Positions 1 to 64,000 of a stretch of 64,000 nt of DNA are shown piece by piece. How positions within the stretch are numbered: the first letter of the stretch is position 1; each line of letters opens with the position of its first letter. A program made the position numbers and the translations under genes. Source of the DNA: Tubiluchus corallicola (Eukaryota; Animalia; Priapulida); assembly GCA_030141605.1 (NCBI GenBank), contig JAQGDQ010000407.1:126942-190941 (forward strand). Direction: 5' to 3'. The notes beneath the pieces were generated by a model. The model saw only the letters and a list, made by a program, of their open reading frames with translations, was not told the origin of the DNA and did not search any database.

Positions 1-292
1 GATAACATATTTTACTAAGTATATACTTATGGAATGCTTATGATATATTTTGATGCAACTGAAAGTTCCAGTTTAATTATTATTAGAAAGAAAAGGAAGT
101 GTTTTTCTTACGGCACTTGCAATTAAACTTGTTAGTAGTTAAAGGCAAAGCGACAAATTAATTCACATTTCAACTCTGTTCTTATTTCAGTAATAATTAC
201 TGCCTGCTAGTTAATCTCATTACTTAAGTAAATGCCTCCAAAATGGAGACTAAATGGAAAGAAATTACACAGTAACCTTAGAGAATACTTAC

Positions 293-1704
293 AGTAAAAG
301 GCCAGCCAGCAAGAAGACAGTGATAGAGAGACACCCTCTGCCACACCCCTCTGCACTGGATTTGCTCTGCTTCCCATTGCCACCGCAACAGCCACAACAC
401 AGTCGACCGCAGCAGAAGAAACATCCCACGATGGGCATGAGAATAAGGAAAATGATGCCAACACAGATGCAAATGATTAGGCCCATGACTTGCAGCATTG
501 ACTGAAGAAGAATGTATCCAAAAAAAACTGAAATACTTTACAACAAACATTTTATTTGTATCGTCTATTTTTGCAGCCCTTTCTTTTTTGTCCTTCTGAC
601 ATGTAATATTATAATGATTCGCTTACTAATCTCTGTGACGAGATTCTCTATAGACCAAGCAGACGATGACGACACCTTAAATAATGCAAAAAATGTATCT
701 TTTCTTGAACTTTTTTTCCTATTACTTAATAGAAATCTGCAATCACAGTGCTATTATCTACTATATATGACCATTATTACTGTTAAACCTGCCAGGTAAA
801 CCGTTCAATATTCATTGTCAAAAAACATGAAATTGCATCTTGATCTTACTTCCGTCACTAGATTTCCTATGTCGTTGTCCGATAAACCACCATCTTTTTC
901 TGCTTTTTCCGCCCATTTCAAAATAAAATCTAAAAGAAAAAAATGTTAATTTAGAAAAAAAATGTTTGATTCTCAAAAACAGGCATACAGGCTAAAAATT
1001 GAACGTATATAAATGGTTCAAGGACATTACAGTAAGTTCTACTGGAGATTTTGTTGCTGCAAAATGAGCCACCTAGCACCTATAGAGCACAGCCCAAAAT
1101 TTAAAGCCAAAATGGTTTCAGCACTCGATTCTTTTAACTGCACCATTAGATCGATTTTTTTCAAAAAATACATAGAAAATAACCACAGAACTATTTGCAA
1201 TGACCCTCACTATCACAGGATTCCGCTCACATTTGAAACTAGGCTACATAAATTCGCAAATGGCAGACACGCTTCTACACTCTGGTGTAATGTGGCACTA
1301 CTGGAACCTCCTTATATGCCTTCCAGACTTCAATTCCAGATAAGGAAGAAAATGAATAAAAAAAGAAACTCTTATGTTATCAGATTAGCATTGACTACTA
1401 GTACATATATTCTGAATAAGTTTGGCCATTAAAAATAAAAACAAAAACACAAATTGCTTAAAAATTCTTTACCTGTGTCAAATTCTTTCGTCATCAACGA
1501 AGCGAACCATTTTGCTGGGTTATAAACCCATATCATACCATAAGCCTCATAGTCAAGCTGCGTTTTATACTCACTGGGCTGAGGAACGTCTCCCCACGTA
1601 ATTGTACCATCATTATCTACACTAGGACCATCATCTGCGCAAGTTACATCAATCAAAATCAGAGAAAACGTAAGAAAGAGCGGAAAAACTCGAATCGACG
1701 CCAT
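293..1704 (-). CDS. PROM1: Prominin (CD133-family) pentaspan membrane glycoprotein, first three coding exons; gene continues beyond the left window edge
   Basis: Exons 1704-1473 (signal peptide MASIRVFPLFLTFSLILIDVTCA..., phase 1), 929-850 (DFILKWAEKAEKDGG...VTE, phase 0) and 501-293. All have GT-AG sites and compatible phases. Exon 3 encodes GLIICICVGIIFLILMPIVGCFFCCGRLCCGCCGG...CLSITVFLLAGLL, which is TM1, the Cys-rich loop and the start of TM2 typical of prominins. Confidence 0.88.
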
Positions 1705-4246
1705 GTTTGAGAAGCTAATATCACAGGTAATGGTAATGAGAAGCAAAACGCTGTCTGATTTCCGATAGTAAAGCTGTAAAGCCTGACTTTTCAACAAAAA
1801 TTGCACTACACTACAATGTCCAAACACACGGTGTCCAAAAATGAAAAAAAAAACGAAAAATTGTCTGTTACACGCAATCTTAATCCCGTATTTATTAGGC
1901 GTTTAGCCCAAGTATATAGTTGTATATTATATATAGGCCTTGACAGAATGATGGCTCATACATCACGCGTCATTTCGTGATAAAATAATCTATAACCAAT
2001 CAGTTGCTTTAGCACAGTTGGACTTTGATTCCTTCAGGTTGACTCATTATGTGCTGAATCATTAGACACGGTATAGAAAATTGCAACGCGAGACGTTATC
2101 AGAGCGGCAAATAACTTTCTATTAACCAATTTTATTGTAATTGAATAACGAAATATTCTTTGATTTATGCTTGTAGTTATGTGAGTGTACGTTCCTTTTG
2201 GTTATTCTTTTTACTATCATTTTATTCACAGACGTTAATCAGGAAATCATTTTTTACTTGTAACGTAATTTACAAATAACAAATTTTTAAAAGATTAGTA
2301 ATATTACGTAATACAAGTTAATTTAAAATCAAGAGGCAGAAGGTTTTCATTTATGTAGTTATTCTCCAAATAGCCTTTCATAATGTGTTCGTACAGCAGA
2401 GCAAAAAAGTAACATTTCACCTCATTATAAAATGTACTTACTTTTGTATTGCAGCCTGTACTTTAAAAAGTACTCAAGTAGAATGATTGCGAGTATTTTT
2501 CATAAACAAGTTAAATTTATCTGATTTGAAAGGTACTTTCAAAACTCTATCTTTAGAAAACAAAAGTAAATCAATGAAATCAAATTAGAAAGTTTTTTTA
2601 CATAATATAATTCATGTCAAGTTAATTACATCTATCCATAATAAGCATGTCTTGTCGTGACATACATTATAGCATCTACTGACTCACAGTAGTGCTTTTG
2701 TTACTTATACAAAAAATTGTGCGTGTAAAAAAGAGTGAATGTGACGTGTTAATCTATAAAAAGTAAGTTCACAAATTTAAATTCCTAATCTCTCAGAAGC
2801 GAAGGGTTTTTTAGGGTTTTCTCTAGCCCGTAAGGCTACTATTCTGAGTCTGAAATACTCTTTGGATGTCTAGGGATTTCGATTTCCGGTCCAAAGTCTA
2901 AACTATGTACAGAAGGATCATTATTCCCGCATATAAAATATAGAGACCAGCAAATTAAGCATTTAACATTCTGAATGTTAGGCACTAGGTTAGAATGCCA
3001 ACCAGTCATAAGTTGAATTTTACAAGAACAGGAGAAATCCTAATCAATTTAACCAGCTAATGCTGAAAAAGGACAACAAGAACAACATTCAAATGAGTAG
3101 CGATTTGAGTCGAACGATCGACTAAAAATGACGCATTTTTCTGCTGCGGATGTGTGTGTAGCACACTTGAACTACACTTCACACAACAGTTGGGGCTACG
3201 TTTCTTGCTCGTACGACCACTGTTAACACAGCAAAACACGACAGTTCCTTTCATAAGGTGTTTACTGCAGTCTTTATTTTCTAAAGGAGAAAAAAAACAA
3301 TACATAAAATCTGCAGTAATGCAATTTGAACAAAAAAATTACACAGAAAATTGCTATGTAATAAATATACAAAAATCACTTACTTCGTTCGGCCAAAGAG
3401 CGCACACTGTTTATATGGTTGAAGCATAACATTAATTTCTTACATAAAAATTGCATTATCCACATTACAAAACATTGCATTATCCACAAAAACCAGACAA
3501 CTCTGCCAGCAATTGCCCCAATTGCCCACTTGTCCCCTTTAGTTTTTGGCTCCCTCGTGCGGGAAAAAGAAAAAACAAATTACATGGGCAATTTGCTCAT
3601 AACAACCACATACCATAAAAAATGTCAAAGCGACATGTAGGTACCAGCCGACGTCATTTAACCCTGCTAGACATGGTTTACGACACGCTCATTTTTAAAA
3701 ACTCTTGTACACAAAGTTTTATTTTAACTTCCTCATAGCGACCAGTGGTGAACTTAAGTGATCTTCTTCAACTCGGTAAAATAGGCCTGCCTGCATTAAC
3801 TGCTATCCATCGCTACTTAAGAAACAATGACGGCAATACAAAGCAAGAACGTATTGGCGAGTTTTATGCAATAAGAAATTTTTACTAACGGTACTTGCAA
3901 AGTGATCAATTTTACAAAAACACCTTTTCTTGCACGCATTATAATCATAAAGTTAGTGAACATGGATATGGACCAGGAAAATTTAATGCAAAACTATATT
4001 ATAAAAGCTTTATGAGTGCAAGATAAATCTAGAGCGTACATTCTAGCTCATCTCGTGGTTTGAACTGTTTAGGTAGTTTTTTTTTCGTTACTAATAATGT
4101 TTACCTGTTGTACAAAATGTTCAAATTACTGCCGCTTTGCCGTATTTAAATATCTCTTATTCAATTCTACCAGTTAATTGATGAATTTCTACTTATATAA
4201 ATTTAACAAAGGAACGTGCGCGCCCTTTAGTGTGCTTAGTTACTTA

Positions 4247-5607
4247 ACCCACACCCGTGCCCAACCCACACCCGTACCCAACTCACACCCGTGCTCATCT
4301 CACACCCGTGCCTAAATCACACCCGTGCTCAACTCACACCCATGCCCAACTCACACCCGTGCCCAACTCACACCCGTGCTCATCTCACACCCGTGCCTAA
4401 ATCACAGCCATGTCCAACTCACACCCATGCCCAACTCACACCCCTGCTCATCTCACACCCGTACCTAAATCACACCTGTGTCCAACTCACGCCCATGCCC
4501 AACTCACACCCGTGCTCATCTCACACCCATGCCTAAATCACACCCGTGCTCATCTCACACCCGTGCCTAACTCACACCCATGCCCAACTCACACCCACGC
4601 CCAACTCACACCTGTGCCCAATTCACAAACGTGCTCATCTCACACCCATGCCTAACTCACACCCGTGCCAAACTCACACCTGTGCTCATCTCACACCCGT
4701 GCTCAACTCACACCCGTGCTCATCTCACACCCGTGTCCAACCAATTTACACCCATGCCAAACTCACACCCGTGCCCAACTCACACCCGTGCCAAACTCAC
4801 ACCCGTGCCCAACTCACACCCGTGCCCAACTCACACCCGTGCCCAACTCACACCCGTGCCTAAATCACACCCATGCCTAACTCATACCCATGCCCAACTC
4901 ACACCCATGCCTAAATCACACCCGTGCCTAACTCACACCCATGCCCAACTCACACCCATGCCCAACTCACACCCGTGCTCAACTCACACCCATGCCAAAA
5001 TCACACCCGTGCCCAACTCACACCCGTGCTCATCTCACACCCGTGCCTAAATCACAGCCATGTCCAACTCACACCCATGCCCAACTCACACCCCTGCTCA
5101 TCTCACACCCGTACTTAAATCACACCTGTGTCCAACTCATGCCCATGCCCAACTCACACCCGTGCTCATCTCACACCCATGCCTAAATCACACCCGTGCT
5201 CATCTCACACCCGTGCCTAACTCACACCCATGCCCAACTCACACCCATGCCCAACTCACACCTGTGCCCAACTCACAAACGTGCTCATCTCACACCCATG
5301 CCTAACTCACACACGTGCCCAACTCACACCTGTGCTCATCTCACACCTGTGCTCAACTCACACCCGTGCTCATCTCACACCCGTGTCCAATTCACACCCA
5401 TGCCAAACTCACACCCGTGCCCAACTCACACCCGTGCCAAACTCACACCCGTGCCCAACTCACACCCATGCCCAACTCACACCCGTGCCCAACTCACACC
5501 CGTGCCAAACTCACACCCGTGCCCAACTCACACCCTTGCCCAACTCACACCCGTGCCCAACTCACACCCGTGCCTAACTCACACCCGCGTCTAACTCACA
5601 CCTGCGC
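4247..5607. repeat. 17-bp minisatellite (CTCACACCCGTGCCCAA)n with a 650-bp higher-order duplication
   Basis: About 80 degenerate 17-mers. The variant pattern recurs at a 650-nt offset (ORF pairs 4410/5060, 4546/5196, 4580/5230, 4665/5315). Confidence 0.95.
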
Positions 5608-5664
5608 CTGTGTTTATAAAAGTTCTGAATTCAGACTTTTGTTTGTTTTTTTTTTGCTTTGCAG

Positions 5665-6516
5665 ATGCTGATTGCTGGAATTCTGCTTGGCGTGGCTTTT
5701 ACGGTGGAAGCTGGAATAGAAGCTGGTATGCATGCATCACACTAACAGTTTTTTAAAAGAAAAACCAAGATTCATTTATTTTTACTTGTCTTTAATATAT
5801 GGTCTTGCAGTTGATGTCTTCAATGTGCCTGTTTAACGTCAACTTTGTAAACAATGGATATTCCCGTAATTTCCTTGGAAATATGACGGCGTGGTGCTCT
5901 AAGCAACTGTCTTGTAACCAGAAGATCCCTCGTTCAAATCCAGGTTGAATTACAACTTTTTCTCACATTTTCTGTCTTTCAAATTTGGTATAAAAATTTA
6001 ATAAACTGAGCTTCAGTTGAATCTTGCAGATTATTCTCGAGACACAGAAGCTGATTGGTTATTATTTTCTGGTCCGTTAATTACTCTAGAAAGTCATCAA
6101 ACTATGCGACTTTTTTGCGAAATCGGTGAAGATTTGAAGCGCCAAAAAATTTCCACAGAAAAACGATTCAAGGAATGAAAGTTGGCCTGTGAAATTCTTC
6201 TGCGAATATTTATATTCGTGTGCCTCCTACTATCAATAATTCGAGTTGATTTTATTCTGTTTTAGCTTATTACGAACAAGAACTTACCCAATATAAGAGA
6301 CATGTGCGATATGGAGCTAAAAAGCTTGAAGGTAATCGTGTGCTACAAAACTTGAAACTCACGAAACTGTGTATGTCACTACTATATCACTATACAGTGT
6401 TTATTATTTGGAAAGCACTATACCGCCACAAACTTTTTGACATAACTGTTTGTTCTTGTTTTTCTTCTTCTTATTATTGTTGTTGTTGTTGTTGCTGCTG
6501 TTGCTGTTGATGTTGC

Positions 6517-6568
<52 letters not shown>

Positions 6569-6588
6569 GCTGCTGTTGATGTTGCTGC

Positions 6589-6659
<71 letters not shown>

Positions 6660-6756
6660 ATGTTGTTGATGTTCTTGTTGTTGTTGTTGTTGTTGTTATT
6701 GATGTTGTTGATGTGTTGATGTTGATGTTGTTGATGTTGTTGATGTTGATGTTGTT

Positions 6757-6788
<32 letters not shown>

Positions 6789-6792
6789 TGAT

Positions 6793-6882
<90 letters not shown>

Positions 6883-9800
6883 ATCATCATCATTAATATT
6901 ATTATAGGCTTAACTCCTACTTGCTTTGTTGTTGATGTTCCACCAAGTGTTACGGAATCAGGGATAATGGTGAATTATCCTATGCGGGATACAACTACAT
7001 ACATAGAACTTAATAATGTGATCACTACGGACTTGACTCAAATAACAGTAGGCATGGTAAGTAAGGTTTACCTAAATAATTCAAGTAGCTTGTTTGAATT
7101 TTTCACAAGTGTTTTAATTAAACCTAAATTTTATATTCTTTTATTCATCACATGGCATTGACATTTTTCTGGCGCTCGACAGAAGTTGCCAATTCAGCAG
7201 AAAATTTTTATGAGACGTGAAAAGGTTTCTGAGTACCATAAAGTTTTTGTGCGTTTTCACTGCAAAAAAATCAACCACTGAACAATTTTAGCGATTGTAA
7301 CGCTGTTTGTTATAGTACCATGTACATTTTAAAAGTTGTTGTTGGTGTTTGTGTTGGTGTTCAATCTAATGATCGACGTTATCAGAATTTATCTTTAATT
7401 TATCATTAATTTCTGTAAAAAAAAACATGAGACGGGGCATAAATGATGAACTAAAAATGATTCAGCCAATAGAAAAATGTCAAAAGAAGTATAAAGCAAT
7501 GATTTTCTATAAATACAAGACTCACTAACTTTTTATTGCAACAGCTATAACACTATCCTGGTACAGATTATCCATAAAACATTGATTAATTTTTAGAGCC
7601 GTGTAAACGTCGCATAATCTAAAACTTCTTCTTCCTAATATTTGCATTGACGCATCTTTCTTCCTTTCCTATGCGATCTAATCTTTTCTTTTTTTCTTTT
7701 ATTCACATATCAATGGGATTACACGAACTTTTGCTTCTCTGATTCACTGTAATACAATTTTCCTTTTATGATAACAATAGTGCATGAAACATGACATTAC
7801 CGTATGATGTAACAATATTGATAGTTTGTCGCCATGTATTGATGCCACTATTGTACTGAATGTGATAACAAATAAAACTTCCAATGCTGTCCTTATTCTC
7901 GTTTCATTAATTTTTGTATCGCTTTGGACTTTGCTAGAAATCAGTTGTCGATCACGGGGCTTAATTGCAGATGGATGTGCCGAAGCAAAAGGCCTGTGTT
8001 CTGTTCTTGTTGCTTTGTTGCTTCCTCCTCCTCCTCCTCTTCCTCTTCCTCCTCTCCTGTTTCGATTCTGCTTTTCTCTTGATGTTTGTTCTTGTTCTTA
8101 TCTTTGTTTTTTAATGCTACGTTGCGTTCCTTTATATAGTTTATGAATAATGTTTGGCACCGTGTTTTCTATTTTTTAGTGGGTGAAAACAAATGATCCT
8201 ATGAAATTTGCACTGCTCGGGTATGGAGCTGGAACTACAACTGCCGACTTCGACAATGAATTCTTAATTGCCTGTTCTGGGAATAACCTAGTACTTATTA
8301 GAGACAGTGAAGTGACGTAAGTTGTTATTAGGGAAACAGGAAAATAATTTCTACCCTAGCATACAGTGTTCTCGGAAATCTTTCTTTCTGCATATAAAAA
8401 ATAGAAATAACAAAGCTGCTGCTTGCGCAGTTTACAAATGCACAATTATTTAGTTATTATAAAGATAATAATAAATATCAAAATAAAGAAAACACTAATT
8501 ACTCACATCGTGCCTCTATAGCAACTTAATAAATAAATCTATGGAAACGTTGTACAAACGTCAGTCTGTTTAATGAGATTCGACCTAATTTACAAATTCA
8601 CAAGTAAGTTTCACAGGTAAATTCACTCAGTTGATCTCTTGTAACAGCAATATACTAAAAGCTTCTACCATATTTTATGTTGAAATCTTCGTTTCAACAT
8701 TTTTTTTAAAGTTCGCGAGTTTTTGCTTCGGGAAGAAACTGATCGCAATATCTCCCTAAATCTCTTGAAAAAATTTTGGGCTTTCTGGAATAACTGATTA
8801 TGTCTGGATCTGGACGAGTAGAGCTCTGGAACACCAGATGCTGAAGGTGAAGGTATTGGTTTCAGTTTGGCAGCTTTATGGTTAACTTTGATTCACCTTC
8901 AGAAGTAGGAATTTTTATCCATTTTCTCATTTCAACATTGTGTTTCCACCCACTTCCTGCTAGTTTCTTGTCACAGTGATTGTATTTAACCTTGCCACAC
9001 ACACCGCTCAGCGTCCTAATCAAAGCGCCAAGGGAGGTCTTCATTGAAAATGATTTCTGATAAAGCAATGACAATTTACCCAGGTTTAATGCATATTTAG
9101 TAGTACCAATTTAACTAGTTTTTAACGAACTTGTCCCTGCGCTGGATTTCAGTATTACTAATCTATGCAGCTTAGCAGTTATCATTCCCGACATTATTAA
9201 ATATATTACCTAGTAAATAAAAAAGTTAATAATTTGATAAATTAGTGCATTCGTGTATTATACGTATTAATTCTATTCTTGACTTTTTCAGCAGCTTTGC
9301 AACCCACTGTAACTTAACGCAGTCAGCAACTAAGGGGTAGTTCCAGTTCTCTTTCTGAAATACGTTAAATGACGACGACTCATCTTTCTTTTTCCGCTCT
9401 CACACTCCTATGTTTGTACCGAATAAAAAAGTCTACTACGTGGCCTGACTAACCCAGCTACCATCGTTACGTGCAGTCAAAACCGTGCTAGGTACTTGTT
9501 CTGTGGCCTGGCCTAGCGTCACGTTAACAAATACCACGCTGATAACTTCAAGTTTCAAACATTTATTACTGACACAATATAGGCTACACTTTATAGGCAG
9601 GATAGAAAAAATTCTCCACTTTTGCCGACTTTCAGCTCATTGGCCTCTGGTCAATTACAATGTCCTCGTGGTCATTCCTCTGTCAAACAACAGTGATTCT
9701 ATCTGAAATCGAGCTATGAACCACTATTTCATTTCATTTAGAATTATAGACCCTGTTTGTTGCTGATTTCTTATTAACTGATTATTTTAAGCAAAAAAAT

Positions 9801-12438
9801 CTTGCATGTTTTTCCTTTTATTTATTTGATATTCAAACACTGAGTTTAGTTGGACTTATGAGGTCATCAACTCTTTTTGTCAGAAACAAAACTGGGGATA
9901 CAGTACAATATGGTAGCACATTATACCTTGCGACTTTTTCAGATCTGATGGCAACAACTTCTGCTCAACCATAAGGGACGACCAATGGCATTATGTCACT
10001 GCTTCTCACAATACTGCAACAGAAGAATATTGGCTTTCCTTGGATGGCATGTTTGCAAGTAAGTAATTTTCTTTGCCTCGCAATGGTTTCAGTTTAATTC
10101 TAATTGCAAGTTATCATTTATCTTGGAAGTCGAAATGTTATTTTATATATTGAAGTTCCTTGTACAAAATGCAATACACTTTTGGACACAACTTCAGTGA
10201 TTGCGACGCTTTGAGTGGTCCTTTGGCAAAAATTTTGTGAACACTAAGATAATAAATTGCAAATTAGAACTGCATTTCACTTACAAACTTTACGTTTTCC
10301 CTAATTTAATGACAGCCGAATACAATTGAGACAATAATACATTAAACGCAAAGCTTCTGGCTTCTAATTTCTATGTTTATCTGGGAAAAATTGGACGATA
10401 TCAACGATATAAATTTTATTTTTGCAATGCTTGCTTTTTTACGTCATGTATTCGTATAAATAATTCACAGCCTAGTCAACGCAGAAGCTTGACGTCCGAC
10501 GCTCAAAAAATAGGAAAACCTTCTAGAGTAGGCATGTCTTTCTGTCGGCTGCCAAATTTTATCACCCATTCACAGTGTATGAGTTCTTTCTCCCTTCTAA
10601 ACGCTACCCGCGAATGTTTTTGTGTATCATAGGCCTAAAAATTTTTTAAGATGATTAACTTCTTAAATAAATGTTGAAGTTCTGCTTAAACAATTACAAA
10701 GAAACTGTAAAGACAGCACGAACAATGTCCACTACTACTGACACGAAAAATAACCTGAACATTTTAGTGAAACGAAAAATAGATGTCAGTTCTTACAAAT
10801 TAAGTCACTGTTTCACAATGGCAATTACTATTATAGTTTTAGGATTTTTATACTGAGAGACTTTAAAATTAGTGTAAAAAGTATCAGACAGATCGTGTTT
10901 TAAATGGAGAAATTTAAAATAATTCTCCTGCCATGTTAGCCCACTATTAGCCCTGCCATATTAATTTGAAGAACAAATAACATAATCGAATGATTAAGTC
11001 TGGCATTGTCAAAAAAAGTAAAATTTAGGAAGATAACTTTTCAAAGAATAATTTTTTTCTTTGGTTTTCTAAGATCAGTAGTCTTTACTGAAACATGGTG
11101 AATCCTACAAACTACATTAATTTCGTGAAACTCAAACTTTCTACCTGCAGGGTTTACATACAAAAACATTGCTGGGTCTAATTCCAAACGATATGTTATA
11201 TACGGTACAACATACGATAAGATATAGTGGGGCGTATAGTTCAAATGCTCGCAAATGAAATTTACACTTTATTTCAGATATTACATAGCATTTTTATTCT
11301 TATTATTCAGGTGGTACCTTTATTTCTGATCATGGGATAATAGAAACCGGTGGGCGACTGTTAATTGGACAAGATTTAGATCCTACAACTACAATTCAAC
11401 CGGACTATCCCTTTTCAGGAACTATCACTGGCATTACCATACATGATAGCAAATTATCCATGGACACTATAAGTATGTAAACGTACATACATAATATTGA
11501 AATGTAAAAAAATATGATCAGTAAGTTCAAAAAATGAATATCGTTGCATTTGTATGTATATATTCTTGTGTGTGTTCTTAGTACTTTAGAACTAAGTCTG
11601 TTAGTTGCAAGATAATATGTGTATAGTGATGCCATTTTTATTATATAATTATCAGAGATAAACTAAAACAAGAAACAGAATGTATTAACAAGGAGAGGTT
11701 AAAATAACCAAAGTAAACAAAACAATGATTGCACTCAACAAAAGCGACAGCAGGAAGCCATTGGTCTCGGTGGCATTGCTAAAAGGGGGGTGCGGTGCGC
11801 GCCGGGCGGAAAATTTCAGAGGATGGCATTTTGATCAAGTGCCGTGAAAAAATTGATTCTGTCAGAATAGTAGAAAAGCAAACTCCTGACAATTTAATTT
11901 AATGTTGCTTAGAGGGTTTGCTAATTAGTAATTTAATGTCGTTGCAATTTTGTAACATATATTAGATTTGAAACTTTTTTGAAATTGGGCAAAATCTGCA
12001 ATTGTGAGTACTTTATTCGTACAAAACTGTAATAAGGTGATATAATTTCGTTAATGTACGCCATTTAATGGCATGTTGTCACACGACGGCAGAACACTGT
12101 AGTTTCTTACTAAGTAATAGTAATGGGTTCAGCACTGGATATGCCTACATTACATTATTTCATAATTTCCAGATACAATGAGGCTATCCTGTATAAATAC
12201 CGGAAATCTCTTCACTTGGAATGTTGATCCTATGATGTTGGTTGGTCTCAGTACGACAAATCCGTCAACCTGCTTGCCTTCCTCAACAAGAGTTTGTGCG
12301 CTGACAGAAGAGCAGCTCAACGTGCTCTTTGATTACATACTTGAGAATGATTATCAAACATCTTCTCTTATTTACATCATCTTTAATGAAGTTAAACATA
12401 TCTTAAATGACTATCTGTTTACAAATAGGTTCTATTAA
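5665..12438 (+). CDS. Secreted pentraxin/LamG-like (concanavalin-A fold) protein, ~318 aa, 7 coding exons
   Basis: Exons 5665-5725, 6266-6331, 6908-7056, 8180-8316, 9943-10058, 11311-11472 and 12173-12438 splice in frame (957 nt). Motifs in pentraxin order: signal peptide MLIAGILLGVAFTVEA, YP..TTTYIEL..LTQITVGMWVK, GYGA..DNEFL, DDQWHYV..SLDG, IETGGRLLIGQDLD..PFSGTITGITIHDSKLS..I, C..GNLFTW. The end of the last exon is less certain. Confidence 0.82.
5886..5992 (+). mobile_element. Degenerate tRNA-derived SINE-like fragment
   Basis: tRNA-like head with B-box GTTCAAATCC and loop CTTGTAA. The downstream part (caactttttc..ctttcaaatttggtat) recurs at ~59085-59145. Confidence 0.35.
6477..6892. repeat. 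Compound (GTT/GAT/GTC)n microsatellite
   Basis: Visible trinucleotide run inside pentraxin intron 2, ending about 15 nt before the 6907 acceptor. Confidence 0.97.
8357..8630 (+). repeat. Dispersed repeat, copy 1 (copy 2 at ~31396-31730)
   Basis: Shared blocks tgttctc(g/a)gaaatcttt, ttactcacatcgtgc and cctaatttacaa..tcaca.gtaa. Confidence 0.6.
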
Positions 12439-14074
12439 TCCGTTGCTCTCTTTGTGCTTTAAAAAACTAAAACCTACTGCTCTGTCTTAACTCTTAGGTC
12501 ACATTCTGAGGAATAACACAAGCATTCTGCAAAAGCAGTACGTTTGGTAGGTCCTTAATGCGCAGTAATGTTCTCGGTAAACACAAAATCGTGCATTGCT
12601 GCATATGTTCGCAATACGGGACATTCCAGATCTGTTGCAGTTGTCGGTTCATCACATGTTTTGCACACGCTTTATGATGATTTTAATGCACAAGAAACAC
12701 ACCATTTTTGACAGATTGGTGATGACGTATTAATCATTTCAACAGTGCATATTCATGCTTCCTTGAGTGTGCACGCTCTACAAAATGATGACAAAAACAC
12801 TGTCCGTCAGAATGCAATAGGTAGAGATATAGGCTATGGAACATGACAAAATCCTTCACTATTCACTAGTTAGGCCCTCAACTATAATTTTATTGCATCA
12901 ACAGCAAAAGCAGTATCATCCTCATCATTATCGTCATCTCTCGTTTTTATCTATCTGTCAGCCATGTCAGAAAACCTTAAAAAATACAATCTCAGACGGA
13001 AAGATAAATCAGAGACGTTTTGCTTTAAAAGAGTACGTCTAAAGATTGTTTAGTTTCGATAGCTGAACTACAGTTGGAGGTGTCCTCAAACTGCTTTATT
13101 ACAATTGTTAAAGAAACTAATGATAAAGCTTTAACTGCATTCTGCATAGTTTACTATAAAATGTTATCTATACGGTATGTACAATGTGCTGAAATAAAAA
13201 CCAGAAATAAAAAAGCAAACAAAATAATTAAACAAACAATCGTTCCGCAAACTTAACTAACCATAGTTTTGAATTTTGATCGCACAGGTAGCTGTATAAA
13301 CATCATAAGCATAAACATAAACAATATAATCATATATGAACATATAAAAATTAAGACGCAATACATTATATGTAACGATTAATTTCCTAATTCGAACTTC
13401 TTGATGTGTGAATGGTTAATTACTGCAAAACTGGTTAATTGCTGAAGAATTCCAAACAAACAAGATGCTTTCCTGTGCTCAAGAATTACAGAGCAGACGA
13501 TTAATACAGTCTTATTATTACGTGATAATACCCAAAGCTATCACATAACATAGTAAAATAACCATAACAATAGTTACGTAATATCAACTCTAATCTATTA
13601 AAAAAGTACAAGTTCAACGTTGAGGCAAACAGGCTTATCTCTAAATAATATGCACTATGCAGCTAGTTGATCAAAGCAGCATCCTTCCTCTGAGTGTCCT
13701 GTAACTCCTGTTCCCGATGTCCACTCCATACCATAGCTTCGGACACTAGATTCACCAACAGCATATATATATAACATAATATATATGTTGTGTGTATATT
13801 CCAGGATATTTACCATAAACTAGTAAACATCATTTGTTTAGATATTAAGGCTAATGTTTGCTAATTACTAACTCGTGACGTGCATCAGAAAATGTACACA
13901 AGTTAATTACGCAATACTGAAAGTACTTACTTACTTATTGTCATTGATAATAACTGTATTAACATAATGAAATGCCATTAGTATACAACATTAATCATTA
14001 ACCCTAAATCGCACCACCTAGTCCAAAGATATTTCACACGTAAAGTTTTCTACAGATGTGATTTAAACTAAGTT

Positions 14075-14430
14075 TATTACTTTGAGAGACTTACGTTATT
14101 AGAGTCTCCTGAAGAAAGCCGTCTAAAAAGATTTAGTCATGTGTTATAGTATTATATACAAAGAAGTGGATTTAGACTCTAACGTGTTTTTTAGTCGTGT
14201 AATAACCGTTAACACTAGGCGGAATCATCCACTAAAATTATATGTGACACGCGTTTCCGAAACTAGTTTTGCTTATTTCTTCTCAAATCATGTAGTGCCA
14301 ATGTGGAATTCCCAACCATCACATATAAATGGACATCTTTGGTCACTGCACTTAATACCAAATTATTTCGGAAACGTTTAAACACCTTGGATTTAAATCA
14401 GTATTTGTATTACGATAGGCACATGTAAAC
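14075..14430 (+). mobile_element. CR1/L2-type LINE 3' end fragment
   Basis: Translates to LESPEE.RL..DLVMCYSII...NTRRNHPLKLY...FFSNHVVPMWNSQP, the typical C-terminus of CR1-group ORF2. Confidence 0.7.
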
Positions 14431-14682
14431 AAATTGCATTGTTTAATATTACTTTATTTAGAATATTCTGTAATGTTGTGTATCACATTATAAGGCCTAT
14501 TTAAGCAGTGTATCTCTGTGGATCCATTCCACACCTTATTGACTATTTTTATTGATTGTCATGAATTTAATGTTTTATTTATTTTATTGTATTATTTTAT
14601 GGGTGTCAAATAAATTCAACTAAATTAAAATATGCACTTACGCATGCGCATGATGTCAATAGTTAACCAGCCATCAGATAAG

Positions 14683-14963
14683 AGACTAGCAAGTTTTCTC
14701 TCGCAAGTTATTGCGGACAAGCGTTAGGGCGCGTTCAGACTAGCAAGTTTTCTCTCGCAAGTTATTGCGGACAAGCGTTAGGGCGCGTTCAGACTAGCAA
14801 GTTTTCTCTCGCAAGTTATTGCGGACAAGCGTTAGGGCGCGTTCACACTAGCAAGTTTTCTCTCGCAAGTTCTCTCTGAGAGTTCTCGCAATGAATAATG
14901 CTTGTCTGCAATAACTGCGAGAGAACTTGCAAGAGAAAACTCTCTAGTGTGAACGCGCCGTAA
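14683..14963. mobile_element. PIF/Harbinger-like MITE (14835-14960) preceded by tandem 54-bp copies of its left end
   Basis: TIR GGGCGCGTTCACACTAG...CTAGTGTGAACGCGCCG flanked by TTA/TAA. 54-bp units start at 14683, 14737, 14791 and 14845. Confidence 0.7.
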
Positions 14964-15134
14964 TATGATGTGAATTTTGTGTGTTACTCTCTAGCATTTT
15001 TGGCCGTCTAGATCACATCCATGATGTCTAAAACTACTTCAGCGATGAGAAAAGATTTATCATTTTAAAATATTGTCACCAGGGTTTCTGAAAAAAATGT
15101 TTTGCCACTAAAATTTTTAAGAAGAAAGAAACAG

Positions 15135-15136
15135 AC

Positions 15137-15167
<31 letters not shown>

Positions 15168-15254
15168 GAGAGAATGAGAGAGAGAGGGGGAGAAAGAGAA
15201 AGAGAGAGAGAGGGAGAGGGGGAGAAAGAGAAAGAGAGGGGGGAGAAAGAGAAA

Positions 15255-15335
<81 letters not shown>

Positions 15336-15343
15336 AGAGAGAG
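15135..15343. repeat. (AG)n microsatellite
   Basis: Visible purine dinucleotide run. Confidence 0.97.
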
Positions 15344-17371
15344 ATTGTAGGGACATAGTACAGGCTCTGCATCATCTTCTTCCAGCGACATCACATTTAT
15401 TTTCTCTCAATAATACGACGGACAACAGGTTACGACCTTCCCTAGGGCCGAGCTTAACCAGCGATGCATGTGAAAACAATCTTACAATGTGCGGCGAACA
15501 AGCTACTATGTGCTACAAGCTACACATGGTGACTTTTACTTTTTTTACTTAGTGTGATTCCATTATTGTGAGTTTACTTGGTAACCTGATCATCTTCGCC
15601 CAAGACTTTTTCGCTTCGGTAAGTTCATACAAAATAACTGCAATAATAATTAATTGAGATTCCAACTTTGCTAACTCACAGTAACAGATAAAATTCTAAA
15701 TAGAAAAAGATTGGGCAACCATTTCTTGATCATAGGGGTTTATAAAGCCGAAAACTATCTTGCGTCTTTGCCGCTGACTGTACATTGTTTTTTGTTTTTT
15801 GCTGATGTATGCTGATTGGACAATATATATATATTCTTTATTTGTCATTAAAATGGTTCACTCATTATAATAAAATTGAGTAAGCCTCAGCGTAATGTTA
15901 AAATAACAACACTGTTCAAGACAAATGCGTCCAGTGCATATTAAAAAACCGAAAGTGCAAAATTAAGGCCTAATTATATACAATAAATGAACATATTTAC
16001 AAACACCATATTAAAATATTTTTACAAAACAAAGTACATTAAAATTTACATGACATATTTTACACAATATACATTTGACATTACAAAACTAACATAACAC
16101 GTATTACATTACATAATTTTTTCAAAAAATTTTCATTTAATTAATCAAAAATTAAAAAAATTGGACGTTCAATGCACATGTTTCTATCGCTTCTTATTTG
16201 AGCAAAATTAGCTAGTCATGCGTTTATAACTATTGCCACTTTCTAAGCGAATGTTCACTGGATAGGAAAATTTAGTAGTGTGTAGTACAATTGCTGTATT
16301 TGCTCCAAACAGCATTCATTGTCATGCATGGGCATATTATATCTAATGTAAACAACCTCAACATTTTTGTTATCATTCTGGTATTAAACCCACTTGTGCT
16401 GCATCGCCGTATAAAGAAATGCGCTAAAACCGTTAGTTGTACACAATTAAACAAGGTATGTTCATTAGTGTATATTATTTACAAGCTACTATAAACGCGA
16501 GAAATCAACAGGAATAGAGCATTATCTTCATTTAAACACTAGCAAATATTTTTCCGAAATAGCAAACAACTATGAGTACAGTCAGGTGAATAACGACTGA
16601 CGTGCCAACTGCCAAGGTCCTTTTGGCATAGCTGCTTTAGCACGTTTATTATAGGCTGCTCTGTTAGACGACATTCCATAAAATTCCCTCCAGGTTAATA
16701 GTACAAGGCAGGCCTTGAACAGGTAAAAAACGCTTGAGGTATAGCCGATCATCAAAAACACGAACAGATATAAGATTGAGAAAACTACTGAGCTTATCGA
16801 ATACGATTTGCAGAAAAGCTATCAATGGCATTTCAGATTGATTCATCAGAAAATTGTGCTACATAATTTAAATAATTACCTTTCTGCCGAATGGAGGGGC
16901 GGAGATATTAGGTTAGTGGTTACGGCGGGCTATGAAAGTGAAGCAGTCATGAGTCTTGCTAGTACGTGGATAAGTAACTGCCGAGAAAACTAATTCTCGG
17001 TAGTTTCACCTGTAATATTAACTTTACCTATATTCCTTATTACGGGAGGACATATCAATATCCGAACTTGGCTGAGACATCTATAGGATGATTCTAGAGT
17101 GACCTAGACAATTATTTAGATGCCGTAGCAATCATGCAATTGACATACAGCCGACGTTGCATCCTGCCTAGAAGTACTGAACTATATTTGAAAAATTGAA
17201 AAAATTTCATTTGGAAATTCTAATGAAGGTGGATAAGGCGGTATGTACTTGTAACACTCGCGCGAATTTCATGACTTTGTAGCGGTTTTTTATTTTGAAA
17301 GAGTCTGAATAGCCACTTATATGCATCTACAGTTATCGGTTTGTGCTAAAGTTGCTTATTCCTAGCAGCAT

Positions 17372-17378
17372 TATAATG

Positions 17379-17476
<98 letters not shown>

Positions 17477-17485
17477 TACTACTAC

Positions 17486-17553
<68 letters not shown>
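17372..17553. repeat. (ATT)n microsatellite
   Basis: Visible run. Confidence 0.97.
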
Positions 17554-17555
<2 letters not shown>

Positions 17556-17940
17556 GTCTCATCATATGAACACTGAAAGATGCATCCCAGCTTAGAGAGA
17601 TTTGCTTCAACACTGACCACGATATCTGAATAAAGGCTAAGCTAAACAAGCATAATGTTTTTCAATAATTTATGTTTAAAATCTACATCTGTGGTCACCT
17701 GCTACAGAAGCTACTGCATCGTTCTTTCTTCTTAAAAAAAGAATTACGAGGCAAAAAATCGCGTTTTCAGTAGTTTTAAGAATTTTCAAAAAAAAAATCA
17801 ATACGGTTATGAATTTCTAAGTACTTTTAGTCACCCAAATGATTTTAGCATATAATTTTGCTTTTATGCTAAAATTTTGAAATAACTTGCGTTTCTTCTT
17901 TCTGTAATGAATAATTTGTGCTTATTTTATTCCAGCAGCC

Positions 17941-20900
17941 ATGGCAAAAGAAGGAAAAGAGCCGTTTTCTGCCATGTCTCTTAAAGTGAGAATGATTCTT
18001 ATCATCGTAGCAGTCAGCATTCCAATTCTTGTTGTTATTATACAAAATTCTATTTATATCAGAAGAGCTAAAGCCAGTAAAGAAGGTAAGAAGATTGTTT
18101 GCTATCCATGAGTGTGAAACAAAATGCCTTGGATTGTTGTTCGACACACTTTGACCTATCTTAAAATTCTTCTTAATAAAACACGAGAGGAAGGTTTTTT
18201 AAGGCCACCTAAAGACGTTTCAGTCCTGTTGCAGTTTCGTTTAGTTCAGCAAATTTCTTGTATCAGTCATGCTGTGGAGTTTAACAACTAATCACAATAC
18301 CTAGGAATTCTTATGTCGCGTAGAGAAGTAATTAACAAACAAATGGACAGAAGCACTTGTGCTCGCCTTAGGGATGTGTGAACACAGGTGTCGCAACTTT
18401 AGGCCTGCTCTGAACACACCAAAGAATGAACACGTAACAAGCCCAACAAAACAACTAGAAAAATGCATAGACAAACGTGTAACTCGTGGCTTAGAGGTAC
18501 AAGGAGCAAAAAAGGACAATTCGAAAACTCAAGAAAGGCAAATGGTTGGCGTCTGTTACTAGTTGTTGTCAGTCATATTTACGTTTCCGCACTTTGTTAA
18601 AACTTTCACTCGTGGTGAACATTGGCAAGTTACGCGAAATCTTTTTTATTATCTTTCACGTAATTTTTCCAAGTCACAAATGTGAGATAACGTCTCAGTT
18701 CTGTGTGTCTATTTCAGCTGAGTGTTATTAAATATAAACTGTCGCATATGACTCCTTATTATAAACCCAATTGTGTGTGGTTAAGGCGTTTAATTGTAAT
18801 TGCCGAAACGGTGTATTTTGTCGCCCAACCTCGCTGTCCCGTTATACCCCAAATTGAGTACAGTCTATCTGGCATCCTGAATCAGTATGCTTCAGCCTTC
18901 AGAATAAAGATAGCTGAAAAAGATTTATTCCCAGGCGAAAATACAAGAAAATAATTGAGCGTCTAACAAGCTTATCAATTTAAATAATTCTTTATATCCA
19001 CTTTTTGCATAAATACTCTAAATAAATGGAAACACAAAGTCTAGATATAAGCAACGATAAAAACGAATTTTTCAATGCGTATCGTTATCGTTATCGTTAA
19101 CATCTCTGCCTTAATTTCGAAATTTTTAAAAATGCTATTAATATTTTGAAGTAGAAAGTTTGATCGTGTTTGAGAGGTCAGCACAAAAGCATTTTGTAAG
19201 TAGATTGCACAGCCACAATAGAGGCTGTGGGGAGGTGACTGTGTAATATAGGAGTGCTGTTCCTTCAGAGTCTCCTACACACCCCACAGTTTAATGATAG
19301 CGTATTTGAAACTTTTGTACTTTTCTCAAAATAATTTTTGCATAAAAGCATCATCATGTGGTCATCATCTGTTCAAACTGCTTAAAAGTGTACAGTCTGA
19401 ACAGTCTGAATAAAATGTACGGGATGTGAAAACTATTTTAAGTCAAAAACGCTAAAAAGTTATACAAGTTCACATCTTGTTAGATCACAAATAATCGCTG
19501 ATGCTATGCGCATGCGCAAGTTCATAGGTGCATTATTACAGAAATGTAACCGGGACGTTATATGGCTGTCCCACTAAAACCCAAACAGCAGTGGTATAGT
19601 TCTTCAAAGTTGATTGGAATGCACTCACTCAAGTAATGGGCATAGCAAATGTCATGCACCATGGCAACTTTTTCTAACGCGTTTTGCACATTTTGTGCAA
19701 AAAGCACAAAACTTGTAAGATTTGAAAAGTTTGCAGCAAAACTCTGGGAGAAGGAAGCAGTGTGTAAAATATGAAAAATGTTTTTTTAATATTGGTCTTT
19801 CTGAACAACACAACCCATTTCAATACATATTTCCAGGAATATCGCTCCTTGATGAGACACGTATACGCACATGCGCACGCACACACGCACACACGCATGC
19901 GCATGTATATATATAGGTTTTATGTGTCAAATGTAGACCTGCGTTAACTCAAATGTAGATTTAGGTAATTCAAATGTGTCTTGGTAACTCAAATGTAGAC
20001 TTAGGTAGTTCAAATGTGTTAACAATGGTTTTCAACAAATCTTAAGCGTATTTGGTAAGTCAAATGTAGACACATGTCAAGTCAAATGTGACATTGGTAT
20101 CTCAAATGTGGATAGGTGGTAAAGTTTAAGGATGTTAAATTTAATCTTCTTTAATTTCAATTTAATAATTGCTCCTAATTTAAAATAACAACGTTATAGG
20201 TCTACTAATAGTTCACTAATATTTTGCAAACTTTACATGCCATTGGAACTGTTAGAGAAAACAATGCATTCTTAAAATAAACAATGTTTCTTGAGAGAAA
20301 CTAATTCATTAATGCAGTGCTAATGCATTACTTAAAAAACTAACTAGTGATTCACTGTTCATTGGGAAGTGGAAGCCGATTTATTCTTTTCTGCCGACAT
20401 TTTTTGTAAAACTTTTACAAATAAAATGTAGAATTGGTGTACCTATATATTAATAATTGTATAATTGTTAAATTATTTATGTACAACACTTTTAAGTGTT
20501 CTTATCAAATAAACATTTTGATAAGTTATCAAATATAAAATAGTTGCAAATTAATTAACTATAATAAAAATTGATGCTGCCTATAGCGCCATGACCGTAA
20601 AATATAATTTTAATTTGGTTTTATCTTTTTGTAATTTGCACTTAAATAAGTTAATTACCGATTTATTCAAAGTGCCGCATCTACATTTGACTTACCTAAG
20701 TCACATTTGAACTTTCCTGCGTCTACATTTGACGTGTAAAACCTATAGAACACTGTAAACGCAAAACTGTAATCGAAAAACGTTTAATTTCAGGATTGGA
20801 GGAGTTAGCCAGAAATGCTAAATTTGCTCTGGAGTTGAACGATATTGTACACGTTTTACAGATAGAACGTGGTACAACAGCTTTGTACGTCAGTTCCGGT

Positions 20901-23900
20901 GGAGACAGCAAGGTGAGATCAACAACAACAAAAACAAAGAAACAACATAATGAAGCCATTTAAACAAGTCTGAATTTTTGAAAATACGGTTGCACTATGT
21001 TGGATCACCGTTGCCTGTTTTTGCCTAAGTTCGCGCAGTTTTAACGTACTCAAGGGTAAATTTGAAATCTGAATTTTTATCTTAAACTTGCCAACTGTTA
21101 TTACAACACTTTCTTTTTACCGTACATGAAAATCGGAAGTATGTGAAAAATCGTTCTGTCTTCCCTTAATTATAATTGTCCAACGTTAACCGCAAAGCTT
21201 CTTGATTGTGGTACTGAACCTTCAGAATTACTGAACGTTCTTCAGTAAGTGAGGGTTTATAAAAAAATGATAAAGAAATTTATTTGTGTGTGATTCATAC
21301 ATTTCGTAATCAATACTGCACCGTAACGTCGTGAAAAGACAATACTGTTGTGTATTTAGTATCATAACTATTACGAGCTTCGTTGAGCACAACCGATCCT
21401 TTCATTCTGATCACGCCCCCCTTTTCAATCAAATTGGATTGTTCATCTTGCGACATATGCGTGCAGGTGACTCGCTGGCAAATAGCTAAAAGATTGGGAA
21501 ATTACCAAATTGACGCAGACAGGCATCACAAAGCCAATATATATATGCAGAAGTCCACGAATGTGCCCTATCGTCGATCGAAGCAATTTATATGACTTAT
21601 ACTATAGAAAAATACCGCATAGCTTTCTCTCCACTAAGGCTAAAAGCGCATCACTAAGAATTGACACCGGTAGATGGCATTGCGAAGATATAAACTAAAG
21701 ACTCCGCACATGCGGAGAGATACAAACAGAAAAACATGTATTAATGAACTATAACTTAGCTACTGAAATTAGAAGGAAATGTCATAGTGTGAACTTTTCT
21801 GCACTGTCTAATATTGTGGAGAACAACCATGCATTTGAAATTTGTTCACAAGTGCCACAAACTTTTGAAAACTAACAGTGGTTTTACTAATGTTTACTAA
21901 TCGCTTAAAATATCAAACTAAAATGTACAAACACTGTTTCAATGGTATAAAGTTGGTTCAACTATTTTATTTTATATGCTAATATGATCCACCTGTGATA
22001 AATTCTTGAAAAGAATTGACGGTAAATTTTATTATTTTCTGCTACCCCAGTTTTTGTATTAATCATTGTATTTATAGTCAATAAATTACACTACTACTAA
22101 CAAAACCTTTCTATTAGAGACATGCCAATTAATACTACAAAAGAATTTCTGATAATTAGATAATAGATTAAAAACTTAATTAACGGCGAACGAGTCATCA
22201 CATAATTTTCAACAGGAAAAATATTCAACGAGCGTGTTGGACGTGTTTGCGAAAGCGAAAATAGAAGTACAGTGCTACTGTAAGATATATAATGTGTTGT
22301 GCTAAAACTAGCCAAGTTTTATGATAAAAATACTAATTTCAAGTTTATCGCTGTGCTCACGCATGAGCTGTCGCACGTGTGTAGTTCGTCACAAACGAAC
22401 ACCTCTGAATAGAGAGGTACAACACTCGTTTTTTATGCAATGCGTTTTCGAAATGCAGGTGCTGCTACCCGTCTAACTAGCGAAAGGCGAAATGCATGTC
22501 ACAGCGAAGAACTAGTGGCGCGAACGTGGAATTGTATTTGTGTGGTAATAATTCTTTCACGTAAGTCACTTTAGAAAAAATTGTATGTTTCCTTTCATTA
22601 TTTTAAGGAGTAGATTGTTTTGACCTGTAGTTTAAGATTGGACCCGGTTTTGCTTTAATATCTAGTGATCAACAGATAATTATAGCATATGTTGATACAT
22701 GTATTATAGTTTTTCTAATACATGACAATAATTTCACTCTTAAGGCATACGACTCGCTAACTGAAAAGTACGCACAAACAGATGCAGCTTTTGACAAAGT
22801 GGACATTTGGTTAAAGGAGGACGCAGTAGATTCGAACTACAAGAGCAAAGACAGACTGCATAGTTATGTAAAGGTAAGCAATTGAACTTGCTGTGGACCA
22901 CTCATGTATCTGTAACTACCCATTTAACTGTGATACACAGACATTTCTCCTTTTTTGCTGTACCAAAAACTCCCATTGAAGTTGTTCGGGTCTCTAGTTT
23001 GATCGTCCCCTCCCAGGTAGAAACACTGACCATAGAGTTTAATTTTGTATGATAACCAATAATTAATTTTTGAATACAAATCCATTGCAAAAAAAACTAA
23101 ATTAACTGTAATACCATAGCATTCCCGTATTCATTTCGATGACAAATTCAACGCAAATTACTAGTATACTCAATACGTAAATAGTAGAGTGAATAATTAA
23201 AGCAATTTAATAAGTTTGAATTAAATATACTAAGAATAAAACTACTTTTACAAGTTGCATTGTTAAGTAATTTATATGTATGATGTGTTATTGGCATCAA
23301 AGCAGGGCTCTGTAATTGGTCGCCTAACAAAATCCAGGGTTAAAACCTGCATGGAGATCATGATATATGGCAAGACTTAGTAGAGTGCATACTCATACAG
23401 CCAGTGTAGGATGTCAATCAAGTACGTGGCCTGAATCGTACAAAACCGAAAAAGAATTTTTTGGTTCAACAAGTTTTTGGTATATTTTCGTGAAAATTCT
23501 TAAATACCCGCATTTTAGCGTGTATGTTTTAGTATGTTTGAGTAACCATATCATGTATGTTGTTATGCTATGCATTTGCAGGACCATCGAAACAGCTTAG
23601 ACTGGTCAACTACAACAGTACAAGAAGAAATTGCTTTTTACACAAAAATTAACAAGTGAGCGATTTCATTAAATTATTGTTCACTACATCCACTTAAAAT
23701 TAACAAGATGGTTTTAGTGCAATAGAAGTATTGTATGCTATACTTCTTCTTCTTCTTCTTCCCAGCTTTTCCCTATGCCGGGTCACCGTTGTGAATGAGT
23801 CTTCTCCACGCATTCCTGTTGTTGACCATCTCTTCATTTATGTTCTTCTCTCTAAGGTCTCCACTAATACATTCAATCCATCTCCGCTTGGGTCGTCCTC

Positions 23901-26900
23901 TTCTTCTATTCCCCAGCACTTCCATTTCCATGACCTCCCTTCCCACATGATCTTCACCGACTCTTCTTTTCAGGTGTCCATACCATCGCAATCTTGCGAG
24001 GCTTCCACTACTTTTACTGTTCCTCTGATATTATTATTTCTAATTTTATCTCTTCTTGTTATTCCCACCATCCATCTCAACATCCTCATCTCCACCACAT
24101 CCATTTTCTTCTCTTCGGTCTTCTTTAGAGAAGCTGCTTCCAGCCCATAGATTAGAGCGGGTCTGACCACTTCTATGTGGAGACTCATTTATAGAAGGTT
24201 TTGGCGGATGCCCTTCCTGACCCTAACCCTCCCTATTTATCCGGGCTTGGGACCGGCACTGAGTTGAGCTGACTTGACCCCCCCCCCAATGGCTAGGTTA
24301 GAAGTATGCATGATATACAATAGGCTAAACTAATCTAGAAGAAGTAGGTTATGAAACGTTTATTCAACACATGATAATGAATAGAATTTTGCTTTGCAAA
24401 GTTCAAAACTATAGCTTGTCGTCTAATAAAAAGTTTTCAGTTTCAGCTAAAAACCTTAATTCTTATTAAAGCAATGGTAAAGACTCTTCGGTGAAAGCAT
24501 TTTGCTTAAACATTTTTTGTAAATTGAAGAATGCACGATCCATTGAACGCAAACTATATGTAAAATGTTGTTGTCGTCACCATCGTGGCCGTCATTGTTG
24601 CTAATTTTCTTGACACTGGAAGACCCATATTTTTATGACAGACGTTTGCTAATCTTCGCTTTATTCCCTGTTTTAGCGTGTTAATAGACTGGATTGGAGA
24701 AACTGTTTACAAGTCGCCCCAAAGCGCTAAGTACGTGTGGAAGACGCTGTTTTCCTTTTACTTACTGATAGTAAGTAAAGAGCAGGCTGGAATAGAGCGA
24801 GCTCTTGGAAGCACTTACTTTGCATCAGGTATTTTCTTTAAACATGGTCACGACGCTTTGTCACGTTATTCATGATATCACATGAAATTCTTTCGGTTAC
24901 ATAAATAAAAGCAAAAGGTAATTAGAAAATAAAAAAGCCGGTTTGTTGTAATGTATACGCTCAAACCAAAGTTGCGTTCCCATATCTATGTTAGTTTATT
25001 CTGCAAAAATACAAATTTTCTGTAGTCTACAATTACTACATCTACAGATCTACTGAAATAAAAGTGCTAGAAAATAAGTGCTACAGATAACTACGTTACA
25101 CTAAAAAGCTAAAATGCATACATGCATTGTTGGTCCAATATTGAGTCGAGGAAAAGCCAGAATGTCAGTAAAAGGTAGTGTACATAACAAGTTCCACCTA
25201 TACAATGTCAGGGTAGAAAAAGTAGTCTAGAGGTTGAGCTACAGTCTAATATATTGTGGCTTCTAATGCATATACTACCTTGAGAAGAGGTAATGGACCA
25301 AAACATTTGCACCTGCAACAGTGTCATTTCTCAATAGTTCAAGCTAAAAGAATATATTTGTCATATAAAACTATGCTAGCCTAGAGGCAGTGATCACAAT
25401 CACCAGTTCACGGCTGCATCAAGCGTTCGTTTATTTTAAATTAGGCTAATTATTTTACATAGTGCCATAAACCAAGTTTCATCTGTTACGGACATTTGAC
25501 ACTTTAACTCGTGAACAAAGATAATCTGTTCTTCAAACAAACAAGCAGACAAACAAACAAACAAACAAATAAGCACAGTAGTGAACTTTACTTAACCTTA
25601 CTTTTGCCAAAGCTCGTCACACTTGTTTAATATTGACCATAAAAACACCTTTAAGTTCGACGCCATTTTTTTTTAAATTTTGTGTTCCATAGAACCAATA
25701 TAATCATATAAAAATTGTAAATTGTAAGTTCCCGGCGATTAATTTCTTTAATTTCATCCTTGTAGGTAAGCTGTCTGATGAAGACTTCATCTGGTACTAC
25801 AGAGAAAGGACATTGGGCGAGGCCTTCCTAGAGACGTCAGCGGATTATCTAAATGAAGTTGATGTAACCTATAGCAACCTCAGACACTCTAATCTGTACG
25901 CCACTTTAGCCAAAATGCGAGCTGAGATATCGAGAAATCAGCACAATGAACCGGACACCCAAAGAGGGCTCTACTGGTTTGCGAACATGACACAGTACAT
26001 TAATCAGTTACAGGTAAGAAACTTCTATGCTGCACATTTAATGCCTTATAAACCCATGACAACTTAATTTTCTATGCATCCGTTTCCTAAGTCTTCGTTT
26101 TGTTTAATTATGTGTTAAATTATCATAACATAATTATAGGCATGCATTACATACTTCATTTGCTTAAATTTTAACTTTTGTTTGACAATTACCCCCGACT
26201 ACAGCTCCGTGCCATGAGATGAGAGGGGATTGTTACAAGAACTTTGTTGTAACACAGCTACCACTGTAAACACAAATCATTAGGAACCAGAAAGACACGA
26301 TACAATGTCAACTAGATAAGAAATGAACTACTTTAAAATTCCCAATCATTGAAGCACACAAAGAATATTTTACTCTGCTTTTTATATTTAAATACATTAA
26401 CAACATCACCAAACCATTCCAGAATAACAGATTTACCTTTTTTCCAAATCCTATCGCTAATTCCAGAACAAGCAATCTAAAACAAATTAGGACAAATAGC
26501 TACTATGGAGCGAACTCTGTAATCAAATAAGCAATTCTACTTTGGAATTCTCTACCATTACAGGTTAAACAAATCAAGTCCTTATCAGCATTTAAAACAA
26601 AATTAAAATCACTAATATTAACCAGATATGATATGCCATCACACCAGCACGACAACATACACACTAATTCAGAATTCATATATCCACGGCCATATTAATT
26701 AAATCGTAGTTTTTCATTTTTTGTGCATATTTGTAAATATGTTTGATTTTTTTCGTCGTTACTTTCCATTACTGCACAGTAGTTTAGATTGAACTAACGC
26801 ATTTGCCTTTAGCAGTGTAAGTTTTTATTAACTAACACTGATTGATTATCTCTGTAAAGTTTTTATCAGTGATTATCAATGTATTTTAATGGCAAATAAA

Positions 26901-27953
26901 GATTATTATATATATATTAATAATAATATATATATATTACATATATATATATATAAGATCTTTTAAGAAACGTAGAAATAGTTGTCCTACGTAAAGTGGA
27001 TTTCTATACAGCAATGTCAGATCAAAACGAAATTGTCGAATTTTGACGACAAATAATTTGTGAAAAATCCCAACAGATGGCAAATACACAACAGGCACAA
27101 TAATTTAAGCACACTAGAGCAGCTGTATACTAAAGAAACATAAGATTGACCGACAAAAAGATACACTAGGTATCATAGCATTTTGTAAATCCAAGAAAAC
27201 TGATTTTGTAGTAAAGTACTGTTATCATATCTGAAGTGTTAGTTATGTATCGGCCGTATGTACAATCCTGCCCATATGTGCTGCCAATACCCTAAATGAA
27301 ACACCAGCACCTGATTAAAAGAGAGCATTTGGGTTACTCGCCTATTGAGTTTTTCTCCGCTCAGCAGACTGGATACGTCACTGAGAACACCATTTACAAT
27401 TGTCACTGAACCTTTCTTTCGTAAAAAATTAGAATATGAAGTAACTCAATTGTGATGTCACAAAATTAAAAACTGGTAAAAACTTATTAAGACGAAAACG
27501 GGAACAAAAACGAGAATGGCGAAACAAACCTCTCTAAAGAGTTACTTTGCACGCGTAGCCCCAAAAATTCTTGGGCTAGAACCATAAAGGGCTGTGTAAA
27601 CCGGCACTTGAGCAAGGTATGTTTTCTTATGTTACTTCGATATGACTATTGAATAATGTTACAAACTCTGCTGTTTTGTTTAGGAAACGAATAAGAGGGT
27701 GGGAGAGGAGGTGGTCTCTGAAACGCAAGAAGACGATGCATCTAGTAAAGACAAACGAACCATTGTTGCCGGATCTGTTCTCATTGCAATAGTTCTTATT
27801 ATTTGGCCAATCATCATCATTCTGCTCATTATCATTGTCAGAACTATTCATAAGTTCTATAAGCGCTTACAGGATGAAAGTAGGCAGTTAAACCAGGGGG
27901 CAGTCAGTGCTGTTACCGCTGCACCAGGCGAAAAATACGTCAGTAAATTCTAA
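17941..27953 (+). CDS. Two-TM membrane protein with extracellular NIT (nitrate/nitrite-sensing) domain; NIT-GC-like ectodomain without a visible cyclase domain, ~378 aa
   Basis: Exons 17941-18085, 20794-20912, 22745-22873, 23582-23655, 24677-24828, 25766-26013 and 27684-27953 splice in frame (1137 nt), all GT-AG. TM1 is ILIIVAVSIPILVVII. NIT motifs: IVHVLQIERGTTALYVSS, YAQTDAA, HRNSLD..EEIAFYTKIN, LIVSKEQAGIERALGSTYF and WFANMTQYINQL. TM2 is IVAGSVLIAIVLIIWPIIIILLIIIV. The last splice/stop is uncertain (alternative donors near 27880 and at 27939). Confidence 0.85.
19916..20743. mobile_element. Non-autonomous TIR element with subterminal tandem repeats
   Basis: TIR GGTTTTATGTGTCAAATGTAGAC ... 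GTCTACATTTGACGTGTAAAACC, flanked by TATA on both sides. ~21-bp TCAAATGTAGAC repeats lie inside the left end and are inverted at the right end. Confidence 0.75.
22111..22658 (+). mobile_element. ~600-bp MITE family A (TTAA-flanked, Kolobok-like), 5'-truncated copy
   Basis: Homologous to 36066-36616, 46300-46929 and 49650-50268. Ends GGACCCGGTTTTGCT-TTAA. Confidence 0.8.
23744..24298 (-). mobile_element. Internally deleted RTE-clade non-LTR retrotransposon (5' UTR fused to ORF C-terminus and (AAG)n tail)
   Basis: Minus-strand VVRPALIYGLE...EMRMLRWMVGITRRDKIRN and RWYGHLKRR...RRRGRPKRRW are RTE C-terminal motifs. Tail (TTC)n at 23744-23761. RTE-type 5' UTR motif gccggtcccaagcccggataaa..gaagggcatcc. 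Imperfect ~20-bp TSD at 23723-23743 and 24299-24318. Confidence 0.85.
24947..25312 (+). repeat. Dispersed repeat family B, copy 1
   Basis: Near-identical inverted copy at ~54198-54607. Confidence 0.85.
26270..26630 (+). mobile_element. Degraded L2/CR1-group LINE 3' fragment
   Basis: LLWNSLPLQVKQIKSLSAFKTKLKSL-type C-terminal motif at ~26535-26620. Confidence 0.55.
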
Positions 27954-29329
27954 TTAAGATAATTTGGTTTTAATTGACATTCGTCTTGAAATCACCTAAT
28001 GATTTCGTCTAATAAAAACCAAGAACAAATATTACTGACTGGGTGCAGTATGACTGCAAATGGGGGATATAATATTGAACTGGAAACACTTTGTGTTTAT
28101 GTTCGGAAATTAAGGAACTGATGAATATAAATCATTGAATGAAATGACTAAGGCAAAACAAATTAAATTCAAGAAGTCGTGAAACGACTGGTGCACAACA
28201 TCATTGAATAAACAAATAAAATCTAAAAAAAACTCCTTATTACTGTAATTGTGACCACAGTGATTCTGTTTTCTGTTACTGTGTGTTCTTCCGTGTGTTT
28301 TTTCGGCGTGGATCTGTGACTTTTATATATGATTGTATACTGTTTTAAATGCGGCATTTTTATGCGTAAGTAATATAAAATACTCTTCAAAAATTAGTAT
28401 TAGAAGCTTTATCTTATTTTTTCAACTTCTTTCTTTCCTCCTGATGTTAAACTACGGCTGTGGTGGTTCTGACACGTCGTGCTTTTTCACTATTTTAATT
28501 GAGAGTTTTTTTTTCATTATTACGAGTATTCTTTCCATTAAGAATCAAATCTGTGTTATTTCCATTCCTTGTGATATTATTTCACATTAATTACATCTTT
28601 GTCCAGACATATGTAACTAAATCATCTCGGCGAAAAAAGTACAAAAATTATTTTTTTGGTAATCGGGATCTACTCGAAAGGTGCATTATGGGCAGGGGTT
28701 TTTACAGGGTTAATAAAATGAGAAAAGAAATTAACAAACTTCGTATTTCAAGCGCAGAAATGGTTGTTATAACTGCCTCAAAAATTTAAAAAAATCTCTG
28801 AAAATTAACTGTTCCTTCAATGGTATATTTTATTTGACATGTAATTGTTATCATGAACTGTAATTCCAGTATTGTAAATCGAGTGTGATTATTTTATTGT
28901 TAATTAGAATTTGTTCAGTATTGTTTGCAAGAGCAAGTTAGATATCAATAGCAGATTGTTTACTGTTATTTACCATTTATTTCATAATTTTTGTTTTGTT
29001 ACTTAGTCGTCTGCTCACATAAGCTGCAGTTTCTGCAGAAAAGGCCAAAAAGATAGAATGTCGCTCGATTTTGCAGCAAAGTGTGATTAGAGTTCATATA
29101 TGTCTTTATACCTTTTTATTCTACTAATTATTTTCAATTTCCTGTTAAAATGTACAAAGATACTTATAGTTTATAAATAAATTGTACTAAACTAACCTAC
29201 TTTTCGCACTTATTGTTTTGCATTAGTGTATATGATAACTTCTGATTCGTCCTCAGCGATCTCAAATTAGAATTTCTTCTATTTAAGTACATCACAGTTC
29301 GAAAATTCCATGCCAAATTTTAGAAATTC

Positions 29330-29455
29330 TGGAATATTCCAACATTTGGATGTAAGCCAGCGCTTGTCCTTTCTTCAAAAAAGGTGCCAGGCAATTAAAA
29401 AAATTACCGGCCAGTATCTCTTCAACCATGCTTATCTAAAGCGTTCTAACGAATA
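29330..29455 (+). mobile_element. LINE RT N-terminal fragment
   Basis: Frameshifted FKKG...NYRPVSL.PCLSKAF motif. Confidence 0.5.
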
Positions 29456-29789
29456 AACATTGTCGTTGTGAACAACCGAAAATCATTAAAAAATACATTT
29501 AATTTTCAATTAGATTAACAACCTGTAAAACAGTTATTACTGTAGAAGATATGGCTTTTATCTACCTGGTACCTATTCTAAAAATGGGCTTAGTCTAATA
29601 GTGAACGGTTGCTCTAGCTTTGCTATATTCTGTGCAACTAGTTGGCTGTTACAAGACATTACATGCAGACATCGTTTTACTTATATTTCTATGGAAACTT
29701 CTACATCAATAAACGTTTAAAGTTTATTCTACTGTTATGCCTTTCGTCTATAGACAGTCATCTATTAATAAGTAAACATTTTATTTTCA

Positions 29790-30240
29790 AGAACGGTGGC
29801 CCAACGAGAACAAACTTGAGCTCCAATAGCAGCGCCATCTGTTAGCTGATTCAGTAAGCATTTCGAAAGCTCGACTAAGACTTTGATTACAGTCAGATGT
29901 TACGAACAGTTTAACATAATCGCCATATAACTTGGCATAGGCTGAGTTTAAATTGTCAGGCAAATCATTTATATCCAATAAAAATAATTTTGTTTTTAAT
30001 ATGAACCCTGCGTTTTGCAGGAAACAATTCTTTAATATTTAGAGAACTTGGAACCTACACGTACACGCTGGTCACGAGTAGACAAGAATGCAGAAATGCA
30101 TTTTAACAGATCACCAGAAATACCATATGCTACTAATTTACATACTAACTTAGGGTATACAATTGAATCAAACGCTTTAGAAAGGTCAAATTATATGACA
30201 TCAACATTTTCCCCTCCATTCATTTGTACATTCTAACAAT
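29790..30240 (-). mobile_element. CR1-type reverse transcriptase pseudo-fragment
   Basis: VDVI*FDLSKAFDSIVYPKLVCKLVAYGISGDLLKCISAFLSTRDQRVRVG followed by INDLP..AKLYGDYVKLF (YADD-equivalent), with stops and frameshifts. Confidence 0.8.
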
Positions 30241-30284
30241 TGTGTACAAGTAGATTTAGCCTTTAAAAATCGCGCTGTGCTTTT

Positions 30285-30690
30285 GTGATAAGAGTAAAGA
30301 GAAATTGTTAAATTATGTTAAAAGCAGTAGATTATGATAAATAATTATGTTGATAGATGCTGGGTATGTTATGTTGATGTATGAGGAAACCAGTTAAGGA
30401 GTGGTGTCACGTGATTACGTGATCCAGGAATTGAGGTTCTGGGGTTCCGTGCACGGTATACAAGACGTGCGGGGCCTCCAGCTCCAGGAATTAGTCTGAG
30501 CTTGAGTCTGGGAGCCGGAGCGTACAGACAGCCGCTAGATCAGGGGCTTGTGGCTTTGCTATCTACTGTATTATGTATATTGTGTTGATGTTTAATAAAC
30601 GTGTCATTTTATAATCAGACTCTTCGTAGCTTCTTTGCCATTCCTCAGGCATCAATAAGCAGCTATACACAACCAATACAACGCAATAAC
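30285..30690 (+). mobile_element. Possible solo LTR
   Basis: GC-richer island with TG start candidates, a TATA-like motif, AATAAA at ~30594 and a CA-rich end. No TSD was confirmed. Confidence 0.3.
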
Positions 30691-31395
30691 CACTATACAA
30701 CGAAATTAATTTTACTATAAGCTAACGAGAAACAAATAACGCAACAATTCATTTTTGATGCATTGTTTCCATTGCTTTGCAGGCAACGCAAGTTAACGAA
30801 ATCGGTCGATAATTACTGGAGTCAACCGGGGACCTTTTTTTAAAAACTCGAATGATATCTGCCGTTAATCCAAATCGTGGTCGGAATATAGGAACGAAAG
30901 ATGGGCAAAAATGGCTCTCAAAGGAGCCGCTAAGTAGTAGCCAAGTTTAGAAAATAAAAGACACAGTTAGTCATCTGGGTTGTGATTGCATTCAGTTTTC
31001 AAGTATTTCTAAAACGTGGTAGATGTTTTGTACAGAAAAGTTTGCATTTGCATTAAAATATCAATTGGTTACATTTGCAATTAAAAATATCAATCAAACT
31101 ATTCACAGTTTGCGCTACTTTGTTATCCTTGGCAGAACTGTCTCTTGAGAAAAAAATAGATAAAATATCAGCTTTTGCAGAATCTTCAACCTCAGTGGTA
31201 TCATTTAATTTAAGATGCGCAATGCTACTCTTGCCATTGCGCTTCGAGTTTACGTATTGGAAGACTGCATTCACCTTACAAGAATTTAATATTTTATTTT
31301 CTTTGACGCATTCAGAAATATATGTATATATATGAATATATATATATATATATATATCCCAACTGTGACGGGAACACAAAAGAATTTCCTTCATA

Positions 31396-31730
31396 GCATA
31401 TGGTGTTCTCAGAAATCTTTATTTCTGTATATAAAAAAATGAAAATAATAAATTTGACTGCTTTCACTGCTTACAAATGTATTATAATCTAATTATTATA
31501 ATTTAAGACAATAAACGTAAATATTACTCACATCGTGCAGCTATAACAACTTAATACATCCTTGGAATGTCATACTGGTTTACAGCAAATCAGGTAGAGA
31601 CGCTACAAATAATTGCTTGAAAATTTATCTAAACATTATTTAACGTTTGCTGAGGCTTCTGTAAGCGTGTTCAGTGAGGCTCAACCTAATTTACAACTTC
31701 ACAGGTAAAATTACAGGTAAGATCACATAG
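31396..31730 (+). repeat. Dispersed repeat, copy 2 of 8357-8630
   Basis: Shares sequence blocks with 8357-8630. Confidence 0.6.
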
Positions 31731-31772
31731 GTGCTGCCACCTACATGTTAACGCCAGAAACTGACCTTAACA

Positions 31773-31925
31773 CCAACTATGTAAGAATATTATAACGAAG
31801 AAGAAAGCTTATCTGGCGGTCCCATGGTCAATTGAATATGTATATATATATATATTCAATTGACCATTGACCACGGGACAGCCAGATAAGCTTTTTTCTT
31901 CGCTATAATATTCTTACATAGTTGG
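31773..31925. repeat. Long inverted repeat (hairpin) with a (TA)n centre
   Basis: CCAACTATGTAAGAATATTATAACGAAGAA...TTCTTCGCTATAATATTCTTACATAGTTGG; arms of ~70 nt with few mismatches. Confidence 0.9.
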
Positions 31926-34900
31926 GGCCCACCTTTTCCTTTGACTCAAATTCCGAAATGGAATAAACTTTTTTATACCCTCACTCACTACGTTACAAAA
32001 ACTGTTCCACATGTTATACACGGGTGTGAAATTTTTGCTTGGTTGATTGGCTGGGTAGGTTGGTTTGATAGCTTGGTTTGTTCTTTGCTTAGCGATTTAT
32101 ACAGATAGCTTGTTAAACAGTTATTTGGTTAGTTTGTTAGTCAACCAGCCTGTCAGTTTGTCAGCAAGTCAGTCAACTAGTTAATCAGTTAGCCAATAAG
32201 TTACTCACCTGATCAAGCAGTTATTTTATTTGTTAGTCAATTGTTTTGTTCTTGTTTGTTGTTATATTCACATGATTACTCTTTTCTTTGTTCTGTCATA
32301 CATTTGTTCCAATAAATAGTGACTGACTGACTGACTACTGCTTGTGTATTTAAATAACTAACCGGCGTTGCAGCTATTCAAACAGATGATTAAAGTCGGC
32401 TGTTTGCCTTTTTCAAAGAGACGACCGCCAAGATATCTTGGAGGCGCAGTGGTCTCCTGTGACGAGGGAAACTTGTAAGTTAACTTGAAAGCTAATTATC
32501 TTTCCAATTTGGTGTCAAGGCGTAAAGAACAAAAGTTCAAGTCCCTATAATAGTACACCTACGTTTTTGTGAGTTCCAGCTAAAAATAGAATAATTAGTC
32601 TGATTATAAGTGAAAAAACTGTTAAATGGTAAACCACAAACACACTAATGTGAATTTTAAGGTGAATTGTTATACTGGTGAGTCCTTTATAGAAAATGCA
32701 CCAGAATATCTGAAACAAGTCAGTCAATCAGCAGCTGTAAACTTGTATGTGTGAAAGGTTTCTATGCCATAAGATATCTGCCCTATATGGATTATCATAG
32801 GTTTTCCACCTATACGTGAAAGTTCGTGACATTAAGTCTGACGTAGGTCCTTCAAACGTGGCAATACAAATTTTTTGTGTCATAGGTCATCCAGATGTAG
32901 ACAATCTTCACATCAAAATCGTCTTGGCGCACCAAATGTTGTCCAAATGTGTCAAAAGAAAAGCTTAAATAAAAGAAGCTTGCGATTTTGGCATTGTTTC
33001 AATTGCGTCACATATAATATACATGTATGTATCTTACAATGTACATATACAATGTTTGTATCTTTATGTATCTTTATGTATATACAATGTTGGTATATTT
33101 ATGTGTAAAACACATAACAAACTGTTCCCTAATTTCTTTGCAAATCCTGTGAGTTTAAACCCTAAAGTCCATAACACCAGATTTAATGAATACATTATAC
33201 CGCCTTGTAGAACCAATTCAATGAAACACTTTATAAGCATGACTGCACCTGAAATCTGGAATTCCCTCCCCGTACCTGTGTTTTTATGTGTTCTTTGTTT
33301 ATTTTGTTAATATATATTATATGTACATAACCTATATCTTTGTCAACTGTCAAATTTACAAACATTAATTGTAGTTTATGTCTATCTTTGTCTATACCTT
33401 TATACGTTGTACTTATTATTTAAGAATCTTGTTTTTATGGCAATACACACCACCCCCATCTCTCTCCATTCTTCCCACTATTTTTCCCCAACGTTTATTA
33501 TTACTACTAACCTTGTTTCCTTCTCTTTTCCACATTTTCAGCAAGTTGCTTAGGCAGGTCTCAGTTCGTTGGTTCGTTGCTAGTTAAGTACAGTCACCAT
33601 GGCAGTCAGTCAGTCAGTCAGTTAGTCAGTCAGTTCAGTCAGTCAATTTGTTAATTTCTCACTCAGTCGATCGGTAAGCATTTATTTATTTACTTATTTA
33701 TTTAGTTATTTATTTATTTCTGCTTTTTGTTAAAAAACATGTATTTATTTGTTCTCATTGTTGCTTCTTTTATAAAGTCACTTCAAAAACAGCCAACATA
33801 CAAAGACTTTAATATTACGCTCCCTTGAACCTGTTAGCTGATCCTGTTAACAATTTCTATGTTTCATCAATAATGTACGTACATGTATTTTGCAATCTGT
33901 CAATAAAATACCATTTAAACTAACTTTTACCTTGGAAAAAGTCCAACTTAACACTCTTTGTCAGAAGCATGATTTGAGCGACTTGGGACAATAAGACATT
34001 TAAAAAACATGAATGATTTTTTAATTAAAATAGTATAAATATTTTAATCTATTTAACCTAACCATATACGGGGGGGGGGGGGGGAGTGGGAGAGGAAGAT
34101 GACCGAGCGATGGGGTACCCACGTGTCATCCTCGTGTGCTGAAATAAATAAATGCAACTACTAAACATCTATCCCTACGCTCCGTTTAAGGCATTGGACC
34201 ATTCCTCTCTTTGTGGTTGCAAAGCTACCAGGTACTGTCCATAGCGTGCAATTTTTAGTACAGAAACATTTTGTCTGATAACTCAAGTGATATATGTGAC
34301 TAAATTCTGCATGTATGCCTGTGTATAAGCCAATTTCTAGGTAAATAAGATTGATAAATATATCGACTTCTACATATTATAACTTTTTGGTACAGACTAA
34401 GTTTTTCATGGCTGAATTTTACACTATACTTGCTTATATACATATACATTATATATACATATATACATATAATACATATATACATATATACAATATGTAT
34501 ATTATACAATATGTACAATATATTATTTGTATATAATGTATATATGTATATAATATATATAATTAGAATATATATATTATATGACTTGATAACACAGCAC
34601 AGGTTTTGTAATAAACTGTCTGGTGTATAATTATGGGTATAAGAATTCCAAAATGTTTTGGTAATAATCTAAATGGATATTCAGGAGGGCATTAGAGTTT
34701 GCAGAAGTTTTAGTCGAATTTAACACATTTTCGCTTATATTTCTAAACATTATTAATTTACTGATTTCCTTAAAGCATATATTTAGGTGAAAACTTTGGA
34801 ATGCTCTTCCCGAAAGAGATTCGTTCTTTAAGTTCTGTCATAACCTTCAAAAAGGGCTGCCAAGACGCACTTGTTTCTTGAACATTTTACTGAATTGTTT

Positions 34901-35227
34901 TAGTTTATCCCTGTTTTATTGATTTGCACTGCAAATATTTCAGTACATTAATTTAAGCTTTGTATTTTTGTAGCAATGACTTTATATTATTTTCATGCAA
35001 ATTTTAACTAAAAATTTTAAATTATAACTGTTTTAACTATTTTTACCGTAAATTGCAACTGCGAATCTTTGTTCAGTATATCATATAATATCATACGTAA
35101 CTATTTCTTTTAAACTGTAACAGCATAATTATTTTTATTGCAATTGCTTGTGTGATTTTTTATCTCCTTTAATTTTATTGTAAAAAGTACCGAGATCTTT
35201 AGATGGAGTGCGTTTTCAAGAATAAAC

Positions 35228-35393
<166 letters not shown>

Positions 35394-36065
35394 AAAACAA
35401 GCTTAGATACAGTCATTACATACCCGAGGATTAAAAATGTCACTGTTGCCACTCAGACTTGCGAGTGAAAGTTTTATGTAATTTAAAACAACGGCTAAGA
35501 TATTGACTTCTTTAACCAATAAACACAAGTCAAGTTTCTTTTATTCGTAGAGTACTATAGTAAGTTCAATGTCTGCAGTGCCATCTATGAACAGTTAGTG
35601 AAATTGCTTATGTAATTGAATATGTCAGTCTCACAGGAGTCTCAGCGGACACTTGTCTGGCCTCTCTGCCGTCAAATCCCGTCAGCGGACATCACAACAT
35701 CACCGGGGTTGTCATAGAAAAAGTGAGGAGATAGCTGGTCTTGAACTTGTCGATTATTTAGAGACATCTCCTCGCTTATCGATCACAAACGTGTGACGCA
35801 TTGATATTCGCTGACGGTATTTGAACTTTCAACCTGACTATGATTACTAACATTACTTGATTAGTATTTAAAATTGGTCACTCTTTCCAGCCATAGCTAT
35901 CTATGGCTGCATCTTTGTCTTTGAGCTTTTATTTGGGTTTAGAGACAGCTTCTATTAACGATTTTACTTTCGTTCTTAGAAATGTCACATCACACACGCA
36001 TATGCACACGCACAAACACGCAGCTTCTTTTAATACCTTTTTCGAAGTTCTCAAACTTTGTGAAG

Positions 36066-36616
36066 TAGGAAAACAGGATGATTTTTCATATACACCCCAC
36101 TTTCAAGAACGGAAAAAATACATTTTAACCTATAATGCTGCAAAAGCGTATTAAATAATTAAATAATAGACTAAAATCTTAATTAACGGCGCGGGAGCCC
36201 AACTAGTGATGATATCACAAACTAACATAATTTTCAACATCAAAAACATTCTATGAGCGTGTTGAAGTACAGTGCTATTGTAAAAGATTCAGTGTGTTGT
36301 ACTAAAACTAGACAAGTTTAAGATAAAAATTCAAATTTCAAATTTACCGCTGTGTTCACGTACGAGCTGTCGAACGTGTGTAGTTCGTCACAGACTAACA
36401 CATCTGAACTGAGAGGCACAGCACCTGCTTTTGTGCAACGCTTTCCAAAATGCAGGTGCTAGTGCCCGTCTAACTGGTGAATGTCGAAATTGTGTTTATG
36501 TGGTAATAATTCTTTCACGTAAGTCGTTTTTGAAAAAATAGTATGTTTCCTTTCATTATTTTAAAGAGTAGATTGTTTTGATCTACAGTTTAGGATTGGG
36601 CCCGGTTGTGCTTTAA
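36066..36616 (+). mobile_element. MITE family A copy (Kolobok-like)
   Basis: Homologous to the other three copies; ends GGGCCCGGTTGTGCT-TTAA. Confidence 0.8.
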
Positions 36617-37495
36617 GAACATTTATTTCTGCAGCTGTTATTAAAAACCTCGTTTCTGTCCTGTGATATTTTCTCAGGACTTTGGATGGGACATTTTTTA
36701 AGGCTAGACGCAAAACATAGTTCAGGTGTTGCCAGCTCGATTTCGTATAAAAATAAAAATGTATTTTAGTACGAGGATGCAGCATTTAGCACGAAGCACA
36801 CTTTGAAAAATTTATTCACGCAAAGTAAGCCTAAAAAGAAGCTTCCGGTTTGTCCGTCGAACACCCACGAAACTAACCATAATTATATAAACGCAATAAA
36901 CAATTGATTAAATGTAATAAAAGTGCTATAAATTTTAGCACAAAGGTTAAAGCTCAGTTTACTGTACTTACGCAGTCACGAAGCTAATTACCTCAACGCA
37001 ATTGTAAATGTAATATAGCAAACAAGTCCCTTCTAAAAGTACGCAGTTAATAATTCATTAGGATTTACAACTGGTTTTAAATGGGATTGTCTACTTAATG
37101 TGCATGATTAGTTGCAAATTGCAACACACAGTCAAGTCGGCGAAGTGAAAGTACATATACATTTAGTTGATCGCAGAATTTATAAAACCGATGAACTCAA
37201 AATCCGCATTTAAATTTGACAATGAATATCATTAACTGCTCGTTAATCGTTACAGTAACCCAGAAATAAAGTCGTACGTAAGCTTTGATTTTTAATGCAA
37301 TAGTATTTACTTCTGTAGGGTGTTGATAGATGGTAGACGTTAGTCTATGTCCAAACGTTCTAGAATCGATTTATTTAAAGTGATGATTATGTGAGTTATC
37401 TAGTGTCACTATGTTGTACTTCACCTTGGCTTTGACCCAAAGGCCTGTATGCTAAGTACAGTAATTGAATTTAGTTGCAAACAGTGAGCGTTATA

Positions 37496-37574
37496 GAGTA
37501 AGTCACTGCTTAACGACGCTAATGCATTCCAGCTAACGTCGTTAAACGGGGAGTCGTTAACCGAGGACTTACTG
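37496..37574. mobile_element. Tiny Tc1/pogo (Tigger)-like MITE
   Basis: TA-flanked imperfect TIRs GAGTAAGTCACTGCTTAACGAC / GTCGTTAACCGAGGACTTACTG. Confidence 0.55.
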
Positions 37575-37579
37575 TATGT

Positions 37580-38077
37580 CAGGTGTGTAAATTTCGCCCG
37601 TGGGCCACATGCGGCCCGCCGAGAGAATATGTGCGGCCCGCCAAGAGATTTGTCAACCTAATGAAAGTGCGGCCCGGGCGATTAATTGAGTGTATCCAAC
37701 TGAAGTCCGTGCCACGATCCCAAAGATAGTGCGGGTAGTTTTTTCTACTAGATCGGATGCCATTAACCCTTACAAGACGGTTGTAGCTTAGTAACACTGT
37801 ACTACACAGACTGTGTGATACACATTACTATTATGCATTGTATTGGAATTACCACTATCTGTCCTGAAAGTAGAAATATATGGTTTGTAATATAAATTTT
37901 AAGAACTTCTAAAATAGATTCTTGAGTGTAGTAGTGATGATGTACGCAGGTCGGATGCAAAAAAAATCGTTATTAGGCCTTTTTGTACTTGGCTCCTTGA
38001 TCAAACTGCTCGTGGCCCGCAGGAATTGCGGGAAAGTTTAATGTGGCCCGGCTAGTCAGATAATTTGCACACCCCTG
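37580..38077. mobile_element. hAT (Charlie-like) MITE
   Basis: CAGG...CCCCTG termini, GGCCCG subterminal repeats, perfect 8-bp TSD CTGTATGT (37572-37579 / 38078-38085). Confidence 0.9.
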
Positions 38078-38446
38078 CTGTATGTCAAAGACCACTAAAT
38101 CAAAGGCATTCAAAATTGACACAGAGGGAAGTTGTTACTGTGGAGCTTCACTTTAGTGTGTTCACGGCTTTTACACTGCAAACTGGGTAGAGGATATGTG
38201 AATTTACAGCCCACTGAGGTTACAGTGAGGTGTCACGTATAAATAATACATTATGCAAAACCAAGTTTTCAAAGCTTGATCATCCAGCAACCAATAATAA
38301 TTTCCTAATGTAAATGTATAAGATTTGCTTGCTTTATTGCATTCTTTATAGTTGAGGCTTGTCGATGTAAGGATGACCACTGCCTGATTGAAAAGTCTTG
38401 CATGACCTTTGTTTATGATTATATTTTTTGCATATAATAATTAGAC

Positions 38447-38765
38447 CAGTGGTTCTTAACCTAGGTTCGATCGAACACTAGGGGTTCAGTGAGTCGATCT
38501 CAGGGGTTCGGCAGAGGCAAAGGCAACAGCAGAAGTCACACTGATTTGCAGGAATGTAATTTGTTGTGAGTTTATGCATTGTGTTGGTTTTGTTCTTTGA
38601 ACAGGGTGATGTTCAAGCACGGCTCATTTTGTGTACCAGTAAAAAACATATCTATGTCTTGAATTTGAAAAAAATCACATTTTATTTTTCACTAAAGAGG
38701 GGTAAGGTGAATACGCATATGAAACTGGTGGGGTTCGGTACCTCCAACAAGGTTAAGAACCACTG
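38447..38765. mobile_element. hAT MITE with perfect 16-bp TIRs
   Basis: TIR CAGTGGTTCTTAACCT / AGGTTAAGAACCACTG; perfect 8-bp TSD AATTAGAC (38439-38446 / 38766-38773); GGTTCG subterminal motifs. Confidence 0.93.
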
Positions 38766-39656
38766 AATTAGACACACATACAGATGGTTTTAATTAAAAA
38801 AATGCACTTGCAAAACTATGCCAAACTTGCAAATAATTTAGAAAAAAAAATTATTGAAAAAGAAAATTAATTAATTACTGTGATAAGCATTAAATTTTTC
38901 CATTAAGCATCGCATATATTATGTGCTCCTCCTGTACACACGGTGGAAAAAATAAATAATGTTTTATTACTTAATGAACTCAGTGACTAGCAAAAATATA
39001 ATAATAGTAGTAGTGTAAAGCAATGCAATTTCAAGTGGAAATTGATAAGTGAGCAGGCGAACCTGTTTTATGTTGCTGCTTATGCGAAAGCAACAGGGGT
39101 CCAGAGTACTGTTTTGCAAAAAAACTCGGTGTAAAAAGACACGGAACCCCAGGCTTATGATTAACCTCACGCAGTTTAAATGTAAGGCGTGCAGTAAAAG
39201 TTAAATGTGTGTACGACAAGTGTTTGCTACAATTTTTGGTATCTTGTGATTTGGCTCTTGAATGAAATATTTTTGCAAACGCTGATGAAACTATTAAGCT
39301 AAGCATCTCGCCAAGATCTTTCAAAACACGCCATATTACCATTCCATTCCACGTTCACTTAGATCCCAACAATGTTAATCGAAGAAGTTGTGTCACTTTC
39401 TAGAGGACATTCCGAGAGGTTGTGGTTTGTCCGACCTTCTTCTGTCCACTGACAATTCACAGTACAGCACGAAGCAAATAGAATGTCGAGTCATGACGAG
39501 AGAGAGACTATGGGAGCAAAAATGAGACTATTGCGAAAATGAGGCGCACGTATGCAGAGATACTGAAGGGCATTTTACTATTTTAAAAGTATTCCTTAGG
39601 ACACCAGCAAAATGTATACTTGTCCACTTCTCCATGACTAGTGTCTATGGATAAAC

Positions 39657-40328
39657 TTATTTTTGAGGCACGTAGTATCGTGGATCTGTGTCATCATCTC
39701 CTGAGGTGTCCACCCTTCCATAATCGTTATCACGCTTAGAAAACAGATGTGCACCACCTAAAGAGTCAAATCCACGCTTTGTGAATAAATGTGACCCACC
39801 CAGTGTGTCAAATCCACGTTTGTTGAATAGATGTGATCCACCCAATGTATCAAATCCACGTTTCGTAAACAGATGTGATCCACCCAAGGTATCAAATCCA
39901 CGTTTAGTAAACAGATGCGAACCACCTAAGGAATCAAAGGCTCTTTTTCCACCAAATAAGTGAGCGCCACCCAAACTGTCGAATGACCGCTTCCCTCCAA
40001 AAAGGTGAGCGCCTCCTAAACTGTCAAAACCTCTTTTGTCAAAGAGGTGCGACCCGCCGAGAATATCGAATGCCCGTTTACTAGCCAATGCCGCATTGGT
40101 TTCCTCTGCGGAGTCTTCTGCCATGTCCCATGGTGGTTGATTCTCATCCGCGTCGTATAAATCCTTAAGGTTCTCAAGTTCTTGCAACTGCCTCCCTAGT
40201 GTGTGCCATTCCCTCAGCTTCTGTCTGAGCACCTCTCTCTCTTCGTGGCGCCTATCGTCAGCAACTACGGAATCTAGAGGCTGCTGGCTGTCTAGTTCAT
40301 CACCAAACAAGGAATCAATTGCTTGTTC
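39657..40328 (-). CDS. Pedal peptide/orcokinin-type neuropeptide precursor, last coding exon (8 peptides)
   Basis: Acceptor tcatttcag|GAA at 40328, then an acidic spacer, then KR-flanked AFDILGGSHLFD, GFDSLGGAHLFGG, SFDSLGGAHLFGG, AFDSLGGSHLFT, GFDTLGGSHLFT, GFDTLGGSHLFN, GFDTLGGSHLFT and GFDSLGGAHLFS. The (F/L)D(S/T)(L/I)GG core matches pedal peptide/orcokinin-B-type peptides. The signal-peptide exon(s) were not resolved. Confidence 0.88.
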   Translation of the reverse strand, partial: EQAIDSLFGDELDSQQPLDSVVADDRRHEEREVLRQKLREWHTLGRQLQELENLKDLYDADENQPPWDMAEDSAEETNAALASKRAFDILGGSHLFDKRGFDSLGGAHLFGGKRSFDSLGGAHLFGGKRAFDSLGGSHLFTKRGFDTLGGSHLFTKRGFDTLGGSHLFNKRGFDTLGGSHLFTKRGFDSLGGAHLFSKRDNDYGRVDTSGDDDTDPRYYVPQK

Positions 40329-41768
40329 CTGAAATGACATGAAATGTAGCGTTAAGTTTTTTTTAAAAATCGTGCAAAAATTATCCCTATGATGACATCC
40401 CTATATGTCCTGTCTTTCTCCTATCAAGATTTCTCGGTAATTTGTGAACTTATTTCTATATGAAATTTGGTTACACTGAGGTCAAAATTACCGAAAAGTG
40501 TTTCTGACATGACTAAATTGGCTTTTAGACTGTTCATCAGTATCAACAGGTGGCAAGAAAAAACTTACTAAGTCAGTTGCGATCAAGTTGCACTAAATCA
40601 TTGATACCCACGCTTTTAAACATTTTAGGAAATTTAGGATTTTTGCCAAGTCTAGTTAAACATTCATTTGAAAATTTATCTTTTTTCAATTTTGAAGTTG
40701 TTTATGATCCGTCCTATATACTGAAATTTCACTGCAAACTTTAAATTACTATTAGAATAATACACAGATATGTCGAAACTTATTCCAAGTCCAAGGCAAG
40801 TAGCATAACAAACCCAAAGTCCAAGTCCAAACATATCACTGAAAGAATGAAATTTCGAAATTCATCTCACTCACTGGAAGCACAAATCTAAAGCTGTGCA
40901 ATTCTCGCTAGCTGATAGACCTATAAATTATAACTATGTGTGAAGACCTATCCAAAGTCTTTTCAGTGATTAACTCAGCTCAGTTTGGGCTACGTCTCTA
41001 GCTTTCTCTTGAGTATTAACATTATTTTGAGTTTGTTATAGGTGACTTAAACAGACATCACGTCACCCCCACGTAACCCTATAAGGAGCCCCGTGATAGG
41101 ATATTTAGCGTACTGGATTCTGCTTAATTACTTGACTTTTTACGATGTCTTAATACGTTTGTTTCGTATTAAAAAAACAGAATAATTTTTCATTTGCGTA
41201 GTCAGCACAAAATTCTGTAACTTAAGCAATCCGAGCACGGAATTGATTTTTCATTTTATTATCATTTTGTTTTTGACAGGCTTTAGAGCTAGTGGATAGA
41301 ATCACTCGTGAAAATACCGCGTCAGTGCGTACTGGCCTTAACATTTCGAAACTTTTGGACATGTTCTGCGCAACAATGGCGTATGTTTTTAGGATTATTC
41401 AGTGGTGTAAAATCAAAGAAATAATGTCCAGGTTTTCGGACAACTATTCGTGTATAACACACAGGGTGGTGACCAGCAGCATCATTTTCTCGCTTTTATA
41501 ATTAGGCCTAACAATAAAATATAAATAAAATTTTTTCATTGTTTTGTTGGATCTTCGTTTAACGCTAGAGAAAAACTTAGGCCTATTTCTTAAGGTTTTG
41601 CCTGGGGCTCAGGCAACTGAACTGCTTTATCACTTTGTGGCTGCAATTTGTATAATGTAAAAAATGACGCTATAAATTTGCAGAAGTCTGGTGTTAATCA
41701 TAAACATGACAAAGTGCCCAGTACGTCCAGCGCGAGCTTTCGTCCTTCGTCACTTCGTCACATGCATA

Positions 41769-41881
41769 CAGGGCCTATTTCAGGGGGGGGGGGTATTTCA
41801 CCGGGGCCTCACCCTCTAGGGGGGCCTCGCGCCAAGGTAACATTTTTTGCTTTATGCGAACCTACCGCCTCCTCTCTCTCT

Positions 41882-41954
<73 letters not shown>

Positions 41955-42107
41955 TTCTCTTCGAAAATGCTTCTCCGGCGTTCTAGCAGTTCAAAAATTT
42001 TCTGGGCGCCAGCCATGGTAGCGCTCGCTCCCCGGTGCTTTGCCACCCCCCCCCCCCCGTGGGGCCTTACATCTTCTCGGGCCTCGCCTAGGCTGAAATA
42101 AGCGCTG
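41769..42107 (+). mobile_element. hAT MITE family C, copy 1 (contains (CT)n)
   Basis: TIR CAGGGCCTATTTCAG / CTGAAATAAGCGCTG; perfect 8-bp TSD CATGCATA. Confidence 0.9.
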
Positions 42108-44751
42108 CATGCATATCATACGTATTGCTACAGATTTATGCAATGTGTTACGTAATTATGTTGGAAATGTATTGCTTATATCAGGAACTGTTGCAGATTG
42201 GCTGCTTTCACTAATCAGGTCAACAAACAGAGGATTGACAGGCGTCACACCTGCACTTATTGATAATTACCTGCTGCCGGTTATTGCTTATTAACTTTGC
42301 TCACGGCTGTGAACAAGTTTCAGCTATGTGACAGCAGAAATTATTACGCTGAAAAAATTATGAAAGGACTAATTGCTTCTGACTGAAAAAGGCATTCTAT
42401 GTAAGAAAGTCGTAGTGACAGCAAATCTGACGCCTCCGCTCTTGCTCTAAATTACTTCTTGCTATTTCTTCTTATTCATAGCCATCATTACATTAACAAT
42501 AAGAGAACTAATAAGGGCTTCTGAAAGCCATGTAGAGCTTTAAAGGAACGTCTAACACGTGACGGCTTTTTGGAACACATAAAGCTAAAAGGAATTTTTA
42601 CTTCTGTCAATGCAATGTAACTCTTTTTTTATTTTCTACTTTGCACATTCCTATTTCCTTCTGTTCAATCACGATGAGTAATTACATTAAAAAGCACAGA
42701 AGTCGCTAACCCCGCGTTCACAAAAGAATTCCCTAAACAGAATGCCCCAGAACTCACCAGTCTTTGTACCGCACTTCTCTGTACCGCAACCGTTTCAAAT
42801 TCATATTTATAAAATTTAGTAATGAATGGTCAAATTTCATATGAATAACGTACAGTTGCTGAAAAAACAATGGAAAATTGCTAACGCGATAAAATTGCAT
42901 TAAGTTTTATAACAAATGGCGAATTTAAGCTAAATGGCATTAAAAACTTTAAAAGTGAGCGGGTTACATTTGCCGATTATCAGAGTTACAAAATGTGGTA
43001 GGCCTACACTCAGTCAGTTCTTCTGTTTATTTACGTTAATAAAGATGTATGGTCCCATCCGCTGCATGACTGTGCGTTTTTAAGTCTAATATTAATATAG
43101 GCTGGAATGTTTGAGTGGTTTGCTACTTTCATACCGCGCTGTCTCTTACTTCTCGTCTTTCCGCTTTATGACTCAGTTTCTCACCTTTTCAACATTTTAA
43201 TCTGCGCCTAAAATCAGCAGCTAATAATAAATCTTAAAGCTGAGAAGAAACTTTCCAAATTTGGCCCTTTAGGGCCTACTCAGTACATTTGTTTATTGTT
43301 GTTTTATCTGTTTATCTTGTTTATCTATTTAATTCTGATGTTTGTTTTATGCTTGTTCTAATGTTTCTGGAATAGGCCTAGGCAATAAGTTTGAACCTAA
43401 CCTTGAGTCTTTGCACTATTATAATAGTTGCCTCTAAATGCTTATTGAACATTGTCTATGTATATGTCTCACAATAACCACACGATGTCATCAGTTACTT
43501 CATTAGTCCATAGATTCTCTAAAGCTTGCAATCTAAGTTCAATTTGCCTACATTACAATCTGCTATACCAAAAGTCCAAAATCACAGCTAAAAATCCAGC
43601 TTAACAATCGTGAGAACAAAAATCATCTTAACCACACTAATGCCCACCACCCCCTCACCCCACTCCTCATAACTGTGTACGAATCTAAATAACTGAGAAT
43701 ATGTTAATTAATAGTGAGATGACTGTATATTATTCGCTTTACCGCTGCTATTATGTTAGCTACAATTGGAATCGATCGGCTAATGCAAATAGGATTATGA
43801 TCAAATAACGTAGACTGCGCCTTATTTGCTCTTCAAGGATACATGTCTTGAAAGTAGCACGTCAAGGCTTCTTCATTGACACATTCATATTAACATTTAA
43901 TGCAGTTGTCTGTAATGTATTCTAGCCTTGGGAATTCTTAAATTCCAGATGATAGTCTTCGCAACGTACCAATGAAAATTTATAACTAAACAAATTTTCT
44001 TAAAAACGCCACGGTGTCAAAATTTGAGGTGTTCTTTCTCCCCCAAAGAAAGCTAAATTTAACAATTTGTCTTGACTTTAAAACGAAGATAATTTAACCG
44101 TAGTTCCTCAGCAAAGTGGGAACAAAACAATGTGAAACCAATTTATTTTGTAAACCGTTAACTAAAGTGAAGCCTAGCAAATCTTTAGACTAGCTCATTA
44201 CATGTCGGATTACTAAATAAACGTAATGTAATATAATGTAAAATTCATTTAAATAGCGCACTACATCATTTAAAATTTCAGCACGCTGAGCAATAAAATA
44301 CATTCAAAATTCATGAAAAAGCATAAAATTTGAAAGACATTAAAGATTAAAAATGGTTCATCATAAAAAGGACAATTTAAACAAATGTGTTTAAAGATGT
44401 TATTTAAAACAATCTAATGAATTTGCAGAAGTATAGCAACAGGTAAGCTATTCCAGAGCATAGACAGAAGAAGCTTTTTCTCCATAAAATACTGTATTAG
44501 GGATTGGCTGATGTAAATTAATTTTCCATTAGCATTAGAACGAAGTGTTCGGCCTATGCTATGGCGTATCAAAAGATAGTAAGGTATGCCGGTGCCGAAG
44601 CACGTAGTATTTTGTAGGTGATACAAAGAATTTTAAACTGAATTCGAAACTTTGTCAGCAACCAATTAACTCTCTTAGAATGGGTGTAATATGATCATAT
44701 TTTCTAGTTTTCGTAATGAGACGGGCAGCAGAGTTCTGAATTAGTTGGAGT

Positions 44752-45258
44752 CAGGCCCTATTTGAAGGGGGGAAGTGGGGATACTTCCCCGGGGCCTCAC
44801 CCTCCAGGGGGACCTCGCGCCGAGGTAACTTTTTTTGCTTTATGCGAACATACTGCCTCTTCTCTCCCTCTCCCTCTCCCTCTCTTGCCGCACGAGCGCC
44901 GTTTGCCTTGTGCGGCTCGGTGCCGATGTTCAGCTATTTTCAATTTCGGAATTTCTAACACCAGCTTGTACGGAAGTGAGAGTATGGTATTACATATTGC
45001 AAAGATGGTGTTTTTTATTTGTCTATTTGACGAGTATTAAAGACTGGTCTTGAGAATAAAGCAGTGTTTCTTTCAATTGTTCTTTCCTTTAACAACCGTA
45101 TAACTCCACATTTTCTTTTCGAAAATGCTTCTCCGGCGTTCTAGCAGTTCAAAAATTTTCTGGGCGCCAACCATGGTGGCGCTCGCTCCCCGGCGCTCCC
45201 CCAGGGGGCCTCACACCCCCCACTTCCCCGGGCCTCGCTTTAGCTGAAATAGGCCCTG
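44752..45258 (+). mobile_element. hAT MITE family C, copy 2 (longer internal region)
   Basis: Homologous to 41769-42107; TSD GTTGGAGT / GTTAGAGT (7 of 8 match). Confidence 0.88.
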
Positions 45259-46299
45259 GTTAGAGTTTGAGATTTTCATGTTCAGGGAGTCCAAAAAGTA
45301 AGAGAATTCACAGCAACAATCTCGAACTTTGCTACGAAATTGTTGCTGGCAAGAACAAGGTGGGTCAAAACGTGAGTCATCATGTGAGCATAAATTTTCA
45401 TGGACCTTCTACTTTTCTGTACTTGTGTTCATTTTCTAATTAAAATATTTTGCCTAGAGTAGCTGCTGACTTTGCAAGCCTTTCGTTTCTTCGAAACTGG
45501 GGCGCAGATTTTTCAAAATAAGTAAATTTACAGAAAAGATCAGGTAGGGATTCTTGATATTCGTTTAGAATAAAAGAGAAAGACGACAAGCACGGATAAA
45601 ATCGCAAAAACAGATCGATTGAAAAGCGGAATCTTTGCACCTGCTCAGCTAGTCTTATTGTCTAATAGGCTAATTATCATGAAATGAGTTTACTGGGCAT
45701 TTAACAGGAAAACTATTTAAAAGGCTACAAAAGCTCCCAACAAAATCTTTGCAATGCATGTTGTGGGGTGGGAGCTTAATTTACGTAATAACTACATCGC
45801 CATTTCGTCCTCACCATTATCATTGTCGCCATCATCATTATCGTATCATCAGAATCATCAATTTCATCATCATCAACATCAGTCATTTTTGTCATCATCA
45901 ACATCGTCATCGTCTTCTTCTTCTCCATCTTCGTTTTCTTCTATTTCTTCTTCATTACCGTTATCATAAATATTATATTATGGTCAGCTTAATTATCGTT
46001 AATTTTCATCATTTTTGACAATAACAGCAAAAAAGACAAAAACAACTTCAGCAACAACAACAACAACAACAACAACTAACTATACTATCGGACAATAACA
46101 ACAGCAGCAGCCAAACAGCAAAAGCCATGACCACGGCAACGACAAGTACAAAGACAAAAACAAGGCACGCATGTACGAGAAAAGGCAACAATGGCGATAA
46201 TGACAACAGCAACAACAACAATGGTAACAACAGCAGTATGACCAATAATGCATAGGAACACCTACAAACATAATGCAGTATCACGAATGCTCGGTTTGT

Positions 46300-46929
46300 T
46301 TAAAAGAAGGCAGGATTATTTTTAATATACTACCCTTATTTTCAAATACGGTAAAAAGTACACATTTTAACACCAACAATACCGCAAAAACGTTTCTGAT
46401 AATTATATAATAGATAAAAAACTTAATTAATGGCGGGCGAGCCCAATTATTGATGACATCACAAGCTAACATAATTTTCACCAGCAAAAACGTTCCAGGG
46501 GCGTGTTGCACGTGTTTGAGAAAGGGAAAATTGAAGCACAGCGCTCCTGTAAGATATTCAGCGTGTTGTACTGAAACTAAGGTTGTTTTAAGGTAAAAAT
46601 TCAAATTTCGAATTTATCACTGAACTAACGCATGAGCTGTCTGTCGAACGTGTGTAGTTCGTCACAAACTAACACATCTGAATTGAAAGGTACAGGACCT
46701 GTTTTCTGTGCGACGCTTTTCGAAATGCAGGCGTTAGTGCCCGTCTAACTAGCGAATGTCGAAATGCATGTACCAGCGAAGAACTAATGGCGCGAACGCG
46801 AAATTGTGTTTGTGTGGTAATAATTCTTTCACGTAAGTCACTCTTTAAAAATATTATGTTTCCTTTCAATATTTTAAAGAATAGGTTGTTTTGACCTACA
46901 GTTTAACGTAGGGTCCAGTTTTGCGTTAA
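46300..46929 (+). mobile_element. MITE family A copy (Kolobok-like), full length
   Basis: TTAA at both ends (46300-46303, 46926-46929); homologous to the other copies. Confidence 0.82.
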
Positions 46930-48381
46930 TGTTAGGACAGAACAAACACTTGATACCCAGAATGAAAAATGTAACAGTTCTTGCGTTCTATCGGCTAATT
47001 TAAATACTATTGCAGCGATATCAAATTCTTAAGACGCAAACCACCTTCAGAAGCCTGTCAGGTATCATTCCTAACCCATAAAACTAGGCGCAGTTCGCAT
47101 GCTTGCCTTTACGTAGAAATTTTTAAATTTCGGCGGCCATTTTAAACAGTTTAGAGCATTAACGATAGCTGCATCGTGATAATTGACTTTTTCCATTCTC
47201 ATAAAACATCATATCTTATTTGGACGTGTTTGAATAACTTGTTACAGCGGCCTTTGCCATTCTTGGTATCCATCTTAAATCTTACCTAAATGGAGTTCAT
47301 CTCCATGAGTCTTTAACCCACGGGGATGTTTTGTTGTGGCGAGCTTCTCAATCCCACTGTTCCCAGTGCGCTCCACATGTTCTAGCCAAGCTATTCTAAC
47401 CCATCCAGCGAAGAGGATGATGACGGCAGCGCAGTGGATTCCCGAAAAGCGACTCCGTATTATAATTAAATAATTGCTGAAGTGACTTAAGTACATACAT
47501 TTATAAGAAAGGAAGCCGTGTTATCTTTTTTAAATCCATAGCAGCACACATGTCTTATATTATATGCTAGTGCATTAGTCCTGCAATAATTTATGAAACC
47601 AGAAATGCTTCAGAAAACTTCAGAATACGTTCATCTTGAAAACTAACAGACTTTTTCAGCGGAGACTGATATTCTGCTCTTGAAATAACTACACATAATG
47701 TCATTTAATAAATTATTGCGTTAGCCCGTCACTATATGCAGTAATCGTGGATTTGCTTTCACAAATCTTACTCAAGTTTTTTGTCAATAACAACGTTATT
47801 CTTTATCTCCATCGCCAACGCGCATTTCAAACATTTATGTATTCATTTTGCAAAACCACATGCGCCTGTTAAGCATTCATGGAGCTTAGAAACTTAAATC
47901 AATTTGACATCACTGCGGTTACGGATAGTTTGGCTTTATAGTTTTCTGGTCTGTCAAACTCAATTTATAGCATCTATACCACTTTAATTCCGGGGCACCT
48001 GCAGCCTTGGTTTCACATAGATCAGTAGTTTAATACAGAGTTGTAACCGCTAATTCACCTAACTGCATAATTAACCAAGTACTTGGTGGTGTAGAATTAG
48101 AATAGAGCAACAGAGTAAGCATTTCAGTATTGTTAGCTGGTAAATCTGTTCATTTACGTAAACGCTCTGCCTAGTCTGCTTGCCTGTTTGCATCTGCGTC
48201 TCTGTGTACATACGCCACTTAAAAAAGCAAGTTCCTGTGAACGCTCTGCAGGCGTGAGATTATAATACATGTACTTAAAAGCTATGAGTCGCTGACCCTA
48301 ACACCGGAAGTATGCCAGAAGCTGTTACTCTAGCAAATCAGATGTGTATTAAAATGTGTCTTGTATTACTCGGCCTCAAGG

Positions 48382-48590
48382 CCAATCAACAACAACTTAG
48401 AAGTAGTGTTCGTCTCCATGGTGACAGGTCAGCAAAGGACGTCACTATGGTGACAGGTCAACATAGGCTCGTTGCTAGGTGTTGTTAAGGATAGATGTTT
48501 TTACATGTGTGACATAAGTTAACTAAGCTTAGCCTCAGAATTGGGGTATATAAGGACCAGCATTATCACCTGGAAAGTAACCAGTTTGTA
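48382..48590 (+). promoter_or_regulatory. Core-promoter-like module: CCAAT, two X-box (RFX)-like sites, TATATAA, Inr-like CAGT
   Basis: CCAAT 48382; GTCTCCATGGTGAC 48412-48425; GTCACTATGGTGAC 48441-48454; TATATAA 48547-48553; CAGT at 48582. It may be part of an LTR. Confidence 0.35.
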
Positions 48591-49649
48591 GACTCAAGTG
48601 CTTTGCTATAGATTCTGCACCAGGCGTTTCTGTAGCCTCTTAGACTTATTGTGGATGTTCATCGGTGCACTTTATACTCAATATGCTTTACGATCACATA
48701 TGCTAAACAAGACTTCATGTTTTACACATGCTTCATCACACTAAGAAGACAACGTCGACATACGTTCATTATTACTGATACCATCATTACGAACTACTTC
48801 ATTATTGCTATAGCTTTAAATGCAATGACTCATCTGTACAATTTTCCATGTGTCCATTGTTCTATCGAAACGTCGTTCACGTATTATCACGGAAAACTTT
48901 TGTAAAAATTTGGAAACAAAAGTACAGATGAGAACTAACAGTATGATTTCAAAGCTATGTAACTTATGCATATAAATCCAGTGCAGGTAGCAAATTATTA
49001 TTATTTAGACGCTTGATAGACAATTTCGAAAAAAATAATAATTTACACTTGTATCAATATTCTGTGACAGAAATTAAAAAGCAAACATGCAGAGTTACAT
49101 TTGTTTTGCCTGTTTCAAAAGAAGTCACATCATTCATACACGTTTGTCATGTTTGTCAGCTTTGTTCGCAACACAGTCTTTTCTTGTGATTCTCGTGATA
49201 CGCCTCCAAGGGGTTCCTTTAAGCACGCTGCATCATAGAATGAATAATATCAAAGTAATTAGTCTCGTGAACTTTCATATTAATGACATGTTACAAGTCA
49301 TATATGATCAACGTAGTCGAAGCTGTGAAGCAGTAAGGTCCTTTTCTTCTAAAAGGAAAAGAAAGGCTACATGTTGAGCTCACAACTTGTAGCCTCATAT
49401 TGTAGCACACCGCAAACACTTATTGCAGAAATTCTGCAAGCTGCATAAAATATGATGACAAAATTCGGCATCGTTCTTTGCATATTATATTGCCGCAAGG
49501 CATGGAGAGAGTGTTTTCTAAAAGTTGTTTTTTGTCTTTTTTCTCCTCTGATCAGACAAAAGACCTTTTATCGCTGGTCAATGTTGAAAAATATTAAAAA
49601 AACAATAAAGCATTAAAAACAACATTGTATATATACTTGTCCACATTAC

Positions 49650-50268
49650 TTAAAGGAAGACAGGATGATTTTTCATATGCTACCCCATTTTCAAGTCGGA
49701 TAAAAAGTATACATTGTAACACAATTAATACTGCACAAACGTTTCTGATAATTAAATAATAGATTAAAAACTCTATTAACGGCGGGCGAGCCCAACTACT
49801 GATGACATCACAAACTAACATAATTTTCAACAGTAAAAATATTTCACGAATATAAATAAACACGTGTTTGCGAAAGCGAAAATTGAAGTACAATGAAGTA
49901 AGAGATTAAGTGTGTTGTACTAAAACTACGCAAGTTTTAAGATAAAAACTGAAATTTCAAATTTACTGCTGTGCGCACATATGAGCTGTCAAACGTGTCA
50001 CAAACTAACACATCTGATCTGAGAGGTACGGCACCTGCTTTTTGTGCAAAGCGTTTCCGAAATGTGGGCGCTAGTGTCCGTCTAGCTACCGAATGGAGAA
50101 ATGCGTGTAGCAGCGAAGAATTAGTGGCGCGAACGCGAATTGTGTTTGTGTGGTAATAATTTTTTCACATAAGTGACATTTTTGAAAGAATATTATGTTT
50201 CCCTTCAATATATGAAAAAGTAGATTGTTTTTTGACCTGCAGTTTAATATTGGGTCCGGTTTAGCTTT
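49650..50268 (+). mobile_element. MITE family A copy (Kolobok-like)
   Basis: Starts TTAA-AGGAAGACAGGATG; homologous to the other copies. Confidence 0.8.
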
Positions 50269-52418
50269 TCGACCATTCAGACAATTTGGTGTCTTTTAAT
50301 TGAGGTTTGTCCTTCGAATCAAACCCAAGCAGAGCAGATGGGTGTGCCGATCTGAAAACTCATTTTTGAGCTTTTTGCCAGTTTTTTCTGTAGATCAAAT
50401 AATTATCCTCAGGTAGGTGATGATTATTCATAAAAAGTTTTTGTTGAGGTATATTGTTGCATAGCAACAGAGTTACCTGATAGTAAATGTGAATAAATTC
50501 AATTTAAATAAATTTCGCAATATATTTATTTTTGTTTGGTCATATATTTAGATTAGTAAATATCGTTTCTAGTACTCTTTACGACATTACGACATTACTC
50601 ATTACGACACCTTTTTTCGCGCCTCAAGTGCAAAGATCAATGTTTGTTGTTATGTTGGCCAGGATATAATAGTTGATGCGCTGATTAGTAATCTAGTAGG
50701 GCAAATAAGTTATGTGTGCCTAAGATATACCAGACGATCACAAGGATTGATAGTAGCAATAAAAAGAGTATAAATTTGTCTATAACGTTTTTAAAGGAAG
50801 TATAACGCATTTTCTTCAGCTATGCGTAAAATGTCAAACTTTTGCACCAAACACTAAAAACACAAAGTTAAAAAACGTAAATTTGAACATCAGAAATCCA
50901 AAATTTTGAACTCCAGTATTATACACAAGCTATGACTATGACTACTGTCACTCTTCAAATTGTGTGGCACTTTTAAAGACTACAAATGTGACTATTCTGT
51001 GACAAATTGCAAAAAAATGTGTAATTAATCACATTCTAAATACACACTAACGTGCCATTTTAACACTGATATATTAAATAAATAAAATAATACAAAACGA
51101 AATAAATTATTTCGATCTCTAATAATTTCATTTGAGAATCTTTATTAAAACACCCTTGTACTTAATGGAATTATTTACCATGGACATTCTCTTACTGTCC
51201 TGCCCCAGTCACGCTGTCTGACACTTGCAATAAAATAAAAGCTACAACTTTTACATCATTAGGACCAAATTAAACTCTGTAGAAATACTCTAACTTCGTA
51301 AAACCAGCACATTTGATTTGGCATAACCCTTTTGTCCAACATACGTTTTCAAAAGCAATATGACACTGTTGTTCAAGCAGTCTCCAGAATGAGGGGTTGA
51401 CGCGCCACTCCGAATGCTCTACATATTAACAAGCTAGTTCAACAACCTGCTGTAATGTTGTATATTAAACTAAATAGTCGACCCTTAAGTCAAGTTAAAA
51501 AATAAACGTATCACCGATTGGATGTTTAAACAATAAGCCACCCTCACGGCTGCACGTTCATATGACAAACCTAGGACCCATACAATAGACAAGAACAGCG
51601 CCAAACTGTTGTTCACACAATTAAACTTAGAACTACATAAGCGTAAAAGCCTTATGTAGTTCTTGCACGTTTGCAGGACCGTCGTACAACCGCGTACGTG
51701 TGAATGTGTCTTAAACTTGCTTTTTCAGACAATCAAATTCAACAAGGAAAATGTTGCGCGGCTTTAAACTTGCGTGCGGTAAACAAAAAATTAATTGCTG
51801 CCATTTAGACACGCGTAAAAGCGTCGTTAACTTTTAGTAGATTATTTTTTACACATTTAGTCCTGACAAAAATTAACGTATTTTATCGTGTAAGTGACTT
51901 TCTTGACATAAATTAAAAAACGCATTAAAATTAAAAGTTGCGTGAATGTCGTCATTGTGCTTTTTATTATAATTTGCATAAAGTAATTTGGAACAACAAA
52001 AGCCCTAGAAAAACGCGAAAAAAAACAGAAAACTATAATGCAATAAAAATTAAAACAGCGACAACAAGGGGTATAGGTAACCTCACGACTCTTTAAAAAA
52101 GGCCAGGTGGGCCTATTTGTGTTTGTTACTTTTCAACATTATATAATAATAATCATGACAACGACGATGCTAATTAATTTTTATTTTAGATTTTAATCAA
52201 TACCTGAAATACTATAGAAAACAAATAAGCGATGCAGTCTATAACACAATATACACAACATAGAAACTGTACAAATGGAGTACAGGCAAGTTTAATAATA
52301 AATGAAGAGGTTAATTCACTACGATAACGACGAGATGCTGGTGATGATGATTATAACATAGAAAGCAATTCTGCTATGTTCCATTTGTGATGCCTTTACT
52401 TGTGACTAACTAATGATC

Positions 52419-52538
52419 GTCTACGGCCAAATCACGATGAAAACACCGGTTCTCGTCTGATCACCGAAGTAAAGCAACGTAGAGCCTGGTTAGTACTTGG
52501 ATGGGTGACCGTCTAGGAATACCAGGTGCTGTAGGCTT
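52419..52538 (+). pseudogene. 5S rRNA-derived sequence (head of a SINE, not a terminated 5S gene)
   Basis: 120-nt match to metazoan 5S (GTCTACGGCC...GATCACCGAAGTAAAGC...GTTAGTACTTGGATGGGTGACC...GTGCTGTAGGCTT). No oligo-T terminator follows. Confidence 0.9.
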
Positions 52539-52956
52539 GCGGGATGCCCACACTGTATCTCGATACTAGGCGGAGGAGCTGCACAAGCAGCCAACGGCTA
52601 GAGGGCGGAGGAGGTCAAGTGACCCAACGGCCATGTGTAGAGGAGTAAACCTTCCAAATCAGGAGTGGAGCCCCGAAGGCGGACCAGTCCAGCATGCTCA
52701 CTGACTCCGGCAGCTCCTGCAGCCAACCTGTTGCCAAACGTATCACTCCGCTTTCCTTTGGACTACACCAGAGAGGAAGAGAGGAGATTCCTGTTGTCTG
52801 GGCAACTGAGGATCTCCATACACCTTGCCCAGGAGCTGGAGACGTTCAAGGATCGCACTGCTCAGCCACAGTCGACGCTGCAGCTCCATCAATGTGATCA
52901 ATAACTGACTCTCTTGGCGTACACTCCATTGTCTTCCGAGACGGAAGGATGCCAAC
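52419..52956 (+). mobile_element. 5S-derived SINE (SINE3-type), 538 bp, with 11-bp TSD
   Basis: Full 5S head, ~420-nt GC-rich body and a short CAAC end, flanked by the exact duplication AACTAATGATC (52408-52418 / 52957-52967). Confidence 0.85.
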
Positions 52957-54197
52957 AACTAATGATCGCGATGGCTATAGCTGCTGCAGCTGTGGCGACA
53001 GTGAAGATAACCACATTGACATGTTATATCAGAATAATAGGACCATCAGTAGCGGCAGCTGCAACAATGATGGTAACAGCAAAGGTGGCAATAATAATAA
53101 AGGAATTAACAATTTTCGCGTCTCCCTACTTTAATGCTTTGTTCGGGTCTCAACGGGCTTAAGGTTTTGTTAAAGCATGTTAATTACTTAATAACTTAAT
53201 TAACGCCACGTACTAAATACGTGCCATACGAGCTACAGGACACAAACTAACCTAAATCCGTTCCAGTTCTGGCAGTTCACTAAAAAAATTAACTGAATAT
53301 AATAAATTTCAATAATTTCTAGTTAGGCATGCGTATCTACGTAGATAATCATAACCCGTTTTCCAGTTTTACTTTTCAAAGCGGTGATGACAGCAATACG
53401 ATTTATGATTTATGGTAGTTAGTGAGTTACTAACTACCTTACTAAATCTGTCCCAGATCTTATGTTTTAATTTACAAGGGTTTATGACCAAACTCCTCAC
53501 AGTTTTTAACTATTTGTGACCTGATTCACATTACTGCTGCGCAATCTAGGCTGTGCTAAAGATAAAGTGATCATATCTAATTATCTAAAGAAAAACTCCA
53601 TGTTCTCAATAGCAACCAACCAAAGTTTATATTATTTCAATCAAGAGCTACTTAATGATATTTTCTCCTTATTACACAGTGATAATTGGGGTAACTTGTA
53701 ATACTTAATACATTTATTGGTAAAATATATGTAAAAAGCGCAATGTGCAATGTACACTATGCAATGTGCCTATACTATGCACAGAAATCATGAATTGACT
53801 AAACAGCCATTTCCTTGAAGTTCATCTTTAGTTATAATTACAGACATTTTCTAAGCCACAACAATTAGTAGTTTAGATTTTATTAAACGTTACCATCTAC
53901 ATAACTTCTTTTGAAGCGGCAGATTCTGTCTCTCACGTCTTTTTATGTCCTACTCATAAAATCGGCAGGTGGGAGTCTGTAGGTGTTTTCTATTTTCCTT
54001 CGCTCCCTGTTCACGGCATTCATCTTCGTTCAGTTTGCAGGTTCTCTGCTGTTATCGTTTCTGTAGGCTTTTGATTAACAGAAAAAGCGGCAAAATACTA
54101 TGTGAACAACGGGGAACGTGCGTACAAAATGCACGTGGGCAATGAAGCTAATTTTATCGTTAGAATTATTTTGCAAACCCAGTATAAATTATGATGC

Positions 54198-54607
54198 AAG
54201 TACAAATGTTTTGGTCCATTACCCCTTCTCAAGGTAGTATATGCATTGGAAGCCACAATATATTAGACTGTAGTTCAACAAGCTACAGACTACTTTTTCT
54301 ACTCTGACATTGTATAGGTTGAACTTGTCATGTACACACGTCTCTGTTATATTTAAAATTTGACTTATAATTATACTGCTACCTTTTACTGACTCTGGCT
54401 TTTTCTCGACTCAATATTGGACCAACAATGTATGTATGCATTTTAGCTTTTTAGTGTAACGTAGTAATCTGTAGCACTTATTTTCTTGCACTTATTTCAG
54501 TAGATTTGTAGATGTAGTAATTGTAGACTACAGAAAATTTGTATTTTTGCAGAATAAACTAACATAGATATGAGAACGCAACTTTGGTTTGAGCGTATAC
54601 ATTACAA
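54198..54607 (-). repeat. Dispersed repeat family B, copy 2
   Basis: Reverse complement of 24947-25312 with a small insertion. Confidence 0.85.
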
Positions 54608-55689
54608 ATTACATTCAGTTATAAATTCAAAAATGGTAACATGGCGCTACATTTAACTCAAGTGATTAGCATACTTTGCTCCCAGGACGTGGTGCAACAA
54701 ATTGTTTTGTGTTCCTTCAAAGGGTGATTCCTTCAGTCAACTCAACTACAAGCAAACAAATTCGCAAGGTTTCTTATATATATATATATATGGCAGTAAC
54801 GGTCCCAGATTCGTTGCAAATTCTCTTGCTAAAGCTGTTGCATGAGTTAGTATATTTGTCCACCATAGCTCAGCGTATCCATAGGAAAAGGACGTAAGAA
54901 GGTCGTAAGATTAAGATTAAACCTTTAAAGAATACCATCATACAAACCAATTCATTAGCTTGCCGATAACAAATAGCTGCTTTTTTGGTCAACATCCATT
55001 GTTCAAAAAAACGATACTTTATTTAATATTAGGAAATTGTTGTCTATAACAAATACTAGAATACCTGTCGTAAAGAGAATGATAAATCAGAGGTTCCCAG
55101 GTACGTGCGCTAGGACCCTCGTTGGGAAAAAGGCAGTCGTGCATTACGCGAGGAATTGGGAATCCAAAGTTGCACAATTTGTACTTCCCAGTTGTGGAAA
55201 GTTTTCAATATTCTTGAGTGGGACGTTCAAAGTCAAGTTTGTCGAGTGGTCAAAGGTCAGTTTTGCAAGAATTTGACATCAGACCTCCTTCTAGGGCTTT
55301 AAATAAAAACGGTTGATGCTAACACAGATGATAGAATGTGTTGAGATTCAGTGCAAAATGACGATTGGTTATTTTAAGTGAAGGGACCAAGAATACCTAG
55401 TCCCAAATTTGATGACCTTTTTGCAAATCGTGAGATAATGTGACGATTTTGATATGATAAACACACGTATGTCTGGAGTTTGTGAAGTAGAATTTTGTTC
55501 CTAAGTTTTGACAAAACTTACAAAAAGCCCTGGGTACGCTAAGGCTCAAATCTGGTCTCGTCTAAATCTCTATTAATAAGCTCATTGATAAACTACAGCA
55601 TGTCACCCGTGAAGCGAAAAGAATGAAACCCATAATGTACATCATTAAGAAGATTATTATTATTGTCCAAGAAACGTAACAAATGCTCA

Positions 55690-56090
55690 TTTAGTAGGAA
55701 GACCTTTCTGACGATTAGCCCTCCTAAGACTAATCTGACTAATAAGATAATTTGACGGAAAAGATTTCTCAACGTTGCCTTTACATGCAGGAATAAGAGA
55801 AGCCGGATTCCAGGTAGACGGAAAACAAGCGCCGGTAATGCAGCTATTGGACAACTTAGTCAGCTCAGGAGAGCGATTAAGCTTATACAATTCTGAGAAA
55901 AGCGGCTGACTTCTACCTGTAAGCTTTCCCTAATTCCAAGTTTGAAATATTGCAAACAATTTCTTTAGATGTGAGGATGGGATGGAATCAATGAAAGCTG
56001 GTGTGTTGTCGCTGTTGCTGAATTGTCGCTGAATGAATTGTCGCTGAAACATTAGGCGAGCAGTTTAGCTTTGTGAGGAAAGTAAGGACT
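55690..56090 (-). mobile_element. Degraded LINE (Jockey/CR1-group) RT N-terminal fragment
   Basis: PELTKLSNSCITGACFPSTWNPASLIPACKG..KSFPSNY..ISL resembles the FP..WK.A.V.P..K..NYRPISL motif. Confidence 0.6.
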
Positions 56091-56099
56091 TTGGGCACA

Positions 56100-56410
56100 T
56101 TGAACAATGCTAGGTTAGTAGATATATAGCTGCAAGTTGAACAATGCTAGGTTAGTAGATATATAGCTGCAAGTTGAACCAATGCTAGGTTAGTAGATAT
56201 ATAGCTGCAAGTTGAACAATGCTAGGTTAGTAGATATATAGCTGCAAGTTGAACAATGCTAGGTTAGTAGATATATTACTGCAAGTGGAAGAAATGCTAG
56301 GTTAGTAGATATATAGCTGCAAGTTGAACAATGCTAGGTTAGTAGATATATAGCTGCAAGTTGAAGAAATGGTAGGTTAGTAGATATATAGCTGCAAGTG
56401 GAAGAAATGC
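56100..56410. repeat. 37-bp tandem repeat (TTGAACAATGCTAGGTTAGTAGATATATAGCTGCAAG), ~8 copies
   Basis: Head-to-tail copies without spacers. Confidence 0.95.
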
Positions 56411-59400
56411 GCTCTAAATCACTTCAGCCTCGGAGGCCATATATGGTAGCTCACTGTGATAATTTGATGTGGCATTTTCCTCACAATAAGGGAAAAACGT
56501 CTTGCAAACTTTTCACCACAAGCGCCTTTGATGCAGGTTCGCCTTAAGAGCAGCAAAAGGCGCACCACTGATCCTCTGTAAGGAGCCACTCGCTTTTAAG
56601 GTTGATATTAAACCATTGTGAAAACGCGTTACGCCTGTATTTTACTCCCGAAGAAACTAAGCTGCTATCTTTTACTCTCTCTCTTGAATAGAACACATTG
56701 AATCGTCGATGAATCAGCTTAGTATATAATAAAGACCTATAGAGAAAGGGAAGCTTTTATGATAATTAATAAACTAGATCACTGATTAAAGATACCGTGA
56801 AGATTGGATGCGCGCAAACAAATCAATCTATCCAACGTGGGTTATTTAACAGCTCTTAATTGTTTTGCCAAAGTGAAAGTATATCGCATCTTAATACAAT
56901 TATCGTTGAAGCTGTTACAACCTATTATTGTTGTAATCATCATAGTCCCACCACCACTGTCATCGTCGGGGTTACTGCTGTCGCCGTCATAACTGATAAG
57001 TGATGTTGCAACAGTAAAAGAGAGAAACATTTGTGGCTTCTCCGAGGTCATGTAACGCGTCGGCTTAACTTATCTGACTGTAGCAAAGTGTTACAATGTA
57101 TTTGTTTCTTACTGAAAAGAAAGAATTTTTATCAAAATGATTCAATGTGTTTCGAAATGACAACATTTCATTATCAGTAGATATGCTATCAACTGATCAG
57201 AAAATGTATTTTGAAACGTCTTGAAACAATTTAATATCATTTAATCTGTATTCGCTTCTAAGGTTTACGTGGAAGTAAAAATCTAACGGAGAAAACTTGT
57301 TTCTCAACCAGAACATGAATCTTAGCCATTAGCCGTCAAAGTTAGAAATGATTGCGCATGTCCCAGGTCATCCTAAGTCTTTAAAACCCATCGTCCTAAA
57401 AAACATCATGAGTCAGCCATATGTAGGGTTTACAGTGAGCCTTGCTTAGGCATGGGTGCCTGTCTACGCACCCAAAACACAAGCTAAACTGAACACCCAC
57501 TTGAATATAGACGATTAGAATCTGTTTTATTCTATGCATTCAAAATGTTAATGTGAAAACTTATAATAGATGTTGGTGAGTTTTTGTGTTTGATGAAGCC
57601 CATCGTACTCTACAAACAGTTTAGAAAATGTGAACATTGTAGAGTTAATGCCCGTCAACATTTTTTCTAGCCGCACCATTGATGCAAGGAATTTCTTCCA
57701 GTACCCTGGACTCCTTCGAATTTAATGCAACGATAGCTTTGCTTGTTTTGCAATGTCCGTATTTTTGGTATGATTGTAAATAAATAAATAAACGGATCAT
57801 TGATAGCTCATTCAGTTAAATGACACTCTTCTTGTATGGAAGAGAACTTACTGGTTCAAGTCTTAAATGAGAAACGAGTGTTGACGTCATTCATTTGACG
57901 CCAAACATAAAGTAATTATACCTGCTCCGAGTGGAATAAATAACTCCCCTACTTTGATTAGTGAATTAATAATTCACATTTCGTTAGCATGTTGCAAAGT
58001 AGATAAAAACTCCTGCAGATTATATAGTTCTGCCTTAACGCACATGACAGAATTACTACTTCGTGTATTGCAAACATCAGTCAGTTAAAGAACATGTTGG
58101 CATTACTGCATTATGCATCATTACTGCATGTGCATCCAAGAGACAGCTTAGTGATAATTAAGAGAAAACAGAAGCACAATGATGTAGTTATTACTGGACC
58201 GGCATGTGCAAAAGTTATTATCAATACGCGTTATCACATGGGCTTAGCGTCACGCACGGAGTCCATGGACAATTTTGTCATGTAGATGACAATATTATAC
58301 TTTGAGAAAAGAAAAATGAAGCAAAACTGACACCTTCAAAACAGGAACGTATGTCAGAGAATATTTATAACCTACGTAGGGTAGTTGCGTAACACTGCAA
58401 CCTCGGTCGCACCCTCATTGACGACCAAGCGGCGAGTCAGGCCAATGTACGTGCTGCCCTACAGTATTACATGATTGCCACACCGAATATAGAGAAAAAC
58501 AATGGATACTATCAGGCAAAGTGATAATGTAAATATGTTAGATTATAAATATATAAACTTTTCCAAATGAGCCAATAAAGAGTTGTCAAAAAGCAAAGTT
58601 GCAATTTTCGTCTGTGCATTTAAAGAATTTCTATTGAAAAAATAGAAATAAATGAAGTCTCAGTTCTTAAATCTTATTCGAATTTCTCTCTGTCAGAAAA
58701 TATATAGGTAATTGAGCACTTTAGCAGTTAAAGACGCAATTACCTCATTGCTTCCCATGACGTCCTTACATCCGTGACTATTTACATGTTCGTTTAATTG
58801 GGTCCCACTGTTTAATGTGTTCGATGTACTAAGTTTAGTTACGAAGGTGAATTGAATTTGAATTTGAATTTTAAATTTAAAATTTGAATTTGTGTTTAAA
58901 ATTTGTAATATTTAAGTCTGCAAAAGAAACCAAAATATTTCCTTTAAATAAGCAGCAAACGTTCAGTAGATGAGATCGACCTTGAAGATCGGGAAGAAAA
59001 AGAGATTTAAGAAATTATTATAAGCCTAAGTCAGCATTATTATTAACGAATAATGAATATTGCATGTATTAATGAATGATGGCCCTGTTTCAAATCTTGA
59101 CTGTATTCAACTTTTTCACATTTCCTCGCTTTCAAATTTGGTATCAAAATCAAATTTTGGGTTTGTAAATCAATATTTAGGAAAAATATCACAACGTACA
59201 TTGAGTAAAGACAAGTTATCAATATTTCTTAAAGAGTAGCTAGATACATTCCTGTTCAAGACAGACATTAAATCCTTCAATGTGGTAATATTGAAATTTA
59301 TGAACATTAGCTAAATCAGTACGATAGTGCACTGTAAGCTTAAAAGCATCAAAAATTCTTTCCAGTTTGCAATTTTTGCGTCTTTTTATTCGAATTGCCA

Positions 59401-59879
59401 GAGAAGTATTAGAAATTCGAAAAAGTTGATGAATTTTGCATCAGCAAACCATAGTGGTATCATCATGCCAGTCTGATACAGTTTCATTACAGAGCTTGCT
59501 AGTTTGAAATTCGTACTGAAATTTAGATATAGTTTTAATTTCACCGAGAAAACAATTCTTCGTAATTATTAACCATATTCGTCTCAAGAAGCAGAAAAAA
59601 CTTATATATCTGATAATAAAACAGTTAAACTGGAAAGGCCAGGGCAAAATTGGTTTCACAGTGTGTCAGAACCTTGCTCTTTTCTCGTTCGATTGCTCCA
59701 TCTACATGTACTTTGCAGATTAACTCATCAGGGACGTGAGCCATTATTAAATATTAACAGGTCTGTGTCATTTTAGCATCACTATTAACGGAATACTCCA
59801 ACTTGAAATTAGCGAATAATTATTAGCGCTAGCAGTCGCAGTTTTCAGCCGCACCTACGTTCTTACAAGAAAAAGCTTA

Positions 59880-61165
59880 TTGTTCGATTTGTATTGTTGT
59901 GTTGTTGTTTGTGTTGTTCGATCGTATTGTTGTGTTGTTGTTTGTGTTGGTCGATCGTATTGTTGTGTTGTTGTTTGTGTTTTTCGATCGTATTGTTGTG
60001 TTGTTGTTTGTGTTTTTCGATCGTATTGTTGTGTTGTTGTTTGTGTTGTTCGATCGTATTGTTGTGTTTTTCGATAGTATTGTTGTGTTGTTGTTTGTGT
60101 TTTTCGATCGTATTGTTGTGTTGTTGTTTGTGTTTTTCGATCGTATTGTTGTGTTGTTGTTTGTGTTGTTCGATCGTATTGTTGTGTTGGTCGATCGTAT
60201 CGTTGTGTTGTTGTTTGTGTTTTTCGATCATATTGTTGTGTTGTTGATTGTGTTTTTCGATAGTATTGTTGTGTTGTTGTTTGTGTTTTTCGATCGTATT
60301 GTTGTGTTGTTGTTTGTGTTTTTCGATCGTATTGTTGTGTTGTTGTTTGTGTTTTTCGATCGTATTGTTGTGTTGTTGTTTGTGTTTTTCGATCGTATTG
60401 TTGTGTTGTTGTTTGTGTTGTTCGATCGTATTGTTGTGTTGTTGTTTGTGTTGTTCGATCGTATTGTTGTGTTGTTGTTTGTGTTTTTCGATCGTATTGT
60501 TGTGTTGTTGTTTGTGTTTTTCGATCGTATTTTTGTGTTGTTGTTTGTGTTTTTCGATCGTATTGTTGTGTTGTTGTTTGTGTTGTTCGATCGTATTGTT
60601 GTGTTGTTGTTTGTGTTGGTCGATCGTATCGTTGTGTTGTTGTTTGTGTTGGTCGATCGTATTGTTCTGTTGTTGTTTATGTTGTTCGATCGTATTGTTG
60701 TGTTGTTGTTTGTGTTTTTCGATAGTATTGTTGTGTTGTTGTTTGTGTTTTTCGATCGTATTGTTGTGTTGTTGTTTGTGTTTTTCGATCGTATTGTTGT
60801 GTTGTTGTTTGTGTTGTTCGATCGTATTGTTGTGTTGTTGTTTGTGTTGTTCGATCGTATTGTTGTGTTGTTGTTTGTGTTTTTCGATCGTATTGTTGTG
60901 TTGTTGTTTGTGTTGTTCGATCGTATTGTTGTGTTGTTGTTTGTTTTTCGATCGTATTTTTGTGTTGTTGTTTGTGTTTTTCGATCGTATTGTTGTGTTG
61001 TTGTTTGTGTTGTTCAATCGTATTGTTGTGTTGTTGTTTGTGTTGGTCGATCGTATCGTTGTGTTGTTCGATCGTATTGTTGTGTTGTTGTTCGATCGTA
61101 TTGTTCTGTTGTTGTTTATGTTGTTCGATCGTATTGTTGTGTTGTTGTTTGTGTTGTTCGATCGG
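59880..61165. repeat. 33-bp minisatellite (TCGATCGTATTGTTGTGTTGTTGTTTGTGTTKT), ~38 copies
   Basis: Tandem units, each with a CGATCG palindrome; explains the stop-free HNNTIEKHKQQ ORFs. Confidence 0.96.
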
Positions 61166-63911
61166 TGTTCGATTTGTCACTTATTAGGTGATAACAAGCG
61201 TTTACCATCTTTCCCAAAACCGAGTATCTTTAGCTGGCGCTCTGACGTAAATACGCAATGAAGAGTGAGGTCTGGAATTCTCCCAGGAACGATGGTTATT
61301 GCATAAATTCGAGGTGCGAGTGCAAGATATGGTCTACCACCCATTAACTATGCATGCAACGTGCACTGGGCTTTTACACTAATATTATTGCTTCTTCCTG
61401 GTCACGGCACGCCTTCACCATTTACGCATGTATTTTTAATGCATCTCACTCCTAGTTGTCGTGTTTCATCAAACACTGACTCGAGTTAGAAAAATTGTGG
61501 GACAGCAAAACACATAATGCAGATGCATTTTAACCCATGACTGAAATTTTCGTTTATTTCCTTGTTGATTCACAATGATAAAATTTTGTGTCGCAGCCAT
61601 GTTGCCATACTAAGTTTAATGAGAAGCCACTTCATGTTAAACTACAATAACTTAATTATAAGTGACTGAAGCTTAAAGCATGATGCGGTTTAATAATTAG
61701 GACTGCGCTTTAGCTAAGGGATCAAACTAAATTTTGCTGGGAGAAGTAAAATGATACTGTCTTTGATAATACAGAATGGAAAAACATTTTTGCTGTGGCA
61801 AAAACAGAATTCACCAGCGTCTGGTCTTACATGATCATTTGTTTGCTCGTTCGTTCGTCAATTTGGTCGGTCGGTCGGTCATTCTTTCCTTTGTGTGTTC
61901 GTTTGTTGTTGTGAAGCACTCAGAGGTGAAACATCATACATCAACCATGTACAATCAATCATCGATACACAAACTTTCATTTAGCAATTTTTAAGTGTGT
62001 TCAGACTACTACTTTAGCCACTATGGTGTAATAATGATTTCAACTACATTAGCCACTACTTGCACGACACTTTTGCTGTTATTATTAGACGTGCGTAATA
62101 AAAGTAGAAACTGCAATAATACCTAATTTAATATAGTGCAGGAACTATGTTATGGGAATTTGGTGATATTTACAAACATACAGAGTAAGTGACAGTAGAG
62201 CTGCAATATAAACTCTGACTGGCAACGTAAACATTTTGAAATCATTTAATCTCGTTTATTGACTTGTGGTTGGCTCTCGGACTTACAAATATACAAGGTT
62301 GATCAAAACTCATTCTTGGGCAAGGAAAATATTATAAGATATGAACATGGTATGAACATGACATTGTTTAAAAGAAGTCCTTAAAAAGGTTTTCGATATT
62401 TCGAATGGTTCATCGCGCCATTTAGAAATAGCAAAAAGTCGAAAATGTTTTAGGACGTTTATAATAGTATACTGAACGCGGACATGATTCATATTCCATT
62501 TTAAGGGTTTGGAGGTATTATATCATAAGGTAGTAAAAGTTTTGTTAGGAGTTTACACCTAATGAACTGGTTCTTAATGAGACTGGAATGTCCAGTTTGA
62601 ACATGACGATTTTACAAAAACGCAAACAGTTTTTGTAATATGTACAATGTACATGTGATGCGATTTTGCAGTGTTTTTATTTTTATTTTTACAATAACTA
62701 CACTTAGAAAGCTAGGCTCATGCACAAATCAATATAAAGCGAATCAGCTTATAATTGGCAAGACGATTACGAACAACAATCTTTAAATAATCAGATTAAT
62801 TATATACTAATTTTTATATTATATGGAAATTGCATTCCACAATATTTTTGAACGACAATAGTTTCACTAACAGCAAACTCGCAATGAATTTGCGAATGTT
62901 TATTAACCTGTCTCAAGTTCTGCCATAAAGAAGTCGGTACTGATTTGTTTAGGAACAGAAATGCAGAAATATGAAAACTTTACAGTTAAAGCGTGGAAAC
63001 TAAGACACATTATAAGGGTAAATGTGTATCAAGGGCAATAGTAAACTAGTACTTTTTCAGTGTCACAGGCTTTCAAAAAGCAGGATTTATGACATATGCA
63101 TAAGAGAAGTTATATGCTGACAGAAGGTTATGAAATGTCATTTAGCTTAAAGAAAAAAGGTGCTCTTCCATGTGTTACAAGTGCATACCAGTTTGAAAAA
63201 GATCATTTTACAAAAACGCAAACAGTTTTCTGATAAAAACTTACACTCCCTTGGGTTCGAGGAGCATCTTGCTTTTGCTTTCAATTCGGTAAACGCGCTG
63301 TGTTCTAGGTAAAAAACCATTTTACAGCTTTTAACACGTATCAAAAAGCGACCAAGAATTTTTGAACAATTGTATTAAAGGAAAAGCACAAACAAAATGC
63401 GATAAACTCTACTTACGTTAAGCAGAATGCTGGCGTTGGTTCACTGACCAATTTATTTTGCAAATTTGCCAGATTCGTTAAAAATTAAATCCAGTCGTTT
63501 GATGCTCTTGTCTCATCGCGTAAAACTTGAGACAGGAAGGTGGCTCAGCCCTGTATTTGTAAGTACCTAGAATCTTAAGAATGTGAAACTTAAGTGCAGA
63601 AGATGAGGAGTACGTACTTTTGACGTGCAAGGAAACGAAATGTATAACAAACAAATGTAACGTGACTTTAAATACTTGGAATGACTTTTCAAATCTTGAA
63701 AGTGAAGTGTTAACTAAATTTGCTAATGGCTTTTCAGCTGAATTTTTCGGCATTAGTACTAATTTTTAAGGTTCATATCTGTATCTCTGGACTTAGCGAG
63801 AATATCTGTTTTCGTAGACTATTGCTGAAATGATTACTGTTATAAGTTATAACATAATAAGATGGCGAATAATAACATGGCGCTGGTCATATTTAATGAA
63901 ACAATAAACTA

Positions 63912-64000
63912 TTACCATTACCACTACCACTACCACTACCAGCACCACTACCACTACCACTACCACTACTACTACTACGAACACCACCACCACTGCCACT
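63912..64000. repeat. (CCACTA/CTA)n microsatellite running off the window
   Basis: Visible run. Confidence 0.85.

What the first reader, a model, noticed from the sequence alone, without database searches (positions are those of the whole stretch)
17941..27953. Animal NIT-domain receptor apparently lacking its guanylate cyclase: a stand-alone nitrate/nitrite/NO sensor or decoy subunit?
Seen: seven phase-compatible exons give TM1-NIT-TM2, with both NIT Arg motifs intact (LQIERG and KEQAGIERA) plus WFxNMT. After TM2 the start of a coiled coil (IHKFYKRLQDESRQLNQ) ends at a stop within ~35 aa. I found no EKxK..LL.QMLP, FSDIVGFT, YKVETIGD or PRYCLFGDTVN exon on the plus strand anywhere to 64 kb. 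Alternative acceptors at ~29007 and ~30783 also stop within 30 codons. Known: NIT domains bind nitrate/nitrite in bacterial NasR and chemoreceptors; in animals they occur in NIT-guanylate cyclases, which act in NO signalling in annelid ciliary photoreceptors. Inference: this intact, intron-rich NIT-only protein could be a dominant-negative or heterodimer partner of NIT-GCs, or signal through another effector, with a bacterial-chemoreceptor-like topology in an animal.
Basis: partly seen in the sequence, partly recalled or inferred. Interest (0 to 1): 0.85.

Follow-up and report, generated by a model that had tools for sequence, protein, structure and literature searches.

The report
Nitrate-sensor receptor that lost its cyclase
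This invertebrate gene is spliced into a conserved membrane protein that keeps the nitrate/nitrite-sensing (NIT) domain of animal cGMP receptors but ends before the cGMP-making enzyme part, so it likely acts as a silent partner that damps those receptors, a form my searches did not find described.

Summary
Confirmed and strengthened. Seven GT-AG exons give a 378-aa TM-NIT-TM protein with a 37-aa tail. No cyclase exon lies in the window (with controls). A spliced contig from a related lineage about 90% identical joins exon 6 to 7 and runs through the stop into about 770 nt of 3' UTR. An independent database protein (335/367 identical) stops at the same residue. Exon 7 and the tail are under purifying selection (dN/dS 0.09 and 0.06). 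Both NIT arginines are kept, and the model matches NasR (Z 28.4). The protein descends from animal NIT-guanylate cyclases. It groups with a cyclase-less Priapulus gene model, four unnamed short-tailed proteins and one Priapulus NIT-GC, so this looks like a small family, probably of priapulid worms. Function is untested. Best guess: an NPR-C-like silent partner that suppresses NIT-GC output (0.45); main rival: a stand-alone sensor signalling through its tail (0.25). One relevant paper on eukaryotic NIT domains could not be read. New variant of a known kind.

The parts
17941..18085 (+). Coding exon 1: ATG, short N-terminus predicted cytosolic, TM1. It is preceded by an acceptor-like site, so an upstream non-coding exon is likely.
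   Evidence: X6 contig covers it and has 89 further 5' letters that lie nowhere on 17500-29500
20794..20912 (+). Exon 2: start of the NIT domain, first conserved Arg (R74 in QIERG)
   Evidence: Pfam NIT positions 1-21
22745..22873 (+). Exon 3: NIT domain
   Evidence: NIT profile E 2e-6; X6 contig
23582..23655 (+). Exon 4: NIT domain
   Evidence: NIT profile E 1e-7; X6 contig
24677..24828 (+). Exon 5: second conserved Arg (R197 in GIERA). It ends where gene calls of many other animal NIT proteins break off, which suggests a shared intron.
   Evidence: X6 contig runs on into the first 13 letters of exon 6
25766..26013 (+). Exon 6: end of the NIT domain, WFANMT with the protein's only N-glycosylation sequon (N280)
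   Evidence: exon 6-7 joint GT..AG in X6
27684..27953 (+). Exon 7 coding part: TM2 (with Trp330), first half of the juxtamembrane helix of NIT-GCs, about 18 unrelated residues, TAA
27954..28720 (+). 3' UTR, continuous with exon 7; AATAAA at 28712. The end point is inferred from the length of the X6 contig.
   Evidence: contig laid to 28280 and 28581-28605, plus 114 loose letters
27880..27885 (+). Donor-like site inside exon 7 (GTAGGC; GTAAGC in X6). It is read through in the transcript seen and is the place where a longer isoform could branch off.

Best explanation
The gene encodes a 378-residue, two-helix membrane protein that keeps the full NIT domain of animal NIT-guanylate cyclases but ends 37 residues after the second helix, and it likely works as a silent partner that would pair with full-length NIT-GCs and lower their cGMP output. 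Shown: gene structure, splicing and 3' UTR in a related lineage, a conserved stop in three lineages, purifying selection including the tail, NIT fold, both arginines, descent from NIT-GCs. Inferred: the NIT domain lies outside the cell, binds nitrate or nitrite (or an NO-derived species), and the protein dimerises through the ectodomain, TM2 and the half helix that remains. A cyclase active site forms between two catalytic domains (established knowledge), so a pair with one cyclase-less chain would be inactive. This is how NPR-C suppresses NPR-A and NPR-B. Ligand clearance, NPR-C's other role, is unlikely for a small diffusible ion.
For: Transcript contig: exon 6-7 joint, read-through of the stop, 12 listed indels all after the stop, the first at 27957. 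P0001 is 335/367 identical, ungapped, and has the same end; it differs from X6 at 6 of 13 X6 replacement sites, so it is a third lineage. dN/dS is 0.094 for codons 300-378 (Fisher p 4e-7) and 0.063 for the tail (7 silent, 2 replacement; p 2e-4). Pfam NIT 1-238/239 at E 4e-33 with no cyclase family. AlphaFold2 pLDDT 94.5; NasR Z 28.4, rmsd 2.9 over 267 residues, next hit Z 10.5. GIERA aligns with the NasR ERA helix, whose E175/R176 are the predicted nitrate pocket (PMC7496416, passages; the numbering match is my inference). The segment at the end of TM2 and just after it matches the NIT-GC profile (18.3 bits, 0 of 2000 shuffles). Precedent: NPR-C heterodimers suppress cGMP (PMC10334801, abstract and introduction). 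Only 31 of 44 NIT-GCs with the motif keep both transition-state residues, and the nearest one (P0026) lacks the Asn, which hints that heterodimers are usual in this family.
Against: No partner, co-expression or ligand binding was observed. The match to the NIT-GC helix stops before the ERxRT..LLYQMLP core (score -29.5 over the next 21 columns), and that S-helix is reported as critical for dimerisation of receptor cyclases (PMC1592074, passages). A pure decoy would not obviously need a conserved novel tail end (3 silent, 1 replacement over codons 361-378; few sites) or an intact ligand pocket. Three of the four distant short-tailed relatives have lost one or both arginines and most of the helix match, so one mechanism may not cover the group.
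Confidence: 0.45

Rival explanations
1. A stand-alone nitrate/nitrite receptor: ligand binding would move TM2 and the 37-residue tail would recruit another effector (G protein, channel or scaffold), with no cGMP step.
For: Both arginines are intact. The tail is under purifying selection, including the part with no NIT-GC likeness. The S-helix core is gone. NPR-C's short tail carries a Gi-activator sequence (PMC10212560, passages). The last three residues S-K-F resemble a class I PDZ ligand (recalled motif, untested).
Against: Tails of the six short-tailed proteins share no motif beyond the juxtamembrane part of P0001 and P0018; only P0147 also ends S-x-F. No effector is known.
Confidence: 0.25
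2. A positive accessory subunit: it would lend ligand binding, trafficking or ciliary targeting to a cyclase complex rather than inhibit it.
For: The pocket is intact in this protein. The nearest NIT-GC (P0026) has an incomplete active site and so probably works in mixed complexes. NIT-GCs are co-expressed at different subcellular sites in one cell type (bioRxiv 10.1101/2023.08.02.551600, section 16 and passages).
Against: P0026 keeps both NIT arginines itself, so it needs no helper for binding. A strict dimer with a cyclase-less chain cannot be catalytic.
Confidence: 0.18
3. The short form is one isoform of a longer NIT-GC gene whose cyclase exons lie beyond the window, spliced from the donor-like site at 27880.
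For: A donor-like site exists after the helix remnant, and it is a full consensus in X6. Contigs drop rare isoforms. No whole genome was available to look beyond 64 kb.
Against: No cyclase exon lies within 36 kb downstream, while the gene's six introns are 0.7-2.7 kb. A neuropeptide exon and a 5S rRNA gene lie in between. The only joints seen in X6 read through the site. The sequence after the site is conserved as protein. The search of longer proteins with exon 6 returned only the short form, which is weak evidence.
Confidence: 0.09
4. A decaying truncated duplicate without function.
For: Loss of the catalytic domain is a common first step of decay (general knowledge). No RNA holder was tested for the window's own lineage.
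Against: The frame is open over seven exons, dN/dS is about 0.1, the end is conserved in three lineages, and a 35% identical Priapulus model has the same layout.
Confidence: 0.03

Closest known systems
Animal NIT-guanylate cyclases (PMC7400543, passages and supplement search; Platynereis NIT-GC1/2, bioRxiv 10.1101/2023.08.02.551600, passages and section 16)
   Same: TM-NIT-TM layout, both arginines, WFxNxT, 27-36% identity, apparently shared intron after the second Arg helix, first half of the post-TM2 helix; nests among them in trees.
   Different: No S-helix core, HNOBA or Guanylate_cyc domain; a 37-residue tail ends at a conserved stop; Trp in TM2.
NPR-C / NPR3, the cyclase-less natriuretic peptide receptor (PMC10334801, abstract and introduction; PMC10212560, passages)
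   Same: Ligand-binding ectodomain of a receptor cyclase family kept, cyclase absent, short cytoplasmic tail; model for heterodimer inhibition and for tail signalling.
   Different: Unrelated ectodomain (NIT four-helix bundles), two TM segments, predicted small-ion ligand. It is a working analogy, not homology.
Klebsiella NasR NIT domain (PDB 4AKK; PMC7496416, passages)
   Same: Fold (Z 28.4, rmsd 2.9, 267 aligned) and the two Arg-bearing helices.
   Different: NasR is soluble with an ANTAR RNA-binding output; 18% identity in the structural alignment.
Priapulus caudatus XP_014668357.1 (LOC106809702, uncharacterised gene model; P0018)
   Same: Top hit after the orthologue (36%); near-identical TM2, same half helix, short tail, no cyclase; sister to this protein in one tree (95/88).
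   Different: Predicted model lacking the N-terminal 80 residues, so the first Arg cannot be checked; different tail end; its DNA was not seen. It is not in the supplement of PMC7400543, which lists the two cyclase-bearing Priapulus proteins.

Membership tests
NIT domain (PF08376) | Profile match above the curated cut-off over the whole domain | tested here: met
   P0001: 116.2 bits against 24.9, positions 1-238 of 239; window exons 2, 5 and 6 match separately
NIT domain (PF08376) | Double four-helix-bundle fold of NasR | tested here: met
   Foldseek E 7.7e-7; VIA Z 28.4, on a predicted model
NIT domain (PF08376) | Two conserved pocket arginines | tested here: met
   R74 and R197
NIT domain (PF08376) | Binds nitrate or nitrite | not testable with these tools
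   needs a binding assay
Animal NIT-GC | NIT domain flanked by two TM segments | tested here: met
Animal NIT-GC | C-terminal guanylate cyclase domain (PF00211) | tested here: not met
Animal NIT-GC | Complete S-helix/HNOBA linker | tested here: not met
   first 22 profile columns match, the next 21 do not
Animal NIT-GC | Descent from the animal NIT-GC clade rather than from bacteria | tested here: met
   nests among animal proteins, with bacterial-type rows on a separate long branch; groups with Priapulus NIT-GC P0026 at 98/98 and 91/88
NPR-C-type silent receptor (as a way of working) | Ectodomain kept, cyclase absent, short tail | tested here: met
NPR-C-type silent receptor (as a way of working) | Heterodimer with the full-length cyclase that lowers cGMP | not tested
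   no NIT-GC of the same animal was in hand
NPR-C family (membership) | ANF-receptor-type ectodomain, single TM | tested here: not met
   Pfam shows NIT only; two TM segments
Bacterial NIT chemoreceptors / kinases | HAMP plus MCP or kinase output after TM2 | tested here: not met
   37-aa tail, no such Pfam family at E 0.01; six spliceosomal introns

The most novel reading that the evidence does not exclude
A family of stand-alone, two-TM NIT receptors arose from NIT-GCs in priapulid worms or their relatives. It dropped cGMP output, signals through short tails, and diversified to 16-35% identity with altered pocket residues. This member would be a dedicated nitrate/nitrite receptor of a sediment-dwelling animal, and its relatives would be tuned to other small ligands: a new class of animal chemoreceptor.
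Probability: 0.22. Interest if true: 0.82.

Novelty: new variant of a known kind. Interest (0 to 1): 0.62.

Why it matters
The animal NIT proteins described in the papers I could read are all cyclases, and the ligand of the animal NIT domain is still open (NO against nitrate/nitrite; bioRxiv 10.1101/2023.08.02.551600, section 16). A natural, selected, cyclase-less member shows that the sensor has a job apart from its own enzyme. Either it is an independent repeat of the NPR-C solution in a second receptor-cyclase family, or it is a receptor with a new output. Its compact ectodomain, with both arginines and a confident model, is a ready construct for measuring what animal NIT domains bind. Relatives with altered pockets serve as natural controls.

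Tried and rejected
No whole genome is held, so nothing beyond 64 kb or elsewhere in the genome was searched; the animal's own NIT-GCs are unknown. Run search: no RNA holder was listed for the window's own sequence; the transcript evidence comes from a run added by species label. Homodimer prediction of P0001: no verdict (score 0.41, one unrelated control 0.60). The 5' non-coding exon was not located: one 16-base pattern gave 1 match against 1.34 expected by chance. tblastn of 51 cyclase regions against the window gave 9 scattered hits, best E 0.044, none consistent. The atlas returned only bacterial NIT clusters, and it cannot show small clusters. The word-based search with the six-protein alignment found no new complete short-tailed member among 27 hits. 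One origin of the six short-tailed proteins is not shown: 91/74, but 1% of bootstrap trees with ectodomain columns and a mixture model; AU p 0.518, not rejected. P0154, P0017 and P0022 were considered as further cyclase-less members and left out. P0154 keeps an S-helix-like stretch and sits on 6-10 kb contigs; P0017 and P0022 end where other fragmentary calls end; all three fall elsewhere in the tree. Fresh transfer from bacteria was rejected. Literature: 10 searches. Those on NIT proteins listed no paper on a cyclase-less animal NIT protein, judged from listings and the passages read. Monteagudo-Cascales et al. 2023 (doi 10.1111/mmi.15069, on NIT domains in eukaryotes) is not held (title seen only in a reference list) and may list such architectures. 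Supplements of the bioRxiv preprint were not seen.
Full report
Observation. Seven exons on the + strand (17941-27953) join at GT..AG boundaries into 1137 nt, 378 aa plus TAA, with two hydrophobic segments (about aa 14-38 and 321-341). Introns are 708-2708 nt. Pfam NIT matches exons 2, 5 and 6 in order. A NIT profile built without the orthologue finds all seven exons and no other piece below E 5. A profile of 51 NIT-GC C-terminal regions finds nothing among 3481 six-frame pieces (best E 3.2), whereas 19 of 23 left-out 30-aa control pieces score E<0.01. No whole genome is held, so the search ends at 64 kb.

Is the short form real? The run search listed no RNA holder of the window's own sequence but added X6, a probable RNA run with the same species label. 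One 723-nt X6 contig lies in order on exons 1 to 5 and runs into the first 13 letters of exon 6. A second contig of 1148 nt joins exon 6 to exon 7 at GT..AG, continues through the stop to 28280, again at 28581-28605, and has 114 further letters. By length it would end near the AATAAA at 28712 (inferred). The 12 indels shown (of 17) all lie after the stop, the first at 27957. Contigs show presence only, and rare isoforms can be lost. Independently, database protein P0001 (367 aa, 1606-nt contig) is 335/367 identical without gaps and ends at the same residue. It differs from X6 at 6 of the 13 X6 replacement sites, so three lineages share the truncation.

Selection. From the differences listed for X6 (40 of 80 rows shown; I take the list as complete up to 28009 because it runs in order of position), codons 300-378 carry 16 silent and 6 replacement changes (dN/dS 0.094, Fisher p 4e-7). 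The tail after TM2 carries 7 and 2 (0.063, p 2e-4), and the last 18 codons 3 and 1. The partial list for exons 1-3 gives 10 silent and 4 replacement codons. A decaying duplicate is unlikely.

Structure. Pfam covers NIT positions 1-238 of 239 and finds no cyclase in P0001. AlphaFold2 on a 94-sequence alignment gives pLDDT 94.5, all helical, with the last 10 residues disordered. NasR is the only clear structural match (Foldseek E 7.7e-7; Z 28.4, rmsd 2.9, 267 residues, next Z 10.5). QIERG and GIERA align with the NasR Arg helices; E175/R176 are given as the predicted pocket in PMC7496416 (passages; the numbering match is my inference). 74 of 84 other aligned proteins with letters at both sites keep both arginines. 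The single sequon N280 and the basic residues after TM2 fit an outside-facing NIT domain (inference). After TM2 the first 22 columns of a 34-sequence NIT-GC linker profile match (18.3 bits, 0 of 2000 shuffles) and the next 21 do not (-29.5). The chain therefore leaves the family just before the ERxRT core of the S-helix, which is described as critical for dimerisation of receptor cyclases (PMC1592074, passages).

Relatives. The full-library search gave 2538 hits, of which the best 150 were seen. Of 160 proteins in hand, 74 had 40 or more cyclase residues. Most of the other 86 are fragments or bacterial-type receptors; 30 short records end within 30 residues of the motif where exon 5 ends here, which suggests a shared intron. 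I picked by eye five with a complete TM2 and a tail unlike the NIT-GC linker: P0018 (Priapulus caudatus XP_014668357.1, top hit, 36%, N-terminus missing) and P0088, P0107, P0121, P0147 (unnamed, on contigs 158-242 nt longer than their frames). All have NIT and no cyclase by Pfam. Their DNA was not seen, so their stops are unverified. All six short-tailed proteins have a Trp at one TM2 column, against 1 of 88 other rows (the Trp was visible when I chose them). In a tree of 49 of 117 rows the six form a group at 91/74, and with the Priapulus NIT-GC P0026 (XP_014670017.1) at 98/98; P0001 pairs with P0018 at 95/88. With ectodomain columns only, 28 rows and a mixture model, the seven stay together (91/88) but the six do not; the AU test does not reject them (p 0.518). 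Long branches are involved. The cyclase was thus lost once or more within one NIT-GC subfamily. P0147 keeps both arginines, P0088 and P0107 one, P0121 none.

Host. Not determined. The closest named relatives are Priapulus records. The neighbouring orcokinin-like precursor fits a protostome. That priapulids live in low-oxygen sediment is recalled, not checked.

Mechanism. The best precedent is NPR-C, which lacks the cyclase and suppresses NPR-A and NPR-B by forming heterodimers (PMC10334801, abstract and introduction) and also signals through its tail (PMC10212560, passages). I favour the silent-partner reading (0.45): the protein keeps the ectodomain, TM2 and half of the helix, and incomplete active sites are common among NIT-GCs (31 of 44 keep both transition-state residues; P0026 lacks the Asn; an earlier unchecked note, e1-8074919, prompted this check). 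Against it are the lost S-helix core and the conserved new tail, which fit a stand-alone receptor (0.25) or an accessory subunit (0.18). A longer isoform from the donor-like site at 27880 is not excluded (0.09). None of these steps was observed.

Prior knowledge. NIT-GCs are described with a C-terminal cyclase (PMC7400543, passages and supplement search; bioRxiv 10.1101/2023.08.02.551600, passages and section 16). The Platynereis survey started from sequences with a cyclase domain and so could not include such proteins. Six searches on NIT proteins listed nothing on a cyclase-less animal form. The 2023 paper on NIT domains in eukaryotes is not held and could reduce the novelty. The scan's index had no look-alike and no note with all the words.

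Verdict. A real, selected, cyclase-less derivative of NIT-GCs, probably one of a small family; function inferred only. New variant of a known kind; interest 0.62.

Noticed in passing
window 39660-40330, - strand: Exon of a neuropeptide precursor with 8 KR-flanked peptides of the form xFDxLGGxHLF, like orcokinin B / pedal peptide (similar FDTLGG and FDSLGG peptides in cuttlefish). The signal-peptide exon was not located.
   Followed up: partly
window 292-537 and about 1432-1790, - strand: Prominin exons (Pfam PF05478 E 1.4e-11 for 292-537); the gene runs off the window.
   Followed up: partly
window about 6900-12440, + strand: Multi-exon gene upstream of the NIT gene whose exons look pentraxin/laminin-G-like by eye; no Pfam match on four pieces.
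   Followed up: partly
window 52419-52537, + strand: A single full-length 5S rRNA match (Rfam 106 bits) followed by about 500 nt of higher G+C; a lone gene or a 5S-derived repeat.
   Followed up: partly
P0026 (Priapulus XP_014670017.1) and other NIT-GCs: The nearest cyclase-bearing relative lacks the transition-state Asn; 13 of 44 NIT-GCs with the motif lack the Asn, the Arg or both.
   Followed up: partly
runs X1, X3, X5, X6 on window 17500-29500: Runs under one species label differ from the window by about 8-10% in exons (X5, X6), while X1 and X3 match it exactly, which points to deeply diverged lineages under one name.
   Followed up: no
window 22126-22660, 36150-36620, 46320-46930, 49660-50270: Copies of one dispersed repeat of about 550 nt, seen by eye; the copy in intron 2 is very high-copy in the DNA runs.
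   Followed up: no
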